IMG/VR virus record: IMGVR_UViG_2547132420_000011
From: a virus
Lineage: Duplodnaviria; Heunggongvirae; Uroviricota; Caudoviricetes
DNA: 43,501 nucleotides
Reading direction: 5' to 3' (one strand)
This document shows, piece by piece, positions 1 to 43,501 of the stretch. How positions within the stretch are numbered: position 1 is the first letter of the stretch; the number at the start of each line of letters is the position of its first letter. The notes below the pieces were generated by a model. It ran no database searches. It saw only the letters and a list, made by a program, of their open reading frames with translations, and was not told where the DNA came from. Position numbers and translations under genes: made by a program.

Positions 1-468
1 ATGCCAGATCAAAAAGAAAGTGAGAACACCAAACTCACTTGTGAAGAACAAAAGGATAATGAACTGGTTTCTCGAGTAATCGAAAATCCAGAGGTCTTAA
101 ACAGGGTTTTGGATAGTCCGCAGGTGCGGGCTATTGTTTGCCAGCATTTTCAGGGGCCTGTTCCGCCACCTTCAATGCTTAAAAAGTATGATCAACTGGT
201 GCCTGGGCTTGCAAATCGACTTGTTGAGTTGACCGAAAAAGAGCAGGCTCATCGCCATAAAACAGTGGCTGATAGCATTGATATTGCCAGAGATGGTCAA
301 ACAAAGGCTTTTTGGTTGGCAATATTGATCATCTTAGCTGCCACTGTCTTTGGCGTCATGGGGGAGACAGTTCTTGCCGGAACTCTCGTTTCAATAGATC
401 TTGTTGCATTGGTTACGGCATTTATTGTTGGAAAACATTATTCTAAGCAGGAACCTGATCAAGATTAG
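1..468 (+). CDS. Small membrane protein, DUF2335-like (assignment from memory)
   Basis: ATG at 1, stop TAG 466-468, 155 aa; hydrophilic N-terminal half then hydrophobic segment WLAILIILAATVFGVMGETVLAGTLVSIDLVALVTAFIVG; followed by an intrinsic terminator. Confidence 0.55.
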   Translation: MPDQKESENTKLTCEEQKDNELVSRVIENPEVLNRVLDSPQVRAIVCQHFQGPVPPPSMLKKYDQLVPGLANRLVELTEKEQAHRHKTVADSIDIARDGQTKAFWLAILIILAATVFGVMGETVLAGTLVSIDLVALVTAFIVGKHYSKQEPDQD

Positions 469-476
469 TCTCTGAA

Positions 477-499
477 CCCCGGTTGATGCCGGGGTTTTT
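477..499 (+). terminator. Rho-independent terminator
   Basis: Stem CCCCGG (477-482), loop TTGATG, stem CCGGGG (489-494), then T5 (495-499), 9 nt after the stop of the 1..468 ORF. Confidence 0.6.
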
Positions 500-544
500 A
501 CACTAGCAAAGCAATATCAACATTTTTCAGCTGTATTTATTTCG

Positions 545-1663
545 TCAAACAACCAATTTAACCCATTCCTGACCACGAGTATCGTTATAACGATCGGTGG
601 TTGCCTGGACTTTATGTCCCAGTAATGTTTTTGTATCAATACCCTGCGCGCGGTACAGTCGTTCTGACAGGGAGCGTTGTTCATGAAATGTTGGCGGAGT
701 TTTTCCTGCTGGTGGAGTTATCCCAGCCAGATCCCGTGCTTTGGCAAAGTAGTCGCTCAGGTTGTCTTTACTCATCGGCTTTGGTTGTTTCTGGTGCCGA
801 CTATGGATTAGATATGGACTTAATATTCTGTCTCGGCACCCATCAATAACTTCTTTTAACGTTATCCCAATGGCATCACAGCGTAGTGTAAGCGGTAACG
901 CCAGACGCATTCCGGTTTTCCCTTGGGTGATATGCAGGTGTTCGTTCCATACATCTGAAAAACGCATGTGGCAAATGTCATCTCGGCGCTGACCAGTAAC
1001 AATCGCAAGAAGCATTGCGTTACGGATAAAGTGTTTTTCAGGCGTTGCGTTGTAAATTTTTTGCCAGTCTTCCAGGGTGAGCCTGGCTCTGGTTACTTTA
1101 GGGATCGGTTTACGGGTAGCCTCCGGAGGATTCCATCCAGGAGGAACTTCCCCTGCATGCTGTGCTTCTTTATAAATATCAACCCATAATCCACGATTTA
1201 CTCTCGCTGTGCTGACCATGTCTTTATCCAGCCACTCATCCAGTATTAATGCAAAGTCTCTTACTTCCAGTTCTTTCAATGGGTGGTTTCCCAGACGGGA
1301 AACCAGGTATGCAGCCATTCGGGCTTTTTCTTTGTGAGTTGTAGTTGCAATATCCCCATTTTTCAGTCGCGTGTCCTGTATTTTCAGATATCGATCAACC
1401 CATGCCTTTAATCTGATACCCCGACGTTTTGTTGCTGACGGACTTTCATCAATTTTGCGCATGAAATATTCAGCTTCTGCTGCAGCTATTCGCTGATTGG
1501 CTGTGGAAGCGATTTTTTCTGCTTTGCCTTTGTCTGTTCCGAGACCGTGAAATTTTCCAGTCACAGGGTTTTTATACTGGTAGTAAACCCTGCCAGTTCT
1601 GCGATCAAACTTTTCGTAAAGACCGGTTACGTCAGTGCTGTTTTTTCGTGGCCTCGGTGACAT
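545..1663 (-). CDS. int: Tyrosine recombinase, phage lambda Int family integrase
   Basis: 372 aa; C-terminal catalytic region HEQRSLSERLY ... LLGHK ... TDRYNDTRGQEW closely parallels lambda Int (HELRSLSARLY ... LLGHK ... YRDDRGREW); its start overlaps the stop of the upstream excisionase-like ORF as in lambda xis-int. Confidence 0.92.
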   Translation of the reverse strand: MSPRPRKNSTDVTGLYEKFDRRTGRVYYQYKNPVTGKFHGLGTDKGKAEKIASTANQRIAAAEAEYFMRKIDESPSATKRRGIRLKAWVDRYLKIQDTRLKNGDIATTTHKEKARMAAYLVSRLGNHPLKELEVRDFALILDEWLDKDMVSTARVNRGLWVDIYKEAQHAGEVPPGWNPPEATRKPIPKVTRARLTLEDWQKIYNATPEKHFIRNAMLLAIVTGQRRDDICHMRFSDVWNEHLHITQGKTGMRLALPLTLRCDAIGITLKEVIDGCRDRILSPYLIHSRHQKQPKPMSKDNLSDYFAKARDLAGITPPAGKTPPTFHEQRSLSERLYRAQGIDTKTLLGHKVQATTDRYNDTRGQEWVKLVV

Positions 1664-1901
1664 GAGTTAAAATCTCCTTCAGTGCATCATCATCGCCAGT
1701 ATGAATTTCCGGCGCAATTCCCGTTTCACCAGGTCCAACAAATACTGCCCGGCGATCTATCAGCCAACGCCCACGAATTTTTTGTGGTCTTGGAACGATG
1801 TATCCTAGTTTTCCGTATTTCACCAGGGTAGTGTTTGTTATTGGGAGACTGAACCGTTTTGGTTTCCACTCATCGAGCGTTATCAGGTACTGTTCGCTCA
1901 T
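1632..1901 (-). CDS. Excisionase-like small DNA-binding protein (xis position)
   Basis: ORF 1632..1910; ATG at 1901 (MSEQYLITLDEW...) is preceded by GGAG; sits immediately upstream of and overlapping int; call is by position and size only. Confidence 0.5.
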   Translation of the reverse strand: MSEQYLITLDEWKPKRFSLPITNTTLVKYGKLGYIVPRPQKIRGRWLIDRRAVFVGPGETGIAPEIHTGDDDALKEILTHVTEATKKQH

Positions 1902-1962
1902 GGCTATCACTCCGGAACGCGCCAGTTGCAGAATACCAACGACAACTGGCGACGGTTGAACA

Positions 1963-4434
1963 TTAAAAATCAGCCTGATTCGGAATCAGTTTTTGCCAGA
2001 TAGCTGAAACGTATTTTGCCTGGTAACGGGCGTCATCAAGTGCATTATGGCGCTCACCTTCGAATGGAATAGCCGTTCTGGCATCGAAGTCTATGGCTTT
2101 CCCCAGCTCAACGATTGTGCGTACATCGCGATCGTTGTAGTAACGCCACGGGCAGGGGATCCCCTGCCGTTCGTATGAACGGCGCAAAATCGTGTTGTCG
2201 AAGTTGGCTCCATTTCCCCAAACCTGAACAAAAAATTCACCGGAGTTTTCGTCGATAAATTCCCGCAATTGTAACAGTGCATCATCTAACGGGATTTCAT
2301 CGGTCATAATGGCAGATTGCGCTTCGCGTGATTGCTTAAGCCACCATTTAATGGTGTCCCGATCAATGACTCCGCCAGCAGTTTCCAGATCGATAGTCTT
2401 ACTAAATTCCGGTCCCATATCTCCGGTTTGCGGATCGAAAAATATTGCACCTATTGAGATAATCGGGGCATCAGGATTTTTTCCCATGGTTTCAAGGTCG
2501 ATCATTAGATGGTCACACGTCCTACTGGCGGATGTGATTTCGTGATGACTGTTCACCTTAATTGAGTGATCTGCCGTCTCGCCAGTTTCATTATCGCTAT
2601 TGTGATGCTGATTGCCGCCAGTGTTCTTCTTGTTTGGATGTTCAGCGCCTTCCATTTCCTCCGGATCATCTTCCTGAACTTCAACCTGATACTCTTCATC
2701 GAATGTTTCCTGGTATGTTGCGTCGCCCATCACCGCGCCACAATCAGGGCAGTTGCCGCCGCCGGTCTGACCGCAGGCGGTGCAGATCTTTTCCGGTTCC
2801 TGTTGCACTACTGGTTCAGGTTGTTTCGTTTCTGGCTCGTTTTGTAACGCATTTGGGCTGTTTTGTTCCGCTTTCTGGCCGTTCTGTTCCGTTTCTTGCT
2901 GGTTCTGGTTCACAGTATCGCGGGTCTGGATCCCCTTAACCCATTTCGGATCATTCGGGTCGCTAATCCCTTCAATAAATTCACCACGTGATGCAGCAAG
3001 CAACTTATCGGCGTCAGGCTGGCTGATATTGGCTGCCTGCATAATTTTGTTTACTTCGTCAGCGGTAACTTTTACCGGTTCTGGCTGTGCGGTCGTGTCA
3101 GATGCACCAGTATTTTGTTGTGAACCTGAGTATGTACTGTTTTTGCGGGCGAAATATTCTTCTTTCGTGATTTCAGTAGCCCCGGCAGCCAGCGCCTTAT
3201 CCAGACCAGAAAGTTTGTTTGCGCGACCGTATTTTTCGCCATCCTTGTCGGTGAAGAGGAAGTAGAACGGCCCCTCACGCTCTACAGATGGTTCGACTTC
3301 CACTTTGCATTCGGTTTTTTCGTTGTCCGGAATTGCCGTTTCCACTGCATCAGTTTCTGGTACTGGCGACGAGAGAGTATCAGTTGCGCTCTGATTTGTT
3401 CCTTCATCTTCAAACACGCCCTTTGTAGTCAGGTATTCAGTAATGTATTTGTTCAGTGCCACAGGATCTTTGTGAATGTCGATCGGACGTTCACGGACAA
3501 GGCCAAAAATAGTCTGGCGGTCGTAGCGAAGGGCATCAGGCTGTTTGCGCATCGATGCCGAGATACGCTTCCAGTCTTCGCGGTCGTTGTCGATAACTTC
3601 ATTTTTTGCCCAGCGATGGATGCTGCCGTCAATGTTTCCGGCATCCACATCACCAGGCCAGAGAGCGTAGGCCAGTTCGTCATCCAGTGTTTTCCATGTC
3701 TGCTTGTATTCGCGATGAGTGGCAGCAATGACCGGGTTGATTTTTCCTGTTGAATTTTCAGTGTTCTGTTGATTGGCTCTGGCGCGGGCGAGATCAACAA
3801 CAGACGTGTATTTTCCGGTTTCCTTGCGCTCACCTTCGCGACGTTTTTTCCAGATGCGCATCTCTGCCTGAATTTCGGGCCATTTGGCACCAGGCTTACA
3901 TTTATGCTTAACCCACCCGATGGCATGCAGCTTAAGCTCCGGATACATGGCGTTAACTTCTGGCATTTTCATCAACGCTTCAACGATATGTCCGTCGAAT
4001 GCTGCCATGTCTTCCTGCAACAATTCCTGCGCGCTAATCACCATATCAACGGTGATGTTTTCACATGTGTCGAACTTAACCATGACAGCGTTCTGTACTT
4101 CAGGGGCCAGCTTGTCAAAAGTGACGTTCATCGGATCTGATTCAGTCTCAACCGGGACAAAGGAAGCTGACTCCTCATCCCAGCGGTTTTCCTGCATATA
4201 TTCAGCATCCCAGGAATCGAGGGCAGGGCGGGGTATACCGGGTTTATCCTCGCAAACAAGAAATTTATAAGCGCAGTCCTGAGCAGCCGGATAATGCTCC
4301 AGGAATTGCCAGGTAAATTTGGCACGGGCGCGGCGTTCGTCGCCAGCTTCAATGGCAGTGGCTACAGCGACTGCACCTTCTTCCTTTATTGCCTGTTCGT
4401 CCGGAATAGCGGCGCAAATAAAGACTTTACTCAT
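1963..4434 (-). CDS. RecE-like large exonuclease with C-terminal DEDDh (DnaQ-like) 3'-5' exonuclease domain
   Basis: 823 aa; C-terminal motifs HLMIDLETMG (Exo I), VWGNGANFDNTIL (Exo II), HNALDDARYQAKY (Exo III); central segment DADKLLAASRGEF..SDPNDPKWVKGIQTRD recalled as RecE-like; Cys4 motif CTACGQTGGGNCPDCG; low-complexity Q/E/P-rich linker. Confidence 0.75.
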   Translation of the reverse strand: MSKVFICAAIPDEQAIKEEGAVAVATAIEAGDERRARAKFTWQFLEHYPAAQDCAYKFLVCEDKPGIPRPALDSWDAEYMQENRWDEESASFVPVETESDPMNVTFDKLAPEVQNAVMVKFDTCENITVDMVISAQELLQEDMAAFDGHIVEALMKMPEVNAMYPELKLHAIGWVKHKCKPGAKWPEIQAEMRIWKKRREGERKETGKYTSVVDLARARANQQNTENSTGKINPVIAATHREYKQTWKTLDDELAYALWPGDVDAGNIDGSIHRWAKNEVIDNDREDWKRISASMRKQPDALRYDRQTIFGLVRERPIDIHKDPVALNKYITEYLTTKGVFEDEGTNQSATDTLSSPVPETDAVETAIPDNEKTECKVEVEPSVEREGPFYFLFTDKDGEKYGRANKLSGLDKALAAGATEITKEEYFARKNSTYSGSQQNTGASDTTAQPEPVKVTADEVNKIMQAANISQPDADKLLAASRGEFIEGISDPNDPKWVKGIQTRDTVNQNQQETEQNGQKAEQNSPNALQNEPETKQPEPVVQQEPEKICTACGQTGGGNCPDCGAVMGDATYQETFDEEYQVEVQEDDPEEMEGAEHPNKKNTGGNQHHNSDNETGETADHSIKVNSHHEITSASRTCDHLMIDLETMGKNPDAPIISIGAIFFDPQTGDMGPEFSKTIDLETAGGVIDRDTIKWWLKQSREAQSAIMTDEIPLDDALLQLREFIDENSGEFFVQVWGNGANFDNTILRRSYERQGIPCPWRYYNDRDVRTIVELGKAIDFDARTAIPFEGERHNALDDARYQAKYVSAIWQKLIPNQADF

Positions 4435-4514
4435 GTTGTTTTAACCTCATTACAGATTTAAGGGTGAACAAATCCCTGCCATTGCTGGCATATAAAAATG
4501 AAACCGGATATTAA

Positions 4515-4718
4515 TTACGGTGCTGTTTTAAGTCCTGCCGGGATTTCGTTATTATCCATGTGAATAACTTTATCGACCGGATAACAGTTACCGGGAATTT
4601 TCTGTTCCGCTGCGGCAGCCATGCATTCTTTCATTGAACCGTAAATGTCAATAACCATGTCAACAGGCTCACCAGTATTAAGAAAAACAGTCAGAGTGAG
4701 GGCAATAGTAGTATTCAT
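4515..4718 (-). CDS. Small prophage early protein, unknown function
   Basis: ORF 4515..4772; internal ATG at 4718 (MNTTIAL...) preceded by AGGA; ATGA start/stop overlap with the upstream gene. Confidence 0.45.
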   Translation of the reverse strand: MNTTIALTLTVFLNTGEPVDMVIDIYGSMKECMAAAAEQKIPGNCYPVDKVIHMDNNEIPAGLKTAP

Positions 4719-4903
4719 TGCCAGTATCCTTTTTGCATCGGGCGTAAACGTGCCAGCATTGAAAGAATGCATATTTTATTTAATAGCTCCCGTTCGTATT
4801 TTCTCTTATTAATGGCATCTTCAGTAAATACAGGGTTACTGATTCTGACACCAATTTCAAAACAACCTTCAGACGTATTGACGTTTGGTAATAACGTTTC
4901 CAT
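4715..4903 (-). CDS. Small prophage early protein, unknown function (kil-like position)
   Basis: ORF 4715..4999; ATG at 4903 (METLLPN...) preceded by GAGGA; first gene of the leftward operon; 62 aa. Confidence 0.4.
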   Translation of the reverse strand: METLLPNVNTSEGCFEIGVRISNPVFTEDAINKRKYERELLNKICILSMLARLRPMQKGYWQ

Positions 4904-4920
4904 TATCGCGTCCTCAACAA

Positions 4921-5082
4921 TGAATTTTGTGATGCGGTGCCTGGTGCCTCCAGGTGACGTTAACCAGTTAATAATTAACGCCGGATACAGAGAACCCACC
5001 CATAAGAACCAATACGGAAGTCAACTGGTCTTTTTAACTGTTCCGCGTGCGCTGAGCCGCATTCACCGCATCACAAAATTCA
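4921..5082. repeat. 19-bp perfect inverted repeat (TGAATTTTGTGATGCGGTG, 4921-4939 and 5064-5082) flanking a 124-bp spacer
   Basis: Read directly from the sequence; the arms are exact reverse complements; lies in the divergent intergenic region upstream of the leftward early operon. Confidence 0.7.
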
Positions 5083-5470
5083 CTTTAAAAGGGGCGGGTA
5101 TCATGGGAAAAACAAAACGGATACCCGCCAAAAGGTAATCAACATGGGTTGTTGCAGCGGGGTTGTCACTCAGGCGTATGGTCAACCTGACAACCCGGTG
5201 GACATTTGCGAGGAACGGAGAACCCCCGCCATACTTACCGCCGCGCCATTTCGCGGAGTGCCACAACCGGAAGCGCACGGTCGACGAAAATTTAACGACA
5301 GGCTATCTATGAACCAACAACTTCGCCGTGCGCTTTCGCGTTATGCCCTGACTTTTCAGGGAGATATCCTTTCAGTAAACTGTCAGTGCCGGATGCTCAC
5401 CCGTGTCCGGCGCACGCACTCCACCTCACCCGTGGAGAACTCCTTAATTACTAACCCTCAGGAGGATGAA

Positions 5471-5746
5471 ATGGGGTTTGATGTCAATGAAACTCTTAAC
5501 TCTCTTATACGGAAAATTAATGATTTTGATAAAACACTACAGCATGCTGCGGCGCGTAGTGATATAACATTGTTAGCAATTTCATACCTTGCATCTGCCA
5601 TGAATAAAGATGAAACGGTACGAAAGAATCTCGTTGATTATATCGACTCGCTTCAGCCGGGCACTTTCAACCCTGAGAGCTTCAATCATGAGAAAGAGCA
5701 TGTTAAATCTGTAATTAATTCTCTTGTTTTGAATCAAAAGAATTGA
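5471..5746 (+). CDS. Hypothetical protein, 91 aa (sieB-equivalent position)
   Basis: ATG at 5471 directly preceded by GGAGG (5461-5465); the long upstream in-frame ORF (5144-5470) has Cys/Arg-rich non-protein-like composition; convergent with and overlapping the 3' end of the 5715..6056 gene by 32 nt. Confidence 0.45.
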   Translation: MGFDVNETLNSLIRKINDFDKTLQHAAARSDITLLAISYLASAMNKDETVRKNLVDYIDSLQPGTFNPESFNHEKEHVKSVINSLVLNQKN

Positions 5747-6056
5747 TGCTTCTTGTTACGAAGCAATTTTCAAGGGGTTCTATCCGAATCCCTTTCTTTT
5801 CCATTAACAAGCCAAACCCCTTATTAATGATGTCCATTAATTCCAGGAAGTATTTTTTATGTAAATCCTGGTTATCAGAGAGTTGCTTCTCTTCGTACAG
5901 ACCGATAAAGGCACGACGCACGTTACCGGATATATTATCGATGGTTTCTTTTTCTACGGTACTCAGGTCAAGAGTCGCCAATTGAGAATGAACTATATTC
6001 GCTGCCATTTCCTGGAATGGCATTGGTAAATCTTTAAATTCCATCGTCAACCTCAT
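5715..6056 (-). CDS. Hypothetical protein, 113 aa, translationally coupled to upstream DUF1391-like gene
   Basis: ATG at 6056 overlaps the TGA stop of the upstream gene (ATGA); alternative ATG at 6044 with GAGG; balanced amino-acid composition. Confidence 0.5.
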   Translation of the reverse strand: MRLTMEFKDLPMPFQEMAANIVHSQLATLDLSTVEKETIDNISGNVRRAFIGLYEEKQLSDNQDLHKKYFLELMDIINKGFGLLMEKKGIRIEPLENCFVTRSINSFDSKQEN

Positions 6057-6208
6057 CAGTCAGTATTTCTGGCTAACCAGCGACGCGCGCCAGCTTCGGT
6101 TTTAAACGTTTTGCTTTTGGTATACGTCATCGCCGTGAACGTGCCGTCTTGGTTTGGAAACACGCCGTATACCAGAGACTCGTTGTTGCCAAGATCGATA
6201 GTATCCAT
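6056..6208 (-). CDS. Small prophage protein, DUF1391-like (YdaF/YdfA-like, from memory)
   Basis: ORF 6056..6286; ATG at 6208 (MDTIDLGNNESLVYGVFPNQDGTFTAMTYTKSKTFK...) preceded by GAGG; 50 aa; downstream of the repressor on the same strand. Confidence 0.5.
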   Translation of the reverse strand: MDTIDLGNNESLVYGVFPNQDGTFTAMTYTKSKTFKTEAGARRWLARNTD

Positions 6209-6497
6209 GTTGACCTCATTTCCCCTTAACGCCGGGGTAGCGGAACAAAAACCTGCTGCATAGTTAAAGTTGAACCCTGCCGTCATGTTCTTACGCCTCG
6301 GGCTGGCTACTTAACCCCTGACCACTGCCTGGTAACTCGAAGTATTGCCCTGCATTCTGTAGGATGGGGTGAGGGAATGAATGAAGTTTAGAAAAACGAA
6401 CTTTTCAGGTCAATGTTTTTTTATCAAAACATTTTAAGCAGGCAGCTGTTAAGCCATCACCACGATGGCATACAGTTAATCAAATAGATGAGGTTGG

Positions 6498-7136
6498 TTA
6501 AATATCTTGTTGAATTTTAAAGCATACGCCCAATATGCAAGATAGATCATCCAGCATAATTGAAGGGTAGCGAGGATTCGTGGGGACTAAAAGAATATCC
6601 GGCCCTTCTATCTCCAGTTTACGAATGACAGGTGTTGTGGTCCCTTTGGGTAAGGCAAGGACAATATTTCCTGGTTGTACGGTTCGATCGGGATCAACAA
6701 AAACTGTTGAACCATTTGGGATGGAAACTCCCCCACCAGATGTTGACATACTGTCACTCTCTAGAACAACTGCAAAGGTATTGACCGGGATTTCTCCGAC
6801 AAGCTGCACACAAGAGGTTATTGAGGAATTTTTCATATAATCACTCCAGCTTGCTGCCTGCTGAAGTGATAGTAGCGGAACCGTTTTTATCGGCGGTAAA
6901 GATAGATCAAGCGAATCACCTGTATTTAACTCTCCTCCATTAAGAAGCCAATTTTCGTTTACTTTCAATATTTTTGCCAGTGAACTTATGTAACGCGAGG
7001 ACGGCGCTCCTCCACCGTTCATCCATTGACTTACGGAGCCTTTTGATGCGCCAGTGCCATTGACAAGGTCTTTGCCTTTCAGGTTTAGCGCATGCATACG
7101 TTGGGTTATGCGTTCAGATATAGTTTGCTTGCTCAT
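6498..7136 (-). CDS. cI-like prophage repressor (HTH plus S24 LexA-type peptidase domain)
   Basis: 212 aa; N-terminal HTH region (LKGKDLVNGTGASKGSVSQWMNG), C-terminal S24-like region with Ser (ESDSM) and Lys; divergent from the cro-like gene across an operator region. Confidence 0.85.
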   Translation of the reverse strand: MSKQTISERITQRMHALNLKGKDLVNGTGASKGSVSQWMNGGGAPSSRYISSLAKILKVNENWLLNGGELNTGDSLDLSLPPIKTVPLLSLQQAASWSDYMKNSSITSCVQLVGEIPVNTFAVVLESDSMSTSGGGVSIPNGSTVFVDPDRTVQPGNIVLALPKGTTTPVIRKLEIEGPDILLVPTNPRYPSIMLDDLSCILGVCFKIQQDI

Positions 7137-7227
7137 GTTTTGATTTTAAAACACAGATGGTTTTGTTTCTTGACTTTCTTTGGTTTTGATTATTAAACTT
7201 TTGACGTTCAGTTTTATGGAGCGACTC
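7137..7227. promoter_or_regulatory. Divergent immunity promoter/operator region (OR/PR/PRM analogue)
   Basis: 91-bp AT-rich intergenic region between divergent repressor and cro-like genes; repeated TTGA(C/T)TTT and GGTTTTG motifs. Confidence 0.5.
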
Positions 7228-7458
7228 ATGAAAAAATCAGAAGTATTAGGCTATTTTGGCGGAGTTGTTAAAACAGCCGCAGCTCTTGGAACGTCAAAAA
7301 CCACAGTCAGCATGTGGGGGGAAGAGGTTCCGTGGAAATGGGCGTTGCTAATTCAGGCAGTCACTGCCGGGGCGCTCAAATATGAGTTACACATACCGAC
7401 GGTTGTCATTCCCGGTTCTGATCATAATCCGCCTTCTAACCAAGGGGGGGATTCATGA
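7228..7458 (+). CDS. Cro-like HTH regulator
   Basis: ATG at 7228 preceded by GGAG; 76 aa; HTH-like segment VVKTAAALGTSKTTVSMW; stop overlaps the next gene start (ATGA). Confidence 0.7.
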   Translation: MKKSEVLGYFGGVVKTAAALGTSKTTVSMWGEEVPWKWALLIQAVTAGALKYELHIPTVVIPGSDHNPPSNQGGDS

Positions 7459-7880
7459 AAATCAAGCATGAACACATCCGCATGGCGATGAATGCCTGGG
7501 CGCATCCGGACGGCGAAAAAGTACCGGCTGCGAAAATTACCAAAGCGTATTTCGAGCTGGGAATGACGTTCCCGGAACTGTATGACGACAGCCATCCGGA
7601 AGCCCTGGCTCGCAATACCCAGAAAATTTTCCGCTGGGTAGAGAAAGACACCCCTGATGCAGTTGAAAAAATTCAGGCGTTGTTACCAGCGATCGAAAAG
7701 GCAATGCCACCTTTGCTGGTGGCCAGAATGCGCAGCCACAGTTCAGCTTATTTTCGGGAGCTGGTGGAGACGCGGGAGCGACTGGTGAGAGACGCTGATG
7801 ATTTTGTCGCAGTGGCAATCGCCGGTTTCAATCAGATGAACCGTGGTGGCCCGGCAGGAAATGCTGTGGCAGTACATTGA
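7455..7880 (+). CDS. YdaT-like protein (CII-like regulator position)
   Basis: 141 aa, translationally coupled to cro-like gene; size and position match YdaT of Rac-type prophages (from memory). Confidence 0.55.
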   Translation: MKIKHEHIRMAMNAWAHPDGEKVPAAKITKAYFELGMTFPELYDDSHPEALARNTQKIFRWVEKDTPDAVEKIQALLPAIEKAMPPLLVARMRSHSSAYFRELVETRERLVRDADDFVAVAIAGFNQMNRGGPAGNAVAVH

Positions 7881-7951
7881 CTGACAATAGCCATATCGAA
7901 TCGCTTCCGGCAACTCGTGAGTAAAAAGATTCGGTATCAGAAGAGGTGAGT

Positions 7952-9022
7952 ATGGCTAACGCCTGGCTCAGATTATGGCATGACATGCCAAATGACCCTA
8001 AGTGGCGAACAATTGCCAGGGTGTCAGGGCAGCCAATTGCAACAGTGATGGCAGTGTATATCCACCTCCTGGTGAGCGCGTCACGAAATGTCACGCGAGG
8101 TCACATTGATGTCACGACAGAAGATTTGGCAAGTGCGCTCGACGTGACAGAAGAGGTAATTGATTCAATTTTGCAGACGATGCAGGGGCGGGTACTTGAT
8201 GGTGATTTAATCACTGGATGGGAAAAACGCCAGGTGCTGAAAGAGGACAACGGCAATATTTCGCAAACCGCAAAATCTCCGGCAGAGCGCAAGAGGGCGC
8301 AGCGAGAGAGGGAAAGAAAGCGGGAACAAAATGGCGATTGTCACGGCGAGTCACGAAATGTCACGCACATGTCACGACGAGTCACGACAGATAAAGATAC
8401 AGATAAAGATACAGATCAAGAAGATCAAAACACTATGGTCCATGGCGTAAAAAACGCCACGAACCAGGCAGGGGATGTTCAGACCGTCAATCTTGGTCAG
8501 CCAGCAGGCACGACACCGGAAGCCGATTCAGCGTATGCGCTGAAAGCCGATTCGGGCGCTGTGCAGCAGGTGATGACCGCAAGGCCGGAGCAATCACACC
8601 AACTGCAGCAGCCCGAAGCCGATTCCGCCATTCAGCGGGAAGCCGATCGGGTAGTCCCGGAAAACACCGGGCAGTCTGTGGGACGAGTGGATTATCCGGA
8701 TGTGTTCGAACAGGTCTGGCGGGAGTACCCGTTGCGTGCTGGGGCAAACCCGAAGAAATCCGCTTTCAGTGCCTGGAAGGCCAGATTACGCGAGGGGGTG
8801 CCACCAGAGGCCATGCTGGATGGCGTGAGGCGTTACGCAAGATACTTGGCGGCTACCGGGAAAACGGGAACGGAATTTGTTCAGCGAGCGACGACGTTTT
8901 TTGGACCGGACCGGAATTTTGAGAACCCCTGGTTGCTCCCGGTAAGCGGCACGAACAACCAGCGTTGTGTGAATCATATTTCTGAACCGGATAACGAAAT
9001 TCCGCCGGGCTTCAGGGGGTAA
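7952..9022 (+). CDS. Replication initiator (O-like functional analogue) carrying iterons within its own gene
   Basis: ORF 7946..9022, ATG at 7952 preceded by GAGG; two in-gene clusters of GTCACG repeats at 10-11 bp spacing followed by an AT-rich segment, as for ori-lambda inside O. Confidence 0.65.
   Translation: MANAWLRLWHDMPNDPKWRTIARVSGQPIATVMAVYIHLLVSASRNVTRGHIDVTTEDLASALDVTEEVIDSILQTMQGRVLDGDLITGWEKRQVLKEDNGNISQTAKSPAERKRAQRERERKREQNGDCHGESRNVTHMSRRVTTDKDTDKDTDQEDQNTMVHGVKNATNQAGDVQTVNLGQPAGTTPEADSAYALKADSGAVQQVMTARPEQSHQLQQPEADSAIQREADRVVPENTGQSVGRVDYPDVFEQVWREYPLRAGANPKKSAFSAWKARLREGVPPEAMLDGVRRYARYLAATGKTGTEFVQRATTFFGPDRNFENPWLLPVSGTNNQRCVNHISEPDNEIPPGFRG
8080..8116. repeat. Iteron cluster 1: four GTCAC(G/A) repeats at 8080, 8090, 8100, 8111
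   Basis: Read directly; spacing 10, 10, 11 bp; encodes SRNVTRGHIDVTT. Confidence 0.6.
8340..8413. repeat. Iteron cluster 2 plus AT-rich direct repeats (putative replication origin)
   Basis: Five GTCACG repeats at 8340, 8350, 8360, 8371, 8381, then tandem GATAAAGATACA x2 (8390-8413). Confidence 0.6.
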
Positions 9023-9062
9023 GTGTTAATTTCTGGTCATGAGGTAATTTTCAGGAGGGCTT

Positions 9063-9485
9063 GTGGCAAAAGTTTTTACACAAGAAGAGCGGGAAAAAAT
9101 TAAAGGGCAGGTTCTTGAACTCGTACGCCAGAGTGGGCGCGAGACGTTACGACAACTGGAAGCTAAAACTGGGGCAACAAGATATCTGATGAGCGTTCTG
9201 GCCAGAGAGCTGGTTGCCAGTGGCGATGTATACAATTCTGGCTACGGGTTATTCCCGTCTGAACAGGCTCGTAAAGACTGGCAAAATGCCCGCAAAAAAT
9301 TATCGAGGGCAAAGCTGAAGAAACCGGTTGTGGTTGATCCGGACCTTATCTGGTCATTACCTGACGGAGAAATACGTCGCTACGACAGTCGCCTAAACAT
9401 AATCTGTCGCGAGTGCCGGAAGAGCGAAGTTATGCAGCGCATATTGTCGTTTTATCAGGGGGATGTTCGGTATTTATTGAAGTGA
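9063..9485 (+). CDS. Hypothetical protein, 140 aa (last gene of replication module before cargo)
   Basis: GTG start preceded by AGGAGG (9053-9058) at 4-nt spacing; basic C-terminal half; no recognisable helicase-loader motifs. Confidence 0.5.
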   Translation: MAKVFTQEEREKIKGQVLELVRQSGRETLRQLEAKTGATRYLMSVLARELVASGDVYNSGYGLFPSEQARKDWQNARKKLSRAKLKKPVVVDPDLIWSLPDGEIRRYDSRLNIICRECRKSEVMQRILSFYQGDVRYLLK

Positions 9486-9819
9486 CGAGATTAAAGTGCA
9501 TTAGTTCAGATGCAAATTGACATTTTGTGGCACAGGGTAGAGCTAGCGTGGTTGTCCGCTTTGTGCCAAGAGCAGACGCTGGTAATTCGTGCCTAATATA
9601 CTTCACTTAACTTATATCCCAGCTTTGATACAGATCATACAAATTAAATGCCCCAGTAATTGGCAGGCTGAGTAACTTAAAACTCCTTAGAATATAGGAT
9701 GATTTGTATCGGCACTCATTCCACCATGCATTCCGATTAACCCCGCATAGCCAGTTGAACTTTGCTACTCTGTGAGAGGTAGTACCTTCTATCCAGTGCG
9801 GATTTAATTAATGGAATAA

Positions 9820-11823
9820 ATGATTATGAGTGAAAATGATACAACCCCAAAGAAGTCTACAAGCCAGATTAACAAAGCGGTATTCTTTACATCTGCTTTG
9901 CTAATTTTCCTTCTTGTCGCCTTTGCCGCCGTATTCCCGGATGTCGCCGACAAAAATTTTAAACTACTTCAGCAACAAATCTTCACGAATGCCAGCTGGT
10001 TCTACATACTTGCTGTGGCCCTGATTTTACTGAGCGTCACGTTCCTTGGACTCTCACGTTACGGTGATATAAAGCTGGGCCCAGACCATGCGCAGCCTGA
10101 TTTCAGCTACCACTCCTGGTTCGCGATGCTTTTTTCGGCAGGGATGGGGATCGGCCTGATGTTCTTTGGCGTTGCCGAACCTGTGATGCATTATCTTTCG
10201 CCACCTGTCGGCACTCCAGAGACCGTTGCGGCAGCGAAGGAAGCCATGCGCCTGACGTTCTTCCACTGGGGTCTGCACGCATGGGCAATTTATGCCATCG
10301 TGGCGCTGATTCTGGCCTTTTTCAGTTACCGTCACGGTCTGCCTTTAACGCTGCGTTCTGCGCTCTATCCCATTATCGGCGATCGCATTTACGGGCCTAT
10401 AGGCCACGCGGTTGATATCTTCGCCGTGATAGGCACTGTCTTTGGCGTTGCAACATCGCTGGGTTACGGTGTATTGCAGGTGAATGCCGGTTTGAACCAT
10501 CTTTTCGGCGTGCCCATCAATGAAACGGTACAGGTCATTTTGATCGTGGTCATCACGGGGTTAGCGACGATTTCGGTGGTGTCCGGCCTGGACAAGGGAA
10601 TACGCATCCTGTCTGAGCTTAATCTGGGCCTGGCGGTGTTGCTCCTGGCGCTGGTCTTGTGCCTGGGTCCCACTGTGCTTCTGCTGAAGTCATTTGTGGA
10701 AAATACGGGTGGTTATCTGTCGGAACTGGTGAGTAAAACGTTCAACCTTTACGCGTATGAACCCAAGTCGAGCAACTGGCTGGGGGGCTGGACATTATTA
10801 TACTGGGGATGGTGGCTTTCATGGTCGCCGTTTGTAGGTATGTTCATTGCACGCGTTTCCCGCGGCAGGACAATTCGTGAGTTCGTGACTGGCGTGTTGT
10901 TTGTTCCCGCCGGCTTTACGCTCATGTGGATGACGGTGTTTGGAAACAGCGCCATCTATCTCATCATGAACCAGGGCGCCACTGACCTCGCCAATACCGT
11001 TCAGCAGGATGTTGCGCTTGCCCTGTTTAATTTCCTGGAGCATTTCCCGTTCTCTTCCGTGCTGTCATTCATTGCAATGGCGATGGTCATCGTCTTCTTT
11101 GTAACGTCTGCTGATTCGGGGGCAATGGTTGTGGATACTCTGGCATCAGGTGGGGTGGCAAACACGCCCGTCTGGCAGCGAATTTTCTGGGCATCGCTCA
11201 TGGGCGTTGTTGCTATTGCCCTGCTGATCGCAGGGGGGCTGAGTGCGTTGCAAACCGTAACGATAGCGAGTGCATTGCCCTTCTCAGTTATCTTATTAAT
11301 ATCCATATACGGACTGTTAAAAGCCCTGCGTCGGGATTTGACCAAGCGTGAAAGCCTTAGCATGGCGACTATTGCTCCTACGGCTGCACGTAACCCAATT
11401 CCCTGGCAGAGAAGGTTACGCAATATCGCGTATTTGCCGAAGCGCTCTCTTGTGAAACGTTTTATGGACGACATTATCCACCCCGCCATGACGCTGGTTC
11501 AGGAGGAACTTAACAAGCAGGGAACGATAAGCCACATCAGTGACGCCGCCGAGGATCGTATTCGCCTTGAAGTCGATTTGGGCAACGAGCTGAATTATAT
11601 ATATGAAGTGAGGCTTCGCGGGTATAACTCACCGACCTTCGCGCTCGCTGCGCTGGATAATGATGAGCAGCAGAGTGAACAACATCGATATTATCGCGCT
11701 GAAGTCTATCTCAAAGAGGGCGGCCAAAATTATGATGTAATGGGCTGGAATCAGGAACAGCTGATTAATGACATACTGGACCAGTACGAAAAACACCTGC
11801 ACTTCCTGCATCTGGTTCGTTAA
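9820..11823 (+). CDS. BCCT-family transporter, BetT-like (choline/betaine/carnitine)
   Basis: 667 aa, multiple TM helices; motifs GIGLMFFGVAEP and WTLLYWGWWLSWSPFVGMFIARVSRGRTIREF typical of BCCT transporters; hydrophilic C-terminal tail as in BetT; ATG at 9826 is an alternative start. Confidence 0.85.
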   Translation: MIMSENDTTPKKSTSQINKAVFFTSALLIFLLVAFAAVFPDVADKNFKLLQQQIFTNASWFYILAVALILLSVTFLGLSRYGDIKLGPDHAQPDFSYHSWFAMLFSAGMGIGLMFFGVAEPVMHYLSPPVGTPETVAAAKEAMRLTFFHWGLHAWAIYAIVALILAFFSYRHGLPLTLRSALYPIIGDRIYGPIGHAVDIFAVIGTVFGVATSLGYGVLQVNAGLNHLFGVPINETVQVILIVVITGLATISVVSGLDKGIRILSELNLGLAVLLLALVLCLGPTVLLLKSFVENTGGYLSELVSKTFNLYAYEPKSSNWLGGWTLLYWGWWLSWSPFVGMFIARVSRGRTIREFVTGVLFVPAGFTLMWMTVFGNSAIYLIMNQGATDLANTVQQDVALALFNFLEHFPFSSVLSFIAMAMVIVFFVTSADSGAMVVDTLASGGVANTPVWQRIFWASLMGVVAIALLIAGGLSALQTVTIASALPFSVILLISIYGLLKALRRDLTKRESLSMATIAPTAARNPIPWQRRLRNIAYLPKRSLVKRFMDDIIHPAMTLVQEELNKQGTISHISDAAEDRIRLEVDLGNELNYIYEVRLRGYNSPTFALAALDNDEQQSEQHRYYRAEVYLKEGGQNYDVMGWNQEQLINDILDQYEKHLHFLHLVR

Positions 11824-11886
11824 CAGCAACATGCCGCCACAGAGGCGGCATTTATTTATCCCGGCTGCAATATGAGGGAATGCAGA

Positions 11887-13164
11887 ATGATTTCACGCTG
11901 GAAATGGATGCTGAAGCAGACATTTAAAAAACTATGGTTCAGGGCAACGTTATTCGCAATTGTCGCAATAATAACGGCCCTTTTATCAATTCTTTTTAAA
12001 TCAATGATACCTGAGTCGGTTTCCGTGAAGGTTGGTGCGGAAGCAGTCGATAACATTCTGAACATACTGGCATCGAGTATGCTGGCAGTGACCACATTTT
12101 CGCTGAGCATCATGGTCACAGCCTACGGTTCAGCCACTACTAATGTGACTCCCAGAGCTACTCGTTTAGTTGTTGAAGACGTCACCACACAAAATGTACT
12201 GGCCACCTTCATCGGTTCTTTTCTCTTCAGTCTGGTAGGGATTATTGCCCTCAATATGGGAGCTTATGGAGAAAGGGGGAGAGTCATTTTATTCATTGTA
12301 ACACTGGTTGTCATTGCCTTAATCCTCATCACATTGCTTCGCTGGATACAGCATTTGACCTCTCTGGGGAGGGTTGGTGAGACAACGGCAAAAGTAGAAC
12401 AGGCGGCCATCGAAACATTTATTGCGAGAGCAAGAAATCCCTGTCTCGGCGGATATCCATGGCTTGAGAACAATGAACAGCCGAAAGGAACGGTTGCAGT
12501 TTATCCGAAAAAGATTGGCTATATTGAATATGTTGATATGGTGAAACTCAGCAAGCTGCTGACCAATGATCCCCGTCATGTATACCTCGTGGCGCAGCCG
12601 GGCAGTTTCATACATCCGTCCACGCCAGTTTTGTACCTGAGTCAGGGCCAGGAGTCATCAATCAGCACCGATTTACTTGAGACGATTATTGTCTCGGATG
12701 TACGTTCATTTGCTCAGGACCCCCGATTTTGTCTTAGCGTCATGGCCGAAATAGCCTGCCGAGCCCTTTCCCCCGCAGTGAACGATCCTGGAACCGCCAT
12801 TGATGTCATTGGCAGAGGTGTACGTATACTTTCCGCTTACGCGCAGAATAAATCTGATGAAATAGAAGTGAAATATCCTTCTGTACATGTTGCACCACTT
12901 CAGAATAACGATCTACTTGAAGACTTTTTCTCACCTGTTGCGCGCGATGGTGCCAGTATGAGGGAAATTCAGATAAGGGTACTTAAAGGACTGTCGATGC
13001 TGAGTAAGGGTTGGCCTGGAATTTTTGCTGAAGCCGCACAAACCCTAGCATTTGAAACATTAGAGCATGCTACTCGTGCTGACCATATAGATTCTGACAG
13101 ATATCTAATAAAATCAATTTATTATAATTTATTTAGTGGCGAAGATTCTAATAAAAAACCATAG
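11887..13164 (+). CDS. Membrane protein with N-terminal TM helices and soluble C-terminal domain (DUF2254-like, from memory)
   Basis: ORF 11872..13164; ATG at 11887 has a better GAGGGA spacing; four predicted TM segments in the first 170 aa. Confidence 0.65.
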   Translation: MISRWKWMLKQTFKKLWFRATLFAIVAIITALLSILFKSMIPESVSVKVGAEAVDNILNILASSMLAVTTFSLSIMVTAYGSATTNVTPRATRLVVEDVTTQNVLATFIGSFLFSLVGIIALNMGAYGERGRVILFIVTLVVIALILITLLRWIQHLTSLGRVGETTAKVEQAAIETFIARARNPCLGGYPWLENNEQPKGTVAVYPKKIGYIEYVDMVKLSKLLTNDPRHVYLVAQPGSFIHPSTPVLYLSQGQESSISTDLLETIIVSDVRSFAQDPRFCLSVMAEIACRALSPAVNDPGTAIDVIGRGVRILSAYAQNKSDEIEVKYPSVHVAPLQNNDLLEDFFSPVARDGASMREIQIRVLKGLSMLSKGWPGIFAEAAQTLAFETLEHATRADHIDSDRYLIKSIYYNLFSGEDSNKKP

Positions 13165-13294
13165 TTGCGGAGCAAGCGATACGGTTGTTGGCAAGTCAAG
13201 GGCAAAGCATTCGCGTGAGAGTGGGCGTCTGCTTTGTGCCAGAAGCGGACATACGTAACTTATGATACGCATCGCCAATCATCCGTTTCAAACA

Positions 13295-14176
13295 TCAACG
13301 CGGAAACGTTTTAAGAATGTAATCCCGAACATAGGCGGTTCGGCTGTTATTAGCCGTCCTTTTGTTCCAGACCAGATAAAGATGATTAGTCGGAGCGAGG
13401 TCTGCAGGTGTCACTGAAATCAGGCGACCACTTTTCAGGTCATTGTCACAGTGATAATCCGGCAGCACTGTCCACCCGTGGCCGTCACAGACCAAGTCGC
13501 GGATAATACGTAAATCCGGAATGGTGAATGTAGCCTGCATCTCAGGGGCTCTCTGAAACATGGAGGCCCAGAGCGCTCTAATCAGTGGCAACTCTTCGTC
13601 ATAAGCAATCAGCGGTAATGAGGCAAGCGTTTCAGCACCAGGTTCTGATCCGATGATCTCTGACATGGCGGGAGCATGAACAAGGAGCATGCGTTCAGTC
13701 AGTAGATGTGCATAGCCGTACAGACGGTCATCAGGCATAGATGCGGTAACAGCGAGATCGGCGCTCCCGTCATGCAAAAGGGAATAAATACGTTGCTTAT
13801 TGCCGGTATGAAAGCGTAGGCGATACCCCTCCTTCATTAGTGGAGCCATTACTGTCCCAAGCCGGGAATGAATAAAATCTGGCGGTCCTGCCAGATTAAT
13901 TGTTCCCCCACGTACAGAGCCTGACCGGAAAGAGGACAGCTTTTCTTCCAGACCATCAATGAAGGGTGAAACTGAGCGGGCAAGCTCATCCGCAGCTTCG
14001 GTTGCCGTCACGCCTCTGGCCTGCCTGATAAACAGACGCTTACCAACCAGAGTCTCAAGAGACTGGATATGCTGTGACGCCGCGGGCTGAGTGATGCCCA
14101 GTAGTTCTGCCGCCTTTGAAAAGGAGCCAGAGCGATAGGCCTCAAGAAACGTTCGCAGATGGCTCAGATGGCTCAT
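13295..14176 (-). CDS. LysR-family transcriptional regulator
   Basis: 293 aa; N-terminal HTH (SFSKAAELLGITQPAASQHIQSLE), LysR substrate-binding-like C-terminal domain; start overlaps the upstream ChaC-like gene stop. Confidence 0.85.
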   Translation of the reverse strand: MSHLSHLRTFLEAYRSGSFSKAAELLGITQPAASQHIQSLETLVGKRLFIRQARGVTATEAADELARSVSPFIDGLEEKLSSFRSGSVRGGTINLAGPPDFIHSRLGTVMAPLMKEGYRLRFHTGNKQRIYSLLHDGSADLAVTASMPDDRLYGYAHLLTERMLLVHAPAMSEIIGSEPGAETLASLPLIAYDEELPLIRALWASMFQRAPEMQATFTIPDLRIIRDLVCDGHGWTVLPDYHCDNDLKSGRLISVTPADLAPTNHLYLVWNKRTANNSRTAYVRDYILKTFPR

Positions 14177-14865
14177 AGTGAAGCGCCTCGCTGATGAAGT
14201 TTATCGTTACAGGGAGCCTCATGCAGAGCAAGGGCCAGTTCACTCACGTAATCATCCCGTATTCCCAACGCACCCAGAGTGGCCTGCAGTTTCCATACAT
14301 AATCTGCATTCGTGCCAATGTCTCCACGGGCAGATGCGATGCTCAACGCTACGGTCGCTGTAAGATTGTCCTGTTCATAATGCGGATGCAGTCTGTCTGA
14401 TACGAAAGCCAGCGCCTGAATTTCCTTACCGTTTCCTAGCGAAACGTCTGCCCAGACCGGACGGTAAAGACCGGTTATCATCTCGCGCGTCCAGACAATT
14501 TCCAGCTCATTAATAAGAGTCGATTCCGGCAGTCTGAACGCAATACCTTCGGTAATTCCACCTTCGTCGAGCGATAACATCCTGCCGGGGACATCAGGAG
14601 TCGCTCGTCCGGATATCAAACGAATGCAGAAACTGCGCTGCCATCCTTTCAGACGGGCCCGTTGCATTTCTTCAATCGCCAGCACGGGATTCCACATCAA
14701 TGACCCGTAGGCAAATATCCAGACAGGAGCACCCGTCGGGCGCTCCTCCAGAGTAGAGTTCATTGATGCGCGTATTTTTTCAGCGTCCCAGAGCATATTC
14801 GCCGGGAGCAGCGCTTCATGCACCCTGACAAATGTGCCATTAAGCATATTTTCACGGGTAAGCAT
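14173..14865 (-). CDS. ChaC-like gamma-glutamylcyclotransferase
   Basis: 230 aa; motif FAYGSLMWNP characteristic of the ChaC family. Confidence 0.8.
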   Translation of the reverse strand: MLTRENMLNGTFVRVHEALLPANMLWDAEKIRASMNSTLEERPTGAPVWIFAYGSLMWNPVLAIEEMQRARLKGWQRSFCIRLISGRATPDVPGRMLSLDEGGITEGIAFRLPESTLINELEIVWTREMITGLYRPVWADVSLGNGKEIQALAFVSDRLHPHYEQDNLTATVALSIASARGDIGTNADYVWKLQATLGALGIRDDYVSELALALHEAPCNDKLHQRGASL

Positions 14866-14876
14866 ATAACCTCCCT

Positions 14877-16076
14877 TTACTGGCCTACGATTTTAACCTG
14901 TTGAAATTTACGACTGTGGCTGCGACGGATTTGTGCAAGCAGCAACAGCAGGCCGAGCAGAGAAACAATCGCACCGCTGATACCGGTATACACGATACCG
15001 GCGTGGCTTATAGTAATGCTGCCCAGTACTGATCCCAGCGCTATACCTGAGTTGAAGCCCGCAATATTCAGGCCGGCAGCAACACCATGCGCATGAGGAG
15101 CATGTTGCTCAGCGACACCAATCAGACGGGCCTGCAGTGCCGGCACTGCGGCAAATGTCACCATACCCAGTAGCGCAACCAGAATGCCCATGCTCACCGG
15201 TGAGGATGACAGCAGCCACATACCAAGCACGACAACAACAATGCCGCTAATGATGAGTATATTGGCACGATTAACCCCCATGCTGTCGGTAAGTTTCCCA
15301 CCAAGAATATTACCTACCGCAGCTGTAATACCGTAAACCAGCATAAACAGACTCACCGTTGCTCCGGTAACCCCTGTCACCTGCGTCAGAATAGGTGCGA
15401 TAAAGGTGTAATCCGTAAACGAGCCTGCATACGCCAGCACCGTAACCAGCGCGCCGGCCAGCAACTTACGGTTAAACAGCATGCCGATATTCTGCATTGC
15501 TGAGTCACTATGTTCACCGGGCACGCTGCGTACGGGATCTTTCATACCGAACAACAGTCCAAGGAATCCGAACGCGCCAAAAGCGGCAATAGCGCCGAGA
15601 ACTGGACGCCATGAGACCACCCCCCCCAACCATGTACTCAGCGGTACGCCGATTGCCATCGCCAGAGTAAAGCCACCAAATACCACAGCCACCGCTCTGC
15701 CTGCTTTACCCGGTCCAGCAAGACGAGCTGCGGTACTGGATGCCGCAGCCAGAAACAGGCCGTGTCCCAGACCAGCAATGAACCGCGCTAACAGGAGCTG
15801 AGGTAATGTGGCTGCAAACGCGGCCGCCAGACTACCGGCAGTAAACACAACGGCAGTTGTAAGCATTACATTTTTCCGGCTCCAGCTTGCTGTCAGCGCA
15901 GACAGTACGGGTGCCGCGAACGTTGCCCCCAGTGCATAGGTTGTAACCGCTGCCCCGGTCTGCTCCACACCCACACACAACCCCTGAGCCATAACGTCTG
16001 TCAGCCCAATGGGGACAAATTCCGCGAGTCCGAGCGCAAAGGCACTGATAGTAAACACATAAATAACAAATGGCAT
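14877..16076 (-). CDS. MFS transporter
   Basis: 399 aa, about 12 TM helices, Gly/Ala-rich hydrophobic composition typical of the major facilitator superfamily. Confidence 0.85.
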   Translation of the reverse strand: MPFVIYVFTISAFALGLAEFVPIGLTDVMAQGLCVGVEQTGAAVTTYALGATFAAPVLSALTASWSRKNVMLTTAVVFTAGSLAAAFAATLPQLLLARFIAGLGHGLFLAAASSTAARLAGPGKAGRAVAVVFGGFTLAMAIGVPLSTWLGGVVSWRPVLGAIAAFGAFGFLGLLFGMKDPVRSVPGEHSDSAMQNIGMLFNRKLLAGALVTVLAYAGSFTDYTFIAPILTQVTGVTGATVSLFMLVYGITAAVGNILGGKLTDSMGVNRANILIISGIVVVVLGMWLLSSSPVSMGILVALLGMVTFAAVPALQARLIGVAEQHAPHAHGVAAGLNIAGFNSGIALGSVLGSITISHAGIVYTGISGAIVSLLGLLLLLAQIRRSHSRKFQQVKIVGQ

Positions 16077-16495
16077 GACTGGCTCCTGATTTAAGTAAGG
16101 AGTGCAGTCTGATTTAGAAAAACAGATAAATAAAATAATGTAAACTTCAGGCGGGATAAAATTATTTATATCTAAGGCAAAGATTCAATATTCCCACAGC
16201 ACACAGAAGTTTTCTGTCTTCAGGGAGAGGAGCTTCGAAAGTTCAGACGAAAAATTCCTGCGGCCCCTTTAAGAGTCAGTTGGCCGGGTTTGGTCCGCTC
16301 CTCGCTCAAAGCGGACTAGAAGGTTAGCTTGCGTCGGACTTGGCGTATTTAAAGAAGTGCTGGTGGTGACTGGTTGTTGTGTTCCATTTCTACAGAACAA
16401 AATCACAGAAACTATACCCAATAGTTATATTGAATCAATGATGAGACAGCCTCATATTTATCAGAACTGGTGTACGTCCAATACAGGAGGTTGTC

Positions 16496-16585
16496 GTGCT
16501 GGTTCTCAAATGTGCGCTAGCTATTGCGGCTGTAATGGCAATTTATTGTCTTGCTGTTGTTCTTATGGAGCGGCTTTCTGATTGA
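16496..16585 (+). CDS. Candidate small hydrophobic membrane peptide (29 aa)
   Basis: GTG at 16496 preceded by AGGAGG (16485-16490) at 5-nt spacing; translation MLVLKCALAIAAVMAIYCLAVVLMERLSD is a single TM helix with charged C-terminus; stop TGA 16583-16585. Confidence 0.3.
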   Translation: MLVLKCALAIAAVMAIYCLAVVLMERLSD

Positions 16586-16799
16586 TTACATACTGGCTAG
16601 AAAAAAGGTGTTACCTTGGTTTATCTTTGTCCGGCAAGGTGCGCTCATTAATCTTAAGTAAATTTATTGCTCAAGTATTCAGATTACTTCTTATGGTTGA
16701 AGTCTCCTGTCAATGTAGAACCAATATATTTACAAAAATGAGACCCGTCGGGGATAGCCCTGCCGGGTCTGACTGTTAAAGCATTTTTAATATGATCAT

Positions 16800-17162
16800 C
16801 TATTTTTTGGTGCTATAGACTTTTTCGCCCGAGAAGTCTGGAGCGACCCAAAAGTTAATATTAAACTGAGCATCATCGCTTAGTTCAACACGGTGCCAGT
16901 ATTGTGGTGGGCTTGTTGCAAAAGCGCCAGCATTAATGACTACTTTTATCTCCGGTTCAGTAGCATTCTCATCAGTAAAACCATAATATGTTACAGTGCC
17001 TTCCATTACGCACAACTGCCCAAAAACACCTGCTGCTGTATTATGATGTGTTAATAACGCTGAAGGTACGTTCTCTTTTGTGAAGAACGGAGTTGAGCGT
17101 TTGATTACCCAATCTTTAGGAATTCTCTTGTGTGTCATAACCACCTCATCAAAAACATGCAT
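16800..17162 (-). CDS. yeaR: YeaR-like protein (DUF1971 family)
   Basis: 120 aa; resembles E. coli YeaR by size and motifs (KRSTPFF, FW/FNINFWVAP) from memory; hairpin plus T-run downstream on the minus strand. Confidence 0.7.
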   Translation of the reverse strand: MHVFDEVVMTHKRIPKDWVIKRSTPFFTKENVPSALLTHHNTAAGVFGQLCVMEGTVTYYGFTDENATEPEIKVVINAGAFATSPPQYWHRVELSDDAQFNINFWVAPDFSGEKVYSTKK

Positions 17163-17951
17163 TATAAATGCGTGTTTTTGATGGTTATGTCAAGCTGTTA
17201 TGAAACACATAATTGATATGTTGATTAGAGGAGAAGATATAATAAATATGGTTGTTTTTCGTATAACTATTTGTTTTACTTTTAGTTTATGCATTCTGTG
17301 TGTTAGGAATAAGTTATTAAAGTTTAATCAAAAAATCTCGATGTAGTCCACATAGATTATTGTTACTGAACCTTATTGTGTGTATTAGTTGTGTTCTGAA
17401 ATTTCAGCTTAATTATTTATGATGTATTTTTTAACGATAAATATTTTCCCAGGATACCTTTACTGTGTATATAAATAAATTATATACACATAAATAATGT
17501 AAAGGCGTCCTTTTAGATATATCTTATCAAATGTTAATGACTTGAGTGGGAAATATGATTCCAGCAACTTATCATGTGGCTACTTTATAAAAATAATGCC
17601 CATATAAAACAACAAGCGAAAAGGATTACGGATAAAAAAGGAGCGAGATGTGCGAACTTGTTATTTTCCATGTTTAACCACCTTAAATAATTGATGATGA
17701 CGGGATGATTGCATCTGTAATGCTTTTATTGAAATGTTATGATAAAAAAGAACTTTTGCATAACATTAAAATGTAATTTATCTAATCGTTTTTAATAATA
17801 AATGTCGTATTTCTATCCTTGTACCAGCTATTTGATATGTAGTGTTTGTTCATGCTATGTGGGGCTTTACACCATAGCCAGTTTATTTATACTTTATTCG
17901 TCAGCCTGAACAACTGGCATCTGCTGCGCTGCGCCATCGAGAGATTGAGAA

Positions 17952-18551
17952 ATGGCGCATATACAACTGGTCAAACAAACTTCTTCTGGTTTACTTCTCC
18001 CGGCGACGCCGGAGAGTTGCGATTTTCTGCATCAAATCAAAATAGGTGAGTGGATACACGCAGACTTTAAGCGTGTGCGTAACTACGCATTCCACAAGCG
18101 TTTTTTCAAACTCCTGCAACTGGGATTCGATTACTGGACTCCGGTCGGTGGGGCGATCACGCCTCGCGAACGAGAACTGCTGTCTGGTTTCGTTGATTAC
18201 CTGTGCGAATCAGTTGGTCGGGAACACACGCCAGCCCTGAGTGATGCCGCAGAGCAATACCTTAACACCGTTGCGACTCGTAGAACCCGGGATACGGCGT
18301 TGCTAAAGTCGTTTGAGGCTTTCCGCGAGTGGGTAACCATTCAGGCCGGATTTTACACCGAGCATATTTATCCGGACGGTAGCCGTGGGCGTCGGGCAAA
18401 ATCCATCGCTTTTGCGAATATGGACGAAGTCGAGTTTCAGCAGGTTTATAAATCTGTACTGAATGTGCTGTGGAACTGGATTCTGTTTCGTAAATTCTCC
18501 TCTCAGGAGGAAGTTGAAAATGTGGCCGCACAACTACTGGAGTTTGCGTAA
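17952..18551 (+). CDS. Phage nin-region protein, DUF1367-like
   Basis: 199 aa; first phage-like gene after the AT-rich gap; stop overlaps the next gene start (TAATG). Confidence 0.7.
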   Translation: MAHIQLVKQTSSGLLLPATPESCDFLHQIKIGEWIHADFKRVRNYAFHKRFFKLLQLGFDYWTPVGGAITPRERELLSGFVDYLCESVGREHTPALSDAAEQYLNTVATRRTRDTALLKSFEAFREWVTIQAGFYTEHIYPDGSRGRRAKSIAFANMDEVEFQQVYKSVLNVLWNWILFRKFSSQEEVENVAAQLLEFA

Positions 18552-18841
18552 TGGTGAATTTACGTAAAGCGGCTAAAGGCCAGATGTGCCAGATCAGAAT
18601 CCCTGGCTACTGCAATCACAATCCCGAAACCTCTGTGCTGGCGCATTACAGGCTGGCGGGGACGTGCGGAACAGCGACAAAACCACACGATATGCAGGCG
18701 GCGATAGCCTGTAGCTCATGCCACGATCTAATCGACGGGCGGGTAAAAACCAGCGATTACACCAAAGAAGAATTGCGCCTGATGCATGCTGAAGGGGTTT
18801 TTCGCACACAAGAAATCTGGAGAAAGAAAGGTCATTTATGA
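18551..18841 (+). CDS. ybcO: YbcO-like protein (DUF1364, putative nuclease with Cys/His metal site)
   Basis: 96 aa; motifs CQIRIPGYCNHNPETSVLAH and ACSSCHD resemble DLP12 YbcO (from memory); translationally coupled to flanking genes. Confidence 0.7.
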   Translation: MVNLRKAAKGQMCQIRIPGYCNHNPETSVLAHYRLAGTCGTATKPHDMQAAIACSSCHDLIDGRVKTSDYTKEELRLMHAEGVFRTQEIWRKKGHL

Positions 18842-19380
18842 TTTACCCAACGAATACAGGAAAAAGCGGAGAACACCTTCGCCTCACCACGCTGGAAAGT
18901 GTCTGGATTCAGGGAAAACTACGTATGTGGGGGCGCTGGTCGTATATTGGCGGTGGCAGGTCAGGGAATATGTTCAATCAGTTGTTGGCATCCAAAAAAC
19001 TGACGAAAACAGCCATTAATGAAGCCCTGCGTAGAATGAAAAAAGCGGGAATAGAGAAAGCTGAGCTGGAAGCGTTTTTGCGAGAGATGATCAACGGCAA
19101 GCAAAAGAGCTGGCTGGCGCATTGTACTGATGCAGAGGCGTTATGTATTGATCGAGTCATAAGTGAGGTGCTGGCAGAGCATCCAGGATTGATTTGCATT
19201 CTCCGGCAACGCTATGAAGGGCGGGGGATGACTAAGCGCAAAATGGCTGAATTGCTAAATGATGGACACCCAGAGTGGTGTTTTAGCACATGCGAAAAAC
19301 GGATTGCTAATTGGTTAGCTGTTGCTGAGTATGCCCTATATATTCCCATGCGTGAATCATTTGCTGAGAAAATGGCTTGA
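18838..19380 (+). CDS. Putative late-gene antiterminator (Q-like), called by position
   Basis: 180 aa; last nin-region gene, followed 80 nt downstream by a strong intrinsic terminator and then the late/lysis genes. Confidence 0.55.
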   Translation: MIYPTNTGKSGEHLRLTTLESVWIQGKLRMWGRWSYIGGGRSGNMFNQLLASKKLTKTAINEALRRMKKAGIEKAELEAFLREMINGKQKSWLAHCTDAEALCIDRVISEVLAEHPGLICILRQRYEGRGMTKRKMAELLNDGHPEWCFSTCEKRIANWLAVAEYALYIPMRESFAEKMA

Positions 19381-19460
19381 TTTCTTACGTATAAACTGCT
19401 TCAATTTTGCTATGCTTCGCACAGCTGTATCGCGAGGCGGATTGCAGACATGGACATCGT

Positions 19461-19487
19461 AAAAAAACCGCTTAATGCGGTTTTTTT
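19461..19487 (+). terminator. tR'-like intrinsic terminator downstream of Q-like gene
   Basis: A7 (19461-19467), short GC stem CCGC/GCGG around loop, then T7 (19481-19487); symmetric A-run/T-run suggests bidirectional function. Confidence 0.55.
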
Positions 19488-19807
19488 ACGTCAGGAAAGC
19501 AGGGGAGAATGCTGCTAGTTGGGCAACTGGTCTTTCTGCTCCAAATTATAACAGAGACCAGTTATAGTTTCGGTGCTGTGTTTTTTTTACAATATTGTGA
19601 TAACACATTGCTGGCGGGAGTTTTGATATTTCTTGGCAGGGGCTGATGATGCGTTATCCTGATGTCGTCAACTCATATAAAATGAGATGAGAGATCATTG
19701 CAGGGTGGTTTGTAATTCGCTGTTTAGCGGGACAATATGTTGTCTGATACAAGACACCCGACGCCTCAGATTACTATAATAAAGACGAAGCATCCTTTGT
19801 ATTGACC

Positions 19808-19833
19808 AACCGCCTGTTTAGGCGGTTCTTTTT
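19808..19833 (+). terminator. Rho-independent terminator
   Basis: Stem AACCGCC (19808-19814), loop TGTTTA, stem GGCGGTT (19821-19827), then CTTTTT. Confidence 0.5.
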
Positions 19834-20423
19834 GGACTGGTTTATTGTATGCCAAATGATTATTAAAAAGGTTGTGTTAATAACAAAATCCGAAATAATA
19901 TGCCTGCATATTTTTATCTTGCTTATATTCTGCATATTGTGCATAGCAGGCTCATCCCTGCAATCAAAACTGTATGATGAGTATTTTTTTTTTCCTTTTT
20001 TCCAGTCATCTGATGATGACCTGCTTCTTTTTAATCCGGATCGACATCAGTTTTTTAAGATAATTCCTGCGAGTTATATGCATAAATACCACAAACTCCG
20101 CATTTTATGTGGTTGGGAGTTGCCGGGCGCGCAGTGAGTTTGCTAAGAAAACTCCTGCATGGTGAATCCCCCTGTGCGGTGGGGTGATACCATTAACCTT
20201 TTCTGTCGCCGACAGGTATCACGAACATTTTGTTCACCGGGAGGCACCCGGCACCATGCACTTCAATAGATTCTCTCCACATTATGGATATTCTTTCAGA
20301 ATATCCCACGCAGACTTTGTGTAAATGTTAACAAATGTGCGTTTTATTTGATCTGATTCGCTGTTTGAGCGTCCAAAACAACGGTATATATAATCCTTTA
20401 CTATATGACATATGTGAGGAAAA

Positions 20424-20852
20424 ATGGGTTTTCGTAGCGCATCAATTCTTACGTTGATTATTAGTGGGATTATTATCGGGTGCACTGATGCTGTATCGAC
20501 AAATTATCATGACCGTACATCATATTACTCCGATAAAGCAATAGAGACACAGTATGTGAGTTCATCTGAACGTACTTCTGATGTTAGTGAGGATATCCGT
20601 CTGTATGCCCATCAAATCAAGAGCGCCATCGAAAAACAGTTCGGGGATGCGAGTAAGTATTCAGGAAAAGAGTGTACACTGAGAATGCATATGGCCCCGA
20701 ATGGCCTTCTACTGGAGGTTAAAAGAGAAAGTGGAGACCTCGATTTATGTCGTGAAGCGATGAATGCGATAAAGAATGCTGATATACCTGCCCCCCCTTC
20801 GCCGGAAGTATATAAAGTATTTCAAAATGGGGTGCTGGATTTTAAACCCTGA
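20424..20852 (+). CDS. Lipoprotein with TolA C-terminal (domain III)-like domain, moron
   Basis: 142 aa; signal peptide and lipobox IIGC; C-terminal segment IRLYAHQIKSAIEKQFGDASKYSGKECTLRMHMAPNGLLLEVKRESGDLDLCREAMNAIKNADIPAPPSPEVYKVFQNGVLDFKP resembles E. coli TolA C-terminus from memory; GAGG upstream. Confidence 0.7.
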   Translation: MGFRSASILTLIISGIIIGCTDAVSTNYHDRTSYYSDKAIETQYVSSSERTSDVSEDIRLYAHQIKSAIEKQFGDASKYSGKECTLRMHMAPNGLLLEVKRESGDLDLCREAMNAIKNADIPAPPSPEVYKVFQNGVLDFKP

Positions 20853-21002
20853 TATTTATTGTTTTGTAATAAACGGTTTCGGCTTAGGTTTGTTCTGACA
20901 CAGCTACGGCACTGAGCTAAATTTAGCGGATAGTCAGCTCTGAGCCAGTGGCGGACGTAACAACTACTATTGCTGAGATTTTAATGGATTGAGGAGCAAG
21001 AA

Positions 21003-21398
21003 GTGGGATTAAAGAAAATCGTTATGTTGACTTTTTGGGTCGGTTTTGTTGCGGGATGCACACCTTTACACCCTTCAGATTGCCACAAAACTACTGCTAC
21101 AGGTAGTTGCAGTTCAGGACGCTGGGATGATCAGGATGAATGGGGGGCGCAAGCGCGGGGAATCAGAGCTGCAATTAATGCCAAACTTGATGAGCCGCAT
21201 AACTGGAAAGGGAAAAAATGCAGGTTGCATATGGAATTCTCTCAGGATGGCACGGCGTTAAAAATATCTACCAGTAACGGTGATAAAGCCTATTGCGAAG
21301 CGATAAAGTCCGCAGCTCATAAAGCCAAATTTCCGGCCTTCAACAATCCGGAAGTCTACAGAGATTTTCAGAAATCTGGCTTTGACATGCGAGGTTAG
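21003..21398 (+). CDS. Lipoprotein paralog with divergent TolA-III-like C-terminal domain
   Basis: 131 aa; GTG start preceded by GAGGAG; lipobox VAGC; shares motifs with the neighbouring lipoprotein (GKKCRLHMEF..DGTALKI, two Cys, PEVYRDFQ). Confidence 0.65.
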   Translation: MGLKKIVMLTFWVGFVAGCTPLHPSDCHKTTATGSCSSGRWDDQDEWGAQARGIRAAINAKLDEPHNWKGKKCRLHMEFSQDGTALKISTSNGDKAYCEAIKSAAHKAKFPAFNNPEVYRDFQKSGFDMRG

Positions 21399-21523
21399 CT
21401 CTTCAATTACTATATCTCATTCATAGCAAACTGACAGATTTGATGATGTTCTATATACGAAACCTGTGATGTCAAGTCTGAGCTAATACAAATAAACATA
21501 ATATCAGAGAAATACATTTTATT

Positions 21524-21545
21524 AGCTCGCTACGGCGAGCTTTTT
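21524..21545 (+). terminator. Rho-independent terminator after lipoprotein moron pair
   Basis: Stem AGCTCGC (21524-21530), loop TACG, stem GCGAGCT (21535-21541), T-run to 21545. Confidence 0.6.
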
Positions 21546-21649
21546 ATATTGCATCGTCTCCAGCATATATATCAATTAAGGCTCTGATTGATGTGTCTGA
21601 AAGCCTACACATAATAACTATGCCATCCGTTCCGTGCGGAGGTGAGGCT

Positions 21650-21865
21650 ATGAAATCCATGGACAAAATTTCAACAGGCATTGCCTACGGCACCTCCGCA
21701 GGCAGTGCTGGCTACTGGTTTTTACAGTTGCTCGATAGAGTAACTCCGTCACAGTGGGCTGCAATCGGTGTGCTGGGTAGTCTGGTATTTGGCCTGCTGA
21801 CGTACCTGACAAACCTTTATTTCAAGATTAAAGAAGATAAGCGCAAGGCTGCGAGAGGTGAATAA
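21650..21865 (+). CDS. S: Holin, phage 21 S-like pinholin with dual start
   Basis: ORF 21593..21865; ATG at 21650 preceded by GGAGGTGAGG; [26 protein letters not shown]... matches S21 from memory; second in-frame ATG at 21659; 71 aa. Confidence 0.85.
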
Positions 21866-22362
21866 TGCCTCCATCATTACGAAAAGTCGTTGCTGCTGCT
21901 ATTGGTGGCGGAGCAATTGCTATAGCATCAGTGTTAATCACTGGCCCAAGTGGTAACGATGGTCTGGAAGGTGTCAGCTACATACCATACAAAGATATTG
22001 TTGGTGTATGGACTGTATGTCACGGGCATACAGGAAAAGACATCATGCTCGGTAAAACGTATACCAAAGCAGAATGCAAAACACTCTTGAATAAAGACCT
22101 TGCCACGGTCGCCAGACAAATTAACCCGTACATCAAAGTCGATATACCGGAAACAACGCGCGGCGCTCTTTACTCATTCGTTTACAACGTGGGTGCTGGC
22201 AATTTCAGAACATCGACGCTTCTTCGCAAAATAAACCAGGGCGATATCAAAGGCGCATGTGATCAGCTACGTCGCTGGACATATGCTGGCGGTAAGCAAT
22301 GGAAAGGTCTCATGACTCGTCGTGAGATTGAGCGTGAAATCTGTTTGTGGGGTCAGCAATGA
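21865..22362 (+). CDS. R: SAR endolysin (lysozyme, phage 21 R-like)
   Basis: 165 aa; N-terminal Gly/Ala-rich signal-arrest-release segment [20 protein letters not shown] followed by lysozyme-like domain; start overlaps holin stop (TAATG). Confidence 0.85.
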
Positions 22363-22823
22363 ACAGAGTAACCGCGATTATCTCCGCTCTGGTTATCTGC
22401 ATCGTCGTCTGCCTGTCATGGGGTGTTAATCATTACCGTGATAACGCCATCGCCTACAAAGAACAGCGCGACAAAAATGCCAGAGAACTGAAGCTGGCGA
22501 ACGCGGCAATTACTGACATGCAGATGCGTCAGCGTGATGTTGCTGCGCTCGATGCAAAATACACGAAGGAGTTAGCTGATGCGAAAGCTGAAAATGATGT
22601 TCTGCGTGATGATGTTGCCGCTGGTCGTCGTCGGTTGCACATCAAAGCAGTCTGTCAGTCAGTGCGTGAAGCCACCACCGCCTCCGGCGTGGATAATGCA
22701 GCCTCCCCCCGACTGGCAGACACCGCTGAACGGGATTATTTCACCCTCCGGGAACGACTGGTAATGATGCAGGCCCAACTTGAAGGTGCTCAGCAATACA
22801 TAACCGAGCAGTGTTTAAAGTAA
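22359..22823 (+). CDS. Rz: i-spanin Rz
   Basis: ORF 22347..22823; ATG at 22359 overlaps the endolysin stop; N-terminal TM segment then coiled-coil-rich periplasmic domain. Confidence 0.8.
22579..22764 (+). CDS. Rz1: o-spanin Rz1 (lipoprotein embedded in Rz in the +1 frame)
   Basis: 61 aa; signal peptide with lipobox VVGC; Pro-rich mature part ([15 protein letters not shown]); entirely within Rz; AGGAG upstream. Confidence 0.75.
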
Positions 22824-22960
22824 AATCTTAACTACAATATGATTCATTTTGATGATTGTTTCATAAGAAACAGTGAAGTAAGATCTAAGAGGAGTTAAAT
22901 TTTATACAGTATAATCATAATATTGCAGCAAGGTGGTTATAATTGAAAGAATATTTAGAT

Positions 22961-24418
22961 ATGAATACATCTCATGTAAGAGTTGTTACTCATATGTGTG
23001 GGTTCCTGGTTTGGCTCTATAGTCTTTCAATGTTGCCACCAATGGTTGTAGCATTGTTTTATAAAGAAAAAAGCCTGTTCGTTTTCTTTATAACTTTCGT
23101 TATATTTTTTTGCATTGGTGGCGGAGCGTGGTATACAACTAAGAAATCTGGCATTCAATTACGTACCCGTGATGGGTTTATTATAATTGTAATGTTTTGG
23201 ATTTTGTTTTCTGTTATTAGTGCATTCCCTTTATGGATTGACTCAGAACTTAATTTAACGTTCATTGATGCTCTGTTTGAAGGGGTTTCTGGAATAACAA
23301 CAACAGGAGCAACTGTAATTGATGATGTTAGTTCATTACCTCGGGCATATTTGTACTATCGGTCACAGTTAAATTTTATAGGTGGTTTAGGAGTTATTGT
23401 TCTGGCGGTTGCTGTATTGCCATTATTGGGTATTGGTGGTGCAAAGCTTTATCAGTCAGAAATGCCGGGGCCATTTAAGGATGACAAACTCACTCCCCGC
23501 CTGGCCGATACGTCACGGACACTGTGGATAACTTATTCTTTATTAGGTATTGCTTGTATTGTCTGTTATAGACTTGCAGGAATGCCTTTGTTTGATGCTA
23601 TTTGTCACGGGATTTCCACAGTTTCGCTTGGTGGTTTCTCAACTCATAGCGAGAGTATCGGATATTTTAATAACTATTTGGTTGAGCTGGTGGCTGGTTC
23701 TTTTTCCCTGCTATCGGCTTTCAACTTCACTCTTTGGTATATTGTTATTAGCAGGAAAACGATAAAACCTTTAATCAGAGATATTGAACTTCGTTTCTTT
23801 CTGTTAATAGCCTTAGGGGTGATCATTGTTACCTCTTTCCAGGTCTGGCATATAGGTATGTATGACTTGCATGGAAGTTTTATTCATTCGTTTTTTCTTG
23901 CCAGCTCCATGCTCACTGATAATGGTTTAGCTACGCAGGATTATGCAAGTTGGCCCACGCACACGATAGTGTTTTTGCTGTTGTCAAGTTTCTTTGGGGG
24001 ATGTATAGGTTCAACTTGTGGTGGAATTAAGTCACTTCGATTTCTTATACTTTTCAAACAAAGCAAACACGAGATAAATCAGCTTTCTCATCCCAGAGCG
24101 TTGTTGAGTGTAAATGTAGGAGGGAAGATAGTTACAGATCGTGTAATGAGGTCTGTATGGAGTTTCTTTTTTCTTTATACTCTCTTCACGGTGTTTTTTA
24201 TACTGGTGTTAAATGGTATGGGATATGATTTTCTTACATCATTTGCAACAGTGGCTGCATGTATTAATAATATGGGATTAGGTTTTGGGGCTACTGCATC
24301 GTCATTCGGAGTGCTTAATGACATTGCAAAATGTTTAATGTGCATAGCTATGATTCTTGGTCGCCTTGAAATTTATCCTGTTATTATATTGTTTTCAGGT
24401 TTTTTTTGGCGCTCCTAA
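22961..24418 (+). CDS. trkG: Potassium uptake protein TrkG (TrkH/TrkG family)
   Basis: ORF 22943..24418; ATG at 22961 gives 485 aa starting MNTSHVRVVTHMCGFLVWLYSL, matching E. coli Rac-prophage TrkG from memory; AT-rich gene. Confidence 0.9.
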   Translation: MNTSHVRVVTHMCGFLVWLYSLSMLPPMVVALFYKEKSLFVFFITFVIFFCIGGGAWYTTKKSGIQLRTRDGFIIIVMFWILFSVISAFPLWIDSELNLTFIDALFEGVSGITTTGATVIDDVSSLPRAYLYYRSQLNFIGGLGVIVLAVAVLPLLGIGGAKLYQSEMPGPFKDDKLTPRLADTSRTLWITYSLLGIACIVCYRLAGMPLFDAICHGISTVSLGGFSTHSESIGYFNNYLVELVAGSFSLLSAFNFTLWYIVISRKTIKPLIRDIELRFFLLIALGVIIVTSFQVWHIGMYDLHGSFIHSFFLASSMLTDNGLATQDYASWPTHTIVFLLLSSFFGGCIGSTCGGIKSLRFLILFKQSKHEINQLSHPRALLSVNVGGKIVTDRVMRSVWSFFFLYTLFTVFFILVLNGMGYDFLTSFATVAACINNMGLGFGATASSFGVLNDIAKCLMCIAMILGRLEIYPVIILFSGFFWRS

Positions 24419-24555
24419 TATATGGCTGATTTATAATTGTGAGTTTAATATTATGTTGACTCACTCATTGATCCAATACCTAACTTTACCAGCAACCCCT
24501 CCGTCCCCAGTAGCACTGGCTGCTGGGGTGCGTTTTATTCATAAAGCAAGGCTGT

Positions 24556-25350
24556 ATGAGCGAGAAATTAAAGATAGTCTATCGCCCATTACAAGAATTG
24601 TCACCGTATGCGCACAACGCCAGGACGCACAGCCCTGAGCAGGTGGCACAACTGGTAGAAAGTATTAAGCAATTCGGCTGGACTAATCCGGTGCTGATTG
24701 ACGAAAAGGGCGAAATTATTGCGGGTCACGGTCGTGTTATGGCGGCTGAAATGCTCAAAATGGATTCTGTTCCGGTCATTGTTCTGTCTGGCCTGACGGA
24801 TGAGCAGAAAAAGGCGTACCGCCTGGCAGATAATCGCCTGCCGATGAATGCTGGCTGGGATGAAGATCTGTTGCGGATGGAGCTGTCGGACCTAATCAAT
24901 GCTGATTTTGATGTCTCCCTGACAGGCTTCATCCCGACAGAAATTGATGAACTGTTGACGGATGTTTTGCCCGGTACAGGAAATGAGGAGGAGCCGTATA
25001 CGACGAAAATTGATACGCCTGTTTATGAGCCGTCGGGCGGTAAACCGGATATCAGTGAACTGTACGACGATACGAAAACTCAGGAGCTGATCAGCCGGAT
25101 ACGTTCGGCGTCCCTTGATCCTGATATTGAGAAATTCCTCCTGTGTGCGGCAGAACGTCACACAGTGTTTAATTTCAGCAGAATTGCGGACTATTACGCT
25201 CATGCCCCCGCTGAAATTCAGTGCCTTTTCGAGGAGTCGGCGCTGGTGATCATTGATTATCAGCAGGCTATTGAAAATGGATTTGTCCGAATGACGCAGC
25301 GCATGGTGGAGATCATGCATGGCGGGGAGGAGGAGGAGGAATATGCGTGA
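24556..25350 (+). CDS. ParB-like nuclease domain protein (full-length YnaK-like)
   Basis: 264 aa; N-terminal ParB/Srx-like region (VYRPLQELSPYAHNARTHSPEQV ... GHGRVMAA); C-terminus ends GGEEEEEYA encoded by a GGAGGAGGAGGAGGA repeat. Confidence 0.8.
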   Translation: MSEKLKIVYRPLQELSPYAHNARTHSPEQVAQLVESIKQFGWTNPVLIDEKGEIIAGHGRVMAAEMLKMDSVPVIVLSGLTDEQKKAYRLADNRLPMNAGWDEDLLRMELSDLINADFDVSLTGFIPTEIDELLTDVLPGTGNEEEPYTTKIDTPVYEPSGGKPDISELYDDTKTQELISRIRSASLDPDIEKFLLCAAERHTVFNFSRIADYYAHAPAEIQCLFEESALVIIDYQQAIENGFVRMTQRMVEIMHGGEEEEEYA

Positions 25351-26275
25351 TGATTTTTGCGCCTTTATTCTGACTCACGGGCGACCGGACAAAGTTCTGA
25401 CTTACCGGACGTTGCGTCGTGCTGGCTATACCGGGAAAATTTTTATCGTTGTTGATGATGAAGATAAGACACGGCATCAGTACATGGCTGAATTTGGTGA
25501 ACAGGTGCTGGTATTTTCCAAAGCCGATATTGCCAGTCGTTTTGACGAAGCCGATAATTTTGGTGATCGCCGCTCAATTTTTTACGCCCGTAATGCCTGT
25601 TTCGACCTGGCAAAACTGGTCGGGTGTAAATACTTCATTCAGCTCGATGATGATTATCACGAGTTCCAGTTTCGGGTGGATCGCAACTATGACCAGGCCT
25701 ATTTCCCGATAAGGAAACTGGATGCGATCCTTTCTGAAATGCTGGCGTATTACGAATCAATACCCGCGCTTTCCATCGCTATGTCGCAGGGCGGGGATTT
25801 TCTTGGTGACAATGGCGGCCATGCTTCGTGGGTGAAACGCAAGGCAATGAACAGCTTTATCTGTTCGGTTGATCGACCGTTCTCATTCATGGGGCGCATT
25901 AACGAGGATGTGAATACGTACACGAATCTCGGTCGCTGTGGTGAATTGTTTATGACGATCGGTGCTGTCCAGTTAGGGCAGAAACAGACGCAGAAAAACA
26001 GCGGCGGAATGACCGAGCTGTATCTGGATTCCGGAACCTACGTTAAAAGTTTTTACTCCGTCATGTATTCGCCGTCGTGCGTAAAAATCTCACTGATGGG
26101 TGCCAGCCATAAACGCATTCACCATCAGGTCACCTGGAACAACGCTGCAGTAAAAATCCTTCACGAAAAATACAGGAAGAAGACACCCTGCATATCAATG
26201 GGGGTGACAAATGATTCCGTATTCGAAAGTCGAGTCTCTGGCAGCGTGCCGGATGACTGCACAACAAATCGCTGA
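25343..26275 (+). CDS. Hypothetical protein; possible nucleotide-sugar transferase-like fold (DxD-type acidic motifs), unassigned
   Basis: ORF 25319..26275; ATG at 25343 lies directly after the GGAGGA repeat; motifs FIVVDDEDKT and FIQLDDDYHEF; overlaps the ParB-like stop by 8 nt. Confidence 0.55.
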   Translation: MRDDFCAFILTHGRPDKVLTYRTLRRAGYTGKIFIVVDDEDKTRHQYMAEFGEQVLVFSKADIASRFDEADNFGDRRSIFYARNACFDLAKLVGCKYFIQLDDDYHEFQFRVDRNYDQAYFPIRKLDAILSEMLAYYESIPALSIAMSQGGDFLGDNGGHASWVKRKAMNSFICSVDRPFSFMGRINEDVNTYTNLGRCGELFMTIGAVQLGQKQTQKNSGGMTELYLDSGTYVKSFYSVMYSPSCVKISLMGASHKRIHHQVTWNNAAVKILHEKYRKKTPCISMGVTNDSVFESRVSGSVPDDCTTNR

Positions 26276-26462
26276 CGTTCTGGATGTTGATCTGAACCGA
26301 CTGAAAGAAAATCGGGAAGCAATGACAGATTTTTATGCGGCCATCCGTAAGGGCAGAGCGAAAGGTGAAGCCGAGTTACGAGCGGCATTGTTTAAGCTTG
26401 CCAGAAAAGGGGATGCCTTTGCTCTGCGCGAACTACTCAGGGTGGATAAAAATCAGGACTAA
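26211..26462 (+). CDS. Small HTH-like protein upstream of terminase
   Basis: 83 aa; ATG at 26211 preceded by GGGGGTGA but overlaps the upstream gene by 65 nt (internal ATG at 26253 would overlap 23 nt); stop 4 nt before terS. Confidence 0.4.
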   Translation: MIPYSKVESLAACRMTAQQIADVLDVDLNRLKENREAMTDFYAAIRKGRAKGEAELRAALFKLARKGDAFALRELLRVDKNQD

Positions 26463-26465
26463 CTG

Positions 26466-27560
26466 ATGAGCAGACCGGACTGGGGGGCGTTGCAGCAGGA
26501 GTATATTGCTGAATACACCCGCTCCGGTATATCTCCGGTGGCATGGTGTGAAGCAAGGGGACTGAACTACGCAACAGCCCGTCGTTACATCAAAAAAACT
26601 CCGAAAAATGCGCAGAAAGAAATGCGCAAAACTGCGCAAAAAAGTGCGCGAAAAAAAACTGCGCAGACTGCGCAAAGGCAGAACAGAAAATCTCAGAAAA
26701 AAAAGGCTGTATCCGATGCACTCCTGATTGAGGGGGACACGGAAGAAATTTCGTTCTGCCCCGATGAATTCGGTATTTCTGACCAGCAGGCAAAATTCGC
26801 CATGTTGGTTGCTCAGGGGAAAAAGCCGACAGAGGCATACCGACTGGCTGGTTATGAGGGGCAAGGTGCGACAGCTAACAGCAACGCCAGCCGTATGCTT
26901 AGAAATGCCAGGGTTTATCGTGCTATCAGCTACTTCCGCAATCAGTACCAGAAACGCTATACCGCAGACCTGGATTTACTGGTGAGCCAGTTGATGGCCA
27001 TTGTCCAGGCCGACCCCAATCAGTTGGCACAATTTCGCCGTGTTAACTGCCGTTATTGCTGGGGCGAGAATCATCTCTACCAGTGGCGTGATATTGCAGA
27101 ATTCGATAAGGCTGCGGCACAGGCCTCCAGAGATGGTAAACCCGAGCCGGAATATGGAGGCCTCGGCTTTGTTGATAACGCCATACCCAATCCTGATTGC
27201 CCGAAGTGCTGCGGTGAGGGAACAGGACAGCTTTATATGGCTGATACCACACTGCTTGATGGGGATGCGCGGCAATTATATGCAGGGTCAAAGCTCGGAA
27301 AATACGGTGTTGAGATCCTGCTGGAGGATAAGGCTGCCGCCCGGCGTGAATTGTTGCGTTTGCTTTCTGCTGGCGGGGCATTATGTGCAGATAAGCGGCT
27401 ACAGGAACTGGAAATTGAACGGCGCAGAATAGAGAACCAGAAGCTGCGCAAAGAGATCGAAACGGTGGAGGATAATGAACATCCCCAGCCTGTGGCGATC
27501 AATATTAATGTGGTTGATGCCAGATTAAGGAGTGATGAAGATGATCTCTCCGACGCTTAA
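26466..27560 (+). CDS. Terminase small subunit with extended Cys-rich C-terminal region
   Basis: 364 aa; N-terminal HTH, Lys-rich repeat, then motif GATANSNASRMLRNARVYRAI typical of small terminases (from memory); C-terminal Cys clusters CRYCWGENH and CPKCCGEG. Confidence 0.7.
   Translation: MSRPDWGALQQEYIAEYTRSGISPVAWCEARGLNYATARRYIKKTPKNAQKEMRKTAQKSARKKTAQTAQRQNRKSQKKKAVSDALLIEGDTEEISFCPDEFGISDQQAKFAMLVAQGKKPTEAYRLAGYEGQGATANSNASRMLRNARVYRAISYFRNQYQKRYTADLDLLVSQLMAIVQADPNQLAQFRRVNCRYCWGENHLYQWRDIAEFDKAAAQASRDGKPEPEYGGLGFVDNAIPNPDCPKCCGEGTGQLYMADTTLLDGDARQLYAGSKLGKYGVEILLEDKAAARRELLRLLSAGGALCADKRLQELEIERRRIENQKLRKEIETVEDNEHPQPVAININVVDARLRSDEDDLSDA
26609..26674. repeat. Six TGCGC(A/G) hexamer repeats in A-rich context inside terS (candidate pac/TerS-binding site)
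   Basis: TGCGCA at 26609, 26623, 26633, 26660, 26669 and TGCGCG at 26645, located by codon position; encodes KNAQKEMRKTAQKSARKKTAQTAQ. Confidence 0.45.
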
Positions 27561-28842
27561 TGTGCCTCAGGCGCGATTTCTTTCAATGCCCCATAAATTT
27601 AAAGCCTATATTGCTGGTTTTGGCTCGGGCAAAACATGGGTTGGGTGTGGCGGCATATGCAAGGGGATTTGGGAGCATCCAGGTATAAATCAGGGATATT
27701 TTGCGCCAACGTATCCCCAAATTCGCGATATTTTTTACCCTACAGTGGAAGAAGTTGCTGCTGACTGGGGATTGAACGTAAAAATTAATGAGGGAAATAA
27801 AGAGGTTCACTTTTATTACGGACGCCAGTATCGGGGAACCACTATCTGCAGATCGATGGAGAAGCCACAAACGATCGTCGGTTTCAAAATTGGTAATGCG
27901 CTGGTGGATGAACTGGACATTTTGCCGAAGGAAAAAGCCAGAACGGCGTGGCGCAAGATAATTGCGCGTATGCGTTATAAGATTGATGGACTTCGCAACG
28001 GTATTGACGTTACAACCACGCCGGAAGGATTCAAATTTGTCTACGAGCAGTTTGTTAAAGCCGTGCGTGAAAAAACAGATCTGGCCTCACTGTATGGTCT
28101 GGTGCAGGCATCTACTTTCGATAATGAAAAGAACCTGCCAGCAGATTACATTCCTTCACTTCTTGAATCATACCCTCCAGAGCTGATTAAAGCCTATCTT
28201 CTAGGACGGTTTACTAACCTGACAAGTGGTACTGTTTACCATCAGTTTGACCGGAAACTGAATAATTGCGAAGAAGTGGAGCAGCCAGGGGAGCCGATTT
28301 ATATTGGGATGGATTTTAACGTTGGAAAGATGGCGGGAATCGTCCATGTGCTGCGTTTGGGGCTTCCATGTGCGGTAACTGAAATCATCAATGCCTACGA
28401 TACGCCGGATATGATCCGCCTCATTAAAGAACGCTTCTGGCTGTATGACGGGCATGATTACCGGAAAGTGAGGGAGATTTATATTTATCCAGATGCTTCC
28501 GGAGATTCCAGAAAATCAAGTAACGCAAGTACGACGGATATAGCCCAGCTTAAGCAGGCAGGTTTTAACGTTGTGGTGAACAGCTCGACCCCGCCAGTAA
28601 AAGATCGCGTTAACTCAATGAATGCAATGTTCTGCAATGCCAATGGTGAGCGTCGCTATAAAGTTAATGTGAAGCGTTGTCCGGTATATGCCGAATCTCT
28701 GGAGCAACAGGTCTGGGATGATAAGGGGGAGCCTGATAAAAAATCTGGCAATGATCACCCGAATGATGCCGGAGGTTATTTCATCGTTAAGCAATTCCCT
28801 ATTGTCAAACCGACCGGAAGAGTCACATCACTTCGGATTTAA
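27535..28842 (+). CDS. Terminase large subunit
   Basis: ORF 27532..28842; ATG at 27535 preceded by AGGAG; Walker A-like AGFGSGKTW; C-terminal nuclease-like acidic residues; overlaps terS 3' end. Confidence 0.9.
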   Translation: MKMISPTLNVPQARFLSMPHKFKAYIAGFGSGKTWVGCGGICKGIWEHPGINQGYFAPTYPQIRDIFYPTVEEVAADWGLNVKINEGNKEVHFYYGRQYRGTTICRSMEKPQTIVGFKIGNALVDELDILPKEKARTAWRKIIARMRYKIDGLRNGIDVTTTPEGFKFVYEQFVKAVREKTDLASLYGLVQASTFDNEKNLPADYIPSLLESYPPELIKAYLLGRFTNLTSGTVYHQFDRKLNNCEEVEQPGEPIYIGMDFNVGKMAGIVHVLRLGLPCAVTEIINAYDTPDMIRLIKERFWLYDGHDYRKVREIYIYPDASGDSRKSSNASTTDIAQLKQAGFNVVVNSSTPPVKDRVNSMNAMFCNANGERRYKVNVKRCPVYAESLEQQVWDDKGEPDKKSGNDHPNDAGGYFIVKQFPIVKPTGRVTSLRI

Positions 28843-28844
28843 TT

Positions 28845-30251
28845 ATGGCTGATATATCAACACCCAACCTCGACTATAACGATATGCTGGAGGCGTGGGA
28901 TATTAACGACGCATTGATGGGCGGTACGCTTGAAATGCGCAGGCAGGGGGAAAATTATCTCCCCAAATGGCCTAATGAAGATGAAGACGCTTATAAAAAA
29001 CGCCTGTCTGTGGCTACGTTACTTCCTGTGTATGAAGAAAGCATCAAACAAAATATTGGGCGCATATTTGCAGAGCCGACAGTATTGAGTGAGGAAACGC
29101 CGGAAAAAATCAGGGAATATGCAGAAAATATCGACATGGAGGGGAGCCGACTGGATGTGTGGGCGCAGCAATTTTTCAGTCTCGCATTTCAGTATGGTGT
29201 GGCACATGCGCTGGTGGACTATCCACGAACGGATATGAACGAGATTCGGACAAAAGCCGATGAAAACGCGGCCGGTGGTCGCCCGTACGTTACGATGCTG
29301 AATCCACGCCAGGTTATTGGATGGAAATCGAAAGTTGAAAAAGGGAAAGTTGTTCTCACTGATTTGCGTATAAAAGAGGTCATCATTATTGATGGTGATG
29401 ATTTCGGGCAGAAGAAGGTGGAGCAGATCCGCCATATTATGCCCCGTCGAGTAGAAATTTATCGACGCAGCGAAGGTACTAATGGCGAATCTGTCTGGAT
29501 GCTTCATGAGTCATGGAATACCAGCCGTGATGATATTCCTCTGGTAACACTGTATACGAAGAAAACAGGGTTTATGCGTGGTACACCGCCATTGCTTAAT
29601 CTTGGCTTGCTGAATATCAAGCACTGGCAAAGCCAGAGCGAGCAGGACAATATTCTTCATGTTGCCCGCGTTCCATTGCTGGTGGCCTACGGGCTGGACA
29701 GGAATGAAGAACTGACGGTTGGTGCATCCACGGCTACGATTTTTGAGGACAGAACAAAAAATGGCCTCGAATATGTTGAACATAGTGGCGCAGCGATAGA
29801 ATCTGGCGAAACATCACTTGAGAAGCTGGAAAATCAGATGCGTCATGCCGGCGCTAAACTTCTGCGGGCTGAAAATACATCCACCAAATCTGTTGATCAG
29901 ACTAATGAAGAGCGGATGCAGGAACACTCGCCGCTTTATACAATGGCGAACTCCCTCGAAGATGCCCTCGATAATATTCTCCAGATAATGGCGGAATGGA
30001 GCGGAGAGAGTTGCGGTGGCAATGTGGATGTGCGCACTGAACTGGATGTATCTGCCCAGGTGTTTGACTCATCCTCCGCGCTGGCTGTTCAGTCATTGCG
30101 TCAGGGCGGTGATATACGTCAGATTGATGCGGTTCGGGTGTTGCAGGCGTTGAAATTTATCGATCAGGATTCCCGTCCAGAGGATGTGATCGATGAATTA
30201 AAAAATCAGAGTGTAATGTTGATGGAAATCAATGATGCAAACCGTGAATGA
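28845..30251 (+). CDS. Portal protein
   Basis: 468 aa immediately downstream of terminase large subunit; size and position typical of portal. Confidence 0.75.
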   Translation: MADISTPNLDYNDMLEAWDINDALMGGTLEMRRQGENYLPKWPNEDEDAYKKRLSVATLLPVYEESIKQNIGRIFAEPTVLSEETPEKIREYAENIDMEGSRLDVWAQQFFSLAFQYGVAHALVDYPRTDMNEIRTKADENAAGGRPYVTMLNPRQVIGWKSKVEKGKVVLTDLRIKEVIIIDGDDFGQKKVEQIRHIMPRRVEIYRRSEGTNGESVWMLHESWNTSRDDIPLVTLYTKKTGFMRGTPPLLNLGLLNIKHWQSQSEQDNILHVARVPLLVAYGLDRNEELTVGASTATIFEDRTKNGLEYVEHSGAAIESGETSLEKLENQMRHAGAKLLRAENTSTKSVDQTNEERMQEHSPLYTMANSLEDALDNILQIMAEWSGESCGGNVDVRTELDVSAQVFDSSSALAVQSLRQGGDIRQIDAVRVLQALKFIDQDSRPEDVIDELKNQSVMLMEINDANRE

Positions 30252-31347
30252 ACGGCTGCGTGATGAATCAATTGCTCATGCAGTCTGGATATCCCGCTAT
30301 AGCACTGGTGTGGCTGCCAGAATGGTGAAAATACTGAATGACAGCGATGCGGAGCTTACAGCTCGCCTGCTGGTAGCACTGGACAGCCTCGATCCTGGTA
30401 GTTTTACCGTTACGCGCCTGGAGTCACTTCTGGCGAGTGTCAGAGAGGTTAACCGCGCTGCTATTAACAGCATGTTTACCAGTCTCTCCGGAGAGCTGAA
30501 CGAGCTGGCAATTTATGAGGCTGGTTATCAGTTAAGTCTGTTTGATTCTCTGCTACCTGATTTTGTTGCTGATGTTCACCCTCTGGTTGGTATATCTTCT
30601 GATGCACTTTACGCCGCTGCAATGGCGCGACCATTCCAGGGACGACTGCTCAGTGAGTGGGCCTTGGATCTTGAGGCGGATCGGCTCAGACGCATAACAA
30701 ATACGGTGCGTCAGGGTTTTTTGCTGGGGGATACCAATGAGCAGATCGCAAGAAAAATTCGGGGACATGTCAGCAAGGGATTTCAGGATGGTGCATTGCA
30801 GATGAGCCGGGCTAATGCGGCCAGCATTGCAAAAACAGCGGTTGGACATCTTGCTGCTACTGCCCGTGAGAGTTTTGCCAGCGCGAATAATGATTTGATT
30901 AAGGGTAAGCAATGGTTATCAACGCTTGATAATCGTACTACGCCACAATGTCGAATCAGGGATCGCCTCAAATATACGCTGGATAATAAACCTGTAGGTC
31001 ACAGTGTGCCTTATTTGCATGGGCCGGGAAAAATTCATTTCTGCTGCCGCTCAACGGAAACGTTCATTCTGAAATCAGCGAAGGAACTGGGTATTGATGT
31101 TCGTGATATTTCCCCGGCTGAGCGGGCCAGCATGGATGGCGTGGTGGCCGGAGATACAACCTACAGGGAATGGTTTTTGCGTCAGCCTTACACCAGACAA
31201 AAACAGATTGTGGGGGAAACCCGGGCAAAGCTGATTCGGGATGGCGGTATGTCGCCAGATGAATTTTACACCGATAAAGGCGAATGGCTGACGCTGAAGC
31301 AACTCCGTGAGCGTGATGCACAGGTATTCAGAAAAGCAGGGATTTAA
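30232..31347 (+). CDS. Head morphogenesis protein (Mu F / SPP1 gp7-like minor head protein)
   Basis: 371 aa, overlaps portal 3' end; gene order portal then F-like morphogenesis protein. Confidence 0.7.
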   Translation: MMQTVNERLRDESIAHAVWISRYSTGVAARMVKILNDSDAELTARLLVALDSLDPGSFTVTRLESLLASVREVNRAAINSMFTSLSGELNELAIYEAGYQLSLFDSLLPDFVADVHPLVGISSDALYAAAMARPFQGRLLSEWALDLEADRLRRITNTVRQGFLLGDTNEQIARKIRGHVSKGFQDGALQMSRANAASIAKTAVGHLAATARESFASANNDLIKGKQWLSTLDNRTTPQCRIRDRLKYTLDNKPVGHSVPYLHGPGKIHFCCRSTETFILKSAKELGIDVRDISPAERASMDGVVAGDTTYREWFLRQPYTRQKQIVGETRAKLIRDGGMSPDEFYTDKGEWLTLKQLRERDAQVFRKAGI

Positions 31348-31367
31348 ATAAATCATTTATTACAACA

Positions 31368-31391
31368 GGCTACCTTCGGGTGGCCTTTTTT
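31368..31391 (+). terminator. Rho-independent terminator with UUCG tetraloop
   Basis: Stem GGCTACC (31368-31374), loop TTCG, stem GGTGGCC (31379-31385, one G-U pair), T6 (31386-31391). Confidence 0.6.
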
Positions 31392-31451
31392 ATTGCTGCG
31401 ATCCGGATGGTGAGCAGCGTAACTGTCGGAAGACTTAAACCAGGTACTAAT

Positions 31452-32216
31452 ATGAAACTGAAAACGGTCGAGATTAACGGAAAACAATACGCAGAAATTG
31501 ATACTGCTGGCCTGCCAGTTTATGTGCACGACGATGGTAAAGAAATCGGCTTCGATGCACCGCTGGCGATAAAAAAAATTACAGAGCTTAATGGCGAGGC
31601 AAAAAATCATCGCCTGGCTAAAGAAGCTGCAGAGGAAAAACTGGCTAAGTTTGCCGCTATCGAAGACCCGAAGAAGGCGATCGAGGCACTGGAAATGCTG
31701 TTAAAAATCGACCAGAAAAAGCTGATCGATGCGGGACAGGTTGACCAGGTTAAGGCAGAAATTACGAAAAATTTTCAGCAGCAATTAGATGAAGAAAAGC
31801 AACGCTCTCAGATGCTGGAGACGCAGCTTTACGATTCTATGATTGGCGGTAGTTTTGCGGGTTCAAAATATATTGCCGATAAAATTGCGATCCCGGCAGA
31901 TTTATTACAAGCCCGCTTCGGGCAGGCATTCAAAGTGGAAGAAGGGAAGATCGTTGCTTATGACGCTTCCGGCAACAAAATTTATTCCCGCGCGAAGCCT
32001 GGCGAACTGGCGCAGTTTGATGAGGCGCTGGAGTTCCTTGTCGAAAATTACCCTCAGAAAGACTACATCCTGAAAGCCAGTGGCAACAATGGCGGCGGCT
32101 CCCGTCCGACACAGCATGATATTGGTCAGAAAACGATGAAACGCTCTGCTTTTGATGCACTGGATGTTGCAGGTAAGCAAAACGCATTGAAAGACGGTAT
32201 CACAATCGTTGATTAA
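31452..32216 (+). CDS. Putative scaffolding protein
   Basis: ORF 31380..32216; ATG at 31452 (MKLKTVEINGKQY...) chosen because upstream part overlaps the terminator; charged coiled-coil-rich sequence; immediately precedes major capsid gene. Confidence 0.55.
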   Translation: MKLKTVEINGKQYAEIDTAGLPVYVHDDGKEIGFDAPLAIKKITELNGEAKNHRLAKEAAEEKLAKFAAIEDPKKAIEALEMLLKIDQKKLIDAGQVDQVKAEITKNFQQQLDEEKQRSQMLETQLYDSMIGGSFAGSKYIADKIAIPADLLQARFGQAFKVEEGKIVAYDASGNKIYSRAKPGELAQFDEALEFLVENYPQKDYILKASGNNGGGSRPTQHDIGQKTMKRSAFDALDVAGKQNALKDGITIVD

Positions 32217-32314
32217 CACATTTGTCAGCTTCCGGATGGGAGCTGGTGTCAGGGCTGGATAGCTCATTACTCCATCTATTCACAATTACGCAAATTTTTA
32301 AGGAATATTTAATT

Positions 32315-33454
32315 ATGGCTGGAAATACCCTGACCGGGTTGATCCCGACTATTTATACCGCCCTGGATGTTGTATCCCGTGAGCAGGTAGGTTTTATCCC
32401 TGCGGTAGCAAAAAACGTAAAAGCTGACGCCGCAGCAAAAGATCAGACGGTAACCGCGCCAGTTGCGCCTGAGGCGAAAACCGAAGATATCGTACCGGGG
32501 CCGTCAGCTCCGAATACCGGTGATCAAAATATTGGCACTGTTGATGTAAAAATTACTAAATCCAAAATGGCACCGGTTAAATGGAATGGTGAAGAACAAC
32601 TGGCTCTTGGCCCTTCAGGGACTTACAACACCATTCTGGCTGATCAGTTCAAGCAGGCTTTTCGCGCCCTTGCAAACGAGGTTGAGGCTGATCTTGGTGC
32701 GTTGTATTTCGGTGCTTCCCGCGCCGTGGGAACCGCAGGGACAACGCCGTTTGGTGTTAAAGATGATCTTTCTGATGCTGCTCTGGCTCGTCAGGTTCTG
32801 GAGGATAACGGCGCACCGACAACCGATCTGCAGATGGTGCTTGGCTCCACTGCCATTGCTAATTTGCGCGGAAAACAGTCTGTATTGTTTAAAGTGAATG
32901 AATCCGGCACTGAACAGCTACTGCGTGAGGGCGTGTTGGGGCGTCTGGAGGGATTCAATATTCACAGTTCGGCAGGTGTGAAACGAGCGCCAAAGGTTGC
33001 TGCAACTGGTTATCTCGTGAATGGAGAGAAAAAAGAAGGCGATGTTCTTATTTCCATTGATACTGGTTCGGGGAGTATTTCTGCAGGTCAGATTGTTACG
33101 TTCGCTGGTGATCCGAATCAGTATGTTGTGGCAGCAGCGACCAGCAATCTGATTACTCTTGCAGCGCCCGGACTGCGTCAGGATCTGGCCGATGATACTG
33201 CCATCACAGTTGTTGGGGCCTTTACGGCAAATATGGCGTTTGATCGCAACGCGTTTCTGCTGGCATCCCGTACTCCGGCAATGCCGGAAGGTGGCGATAA
33301 TGCTGATGATGTAATGAATGTTACGGACCCGATTTCAGGGATTACGTTCCAGATTGCACTGTATCGTCAGTATCGCCAGGTGCGCTATGAAGTTGGACTG
33401 GCATGGGGTGTTTCATCAGTGAAGCCGGCACATGGTTGTCTGATTCTTGGTTAA
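32315..33454 (+). CDS. Major capsid protein
   Basis: ORF 32222..33454; ATG at 32315 preceded by AAGGA; 379 aa; follows scaffold-like gene; flanked by strong terminators. Confidence 0.7.
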   Translation: MAGNTLTGLIPTIYTALDVVSREQVGFIPAVAKNVKADAAAKDQTVTAPVAPEAKTEDIVPGPSAPNTGDQNIGTVDVKITKSKMAPVKWNGEEQLALGPSGTYNTILADQFKQAFRALANEVEADLGALYFGASRAVGTAGTTPFGVKDDLSDAALARQVLEDNGAPTTDLQMVLGSTAIANLRGKQSVLFKVNESGTEQLLREGVLGRLEGFNIHSSAGVKRAPKVAATGYLVNGEKKEGDVLISIDTGSGSISAGQIVTFAGDPNQYVVAAATSNLITLAAPGLRQDLADDTAITVVGAFTANMAFDRNAFLLASRTPAMPEGGDNADDVMNVTDPISGITFQIALYRQYRQVRYEVGLAWGVSSVKPAHGCLILG

Positions 33455-33464
33455 ACATTCAAAC

Positions 33465-33484
33465 GGGGCTTCGGCCCCATTTTT
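33465..33484 (+). terminator. Rho-independent terminator with UUCG tetraloop after capsid gene
   Basis: Stem GGGGC (33465-33469), loop TTCG, stem GCCCC (33474-33478), then ATTTTT. Confidence 0.6.
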
Positions 33485-33496
33485 AATGGGGGGCAT

Positions 33497-33673
33497 ATGG
33501 CCGGATTAACTAAAGAGCAAAGAGCACAGCGTGAAGCCGCACAAAAAACGCAAATTGAGTTAGTGGTTATGGTGACCGATTATCAGATGTTTCCCGGCGC
33601 ACCAACTATCGCTAATGTTCATCCTGATGAAGTTGACAACTGGAAGGCTATGGGCTGGAAAACTCAGGAGTAA
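33497..33673 (+). CDS. Small head-region protein, 58 aa (below the ORF-track length cutoff)
   Basis: ATG at 33497 preceded by GGGGGG; translation MAGLTKEQRAQREAAQKTQIELVVMVTDYQMFPGAPTIANVHPDEVDNWKAMGWKTQE; stop TAA 33671-33673, 3 nt before the next gene. Confidence 0.4.
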   Translation: MAGLTKEQRAQREAAQKTQIELVVMVTDYQMFPGAPTIANVHPDEVDNWKAMGWKTQE

Positions 33674-33676
33674 CAC

Positions 33677-34072
33677 ATGATCACTTACGTGACCTGTGAT
33701 GACGTTGATAATGCGTTTGGGAACGCCTGGACGAGTGAGAACGCTAAAAATAAAGCTGTTTTAATGGCTAATGCCTGGCTTAATGGCTTCAACCTGAAAA
33801 TTAACCCATCCCGTATTCCGGAAGAGGTAAAACTTGCGGGAGCATATGCAGCCAGAATTGCCTCATTCGGTAAGTTGTTTCAGCAGAAAAATGATTCTGG
33901 CGTTGTTATCAGTAAAGCCGTGTCGGCTGACGGGGTCAGTGTATCGAAATCATTTTCTGAGTTGCCAGCAAACAGCACTGCATTGCTTGAACCCGATTTA
34001 CAGCTTGCGATAGCACTGCTGAAACCGTACGGACTTAGTCGCTCACAAGTCAGGGTTGTGAGGGGGGGATAA
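33677..34072 (+). CDS. Putative head-tail connector / head completion protein
   Basis: 131 aa; AGGAG upstream; called by position in head-to-tail gene order. Confidence 0.5.
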   Translation: MITYVTCDDVDNAFGNAWTSENAKNKAVLMANAWLNGFNLKINPSRIPEEVKLAGAYAARIASFGKLFQQKNDSGVVISKAVSADGVSVSKSFSELPANSTALLEPDLQLAIALLKPYGLSRSQVRVVRGG

Positions 34073-34455
34073 TGGGGCTTCGTGAAGAGATTCAGTCAGA
34101 GGTTGCCGCTGCTTTTGATGAGGATTTAGCGGACGCCGTGAGTGATTTTTCTGGTTCTTACGTTACGCACCGGCACTGGGATCCTGTGACGGAAACTGGC
34201 GGCGAATCCACCGCAATCTATACCGGGCGAGGCGTGTTGACACGTTATAAGCTGGGCAGAATTGATGGGATTAATATTTTGCATGGTGACCTTAAATTAA
34301 CCGCTCTGGTATGCGAGGTTACGGATAAACCAGCTGTCGACCATATTATTGAGATTTATGATCCTGTATCAAGGCAGTTACAACGATACGAGGTAATTAC
34401 AGCAAGTGTAGATCCTTCCGCATCAGTTTACTCTATCCAGTTAAGGAGAGCGTAA
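34072..34455 (+). CDS. Putative head-tail adaptor / head closure protein
   Basis: 127 aa; translationally coupled (TAATG); called by position. Confidence 0.5.
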   Translation: MGLREEIQSEVAAAFDEDLADAVSDFSGSYVTHRHWDPVTETGGESTAIYTGRGVLTRYKLGRIDGINILHGDLKLTALVCEVTDKPAVDHIIEIYDPVSRQLQRYEVITASVDPSASVYSIQLRRA

Positions 34456-34836
34456 ATGGCAAAGGCATGGGATATAGAACCGTCAATATTTGCCGGGATG
34501 ATTGAGGAAGATGTAGGGCTGAAGATTCGCTACATCGCTATTCAGATTCTTACTGCTATTGATATTGCTGCTCCGGTTGATACCGGACGTTTCAGAAATA
34601 ACAACCTGGTGTCGTTACAGCATCCCGATTTTGGTATATCTGATAACGTGGATCCGAACGGTACGATTGCTGTTCAGCGTGGGATCGGGGTTATTTCGAA
34701 AGCTGCAAATTACGGAGTTATTTATATCCAGAATAACCTTCCTTATGCAGAGGCTCTTGAAAACGGTCATTCACAACAAGCGCCAACTGGCGTGTATGCC
34801 AACGCTTTTCATGGTGTTTTACAGGCTTACAAATGA
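34456..34836 (+). CDS. HK97 gp10-like tail-completion family protein
   Basis: 126 aa; C-terminal motif NNLPYAEALENGHSQQAP resembles HK97 gp10 family (from memory). Confidence 0.6.
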   Translation: MAKAWDIEPSIFAGMIEEDVGLKIRYIAIQILTAIDIAAPVDTGRFRNNNLVSLQHPDFGISDNVDPNGTIAVQRGIGVISKAANYGVIYIQNNLPYAEALENGHSQQAPTGVYANAFHGVLQAYK

Positions 34837-35225
34837 CGTTTACTGAAATCAGAAATACGGTTATTTCCAGAATGACGGCACAGACGATTATTGATGGAAA
34901 AGACGTATTGTATCCGAACGCGCCAACGTTCGATCCTTCCGGTAAGTTAATCTGGGCGCGGTTAAGTAATATTCCCGGGCAGGCTGGAGTTAATGAAATT
35001 GGCGCGGGGCCGATTGTTTATCGCACGGGGATAATCATTATTCAGTTATTTGTCCCCGCAGGTTCTGGTTCAAAACTCATTACTGAGACAGCCGATAAAT
35101 TGCGGGAACTGTTTGAGTTTCAGGATGACGATCGTCTCAGTTACCAGGCTGTTTCCTCAATAGCCGTTGGCGAAAAGAATGGCTGGTTCCAGCTTAATCT
35201 TCAAATTCCATATCGCGCGCTCTAG
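34833..35225 (+). CDS. Putative tail terminator / tail completion protein
   Basis: 130 aa; ATGA overlap with upstream gene; called by position before major tail protein. Confidence 0.5.
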   Translation: MTFTEIRNTVISRMTAQTIIDGKDVLYPNAPTFDPSGKLIWARLSNIPGQAGVNEIGAGPIVYRTGIIIIQLFVPAGSGSKLITETADKLRELFEFQDDDRLSYQAVSSIAVGEKNGWFQLNLQIPYRAL

Positions 35226-35251
35226 CGCAATTAATGACATAGGAGGCTCCT

Positions 35252-36214
35252 GTGAGTTCAGGTGCAAAGGTTATCTCGGCATTTATCCGGGAGACGGTTG
35301 CAGGCACTACGCCAGCAAGTGGTGACTGGAGTTTATTAAAACGCACAAGCTGGGGAGTAAAACCCACCCAGAATAAAGGCGAAAATAATGAGATTGGTGG
35401 CTCCCGGATGGCTCAGGGGGCGACGCCTGGCACTGTGGATGTCGGCGGTGATGTTGGTACCAAATTTCGCTGGGGTCAACATGATGATTTTCTTGCATCC
35501 TGTTTCGGCGCGGAATGGTCAGGCGATTCTCTGACAATGGGGAATGAGCGAATAACATTTTCTCTGGCGACCTATGCGTCCGATGTCGGAATTGCCTCTG
35601 TCGTCAGAGGAGCGCAGGTTGGCTCATGGAAAATGCAGATCCCTAACGACGGCGATATTACAGCGACCGTAACCTTTGCCGGACTGGACTGGGAATCAAA
35701 GGCCGATGATACGAATTTTATCAAAGGCGAACCTGTGGATAGTGCAGGAAAGCTACGTTATTCGTTTAAGGAGGTTTCAGCAGTAAGCCTGAATGGTGTT
35801 GCCGGAGGTAACGGTTTTTGTATCGACAGTTTTGATATTCAGTTCGATAACAAACTCCAGACACAGCGTTGTATCGGGACTGGCTCGCCTTATGCAGGAG
35901 CAAATATTCCGACTACTTTTACACCGTCCGGTACGGTGACGCTTTCATGGTCTAAAGCCGCGTGGGAAATCTGGAGTAAAACACTGACTGGAGAAACAGT
36001 TCCGTTCAGCTTCACGCTTTCGAATGGAGAGGGGGCATACACTTTCAGTTTCCCGAAGGTTCAGGTGTCAGGTGAATGGCCTGATGGGGGTAATAGCGAC
36101 ATTATCCAGGTTCAATTGAGCATTACCGCAGCAGATGAAGCACCTACGATAACCAGAAAAAAAAATTCCCCGGCTGCCGTGATCGCAAAAGCCAGTGCTG
36201 AGGCGATTAGTTGA
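35252..36214 (+). CDS. Major tail (tube) protein
   Basis: 320 aa; GTG start preceded by AGGAGG (35241-35246); immediately upstream of tail assembly chaperone and tape measure. Confidence 0.7.
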   Translation: MSSGAKVISAFIRETVAGTTPASGDWSLLKRTSWGVKPTQNKGENNEIGGSRMAQGATPGTVDVGGDVGTKFRWGQHDDFLASCFGAEWSGDSLTMGNERITFSLATYASDVGIASVVRGAQVGSWKMQIPNDGDITATVTFAGLDWESKADDTNFIKGEPVDSAGKLRYSFKEVSAVSLNGVAGGNGFCIDSFDIQFDNKLQTQRCIGTGSPYAGANIPTTFTPSGTVTLSWSKAAWEIWSKTLTGETVPFSFTLSNGEGAYTFSFPKVQVSGEWPDGGNSDIIQVQLSITAADEAPTITRKKNSPAAVIAKASAEAIS

Positions 36215-36262
36215 TTTTCCGTTATTCCTCCTGTGGTACTGCCCTACAGGGGGACGCATTGA

Positions 36263-36724
36263 ATGAGGTTATGGATGTTTATTCTTAATCAGAAAATTAT
36301 CATTGGTGTAGAACGCTGGTTTACGCCAATGAAGGACTTAAAACCTGTAGACGGGTTAAAACTGTTGGTGGCAAGCAGCGATAACGATCAGTATCGCTCC
36401 CGTAATGCATTAATCCGTCGCCACATTGAGAAAATGGATGCCAGTTTGCACGTCGGAACGAAGGAGTTTGATATTTCAAAGGTTTCCGAGGTGGATTCTG
36501 TTGATGATTTACTCATTGATAATGCCGCTCGTTATCTGCTGAAAGACTGGAAAGGGGTTGGTGAACTGGTTAATGGTGTTGAGGTTGCACTGGAATATAC
36601 GGCAGAACGAGGGATCGCGCTGCTTAAGCAGAATCCAGAGTTGTACTGGCAGATCCTTGCAGAAGCAGCCAGCATCGCCCAGGGTAAAGAGCAGCAGAAG
36701 CAGGATACGATAAAAAAGCCATAG
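36263..36724 (+). CDS. Tail assembly chaperone (lambda G-like)
   Basis: 153 aa; ATG preceded by GGGGG; acidic protein upstream of tape measure; contains slippery site near its 3' end. Confidence 0.7.
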   Translation: MRLWMFILNQKIIIGVERWFTPMKDLKPVDGLKLLVASSDNDQYRSRNALIRRHIEKMDASLHVGTKEFDISKVSEVDSVDDLLIDNAARYLLKDWKGVGELVNGVEVALEYTAERGIALLKQNPELYWQILAEAASIAQGKEQQKQDTIKKP

Positions 36725-37032
36725 CTGCCCAGCGGTGGTTATCGGAGTTCGGGGGAGAAAGGGGGGAAAAGGCAAGATGGAAGCGAGAAAAACTCAGGTT
36801 GCCACCGATACCGGAACCAGAAATAGACCCGGTGCTTAAGGAGTTGTTGTACGCCTATTCGGTAATATCCCGTGCCCGACGTTATGCTGGAATGGCTGGG
36901 GGGCCTTTGCCTTTATCTCTGACAGAGATAAATGAATATTTAACCACTCATCCGGTATTGATTGAGCGCGATGAATTTGAAGCAGTGATCTTTGCACTGG
37001 ATGACCAGTATTTTCAGGAGCAGTGTGTGTAG
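36263..37032 (+). CDS. Tail assembly chaperone frameshift fusion (lambda GT-like), produced by -1 slip at 36712-36718
   Basis: -1 frame continues ...AIAAQRWLSEFGGERGEKARWKREKLRLPPIPEPE... to stop TAG 37030-37032; standard G/GT arrangement upstream of tape measure. Confidence 0.55.
36712..36718 (+). other. Programmed -1 ribosomal frameshift site A_AAA_AAG (G to GT)
   Basis: Heptamer A AAA AAG in the zero frame of G, 4 nt before the G stop (TAG 36722-36724); the -1 frame is open from 36688 to 37032. Confidence 0.6.
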
Positions 37033-37152
37033 TTGTTAATTACGTACACTCTGTTACAGAGATGTGATGGTGTCTTTAATTAAATCGATGATGCTCCTGG
37101 AGAAAAGCATTGCGTGGCCTCGTAATCGCTATATCTACTATTATGTCGCCTG

Positions 37153-37177
37153 AAACCCACTTCGCGGTGGGTTTTTT
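37153..37177 (+). terminator. Intrinsic terminator-like hairpin between GT and tape measure gene
   Basis: Stem AAACCCAC (37153-37160), loop TTCGCG, stem GTGGGTTT, T-run to 37177. Confidence 0.5.
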
Positions 37178-37197
37178 GTTGTCAGGAGTTTTAATAA

Positions 37198-40100
37198 ATG
37201 GCAGAGCAAACCTCGCGTCTCGCAATAATTATTGATAGCACTGGAGCGAAAAATAATGCTGACAATCTGACCTCCTCATTAGTCAAAATGACGCAGGCTG
37301 GGGAAACTGCTGCAAATAGCGCAGGGAAAGTGACTAAGGCAACAGAAGATGAGAAGAACGCGCTCGCAAAATTAAAAGCAGCTATTGATCCAGTTGGTGC
37401 CGCAATTGATACTGTCGGTCGACGCTATTCTGAATTAAAGAAATTTTTCGATAAAGGGCTTATTGATAAAGAAGAATATGAATTTCTTGTCCGTAAACTT
37501 AATGAAACCACAGAGGAATTGAGCGGGGTTGCGCAAGCGCAGAGAGAAGCCGAGAAGGCCGGAAAACTTGCTGCCGCCCAGCAGGAAGCGCAGGCTCAGG
37601 CCTTTCAAAGAATGCTGGACAAGATCGACCCTCTGGCTGCGGCGCTAAGAAATCTTGAACAACAGCATGATGAACTTAATGCTGCGTTTGCATCCGGGAA
37701 AATAAATGGTTCTCAGTTTGAGAATTATAGCCGAAAAATACAGGAAACACGGCGAGAGCTTACCGGAGAGGCTCAGGCAGAGCGAGAAGCAGCAAAAGCG
37801 CATGATGAACAGGTTGTTGCTTTGCAACGTCTGATTGCTCAACTTGATCCTGTCGGAACTGCTTTTAATCGTCTGGTAGAACAACAGAAACAGCTCAATG
37901 AAGCAAAAGCTAAGGGGATGCTTTCTCCTGAAATGTATGAGGAGCTTTCTGGAAAACTTCGTGCTATGCGGAGTGAGCTTGAGGTTACTCAATCACAATT
38001 AAGCAAAACCGGAATGTCGGCAAAACAAACGGCTTTTGCTATGCGCATGTTGCCTGCACAAATGACGGATATTGTTGTTGGGTTGTCCACTGGTCAGTCG
38101 CCATTTATGGTGTTAATGCAGCAGGGCGGCCAGCTAAAAGATATGTTCGGTGGGATTGGCCCGGCGATCAAAGGGGTAGGTTCTTATGTGCTGGGATTAA
38201 TTAATCCTTTTACCCTGGCCGCAGCAGCCGTTGGGGTCTTAGGACTGGCTTACTATAAAGGCTCTCAGGAGCAGGACGAATTTAATAAATCTCTTATTCT
38301 TACCGGAAATCAGTTGGGGACAACCAGCGGGCAATTGGGCGATTTAGCTCAACGTGCCGGGAATGCGGCTGATTCGACAACTGGTGCTGCGGCGGCAGTA
38401 TTAAATCAGCTTGTGCGTTCGGGAAAGGTAGCGAGCAGTTCGCTGGAGCAAGTGACGACAGCGATAGTAAAAACGAGCGAAGTAACAGGAATATCAACCG
38501 AACAACTGGTTAATGACTTCAATGAAATTGCAAAGGATCCTGTCAGTGCCATATCAAAACTTAATGATCAGTACCATTTTCTGACACTTGCGACTTATAA
38601 CCAGATTAAGGCGCTACAGGATGAAGGGAACCAGCAGGAGGCCGCCCGCATTGCGACAGAAGAATACTCATCCTCAATGATCCAGCGCACCAACCAGATT
38701 AAAGAAAATCTTGGTTATCTTGAGACTGCATGGAAAGCTGTCGCAGACTCCGCAAAATGGGCATGGGATTCCATGCTGGATATTGGCCGTGAGGCCTCCC
38801 TTGATCAAAAAATCTCAGATGTTCTCCGTCAAATTGATGAAATAGAAAAAAATACCCGATCCGGAGTTTTCGGGTTAGGTGGCATTGGAGATGGCGGAGC
38901 TCAAAATAAAAGGCTGGCACGATTAAAGCAGCAATTGGGCGTACTTCAAGCAGAAAAAATTGCTCAGGACGTACTAAATTCATCAATAAACGATTACAAC
39001 AAGCGACAACAGGAAGGAATTGAACTCAGACAGAGAGCAGATGCCTTTTCAAAACAATATCAGACCCGGGAGCAGCAGAGAGCTAGTGAACTTGCAAAAC
39101 TGGAAAAGCTAAAGAATCAGTATTCAAAGGAAGAATATAATAATCTTATCGCTCAAATAAATGAGCGTTATAAAGATCCAAAGCAACCAAAGGCGAAAGA
39201 TTATTCTGATGATGCAGCCCAACGAATGATTGATCATCTGAATCAACAGAATGCGTTACTAAGTTCACAAGCTGAGTTGACCGTTAAATTAAGTTCCTCT
39301 GAACAGGAACTGGTTAAGTGGCGTCAGCGGATTGCCGACCTAGAGTCACGACCATCATCGAAATTAACCCAGGATCAGAAATCGCTTCTCTTACACCGGG
39401 AAGAAATAACCACGTTGATGGAGAAAAATGTTGCGATTGAAAAAAATAACAGGCTAATCAAGGAATCCGCCGAAATAACAGCATGGCGTGATTCATTGCA
39501 GGCTTCGATTGATAATCGTCAGCAGGGGTATGATATTCAGATTGCTGGTTATGGGGTTGGCGATAAAAATCAGCAACGCCAGCAGGAATTACTGCGGATT
39601 GAACATGGATATAACAATCAGCGTCTGCAACTTGAACGTGACTATGCAGATAAATCCCGTGGAATGTCAGATCATGTTTTTCAAGAGAAAATGCAGGCTC
39701 TGAATGATGCTCTGGAACGGGAAAAAGAAATTGTCAGACAGAAAAACGAGCAGCTCGATATTCAGGCAGGAGACTGGGTTAGTGGTGCCTCCCAGGGATT
39801 CAATAACTGGCTGGATGACACTAAGGATATCAGTGAGCAGATAAAATCAACCACGACTCAGATGTTTGATGGGATGACCGATGCGCTGGGTGATTTTGTC
39901 ACGACAGGCAAGGCAAATTTTCGTTCTTTCGCTACTTCCGTGATTTCGGATCTTAGTCGAATAGCATTAAAGGCTTCAATTACTGGGATTTTCGACAGCA
40001 TTAGTAACAGTTCTTCTGGGGGGATTTTAGGAACTATCGGGAGTGCTATTAGTAAATTTATTCCGAATGCAAAGGGCGGTGTTTATGAGTCTCCGTCATT

Positions 40101-40431
40101 GAGCACGTATTCGAACGGTATTTATGATTCCCCGCAATTTTTTGCTTTTGCAAAAGGGGCTGGTGTTTTTGGTGAGGCTGGACCGGAAGCCATTATGCCA
40201 TTAACACGAACTTCCGATGGTTCTCTTGGTGTCAGAGCTATTAATAGTAAAAGTGGTAATGGAGGCGGAGATATTACCTATGCCCCTGTATACCAAATCA
40301 CTATTCAAAATGACGGCCAGAATGGAGAGATTGGCCCTCAGGCAATAAAAGCACTTATGGGGATGGTTGATCAGCGGGTGCAGGGCAATCTGTTAAATAT
40401 GCGACGTGATGGGGGAATGTTAAGTGGCTAA
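37198..40431 (+). CDS. H: Tail tape measure protein (lambda H-like)
   Basis: 1077 aa; long coiled-coil/Ala-Gln-rich N-terminal part, hydrophobic Gly-rich segment, C-terminal region resembling lambda gpH; AGGAG upstream. Confidence 0.9.
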
Positions 40432-40762
40432 TACGGAAGAATTTCACTGGTTACCAGAGGATGGAATGAAAACAGAAAATAAACCATCGATAAAAACTGT
40501 AAGATTTGGCGATGGTTATGAGCAACGAAGTCCAAATGGACTTAATCATTCTCTGCGCGTTTTCACCTGTGATTTCAAAGTTGAGGCGAATGAACGTGAT
40601 TCATTTGAAAAATTTTTAGCCCGGCATGAAGGCTATAAATCTTTTTTTTGGCGCCCGCCGGGTATTAACAGAAAAATCAGAGTGGTGTGTCGAACGTGGT
40701 CAGCGACAGAACATATCACCTATACCGATTTTTCGTGTCAGTTTGACGAAGTGGTGATCTGA
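40424..40762 (+). CDS. M: Minor tail protein M (lambda gpM-like)
   Basis: 112 aa; motifs [16 protein letters not shown] and FWRPP ... VVCRTWS resemble lambda gpM; overlaps H 3' end. Confidence 0.85.
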
Positions 40763-41460
40763 TGCAGGACATACAACAGGAAACGCTGAATGAATGCATT
40801 CGTGCGGAGCAGTCGGCCAGCGTGGTGCTCTGGGAAATCGACCTGACCGAGGTAGGCGGGGATCGCTACTTTTTCTGTAATGAGCAGAACGAAAAAGGTG
40901 AGTCTGTCACCTGGCAGAGTCGGCAGTATCAGGCCTATCCCATTCAGGGGAGTGGATTTGAGATGAACGGCAAGGGCAGTGCTGCCCGTCCGACACTGAC
41001 GGTCTCTAACCTGCACGGCATGATCACCGGGATGGCGGAAGATCTGCAGAGTCTGGTCGGCGGAACGGTGGTCCGGCGTAAGGTTTACGCCCGCTTTCTG
41101 GATGCGGTGAACTTCGTCAACGGAAACAGCGAAGCCGATCCGGAGCAGGAGGTGATCAGCCGCTGGCGCATCGAGCAGTGCAGCGAACTGAGCGCGGTCA
41201 GTGCCTCTTTTGTACTGTCCACGCCGACTGAAACGGATGGCGCTGTTTTTCCGGGACGTATCATGCTGGCCAACACCTGCACCTGGACCTATCGCGGCGA
41301 TGAGTGCGGTTATAGCGGTCCGGCGGTCGCGGATGAATATGACCAGCCGACGTCCGATATCACGAAGGATAAATGCAGCAAATGCCTGAGTGGCTGTAAG
41401 TTTCGCAATAATGTCGGCAACTTTGGCAGCTTCCTTTCCATTAACAAACTTTCGCAGTAA
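40762..41460 (+). CDS. L: Minor tail protein L (lambda gpL-like)
   Basis: 232 aa; C-terminal Cys cluster CTWTYRGDECGY ... CSKCLSGCKFRNN typical of gpL; ATGA overlap with M. Confidence 0.85.
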   Translation: MQDIQQETLNECIRAEQSASVVLWEIDLTEVGGDRYFFCNEQNEKGESVTWQSRQYQAYPIQGSGFEMNGKGSAARPTLTVSNLHGMITGMAEDLQSLVGGTVVRRKVYARFLDAVNFVNGNSEADPEQEVISRWRIEQCSELSAVSASFVLSTPTETDGAVFPGRIMLANTCTWTYRGDECGYSGPAVADEYDQPTSDITKDKCSKCLSGCKFRNNVGNFGSFLSINKLSQ

Positions 41461-41465
41461 ATCCC

Positions 41466-42209
41466 ATGACAGAGACAGAATCAGCGATTCTGGCGCACGC
41501 CCGGCGATGTGCGCCAGCGGAGTCGTGCGGCTTCGTGGTGAGAACGCCGGAGGAGGAAAGATATTTTCCCTGCGTGAATATCTCCGGTGAGCCGGAGGAG
41601 TATTTCCGGATGTCGCCGGAGGACTGGCTGAGTGCAGAAATGCAGAGAGAGATTGTGGCGCTGGTCCACAGCCACCCCGGTGGTCTGCCCTGGCTGAGTG
41701 AGGCCGACCGGCGGCTGCAGGTACAGAGTGATTTGCCGTGGTGGCTGGTCTGCCGGGGGGCGATTCATAAATTCCGCTGTGTGCCGCATCTCACCGGGCG
41801 GCGCTTTGAGCACGGGGTAACGGACTGTTACACGCTGTTCCGGGACGCTTACCATCTGGCGGGAATTGAGATGCCGGATTTTCATCGCGGGGATGACTGG
41901 TGGCGTAACGGTCAGAATCTCTATCTGGATAATCTGGAGGCCACAGGGCTGTATCAGGTGCCGTTGTCAGCGGCGCAGCCGGGCGATGTGCTGCTGTGCT
42001 GTTTTGGTTCATCGGTGCCGAATCATGCCGCCATTTACTGTGGTGACAGCGAGCTGCTGCACCATATTCCTGAACAACTGAGCAAACGAGAGAGGTACAC
42101 CGACAAATGGCAGCGACGCACACACTCCCTCTGGCGTCACCGGGCATGGCACGCATCTGCCTTTACGGGGATTTACAACGATTTGGCCGCCGCATCGACC
42201 TTCGAGTGA
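41466..42209 (+). CDS. K: Tail assembly protein K (lambda gpK-like, MPN/JAB plus NlpC/P60-like)
   Basis: 247 aa; N-terminus MTETESAILAHARRCAPAESCGFVV and HSHPGG (JAB motif) then Cys/His peptidase-like region. Confidence 0.85.
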   Translation: MTETESAILAHARRCAPAESCGFVVRTPEEERYFPCVNISGEPEEYFRMSPEDWLSAEMQREIVALVHSHPGGLPWLSEADRRLQVQSDLPWWLVCRGAIHKFRCVPHLTGRRFEHGVTDCYTLFRDAYHLAGIEMPDFHRGDDWWRNGQNLYLDNLEATGLYQVPLSAAQPGDVLLCCFGSSVPNHAAIYCGDSELLHHIPEQLSKRERYTDKWQRRTHSLWRHRAWHASAFTGIYNDLAAASTFE

Positions 42210-42748
42210 AAACGGGGTCCGAAGCCATCCGGGCGCTGGCCATGCAGATCCCGGCATTTCGTCAGAAACTGAGCGACGGCTGGTACCAGGTACGCATTGC
42301 CGGGCGTGATGCAGGTGAAACCGAATTGTCTGCCCGTCTTAATGAGCCGCTGGAAAATGGTGCCGTGATCCATATCGTGCCGCGTCTGGCAGGAGCCAAA
42401 AGTGGCGGTGTGTTTCAGGCTGTGCTGGGGGCGGCTGTTATGGCGGTTGCTATATGGATGCCGGGGGTAGGAATTATGGCGAGTAATCTGCTGTTTTCTC
42501 TCGGTGCCAGTATGACGCTTGGCGGTGTTGCACAGATGCTGGCCCCTAAACCCAAAACCCCCCGCACACAGACAACGGATAACGGCAAACAGAATACCTA
42601 TTTTTCTTCACTGGATAACATGGTTGCCCAGGGCAATGTTCTGCCGGTTCTGTACGGTGAAATGCGCGTGGGGTCACGCGTGGTTTCTCAGGAGATCAGC
42701 ACGGCAGACGAAGGGGATGGTGGTCAGGTTGTGGTGATTGGTCGCTGA
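42107..42748 (+). CDS. I: Tail assembly protein I (lambda gpI-like)
   Basis: 213 aa; N-terminus MAATHTLPLASPGMARICLYGDLQRFGRRIDLRVKTG as lambda gpI from memory; overlaps K 3' end by about 100 nt (internal ATG at 42146 is an alternative start). Confidence 0.75.
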   Translation: MAATHTLPLASPGMARICLYGDLQRFGRRIDLRVKTGSEAIRALAMQIPAFRQKLSDGWYQVRIAGRDAGETELSARLNEPLENGAVIHIVPRLAGAKSGGVFQAVLGAAVMAVAIWMPGVGIMASNLLFSLGASMTLGGVAQMLAPKPKTPRTQTTDNGKQNTYFSSLDNMVAQGNVLPVLYGEMRVGSRVVSQEISTADEGDGGQVVVIGR

Positions 42749-42808
42749 TGCAAAATGTTTTATGTGAAACCGCCTCCGGGCGGTTTTATCGTTTATGGAG
42801 CATGACGA

Positions 42809-43501
42809 ATGGGTAAAGGCAGCAGTAAGGGGCATACCCCGCGCGAAGCGAAGGACAACCTGAAGTCCACGCAGCTGCTGAGTGTGATCGATGCCATCAG
42901 CGAAGGGCCGGTTGAAGGTCCGGTGGATGGATTAAAAAGCGTGCTGCTGAACAGTACGCCGGTGCTGGACAGTGAGGGGAATACCAATATATCCGGCGTC
43001 ACGGTGGTGTTCCGGGCCGGTGAGCAGGAGCAGACACCGCCGGAGGGATTTGAATCCTCCGGCTCCGAGACGGTGCTGGGTACGGAAGTGAAGTACGACA
43101 CGCCGATTACCAGGACCATCACGTCGGCAAACATCGACCGTCTGCGCTTTACCTTCGGTGTGCAGGCACTGGTGGAAACCACCTCAAAGGGGGACCGGAA
43201 TCCGTCGGAAGTCCGCCTGCTGGTTCAGATACAGCGTAATGGTGGCTGGGTGACGGAAAAAGACATCACCATTAAAGGCAAAACCACCTCGCAGTATCTG
43301 GCATCGGTGGTGGTGGGTAACCTGCCGCCGCGCCCGTTCAATATCCGGATGCGCAGGATGACGCCGGACAGCACCACAGACCAGCTGCAGAACAAAACGC
43401 TCTGGTCGTCATACACCGAAATCATCGATGTGAAACAGTGCTACCCGAACACGGCACTGGTCGGCGTACAGGTGGATTCGGAGCAGTTCGGCAGCCAGCA
43501 G
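42809..43501 (+). CDS. J: Host specificity / tip attachment protein J, 5' partial (runs off window)
   Basis: ATG at 42809 preceded by GGAG; open frame to the window end (231 codons, no stop); N-terminus MGKGSSKGHTPREAKDNLKSTQLLSVIDAISEGP matches lambda gpJ; not in the ORF track because it lacks a stop. Confidence 0.85.
   Translation, partial: MGKGSSKGHTPREAKDNLKSTQLLSVIDAISEGPVEGPVDGLKSVLLNSTPVLDSEGNTNISGVTVVFRAGEQEQTPPEGFESSGSETVLGTEVKYDTPITRTITSANIDRLRFTFGVQALVETTSKGDRNPSEVRLLVQIQRNGGWVTEKDITIKGKTTSQYLASVVVGNLPPRPFNIRMRRMTPDSTTDQLQNKTLWSSYTEIIDVKQCYPNTALVGVQVDSEQFGSQQ

Follow-up and report, generated by a model that had tools for sequence, protein, structure and literature searches.

Organization of the locus

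The window, by which we mean the whole 43,501-nt stretch of virus DNA analysed here, contains two overlapping genes on the same strand, one for a 264-aa ParB/Srx-like protein of full-length YnaK type (hereafter the partner) and one for a 310-aa glycosyltransferase (GT), upstream of the terminase genes (Table 1). Pfam and PHROG searches of chosen ORFs found, as other content of the window, genes for an integrase, an exonuclease, cI, cII, a replication protein, Ren, NinB, HNH, Q, lysis proteins, terminases and cargo transporters.

The partner sequence ends in ...HGGEEEEEYA, and the ATG of the GT gene at 25343 precedes the TGA of the partner gene at 25348-25350, giving an overlap of 8 nt. The Glu codons of this tail form the run GGAGGAGGAGGAGGA, which occurs only once in the window, contains GGAGG and ends 2 nt before the ATG, where it stands as the Shine-Dalgarno sequence of the GT gene. 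These features agree with the sequence-only reading, which had described a ParB/Srx-like gene whose poly-Glu tail doubles as the ribosome-binding site of an overlapping 310-aa gene. A longer reading of the GT (318 aa) from ATG 25319 was rejected; we take ATG 25343 as the real start because all homologues begin at MRDDF. At the other end of the GT, the last ~22 residues are an E. coli-specific extension, which overlaps the next ORF.

A terminator-like hairpin lies between the trkG moron, which is low in GC (36-40%), and the ParB/GT pair (~49%). Since the hairpin separates trkG from the pair, the two genes are probably transcribed only by Q-antiterminated late transcription, which probably reads through the hairpin; a Q-like gene is present in the window.

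Table 1. Features of the ParB/GT locus and its surroundings (positions in the window).
Feature	Position	Strand	Remarks
Q-like gene	18838-19380		
Terminator-like GC-rich hairpin, then T-run	24505..24528	+	10-bp stem with 7 GC pairs, tail TGCGTTTTAT
Partner gene, full-length YnaK-type, 264 aa	24556..25350	+	ParB/Srx N-module, acidic linker, conserved C-terminal domain, acidic tail
ParB/Srx-fold N-module, residues 1-141	24556..24978	+	GxxRxxA signature kept
Short linear motif Y148-T-x-K-I-x-x-P155-x-Y157-E-P159	24997..25032	+	Conserved, in predicted disordered linker
Helical C-terminal domain, residues ~170-250	25063..25305	+	No Pfam family
Acidic C-terminal tail GEEEEEYA	25324..25347	+	Acidic tail kept across the family
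GGAGGAGGAGGAGGA run	25326..25340	+	Partner Glu codons and Shine-Dalgarno of the GT gene
TAGT-family GT-A glycosyltransferase, 310 aa	25343..26275	+	Pfam, PHROG, AF2, Foldseek, alignments
DxD-type motif D102-D103-D104 (QLDDDY)	25646..25654	+	Presumed metal and NDP-sugar site
Small TerS-like ORF	26211-26462	+	Context, downstream of the pair
Small terminase	26466-27560	+	Context, downstream of the pair
Large terminase	27532-28842	+	Context, downstream of the pair

Family and fold of the 310-aa protein

The 310-aa protein is a clear member of the Pfam family PF20691 (TAGT, TET-associated glycosyltransferase; E = 5.5e-35, 121.6 bits against a cutoff of 27.5), with residues 8-222 aligned to positions 4-205 of the 205-position model, and the same family is precomputed on all listed homologues of the GT. 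It also matches phrog_842 (1.4e-103), and its RefSeq name is 'GREB1-related'. On the other hand, NCBIfam gave no informative model for the GT or the partner, and the GT had no match among the PADLOC defence models. The sequence-only reading had found no family for this protein, a statement that has to be withdrawn, and it had listed a glycosyltransferase fold among those to be sought by HMM and fold search, which is what the family assignment, the GT-A fold and the DxD motif indicate.

The acidic motifs noticed earlier, VVDDED (residues 35-40) and QLDDDY (residues 100-105), are present, and D38, D41 and D102-D104 are invariant in an alignment with 34 homologues. R14 and E188-D189 are likewise invariant in the homologue alignment. 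The succession R...DDD...ED is the active-site pattern of phage GT-A DNA glycosyltransferases (bioRxiv 10.1101/2023.12.21.572611), and in the GT it is made up of R14, D102-104 and E188-D189. The AF2 model shows a GT-A fold with pLDDT above 87 over most of residues 1-150. In Foldseek searches against BFVD, the best matches were viral TAGT proteins (E = 2e-24, TM 0.73/0.81), and the matches included a T4-like beta-glucosyl-HMC-alpha-GT. Against PDB, only generic GT-A enzymes were recovered, all with E of ~1e-5, including COLGALT1, LH3, glycogenin, GalNAc-T2 and SunS/ThuS; a sequence search detected no solved structure for the family.

Domains of the partner protein

In the N-module of the partner, the nucleotide-binding signature GxxRxxA reads G57-H-G-R60-V-M-A63, and D92-N93 is also kept; the fold and this signature place the protein in the ParB/Srx superfamily. 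The partner is strongly acidic (pI 4.5), and sequence scans revealed no recognizable HTH or other DNA-binding domain, so direct DNA binding by such a protein is doubtful. The scans also gave no membrane segment. The sequence of the partner contains no assignable nuclease catalytic motif, 'ParB-like nuclease' being purely an annotation name.

The C-terminal domain, with the consensus FLxxAAxRHxVFxFxxIADYY...LxExSALVIIDxxxAIxxG, always forms the C-terminal end of the protein among 1196 cluster representatives. The linker before it carries the peptide YTxKIxxPxYEP, which is at least 80% conserved in 68 sequences from many phyla and also found in the archaeal virus HHTV-2, in Nocardia phage NTR1 and in Vibrio phages, while the predicted structure around it has pLDDT below 50. 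This peptide may be a docking element for the GT, or else an acceptor site. Moreover, comparison of homologues indicates that the acidic tail is kept across phyla as a feature of the protein itself, not as a by-product of the ribosome-binding site.

Judging from the search scores, the N-module is far closer to the N-termini of phage DNA methyltransferase families (phrog_498, 1.2e-50; the PADLOC model MTase_II, 2.5e-38) than to partition ParB (1.2e-6). The N-terminus of MTase_II is all that the partner matches in PADLOC. Homologues of the N-module occur in 427 phage records at 30-60% identity, many of which are annotated as methylases, and in virus Blf4 the gene just upstream of TerL joins the N-module to a PAPS-reductase-like domain; we take this fusion to be of the IbrA/IbrB type. 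The module of residues 1-141 is homologous between the partner and these proteins and they occupy the same pre-terminase slot, but here the effector is a glycosyltransferase on a separate gene, linked through the dedicated C-terminal domain of the partner, which the Blf4 fusion lacks. The methylase-annotated records and the fusion in this slot are in line with the view, held in the sequence-only reading, that ParB-like proteins near the packaging module are often paired with DNA-modification or regulatory enzymes.

Partition ParB proteins (Spo0J, Noc, KorB, PadC) are CTP-dependent DNA clamps. They have the ParB/Srx fold and GxxRxxA in common with the partner, whereas the partner is acidic and resembles them only weakly in sequence (1e-5 to 1e-6). 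No parS-type HTH or dimerization domain was matched, the region past residue 141 is an unrelated acidic domain, and the scanned ORFs of the window did not include a ParA-like gene.

Conservation and distribution of the gene pair

At 78 of 80 species-diverse loci, the GT gene is immediately preceded by the partner gene, the two exceptions both standing at contig edges, and the same holds at 158 of the 160 loci overall. Of 83 diverse loci, 75 have the stop of the partner and the start of the GT overlapping by 4-20 nt, and 53 have an SD-like motif ahead of the GT start. Because the acidic tail is kept across phyla and the overlap and the SD-like motif recur in this way, the arrangement in the window is not due to chance. 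The window itself has the C-domain and the TAGT gene in the same order and on the same strand. From gene order and overlap, we conclude that the two genes are a strict and conserved functional pair. It is spread over viruses of many bacterial phyla and of haloarchaea, with examples in Lactobacillus, Nocardia and Vibrio phages and in HHTV-2. We did not find the strict pairing, the C-domain, the replisome context (below) or the linkage of the N-module with methylase-annotated genes and a PAPS-reductase-like domain described in the searchable literature, though earlier statements on ParB-TAGT pairs may exist.

All-against-all clustering of ORFs from 85 diverse loci gave no third conserved gene, only antisense shadow ORFs, assorted terminases, SSB and a C5-methyltransferase (9 loci). 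Similarly, no family recurred consistently when 141 downstream and 130 upstream neighbours were classified with Pfam. Among the best 150 of the 1196 homologues of the C-domain, no natural fusion of partner and GT was seen; the longer proteins were tandem ParB-N domains or chimeras. The family medians for the partner are a pI of 4.6 and a charge of -21; the GT has a pI of 8.9, with 9.7 in its basic C-terminal region (residues 216-290). Both proteins also have strongly conserved segments that come out poorly in the monomer models. Complementary charge and poor modelling of this kind may be signs of an interface, and together with gene order and overlap they suggest that the partner and the GT form a complex.

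The ParB N-module is absent from roughly 10% of the modules, in which the C-domain and the GT are kept; such C-domain-only partners were found in Vibrio phages and about 8 metagenomic loci. In the loci compared, the invariant companion of this GT clade is thus the C-terminal domain, not the ParB domain. The context also differs: the ParB-containing pair precedes terminases of at least five families, while the ParB-less pairs stand among replisome genes (PolA, pol III beta clamp, primase-helicase or helicase), the pair of Vibrio phage VB_VaC_SRILMA being one of these. Compared with other TAGTs, this clade has an obligate and translationally coupled partner, and its place is fixed, before the terminase or within the replisome cluster. 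For T4 alpha-GT, joint action with the replisome has been suggested (PMC13216743). At a few loci, NDP-sugar enzymes or a further TAGT paralogue are present as well, as in DNA-hypermodification clusters.

These distributions bear on the possibility that the two genes have unlinked functions, the ParB-like protein acting in partition, packaging-site recognition or as a nuclease and the GT remodelling envelope glycans for seroconversion or superinfection exclusion, like TarP or Gtr enzymes. The first gene is named 'partition protein' in databases, phage GT-A enzymes resemble TarP (bioRxiv 10.1101/2023.12.21.572611), and in Nocardia phage NTR1 the pair stands directly before TerL without an annotated TerS between. 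We nevertheless regard unlinked functions as very unlikely: the pairing and the overlap persist in Gram-negative, Gram-positive and archaeal-virus loci, which have no common envelope acceptor; ParA, a parS-binding HTH and a membrane segment were all missing from the searches described above; the pair follows a terminator in the late operon, so that it is probably silent in lysogens; and TerS is present in the window.

Search for a source of hydroxymethylated bases

To our knowledge, in all characterized cases of phage DNA glycosylation dedicated enzymes of the phage first make the 5-hydroxymethyl- or 5-hydroxy-pyrimidines on which the sugar is placed. The window was scanned with Pfam in two batches of ORFs and with PHROGs alone for another set, the ORFs covered being a chosen subset that ends at 28842. 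Neither Pfam batch contained a TET/JBP or thymidylate-synthase-like family, and the ORFs scanned with Pfam and PHROGs contained no dCMP hydroxymethylase, alpha-GT, beta-GT or DNA methyltransferase. Likewise, no family that supplies 5-hydroxymethylpyrimidines was among the 25 most frequent families listed for each set of neighbours at the diverse loci (271 genes). TET/JBP (5mYOX) enzymes or other such sources near the GT, as would be expected for the TAGT family, were thus not found in the ORFs scanned. Since these ORFs include no hydroxymethylase or TET gene, the acceptor is probably not phage-made 5hmC.

This result speaks against the function implied by the PHROG- and RefSeq-derived names, namely an equivalent of the T2/T6 beta-glucosyl-HMC-alpha-glucosyltransferase, which would add a second glucose onto glucosyl-5hmC DNA. 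The GT does share much with the TAGT family, to which the T2/T6 enzyme and the TET/5mYOX-associated phage GTs belong: the Pfam and PHROG matches, the GT-A fold, the R...DDD...ED pattern and its encoding by a phage. The label of phrog_842, the Pfam family of the T6 enzyme (PMC13216743) and the structural match to a T4-like phage enzyme all fit such an equivalent. However, the hmC, TET, ThyS-like and primary GT genes that would provide its substrate were not found among the ORFs scanned, and the GT is only 23-26% identical to the TAGTs of T4-like Aeromonas phages. Moreover, in the one T4-like phage inspected, Aeromonas phage Aeh1, the neighbours of the TAGT carry no annotation beyond hypothetical protein, and none is named as ParB-like. 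Functional equivalence with the T2/T6 enzyme is hardly credible and, for this prophage, effectively refuted by the absence of its substrate pathway from the ORFs scanned. Both database labels are misleading: the first gene is called 'partition protein' and the second 'beta-glucosyl-HMC-alpha-glucosyltransferase'. As to Aeh1, we also considered whether the N-terminal extension of its TAGT is a fused C-domain; MPRYEPK and an acidic C-tail are present there, but the HMM score (-1.3 bits) was not significant, and the candidate was dropped.

The earlier suggestion that the two genes form a DNA-modification, anti-restriction or packaging-associated module is thus upheld as far as the module is concerned, by the conserved pairing and overlap, whereas the lack of a 5hmC or 5hmU gene in the scanned ORFs, the strong acidity of the partner and the action of one TAGT-family member, GREB1, on a protein (PMC7968844) weigh against its simplest DNA-modification version.

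Discussion

We propose that the pair is a two-subunit, NTP-switched and DNA-directed glycosyltransferase, made late before packaging, whose acceptor is not phage-made 5hmC; we give this reading a probability of about one half. Both genes would be expressed at the start of the late (packaging) operon of the prophage. The basic 310-aa GT would be the catalytic subunit and would draw on an NDP-sugar of the host by way of its DDD and ED motifs, while the 264-aa protein would be its obligate partner, synthesized in step with it by means of the overlapping stop and start. The C-domain and the YTxKIxxPxYEP peptide of the partner may bind or activate the GT, and the ParB/Srx N-module, with GxxRxxA intact, may be the switch, dependent on NTP, by which the enzyme is coupled to DNA. 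The product would be phage DNA glycosylated before packaging and shielded from restriction-type defences of the next host. Phage DNA glycosylation is a classic form of counter-defence.

DNA is the substrate of the characterized TAGT and GT-A phage enzymes (PMC13216743; bioRxiv 10.1101/2023.12.21.572611). The architecture of the partner is that of DpdB, a ParB-fold NTPase with a helical C-domain, which DpdA requires to modify DNA bases (PMC10164549). This likeness suggests an analogy of mechanism, not homology of the systems: DpdB, of the DGQQR/DUF262 branch, has a basic region around its DNA tunnel, whereas the partner has GHGR and is strongly acidic; DpdA is a TGT-like transglycosylase, whereas the transferase here is a GT-A glycosyltransferase, and the pair does not belong to the Dpd systems.

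If DNA is the acceptor, as we infer, the site would have to be something in ordinary DNA or one made by the partner. In its boldest form, our reading is that the module adds a sugar to DNA that has no hydroxymethylated base, with a canonical base, a DNA end or the backbone as the site, and that the GT-A enzyme depends on the acidic C-domain partner and is governed by a ParB/Srx switch controlled by NTP. This form is put forward tentatively, as less likely than not. We know of no case in which a GT-A enzyme glycosylates unmodified DNA, and the chemistry would be without precedent.

The main rival to the DNA-directed reading is protein glycosylation. Glycogenin glucosylates its own tyrosine, and in a similar manner the GT could act on its own partner, most likely at Tyr or Thr of YTxKIxxPxYEP, or else on a recruited packaging, replication or host protein. 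The only constant companion of the GT is indeed a domain with an invariant, disordered and hydroxyl-rich peptide, and the genes found in the prophage cannot make a known DNA acceptor (5hmC or 5hmU). Many of the closest solved GT-A folds act on protein (those from PDB named above), though these matches are generic, with no bias to protein-acting enzymes. Moreover, the TAGT-domain protein GREB1 of animals was reported to O-GlcNAcylate the oestrogen receptor (PMC7968844); it has the same Pfam GT domain as the GT, but is a large eukaryotic protein without a ParB-like partner or phage context. On the other hand, translational coupling implies synthesis at roughly 1:1, which is more readily expected of a complex than of an enzyme-substrate pair, and both the N-module in common with DNA methyltransferase families and the PAPS-reductase-like fusion and the ParB-less variants in replisome clusters point to DNA. 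On balance, we consider a protein target improbable.

In another possibility, the ParB/Srx domain has a catalytic role of its own, as a phosphotransferase that uses ATP or CTP like sulfiredoxin and the free serine kinases SerK and SbnI; it would make or activate the acceptor or the donor, and the GT would then complete the modification, whether of DNA or of a small molecule. Such a two-step pathway would explain how the GT acts without a pre-existing hydroxymethyl base, and the conserved phosphate-binding signature GxxRxxA agrees with it. However, ParB-less modules retain the C-domain and the GT, so the N-domain cannot be essential to the chemistry, unless the variants linked to the replisome rely on a different enzyme; the presence of the N-module on other effectors (methyltransferase families, PAPS-reductase-like) suggests a generic targeting or switch role. 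We therefore judge the two-step pathway unlikely.

In a 2026 survey, 'solitary' TAGTs of undefined function were found in 288 of 753 GT-encoding phage genomes (PMC13216743). The pair described here offers a concrete and testable unit for at least part of this group. If the target is protein, the pair would be a self-contained phage protein-glycosylation system common to bacteria and archaea. If the target is DNA, as in the DNA-directed reading that we prefer, either the modification chemistry or the acceptor would be new, in an organism studied more closely than most, with consequences for restriction, CRISPR and the analysis of E. coli prophage methylomes by sequencing. At least 80% of the pair is present in 889 of 5426 complete E. 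coli genomes (~16%, about one in six), and a sugar on DNA without a hydroxymethylated base, if true, would be a previously unrecognized kind of DNA modification in this share of genomes. Laboratory K-12 strains match the first ~254 nt only (ynaK, ydaY), in agreement with the sequence-only reading, which had placed only truncated remnants of this locus in K-12 Rac.

The glycosyltransferase and its ParB-like partner

The 310-aa protein, which the sequence-only reading could assign to no family, is a member of the TAGT family (Pfam PF20691, E = 5.5e-35, 121.6 bits against a cutoff of 27.5; phrog_842, 1.4e-103) and is named 'GREB1-related protein' in RefSeq. A glycosyltransferase fold, one of those suggested for checking, was borne out in part: the AlphaFold2 model has a GT-A fold, confident across residues 1-215, and its PDB matches in Foldseek are generic GT-A enzymes only (COLGALT1, LH3, GnT-I, SpsA and glycogenin, E ~1e-5). 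Against viral models, TAGT-domain proteins came on top (E 2e-24, TM 0.73/0.81), with a T4-like beta-glucosyl-HMC-alpha-glucosyltransferase lower in the list. R14, D38, D41, D102-D104, E188-D189 and several C-terminal residues are invariant across 34 homologues, D102-D104 being the acidic motif QLDDDY picked out earlier, and they match the R...DDD...ED pattern of phage GT-A DNA glycosyltransferases (bioRxiv 10.1101/2023.12.21.572611). The TAGT family includes the T2/T6 enzyme that puts a second glucose on glucosyl-5hmC, and 'solitary' TAGTs without an alpha- or beta-glucosyltransferase, their function undefined there, occur in 288 of 753 GT-encoding phage genomes (PMC13216743). A true second-sugar transferase of the T6 type is nevertheless ruled out in this prophage by the missing substrate pathway, with no hydroxymethylase or TET gene in the scanned ORFs of the window, and has hardly any probability.

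The upstream gene encodes a protein that is ParB-like only in part. A ParB/Srx fold spans residues 1-~100 (Pfam ParB_N is barely over threshold; Noc, ParB and Spo0J match the N-region profile at ~1e-5 in the PDB), and the GxxRxxA nucleotide-binding signature (PMC10164549) is retained as G57-H-G-R60-V-M-A63. Judged by profile comparison, the N-module (residues 1-141) is far closer to the N-termini of phage DNA methyltransferase families (phrog_498, 1.2e-50; PADLOC MTase_II, 2.5e-38) than to partition ParBs. By tblastn it occurs in 427 phage records versus 48 for the glycosyltransferase (GT), and many of the genes matched are annotated as DNA methylase. In Methanoculleus virus Blf4 the name 'DNA modification methylase' is misleading: the protein joins a ParB-like N-domain to one that resembles PAPS reductase (Pfam PAPS_reduct, 4.1e-14), and its gene adjoins TerL on the upstream side. 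Streptococcus phage Javan530 has a stand-alone ParB-N protein, followed by a P-loop NTPase, ~2 kb upstream of the terminase. Since the partner matched no HTH or dimerisation domain and no ParA was found among the scanned ORFs of the window, the label 'partition protein' is unsupported. Its first part (24556-~24810) corresponds to K-12 ynaK, a truncated gene whose overexpression raised the MICs of six antibiotics in a 2026 screen and whose induction by kanamycin or ciprofloxacin was reported in earlier work cited there (PMC12924614); thus a bare ParB/Srx N-fragment may have a cellular effect of its own.

A coupled pair with a conserved C-domain

With one genome per species scanned, GT homologues of 45-60% identity were found in Proteobacteria, Bacteroidota, Clostridia, Veillonella, Verrucomicrobia, Kiritimatiellae, Acidobacteriota, Planctomycetota, Patescibacteria and one archaeal MAG. 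A partner homologue lies directly upstream on the same strand in 78 of 80 species-diverse loci (158 of 160 overall), and the two exceptions among the 80 both lie at contig edges. That the two genes have unlinked functions and the GT remodels the envelope is accordingly given very little probability. The module is present in 889 of 5426 complete E. coli genomes, in Lactobacillus phages phi jlb1 and c5 (in c5 as ORF1/ORF2, right after cos), in Nocardia phage NTR1 (Orf1/Orf2, directly before TerL) and in haloarchaeal virus HHTV-2, where the partner shares 41% identity with that of E. coli. ORF clustering and a Pfam census of neighbours at diverse loci found no third conserved gene.

The arrangement described in the sequence-only reading, a ParB-like gene with a Glu tail overlapping the 310-aa gene, is confirmed by the ORF coordinates and by the Glu-codon run, GGAGGAGGAGGAGGA at 25326-25340, which occurs once within the window and stops 2 nt short of the GT start ATG at 25343. 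A longer, 318-aa reading from ATG 25319 was rejected, because all homologues start with MRDDF. The stop/start overlap is 4-20 nt in 75 of 83 diverse loci, most commonly 11 nt (38 loci) or 8 nt as in the window (27 loci), which speaks for coupled synthesis of the two proteins in near-stoichiometric amounts.

This strict module has its core outside the ParB domain. In an alignment of 68 partners from many phyla, the best-conserved part is the C-terminal half, consisting of a YTxKIxxPxYEP peptide in a predicted-disordered linker, a helical domain (FLxxAAxRHxVFxFxxIADYY...LxExSALVIIDxxxAIxxG) and an acidic tail. Phages of Vibrio with 195-kb genomes have, ahead of the GT, a gene for the C-domain alone (139 aa, 55% identical), and about eight metagenomic loci have a C-domain-only partner with no ParB-N within 6 kb; another 18 partners, C-only by phmmer, do have a divergent ParB-like N-domain (hhalign probability 99.8%). 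The ParB-less variants weaken the idea that the Srx-fold domain is itself catalytic, as a kinase-like enzyme in a two-step pathway, and we consider it unlikely.

The C-domain has no Pfam family. It was found in 1196 proteins among 1.84 billion cluster representatives; in the best 150 of these it is always at the C-terminal end (protein length 93-433 aa) and never fused to a GT. Four of five C-domain sequences tested, including window 24976-25350 and proteins of loci L029, L158 and L164, matched PF23887 (mycobacteriophage L5 gene 47-like) below the Pfam threshold, with E 0.005-0.03 and each time in the helix region AAERHTVFNFxxIADYY; a remote relationship may exist. The TAGT of the T4-like Aeromonas phage Aeh1 (399 aa) has an acidic C-terminal tail and a ~100-aa acidic N-terminal extension with MPRYEPK, which recalls PxYEP; the C-domain HMM scored this extension at -1.3 bits, which is not significant.

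Genomic context

The window is a Rac-like lambdoid prophage, running left to right (Pfam and PHROGs annotation) from integration and early genes through cargo island, NinB-HNH-Q, lysis genes, trkG and the pair to packaging and head/tail genes. The exonuclease-domain protein, which stands in RecE's place in Rac, has a ~640-aa N-terminal region with no Pfam match. The trkG insertion is a classic Rac-type moron, and since a terminator-like hairpin separates it from the pair, expression of the pair is probably by Q-antiterminated late transcription. The E. coli GT has a ~22-aa C-terminal extension, missing in homologues of other genera (284-290 aa), that shares 65 nt (26211-26275) with the TerS-like ORF; in other genera the GT ends where this ORF starts.

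Features of the window and of compared loci
Feature	Position	Remarks
Integrase	545-1663	
Exonuclease-domain protein	1963-4434 (-)	823 aa; C-terminal Rv2179c-like 3'-5' exonuclease domain, residues 642-813
Other early genes		after integrase: cI-like and cII-like regulators, replication protein, Ren
Cargo island	9820-16076	early region; transporters/regulators: BCCT betaine/carnitine/choline transporter, DUF2254 membrane protein, LysR regulator, ChaC-like protein, MFS transporter
NinB, HNH protein, Q-like antiterminator		right of cargo island
Lysis genes	21865-22823	
trkG-like potassium transporter gene	22943-24418	GC 36-40%; between lysis genes and pair
Terminator-like hairpin	24505-24528	strong; after trkG, before pair
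Partner gene	24556-25350	264 aa; C-terminus ...HGGEEEEEYA
GT gene	25343-26275	310 aa; overlaps partner stop by 8 nt (ATGcgTGA)
Small TerS-like ORF	26211-26462	83 aa; phrog_309; precedes TerS
TerS (364 aa), TerL, portal, head and tail genes		in this order
Locus L025	2970-3845 (TAGT paralogue)	PolA, second TAGT paralogue, C-domain, GT, pol III beta clamp
Locus L029		PolA, C-domain, GT, beta clamp
Locus L064	4794-5603 (TAGT paralogue)	TAGT paralogue, C-domain, GT, beta clamp
Locus L019		primase-helicase, C-domain, GT
Radical-SAM loci	6864-7838 (L069)	L055, L056, L057, L069, L072, L079
Aeh1 TAGT (L166)	2189-3388	
Blf4 fusion gene (L168)	1242-2486	

At the compared loci the context points to DNA. 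ParB-containing modules directly precede terminase genes, which belong to five or more families, whereas ParB-less modules lie within replication clusters (in the Vibrio phage a helicase gene follows the GT). Thus, there seem to be two alternative routes that bring GT and C-domain to DNA: one through the ParB N-module, the other through physical or temporal linkage to the replisome. Two loci have a divergent second TAGT directly upstream of the C-domain gene, which suggests that two sugars are added in sequence in those phages. A few loci have NDP-sugar enzymes (UDP-galactopyranose mutase, RGP-like mutase, epimerase/dehydratase, nucleotidyltransferase), and six Clostridia-type loci have, immediately 3' of the GT and before the terminase genes, a gene for a radical-SAM protein (~320 aa) that may perform a further modification step. 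DNA-hypermodification clusters carry such accessory genes. Replisome linkage has been suggested for the T4 alpha-glucosyltransferase (PMC13216743).

Proposed function

The partner family is strongly acidic (median pI 4.6, charge -21; the E. coli protein carries -10 in its middle region and -16 in its C-terminal part, with an N-domain close to neutral), and the GT family is basic (median pI 8.9; pI 9.7 in the conserved C-terminal residues 216-290). GT residues 216-290 and the partner's peptide motif and tail are highly conserved, yet have pLDDT <50 in the monomer models, a pattern expected where folding accompanies binding. From these properties we propose that the two proteins form a heterocomplex, in which the GT would be engaged by the C-domain and peptide of its partner.

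The best explanation, to which we give a probability of about 0.5, is that the pair forms a two-subunit, NTP-switched, DNA-directed glycosyltransferase. The ParB N-module, as the NTP switch, would bring GT and C-domain to DNA, and late expression would allow phage DNA to be glycosylated ahead of packaging, serving as a counter-defence. Mechanistically, DpdA/DpdB is the nearest precedent: there a transferase needs DpdB, a ParB-fold NTPase whose C-domain is helical, in order to modify DNA bases (PMC10164549). The DNA-modification module suggested by the sequence-only reading thus finds partial support, in family and DNA-linked context, and lacks a 5hmC source in the scanned ORFs. Any acceptor on DNA must therefore lie among canonical or host-methylated bases, DNA ends, the backbone and partner-created sites. 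We know of no precedent for such acceptors for any GT-A enzyme, and acceptor identity is the main difficulty of this explanation. Glycosylation of a protein, which could be the partner itself through its Tyr/Thr-rich peptide, has a TAGT-family precedent in GREB1 (PMC7968844) and is a possible but distinctly less probable alternative to DNA glycosylation.

Solitary TAGTs were already known (PMC13216743), and ParB-like genes near phage GTs have been mentioned in passing (bioRxiv 2023.12.21.572611). In the searchable literature, which leaves the founding TAGT paper outside and priority uncertain, we came across no account of the pair as an obligate two-gene unit with translational coupling, of the unannotated C-domain as invariant GT partner, of the swap between ParB N-domain and replisome context, or of the module's spread in E. 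coli (in a prophage with no 5hmC source found). The pair is more than routine annotation, its function being a proposal.

Variants and decay

P0266 and P0350 are architectural variants of the partner: in one, a tandem of two ParB-like N-domains precedes the C-domain, and the other has a Toprim-like N-terminal fragment in front, a fusion that could be an assembly chimera. Many E. coli assemblies contain chimeras of a truncated GT or ParB-like gene with tail-fibre, Lom, NlpC/P60 or terminase fragments (for example, homologues P0007, P0023, P0040, P0042, P0201, P0218 and P0232). They look like deletion scars of the kind that K-12 has in its ynaK-ydaY remnant, and decaying prophages therefore seem to break often at the pair locus.

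Follow-up and report, generated by a model that had tools for sequence, protein, structure and literature searches.

A 2022 review described TerS–pac binding in vitro as mostly weak, non-specific or undetectable, with a mechanism that is still unclear (PMC9611059). The hexamers of the phage P1 pac site lie at nt 194–228 and 324–375 of pacA, on either side of the annotated cleavage sites (NC_005856), and synonymous recoding of these hexamers reduced packaging about 9-fold (PMC10028697). For SPP1/SF6, bent DNA of the A-tract type presumably wraps around the TerS ring (PMC6316719, PMC4737164); the single helix-turn-helix (HTH) binds weakly and non-specifically, and the pac boxes contribute little to binding (PMC4737164). 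Lambda-like phages have repeated R sites, with covariation between recognition helix and R site across lambda, 21 and N15, and the N15 site rR2 is located inside the TerS gene (PMC4669245).

We analyzed a 43,501 bp stretch of DNA, referred to as a whole as the window, which is a Rac-like E. coli prophage carried by 906 of 5,426 complete E. coli genomes. One carrier, E. coli 13KWH46, matches it at 99.9% identity across a 1.4-kb query covering terS. The vB_EcoS-* phage records that match it are in-silico prophage predictions from clinical isolates, and literature searches for PhiR12_3, RothC, Pmp11, or TGCGCA combined with terminase found nothing relevant. The features discussed below are collected in Table 1.

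Table 1. [quoted passage not shown]
Feature	Position	Strand	Basis
83-aa ORF, TerS-like HTH fragment, upstream of terS	26211–26462	+	PHROG 309 'terminase small subunit', E 8e-23
terS, small terminase subunit gene (364 aa), contains the array	26466–27560	+	ORF; Pfam; PHROG
N-terminal PacA-like helix-turn-helix domain, aa 1–45	26466–26600	+	AF2, PHROG, hhalign
Predicted recognition helix, A36-T-A-R39-R40-Y41-I-K-K44	26571–26597	+	Alignment; R39 codon at 26580–26582
Predicted disordered Lys-rich linker, aa 46–92, harbors the array	26601–26741	+	AF2 pLDDT <50, residues 46–92
Hexamer array, candidate pac / TerS recognition site	26609–26674	.	Exact search, clustering, conservation, covariation
Terminase_2-type HTH and long oligomerization helix, aa 99–181	26760–27008	+	Pfam, phmmer, AF2, Foldseek
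Predicted four-Cys (CxxC...CxxC) zinc-ribbon insertion, C195, C198, C245, C248	27048–27212	+	Homolog alignment, AF2
terL, large terminase subunit	27532–28842	+	Pfam Terminase_6N and Terminase_6C; directly downstream of terS
Portal protein, DUF4055 / PHROG 145	28845–30251	+	Domain and PHROG matches

An exact search found five copies of TGCGCA (26609–26614, 26623–26628, 26633–26638, 26660–26665 and 26669–26674) and one of TGCGCG (26645–26650), in the interval of the A-rich terS tract where the initial annotation had read them. The array occupies nt 144–209 of terS. Successive copies start 14, 10, 12, 15 and 9 bp apart and are embedded in the A-rich tract with the consensus AAAA-N-TGCGCA-R-A; TRF reported periodicities of 10–36 bp. 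TGCGCA occurs 18 times in the whole window against a shuffle mean of 18.05, and 5 of those 18 are packed into 66 bp. A Poisson model gives five or more in 66 bp a probability of 1.2e-10, which rises to about 5e-6 when multiplied by all window positions, and there is no second TGCGCA cluster elsewhere in the window. As in a P1-type pac, one hexamer is clustered inside the small-terminase gene, here as six copies within 66 bp.

The terS product scored 36.5 bits against Pfam Terminase_2 over residues 122–316 (gathering score 26.1) and matched PHROG 51 'terminase small subunit' over residues 1–364 (E 7e-75); PGAP and the phage records likewise name it terminase small subunit. Residues 1–80 match PHROGs 51, 370 and 1711, and AF2 placed three helices in the N-terminal HTH (6–20, 24–30 and 35–38; pLDDT 70–81). 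The AF2 helices over residues 99–181 form a Terminase_2-like three-helix DNA-binding domain followed by oligomerization helices. The Terminase_2-type HTH of this protein is internal, behind an extra HTH and a linker. Its best Foldseek match was the SF6 TerS DNA-binding domain (4zc3; target TM 0.74, probability 0.98), followed by NV1 and PaP3 TerS, all with weak E-values. Among solved structures searched by sequence, TerS gave only a marginal match to the Pam5 small terminase HTH (phmmer E 0.13) and TerL gave none. The initial annotation had also called the Cys-rich half of TerS atypical. Its motifs CRYCWGENH and CPKCCGEG were found, and the four cysteines concerned (C195, C198, C245 and C248) are invariant in 127 homologs. 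AF2 predicted a strand-rich region over residues 188–286, and the atypical half does contain a conserved four-Cys insertion in the Terminase_2 core.

The profile of the N-terminal HTH domain aligned to residues 1–60 of P1 PacA with an hhalign probability of 92% (E 5e-7), and the window HTH cross-matched PHROG 1711, the P1 PacA family, at E 1.4e-5. By these profile comparisons, the N-terminal HTH of the window TerS is homologous to the N-terminus of PacA. This homology and the equivalent position of the hexamers bear out the P1 analogy drawn in the initial annotation.

We compared the window with relatives collected by a metagenome scan, viral scans and protein look-ups. A genome-contig scan added only 4 loci, because its search patterns were very specific. 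Where the recognition helix reads A-R-R-Y (75 unique sequences, 293 loci), TGCGCA is present in 3–8 copies and TGCGAA/TTCGCA in 0–1. Where it reads A-K-R-Y (73 unique sequences), TGCGAA/TTCGCA is present in 4–8 copies and TGCGCA in 0–1. The correspondence between helix R or K and TGCGCA or TGCGAA had zero exceptions in 148 unique sequences, and each class was found both on the Terminase_2/zinc core and on the unrelated PHROG 370 core. In pPE4 (L002), the core is 93% identical to that of the window, the HTH is different and the repeats are GTTTCCAC/GTGGAAAC. At least 10 HTH types were distinguished, each with its own 6–9 bp repeat at nt ~130–245 from the ATG, usually laid out as direct copies and then inverted copies.

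The window's own motif also persists at a distance. A Serratia locus (L086) with a core 54% identical to that of the window carries five TGCGCA, two of them off-frame, and four of the five match window copies in their distance from the ATG (144, 158, 168 and 204). Loci L237, L238, L183 and L239, with HTHs 50–66% identical, have 3–7 copies; the L239 array consists of 7 direct TGCGCAAA, and the L249 array is split as 5 + 2. Stx2a-converting phages have the same HTH type as the window, and repeats containing GATC were found in Stx2a-phage relatives. The Rac-SA53 terS lacks the HTH, and two of its five remaining hexamers are intact, possibly reflecting relaxed constraint on the hexamers after HTH loss.

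Across these sequences, the repeat motif tracks the N-terminal HTH and not the TerS core. The relatedness of the sequences, and the position of the HTH right next to the linker, mean that linkage could account for part of the covariation. Two observations speak against this: the motif persists down to 50% HTH identity, and the R/K switch is seen on HTHs that are nearly identical. The 83-aa ORF upstream of terS was considered as a reader of the array and ruled out. Several motif types have this ORF conserved upstream of TerS, and it shows no covariation with the motif; its HTH is nearly identical across differing motifs, and the ORF is missing at several loci.

The initial annotation had cautioned that the DNA repeat might simply mirror the peptide it encodes, KNAQKEMRKTAQKSARKKTAQTAQ, which it described as K-T-A-Q units. 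The description is roughly correct, except that the second hexamer is read as ATG CGC AAA and encodes M-R-K, the others being read as xxT GCG CAx. Hexamers use two frames in the window (one of six copies is off-frame) and three across the relatives, whose sites number 334, 65 and 13 per reading frame. Synonymous resampling with the peptide and window codon usage held fixed gave P = 5e-6 for at least five TGCGCA, and max-k-mer synonymous resampling for five other HTH types gave P from 0 to 0.02. In other HTH types, the inverted repeat copies encode unrelated peptides. Among 55 alleles, 19% of hexamer sites are variable, compared with 47% of spacer sites (Fisher P = 0.03) and 73% of sites in the rest of the linker (P = 8e-8). 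Individual hexamers do vary, with TGTGCA and TGCACA variants common and copy numbers of 3 to 8. The array is a DNA-level signal, more than a reflection of a repetitive peptide. Frame usage, resampling, inverted copies and hexamer conservation together answer the caution, and the first three rule out a peptide-only origin of the repeat.

A related reading is that replication slippage left the array as the mere footprint of a low-complexity basic K/T/A/Q peptide, with no DNA function. Such an origin would fit the five of six copies that share one frame and encode x-A-Q or x-A-R, the alleles that differ in copy number through gain or loss of TAQ units, and the TRF periodicities. We consider it very unlikely, however, since the frame and covariation data already contradict it: off-frame copies encode M-R-K, L-R-T, V-R-K or C-A, the inverted copies of other types specify unrelated peptides, and the R/K-to-C/A rule is left without an explanation at the peptide level. 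Codon choice is also far from random, the peptide, for which disorder is predicted, otherwise varies greatly, and the hexamer is retained even where the peptide cannot be aligned (L239, L249). An effect of the palindromic hexamers through nucleic-acid structure, as mRNA hairpins tuning terS translation or as antisense-strand terminators, is the least credible of the alternatives. The RNA fold of 26590–26700 has z = -2.7 relative to shuffles, three minus-strand terminator-like hairpins with T runs lie inside the array, and direct and inverted copies in other types could pair. Those hairpins are a by-product of palindromes beside A runs, and we rejected RNA structure as the function of the array because no structure dominates: the MFE structure accounts for only 3% of the ensemble, the centroid has almost no base pairs and the stems are 6 bp. 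A purely structural constraint would moreover allow compensatory drift, yet distant relatives keep the same hexamer, which tracks a protein residue, and arrays such as that of L239 are not hairpin-like.

Two further alternatives accept that TerS binds the array. One is that binding is regulatory, through autorepression or a roadblock on terS and the late operon, or serves TerS assembly, with the real pac or cos site elsewhere. In SPP1, TerS is a repressor of its own synthesis as well as a pac-binding protein (PMC6316719), the array begins ~140 nt into the ORF, a position at which bound protein might obstruct transcription, and the sequence data map no cut site. We nevertheless judge this unlikely, given that the equivalent hexamers of the homologous P1 system are pac, that recoding them cuts packaging, and that sequence-specific binding by TerS is known to serve in recognizing pac or cos. 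There is no promoter-like site in 26000–27000, and a promoter/operator role was rejected on the lack of a sigma-70-like site in that interval. Regulatory and packaging roles of the array are not mutually exclusive. The other alternative is a cos phage in which the array, in the manner of the lambda R sites, would anchor TerS as a cosB-like element instead of serving as a headful pac. The helix/R-site covariation of lambda-like phages and the location of rR2 within the N15 TerS gene (PMC4669245) are in its favor. It seems decidedly improbable in view of the neighboring genes: TerL is of the Terminase_6N/6C type and not of the lambda GpA or HK97 type, and it is 40–55% identical (pairwise) to the TerL of Jerseyvirus, Dhillonvirus and Kagunavirus siphophages, of which Jerseyvirus is reported to have headful pac-type packaging by PhageTerm and PFGE (PMC10783031). 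The head module has a make-up typical of headful phages (DUF4055 portal, Mu-F/SPP1 gp7-like head protein, P22-family capsid), and the homologous HTH of P1 serves a headful system.

We return to TerS recognition as the preferred reading, and think it likely that the six hexamers are the cognate sites of the N-terminal HTH of TerS itself and form the recognition part of the pac site. The initial annotation had proposed a pac or TerS recognition site here, and that proposal is supported by the HTH–motif covariation in 148 sequences, the PacA homology and the P1-equivalent position, with packaging itself presumed. Small terminases of the Terminase_2 type form rings of 8–11 subunits, and the window TerS, modeled as a monomer, is expected to be ring-forming as well; each subunit would carry an extra PacA-like HTH (aa 1–45) tethered by a ~45-residue flexible linker. 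Several tethered HTHs could then bind neighboring TGCGCA sites, 9–15 bp apart, so that specificity would come from avidity. The array segment is A-tract-rich and probably bent. Bound TerS would recruit TerL, leading to a nearby cut and headful packaging. In this scheme we infer physical binding, oligomeric avidity, DNA bending, the cut position and headful packaging.

The protein sequence of the linker is weakly constrained, and the DNA there can therefore carry a second code. With the site written into linker-coding DNA, HTH and site would be inherited and exchanged as one cassette. On balance, we favor the broader view that several hundred sampled enterobacterial loci carry a portable 'packaging-specificity cassette', made up of a PacA-like HTH and its own array of 6–9 bp sites in the linker DNA, with swapped cores and a readable code. 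Such a cassette would have moved between small-terminase cores of at least three unrelated kinds. Replacing one Arg by Lys in the recognition helix would retarget it from TGCGCA to TGCGAA, and other helices would pair with GATCAT, GTTTCCAC, GGGGCA, GGTTCGCA and further motifs.

Recognition of viral DNA by small terminases is a long-standing question that this TerS family is well suited to address, with its separate classical HTH, a predicted cognate site in multiple copies, and natural specificity variants that are one residue and one base pair apart. If the cassette view is true, sequence could serve to predict pac sites as well as cross-talk in packaging (satellites, lateral and generalized transduction), and phages could be given new packaging specificities by design. 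Since the prophage is common and its HTH type is found in Stx2a-converting phages, the predicted pac bears on transduction, on mobilization of toxin and cargo genes, and on phage-based delivery vectors.

Among described systems, P22 and Sf6 share with the window a headful phage pac within the small-terminase gene (PMC9611059, PMC11260489), an arrangement in which site and reader travel together. P22 differs in that its pac is a single asymmetric 22-bp sequence with no repeat array, its TerS belongs to a different family, and its TerS–pac binding has been hard to demonstrate in vitro. The ICP1/PLE pac study was uninformative for an array-in-linker layout. The resemblance to lambda cosB (R3, R2, R1; gpNu1 winged HTH) lies in an N-terminal HTH of TerS that reads short repeated sites, and in the presence of direct and inverted copies. 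Lambda, however, packages from cos by staggered nicking, with a TerL of the GpA type. Its sites are upstream of the TerS gene and outside coding sequence, it is IHF-dependent, and its TerS fold family is unrelated to that of the window, where TerL is Terminase_6N/6C and an IHF-like site is absent nearby.

With the SPP1/SF6 small terminases (G1P, founders of Pfam Terminase_2), the window TerS shares the family of its core, and its internal HTH resembles the SF6 domain; the SPP1/SF6 pac (pacL-pacC-pacR) extends over 5' sequence of the TerS gene and holds short repeats, or 'boxes'. The window array differs in lying 144 nt into the gene with no promoter overlap, and the window TerS has an additional, separate N-terminal HTH. 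That the recognition helix of this extra HTH covaries with the repeat argues for true sequence-specific reading.

P1 differs from the window in several respects. Its 4 + 3 hexamers flank an IHF site and the cut, whereas the window has one cluster of six, and a search of 26400–26900 for the IHF consensus WATCARNNNNTTR with at most one mismatch found none. Beyond its N-terminal HTH, the window TerS consists of a Terminase_2 core and a predicted zinc ribbon and is not PacA-like, and TerL has no detectable similarity to P1 PacB (BLASTP E 0.82). The P1 hexamer is TGATCA/G and that of the window TGCGCA/TGCGCG; without GATC, control by Dam methylation is not expected. There are also likenesses. Both phages have hexamer repeats within the small-terminase gene, directly 3' of the segment for the N-terminal HTH (nt 194–375 in P1, nt 144–209 in the window), both hexamers are palindromes of the form TG..CA that use more than one reading frame, and helix 3 reads NTARRYLR in P1 and ATARRYIKK in the window. 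Taken together, the array is probably a TerS recognition (pac) site of the P1 type, built on a new hexamer that contains no GATC, at which packaging would be initiated.

The initial annotation placed five TGCGCA and one TGCGCG, 9–15 bp apart and in an A-rich setting, within terS, and an exact search confirmed all of this. The TGCGCA copies start at 26609, 26623, 26633, 26660 and 26669 and TGCGCG at 26645 (start-to-start spacings 14, 10, 12, 15 and 9 bp), and A runs surround every copy. TGCGCA occurs 18 times in the window, equal to the shuffle expectation, but five of these fall within 66 bp (Poisson P = 1.2e-10 for a single stretch, about 5e-6 across all positions). There is no second TGCGCA cluster in the whole window. 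The element is a lambdoid, Rac-like prophage with a P22-family capsid gene and was found in 906 of 5,426 complete E. coli genomes. Upstream of terS lie trkG, which separates the lysis module from the packaging module as it does in Rac, genes for a ParB_N protein and a TAGT glycosyltransferase, and an 83-aa ORF; TerL is followed by a DUF4055 portal and then a Mu-F-like head protein. Cargo genes and trkG are found at 9820..16076 and 22943..24418; the cargo genes, named after the annotation in a genome 99.9% identical, comprise a BCCT transporter, a DUF2254 protein, a LysR regulator, a gamma-glutamylcyclotransferase and an MFS transporter.

Features of the packaging region, in window coordinates
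Feature	Position	Size or residues	Assignment and context
ParB_N-domain protein	24556..25350		directly upstream of packaging genes
TET-associated glycosyltransferase (TAGT)	25319..26275		PGAP 'GREB1-related'; directly upstream of packaging genes
83-aa ORF	26211..26462	83 aa	just before terS; matches C-terminal part of PHROG 309 'terminase small subunit', E 8e-23
terS	26466..27560	364 aa	Pfam Terminase_2 and PHROG 51 'terminase small subunit'; contains the array
Four-Cys segment of TerS	27048..27212	C195, C198, C245, C248	invariant in 127 TerS homologs
TerL gene	27532..28842		Terminase_6N/6C; next after terS

Four lines of evidence point to the repeat being a DNA signal and not an echo of the peptide. 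The earlier caution that it may merely reflect a repetitive peptide is contradicted by reading frames, inverted copies and covariation with the N-terminal helix-turn-helix (HTH) domain, which together rule against a purely peptide-driven repeat. Five copies share the frame xxT GCG CAx (N/T/S-A-Q/R), and the second copy is read as ATG CGC AAA (M-R-K). When the same 40-residue peptide was resampled synonymously, using codon frequencies from the genes of the window, at least five TGCGCA arose once in 200,000 trials. Among 55 unique alleles of the E. coli type (201 loci), 19% of hexamer positions were variable, as against 47% in the spacers (Fisher P = 0.03) and 73% in the remaining linker (P = 8e-8); TGCGCA was the consensus at all six hexamer positions, with 3–8 intact copies per allele. 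An AlphaFold model built on a 127-sequence alignment (mean pLDDT 72) placed the array (aa 48–70) in a disordered linker (aa 46–92, pLDDT below 50) that joins a three-helix N-terminal domain (aa 1–45) to the Terminase_2 core. Weak protein constraint in this linker leaves room for a DNA-level code.

Several homologs with the window's HTH type also carry its hexamer. In the Serratia fonticola homolog (L086), TGCGCA occurs five times; four copies keep the distances from the start codon seen in the window (144, 158, 168 and 204), and two of the five are in another frame, encoding M-R-N and L-R-T. Homologs from Superficieibacter, Klebsiella quasivariicola and two metagenomes, whose N-terminal domains are 50–66% identical to the window's, carry 3–7 TGCGCA at the same place, and their linker peptides are unalignable. 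Separately, the Rac-SA53 terS (L001 2912..3200), annotated as a fusion by deletion, lacks the N-terminal HTH; two of its five remaining hexamers are intact and the others read TTCGCA, TGCGCT and TGCCCA. This single case is consistent with relaxed constraint.

Where the N-terminal HTH differs, a different repeat occupies the same location in terS. The pPE4, Mangrovibacter type has GTTTCCAC twice, then GTGGAAAC two to four times, and the Erwinia type has GGGGCA three to five times, then TGCCCC twice. Other HTH types carry two GGTTCGCA then two TGCGAACC; four or five GGTACGCA then TGCGTACC; two ATCCGTCCA then TGGACGGA; four ACCGACCA then two TGGTCGGT; GTTGCCAC/GTGGCAAC; or GTGGTAA/TTACCAC. The same motif can occur in differing frames and unrelated peptides, GGTTCGCA encoding both K-V-R-K and G-S-Q-T. 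Codon resampling with each gene's own codon table, scored against the commonest k-mer of any sequence, gave P from 0 to 0.02 for TGCGCA (window and Serratia), GTTTCCAC, GGGGCA and GGTTCGCA. pPE4 and the window have cores 93% identical, yet differ in both HTH and motif, whereas the Serratia core is only 54% identical to that of the window, yet HTH type and motif are unchanged. The motif thus goes with the N-terminal domain and not with the core.

An independent test came from small terminases that combine the window's HTH type with an unrelated core (PHROG 370, Stx-phage-like) lacking both Terminase_2 and the zinc ribbon. Among these, E. coli phage PhiR12_3 (helix 3, the predicted recognition helix, GTARRYIKL) carries TGCGCA seven times downstream of the HTH, in part read as TGC GCA, the third frame. 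In Klebsiella phage RothC (SSAKRYIKV) the array is two TGCGAATTCGCA plus TGCGAA, and Pasteurella phage Pmp11 (STAKRYIKK) has nine TGCGAA. The RothC cassette recurs in a K. pneumoniae prophage TerS, so that SSAKRYIKV with TGCGAATTCGCA stands on two unrelated cores, Terminase_2/Zn (L240 401..700) and PHROG 370 (L248 455..760); this indicates that HTH and array are exchanged as a unit.

An HTH pattern scan of 470 fetched loci gave 167 unique HTH-plus-array sequences. Those with A-R-R-Y in helix 3 (n = 75) had 3–8 TGCGCA (median 5) and 0–1 TGCGAA/TTCGCA, whereas those with A-K-R-Y (n = 73) had 4–8 TGCGAA/TTCGCA (median 5) and 0–1 TGCGCA. The two distributions did not overlap, without exception; the Fisher value of 4e-44 is not a true probability because the sequences are related. 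Each class is present on both major cores, and some R and K proteins are identical through residue 36 and differ in helix 3 only. In these sequences one residue (R39 in the window, codon 26580–26582) tracks one base pair, hexamer position 5. A third class, A-R-T-R of Stx2a phages (n = 17), had four or five GATCAT in 12-bp tandem and one or two TGCGCA. Stx2a-converting phage Stx2_EH2086 (L247 1633..1685) and 40 similar loci share the window HTH type, with NTARTRIKM as helix 3. Their HTH is followed by four tandem copies of a 12-bp unit, CGATCATGAAAT, that contains a GATC Dam site, together with two TGCGCA. This array is a P1-like candidate pac site for Stx2a phages.

The 83-aa TerS-like ORF was rejected as reader of the array: it is conserved ahead of TerS in several motif types, is missing from others, and shows no covariation with the repeat. 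The order TAGT, 83/85-aa ORF, TerS is repeated in distant relatives (L239, L242, L243 and L246), and another locus, L238, has a ParB_N-methyltransferase in place of TAGT; the ParB_N and TAGT genes may form a module for DNA modification that is coupled to packaging. The four invariant cysteines are predicted to form a zinc ribbon inserted in the Terminase_2 core; a review mentions zinc fingers for herpesvirus TerS only (PMC9611059). The TerL partner varies across loci L237–L246 (423–436 aa Terminase_6, 545–552 aa proteins, and Terminase_3 in L246). Between the window and pPE4 types the C-terminal tail of TerS (window 27400..27560) differs, which suggests that the tail matches its TerL.

Starting from the observed array, its constraint, its covariation with the HTH and its P1 homology, we infer binding, bending, stoichiometry and cut position as follows. 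TerS would presumably form a ring, as do other Terminase_2 proteins, each subunit tethering a sequence-specific HTH through a flexible linker of 45 residues. Adjacent hexamers, which lie about one helical turn apart (9–15 bp) in A-tract DNA, would be filled by several HTHs, and avidity would give specificity. TerL would thereby be positioned to cut nearby. It is possible that TerS binding here serves regulation, or that the array has a cosB-like role. RNA or DNA structure is a weak possibility: the sense RNA is somewhat more stably folded than shuffled sequence (z = -2.7), and three intrinsic-terminator-like hairpins are scored on the minus strand (26609..26675), where T runs follow adjacent palindromic hexamers. 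However, the sense RNA has no dominant structure, and structure leaves unexplained why the same hexamer recurs in distant relatives and tracks a protein residue.

A pac site inside terS is already known as a general idea, as are hexamer repeats in P1; our literature search, of incomplete coverage, found no paper on this array, the family-wide pairing of HTH and motif, or the R/K rule. The P1 pac site, described as spanning 161 bp and holding seven hexamers, lies within pacA, and synonymous recoding of its hexamers reduced packaging about 9-fold (PMC10028697). The N-terminal segment of the window TerS matches PHROG 1711, the P1 PacA family, and its domain profile aligns with PacA residues 3–41 (hhalign probability 92%, E 5e-7), helix 3 being NTARRYLR in PacA and ATARRYIKK in the window. 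The P1 record shows TGATC(A/G) at pacA nt 194, 201, 213 and 228 and at 324, 336, 347 and 375, on either side of the IHF site and the positions of pac cleavage annotated at nt 256–285. P1 pac thus lies in DNA after the HTH-coding segment, and the window array likewise comes directly after it. Unlike those of P1, the window hexamers lack GATC and are therefore not expected to be under Dam control, and they form a single cluster rather than 4 + 3. P1 has an IHF site, whereas no IHF consensus was found within 26400–26900. The TerS core, with its four invariant Cys, also differs from that of P1, and TerL has no detectable likeness to PacB. TerL is instead 40–55% identical to TerL of Jerseyvirus, Dhillonvirus and Kagunavirus siphophages, and headful packaging with pac initiation is reported for Jerseyvirus phages (PMC10783031). 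This kinship, judged by sequence identity, favours pac over cos. SPP1/SF6 TerS belongs to the same Pfam family, Terminase_2, but its lone HTH binds non-specifically and its pac repeats have little effect (PMC4737164). Unlike in SPP1/SF6, the extra HTH of the window TerS appears to supply true sequence reading.

Follow-up and report, generated by a model that had tools for sequence, protein, structure and literature searches.

A highly probable −1 ribosomal frameshift between the putative tail chaperone genes G and T of a Rac-like E. coli prophage

The GT fusion protein of a Rac-like E. coli prophage is very probably made by a −1 ribosomal slip at positions 36712-36718 of the window (that is, the whole 43,501-nucleotide stretch of Caudoviricetes DNA analysed here, IMG/VR virus record IMGVR_UViG_2547132420_000011), a reading drawn from comparison of sequences, in which we infer both the ribosomal nature of the shift and the chaperone roles of the two gene products, G and T. 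The G/GT frameshift is a well-known phage device, and it is this instance of it that is unannotated in the records inspected. According to the proposed mechanism, one mRNA would give rise to two forms of a tail assembly chaperone, G and GT. Most ribosomes would translate G (36275..36724) and stop at its TAG. With AAA in the P site and AAG in the A site, both Lys-tRNAs on a small fraction of ribosomes would slip back one base and re-pair with AAA_AAA, and reading would go on in the −1 frame to 37032, yielding a GT of ~29 kDa. By analogy with lambda, the tape measure protein would be coated by G and by the G part of GT, the T domain would recruit the tail tube protein, and neither form would be found in the virion. 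In the lambda model, G forms a coat on the tape measure protein and GT brings in the tube protein through its T domain, at a G:GT ratio of ~30:1 (PMC5009743).

The genes concerned, their neighbours in the tail module and the elements of the slip site are the following, with the evidence in brackets.

34833..35225, tail terminator-like protein gene (ORF/profile survey)
35252..36214, + strand, tail tube (major tail) protein gene, immediately upstream of G (Pfam Phage_tube_2, E=9e-32)
36275..36724, + strand, G-like putative tail assembly chaperone gene, with a zero-frame product of 149 aa and 16.9 kDa (PHROG_313, E=1e-45)
36712..36718, + strand, slippery heptamer A_AAA_AAG, predicted −1 programmed ribosomal frameshift site (phase, and invariant A_AAG core in relatives)
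36718..37032, + strand, T segment, in the −1 frame after the slip, 104 codons plus TAG at 37030-37032 (PHROG_1189, E=2e-35)
36722..36724, + strand, zero-frame TAG ending G, one codon past the heptamer (sequence reading)
37198..40431, + strand, tape measure protein gene, immediately downstream of T, 1077 aa (Pfam TMP_2 1.6e-81, Tape_meas_lam_C, PHROG_24)

Lying between the tail tube and tape measure genes, G and T occupy the position expected of a G/GT chaperone pair, in a lambda-like tail module that continues past the tape measure gene with M-, L-, K- and I-like genes. Upstream of the tail module are genes for both terminase subunits (small and large), a portal protein and the major head protein, and the window also holds a ParB-like gene and a RecE-type exonuclease gene. 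From this combination – a lambda-like tail, terminase, portal and head genes, ParB-like protein and RecE-type exonuclease – it follows that the window is a Rac-like lambdoid prophage. A terminator-like hairpin, through which antiterminated transcription from the late promoter presumably reads, lies midway in the tail operon (37152-37185, + strand: GAAACCCAC TTCG CGGTGGGTTTT, 10 pairs, then a T-run), after the T stop at 37032 and ahead of the tape measure start at 37198.

The slip site itself is readily described. The G-like ORF (36263..36724) ends in ...CAG GAT ACG ATA AAA AAG CCA TAG, and the AAAAAAG at 36712-36718 (+ strand) begins on the last base of the zero-frame codon ATA. The zero-frame reading, AT[A AAA AAG] CCA TAG, is in the X_XXY_YYZ phase required for a tandem −1 slip of the P- and A-site tRNAs. 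An earlier note on this DNA had already placed an A AAA AAG in the zero frame of the G-like gene, and it does lie there in the correct phase. The distance of 4 nt that the note gave between heptamer and stop holds if one counts from the final base of the heptamer to the first of the stop (TAG, 36722-36724) but not as the number of intervening nucleotides, of which there are three, a single CCA codon. The −1 frame, which the note had described as open from the heptamer to 37032, proved on translation of both frames to be stop-free already from 36688, up to the TAG at 37030-37032. Because it is open only from 36688 and G stops at 36724, the two frames can be joined only within 37 nt. This overlap offers only 10 positions to an in-phase heptamer, and the composition-based probability of finding AAAAAAG at one of them is ~9e-4, as against ~1e-2 when any of 15 efficient E. 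coli heptamers is allowed, and ~4e-2 for any XXXYYYZ. Over the whole window the motif shows no enrichment (14 copies vs 12.8 +/- 3.9 expected), and it is conservation across relatives that rules out chance as an explanation of the heptamer. A second in-phase A_AAA_AAG (26697-26705, + strand), within a run of eight A in the ORF 26466..27560 encoding the small terminase subunit (TerS), opens on a −1 frame that ends after 8 codons; a shift there would truncate TerS at about residue 80, and this copy looks incidental to a Lys-rich stretch.

The comparison of relatives rests on 94 related loci that were gathered by tblastn and profile-derived patterns from E. coli, Salmonella, Klebsiella, Citrobacter, Erwinia, Mixta, Pseudomonas, Acinetobacter and their phages. 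These loci amount to 42 unique sequence contexts around the junction, and their identity to the window goes from near 100% down to ~30%. In 93 of the 94, the part homologous to T lies in the −1 frame with respect to G, and in all 94 the T alignment (tblastn) starts exactly at an in-phase A_AAG, the Lys of the junction being an invariant column of the GT alignment. Three classes of motif are found at this point: (i) A_AAA_AAG in 82 loci, from Enterobacteriaceae, (ii) G_GGA_AAG in 7, from Acinetobacter and Mixta, and (iii) a bare A_AAG in 5. The Pseudomonas loci (L007, L008, L014, L015) have G_GAA_AAG, with the tetramer only and a G ORF that runs on for 60-75 nt, and in Erwinia phage Gungnir39 (L006, 1089-1095) GCA_AAG is followed directly by TAA, a 'shifty stop' layout; these loci, which have no full heptamer, may rely on a single-tRNA slip. 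The zero-frame stop is found anywhere from 0 to 105 nt downstream of the slip site across relatives. Since the distance to the stop varies while the motif stays, it is the motif, not the stop, that is the conserved element. On the evidence of these alignments, a fixed protein junction, a kept slip motif and a wandering stop are together the signature of a selected recoding site.

The same series of loci bears on whether it is the ribosome or RNA polymerase that slips. The window has six consecutive A at 36712-36717, and RNA polymerase adding one A in this A6 run would produce an mRNA encoding the identical fusion, with no ribosomal slip. However, the same junction is found with only three A (G_GGA_AAG in Acinetobacter and Mixta, GCA_AAG in Erwinia) or four (GAA_AAG in Pseudomonas), and runs of three or four A are poor substrates for polymerase slippage, the productive form of which needs runs of ~8-9 or more in bacteria. 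The fact that relatives with three or four A keep the junction makes transcriptional slippage unlikely as a shared mechanism, and we regard it as extremely improbable here. What the relatives have as a common denominator is the tRNA-Lys A-site slip motif.

The one locus in which T is not in the −1 frame, IMG/VR UViG_2513237361_000013 (L019), has lost 1 nt from a G6 run of the T frame (equivalent to window ~36761-36766); it was considered as a true same-frame G-T locus and rejected, its apparent frame resulting from this deletion. Such a lesion in a related contig, and the presence of the segment in the clearly defective Rac remnant of K-12 (whose head genes are deleted and whose tape measure gene is truncated), are what might be expected if the window were a defective prophage in which a non-functional two-frame layout is kept only by descent. 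Decay of this sort, however, would not be expected to preserve the layout across genera, where whole-fusion protein identity is 27-66% (36-79% for the G part), under purifying selection in both frames, and the terminase, portal, capsid and tail genes of the window look like a complete module. There is hardly any likelihood that the arrangement is a relic.

The stretch that follows the motif carries a coding signal. This was assessed by a codon test on 29 unique enterobacterial sequences, over the 75 nt (25 codons) past the slip site. Third codon positions of the −1 frame hold 34 of the 57 minimum substitutions, the synonymous share of differing codons is 66% in this frame vs 13% and 11% in the other two, and stops within the 75 nt are absent from the −1 frame in all 29 sequences but present in the zero frame in 27. 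This codon signature indicates that the 75-nt segment is under protein-coding selection in the −1 frame only. The −1 frame of these 75 nt contains no start codon in the 29 sequences, which, combined with the coding constraint, implies that the segment is reachable only from the G frame. In the window, the first ATG, GTG or TTG in the −1 frame is at 36799, with none earlier, and the six-frame ORF list gives only the TTG-initiated 36799..37032; as the earlier note had remarked, the fusion is missing from it.

Short T ORFs of this kind are indeed called by gene callers. Besides the six-frame ORF from TTG 36799, there is a 66-aa hypothetical protein in ETEC H10407 that starts from the GTG equivalent to 36832, and a 61-aa ORF in phage SPF_0923 from the TTG equivalent to 36847, with GGAG before the TTG. 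Taken at face value, these calls would mean that the heptamer is incidental and that T is a free protein of 61-77 aa, made from an internal start (TTG 36799, GTG 36832 or TTG 36847), with no fusion. We consider this very unlikely, because the protein sequence encoded by the 25 codons from the slip site up to the first possible start is conserved across genera, with a −1-frame codon signature, A_AAG is kept in all lineages exactly where T homology begins, and the PHROG_313 profile covers G plus T as a single protein. T would instead be read as the C-terminal domain of a GT fusion.

The products that would result can be described in some detail. An alternative upstream start for G, ATG 36263, would give a protein of 153 aa, whereas the ATG at 36275 has a GAGG (36265-36268) ahead of it, at a spacing of 6 nt, and the equivalent Met is the start in Klebsiella and Erwinia homologues and in most database proteins. 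The placement of this GAGG and the agreement with homologues from other genera make ATG 36275 the likely true start. Depending on the start, the conceptual GT fusion has 252 or 256 aa (28.8 or 29.4 kDa), with a predicted junction at ...QDTIKK followed by AIAAQRW... and a junction peptide predicted as ...DTIKKAIAAQRW... or ...QDTIKKAIAAQRWLSE. Against PHROG_313 ('tail assembly chaperone'), the conceptual GT aligns with positions 13-246 of the 258 in the profile (8.5e-50), at 170.7 bits vs 157.2 bits for G alone, and this end-to-end match, which scores above that of G alone, implies that the profile was built partly from G-T fusion proteins. The search for chaperone family profiles also gave a match to PHROG_8233 (2.5e-8), and T scored 21 bits against Pfam Phage_TAC_18, below the gathering threshold of 27. 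G matched no family in Pfam-A and NCBIfam, in a search that used a copy of Pfam-A without PF27119; all G homologues in the protein database carry PF27119 as a precomputed Pfam family. As for structure, a sequence-profile search of solved structures returned no relative of G. The AlphaFold model of G is of low confidence (pLDDT 57), and with this model the fold search of the PDB gave no match, while Foldseek against BFVD gave mostly tail or tape-measure chaperones, as weak matches (E ~1e-3, TM 0.4-0.5). Pell et al. 2013 are said to have described a spiral-forming fold of tail chaperones. The G-GT tail chaperone pair that the earlier note had recognised is supported by gene identity, position, frame relation and conservation of the slip site, which together point to the same assignment.

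How often the shift would occur can be gauged from published reporters. In E. coli, A_AAA_AAG promotes 0.29% frameshifting with no stimulator, 4.3% with IS911 stimulators and 39% with the IS3 pseudoknot (PMC4066793 Table S3), and the corresponding values for G_GGA_AAG, the lambda heptamer, are 0.28%, 3.8% and 43% (PMC4066793). A_AAG is the most efficient −1 tetramer and X_XXA_AAG are the most efficient heptamers in this species, in whose genes A_AAA_AAG in this phase is strongly avoided (z = −10.1) (PMC4066793). No conserved downstream RNA structure was detected at our site, the consensus fold of 14 sequences having −3 kcal/mol and no covariation or compensatory pairs. A hairpin directly past the heptamer (36719-36745) was tried as a stimulator and rejected, the 82-nt fold being no better than shuffles (z = +1.05), and the only match in an Rfam scan of 36000-37400 was an sroH fragment at chance level, lying on the terminator-like hairpin. 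Upstream, there is one candidate element.

36702..36705, + strand, AGGA, candidate Shine-Dalgarno-like stimulator (role speculative), 6 nt upstream of the heptamer (present in enterobacterial relatives)

Sharma et al. looked for elements of this type at a distance of 6-17 nt ahead of the motifs (PMC4066793). AGGA occurs (as CAGGA) in the enterobacterial relatives with A_AAA_AAG and is absent in Erwinia, Mixta, Pseudomonas and Acinetobacter; since it overlaps Gln-Asp/Glu codons, its conservation is inseparable from coding constraint. Given no conserved downstream stimulatory structure, and a heptamer that on its own reaches only the basal level in reporters, the efficiency of frameshifting could be low, and we infer that it is probably a few per cent or less.

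The gene in question is not a rarity, since the G of the window is the full-length form of E. coli YdaY. At a coverage of at least 80%, the 770-bp G-T segment is present in 1,063 of 5,426 complete E. coli genomes (roughly a fifth), mostly in copies at least 99% identical, and it is also found in ten phage records. RefSeq starts ydaY (L002, L003, L004) at a TTG within the gene (window 36365) and so gives it only 119 aa, also in intact E. coli prophages, and this call appears to be inherited from the truncated Rac remnant of K-12; T is either unannotated or a short hypothetical protein. The five E. coli, Salmonella and Klebsiella records that were inspected (two intact E. coli prophages, a K-12-type Rac remnant, and phages SPF_0923 and ST846-OXA48phi9.2) call the gene YdaY or hypothetical, and the feature names listed for other E. 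coli matches agree with this naming. A GT fusion is annotated in none of eight feature tables (E. coli, Salmonella, Klebsiella, Erwinia, Pseudomonas and the TCUAN1/MD-2021a Acinetobacter-phage), and among 5.8 billion clustered proteins the search found proteins of G length, under the names 'hypothetical' or 'YdaY', and only a few fusions, generated by indels. Two single-ORF fusions in the database, P0001 and P0002, were examined as annotated slippage products and rejected as indel variants or assembly errors, P0001 (E. coli, 240 aa) being an in-frame G-T fusion through an upstream deletion; both of them, like the L019 deletion, are either natural mutants or homopolymer assembly errors. A literature search for ydaY with frameshift or Rac found, in the collection of papers searched, none linking ydaY to frameshifting.

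The K-12-type Rac remnant retains the heptamer and the full 104-codon T frame. In NZ_CP026028 (K-12-type, L004, 2249-4258), the ParB-like fragment ynaK abuts ydaY at query position 111, from which it can be deduced, by comparison with window ~24556-37198, that ~11.5 kb have been deleted (terminase, portal, head and other tail genes). A tape measure fragment survives in this remnant, beside the slip site and the T frame, and some E. coli encode a ParB-YdaY fusion ORF (P0038).

The main value of these findings is one of annotation, in that a gene named YdaY or hypothetical would become a G/GT pair, which gives a function to a gene found in the above proportion of complete E. coli genomes; what is known of phage tail assembly or of the frameshifting mechanism is not changed. 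The comparative series, in which one junction is served by three kinds of slippery sequence, may interest recoding researchers. The chances seem evenly balanced that the YdaY family is a frameshifting chaperone in which the P-site half has been repeatedly replaced (AAA, GGA, none) around an invariant A_AAG, with some members apparently relying on the bare tetramer, or on one beside a stop, for a −1 shift that the phage needs. Should the tetramer-only members in Erwinia and Pseudomonas produce enough GT, they would offer a natural test of the minimal phage frameshift signal.

Several known systems resemble this one. The sites in E. coli dnaX and in the IS3 family (IS911, IS2, IS150) have an identical A_AAA_AAG and the same tRNA-Lys mechanism, but their stimulators are defined, a Shine-Dalgarno sequence upstream and a hairpin or pseudoknot downstream, and their rates are high, in contrast to the window with its lack of conserved structure; their biological roles are unrelated. 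Another is ECs1801 from prophage Sp9 of E. coli O157:H7 Sakai, a tail assembly chaperone with an ...A_AAA_AAG TAG end and a longer −1 product, which Sharma et al. 2014 (PMC4066793) list, in cluster A_AAA_AAG_25, among the safely inferred −1 frameshifts. Unlike in the window, its stop directly follows the heptamer and its tail module is of a different type; it was rejected as a member of the same family as the window G, with no detectable sequence similarity (BLASTP E=1.0).

Acinetobacter phage vB_AbaS_TRS1 (TRS1_18/TRS1_19, RefSeq NC_031098) has a T domain homologous to that of the window. Its gene pair, likewise placed between the major tail gene and downstream tail genes, is curated as a two-piece joined CDS (a prediction), with a −1 junction at the same alignment position and a Lys AAG codon. 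It departs from the window in having G_GGA_AAG as heptamer and a G ORF that runs 78 nt past the site, and close relatives of TRS1 are only ~27% identical to the window fusion.

The classic counterpart is gpG/gpGT of lambda (Levin, Hendrix and Casjens 1993; Xu, Hendrix and Duda 2004, 2013, 2014, summarised in PMC5009743). The two differ in (i) the heptamer, which is G_GGA_AAG in lambda and A_AAA_AAG here, (ii) the G protein, that of the window having no detectable similarity to a Pfam lambda-G family in the Pfam copy searched, and (iii) the tail tube, which is of the Phage_tube_2 family in the window and of the V type in lambda. In their organisation, however, they are much alike. In both, the space between the major tail gene and the tape measure gene is taken up by two overlapping ORFs (PMC5009743), a −1 shift near the end of G, on a tRNA-Lys-decoded X_XXA_AAG, gives (or, in the window, would give) a minor G-T fusion (PMC5009743), and no strong conserved RNA stimulator is apparent, while the downstream genes of the window are themselves lambda-like, from the lambda-type C-terminal domain of the tape measure protein to the M/L/K/I-like genes.
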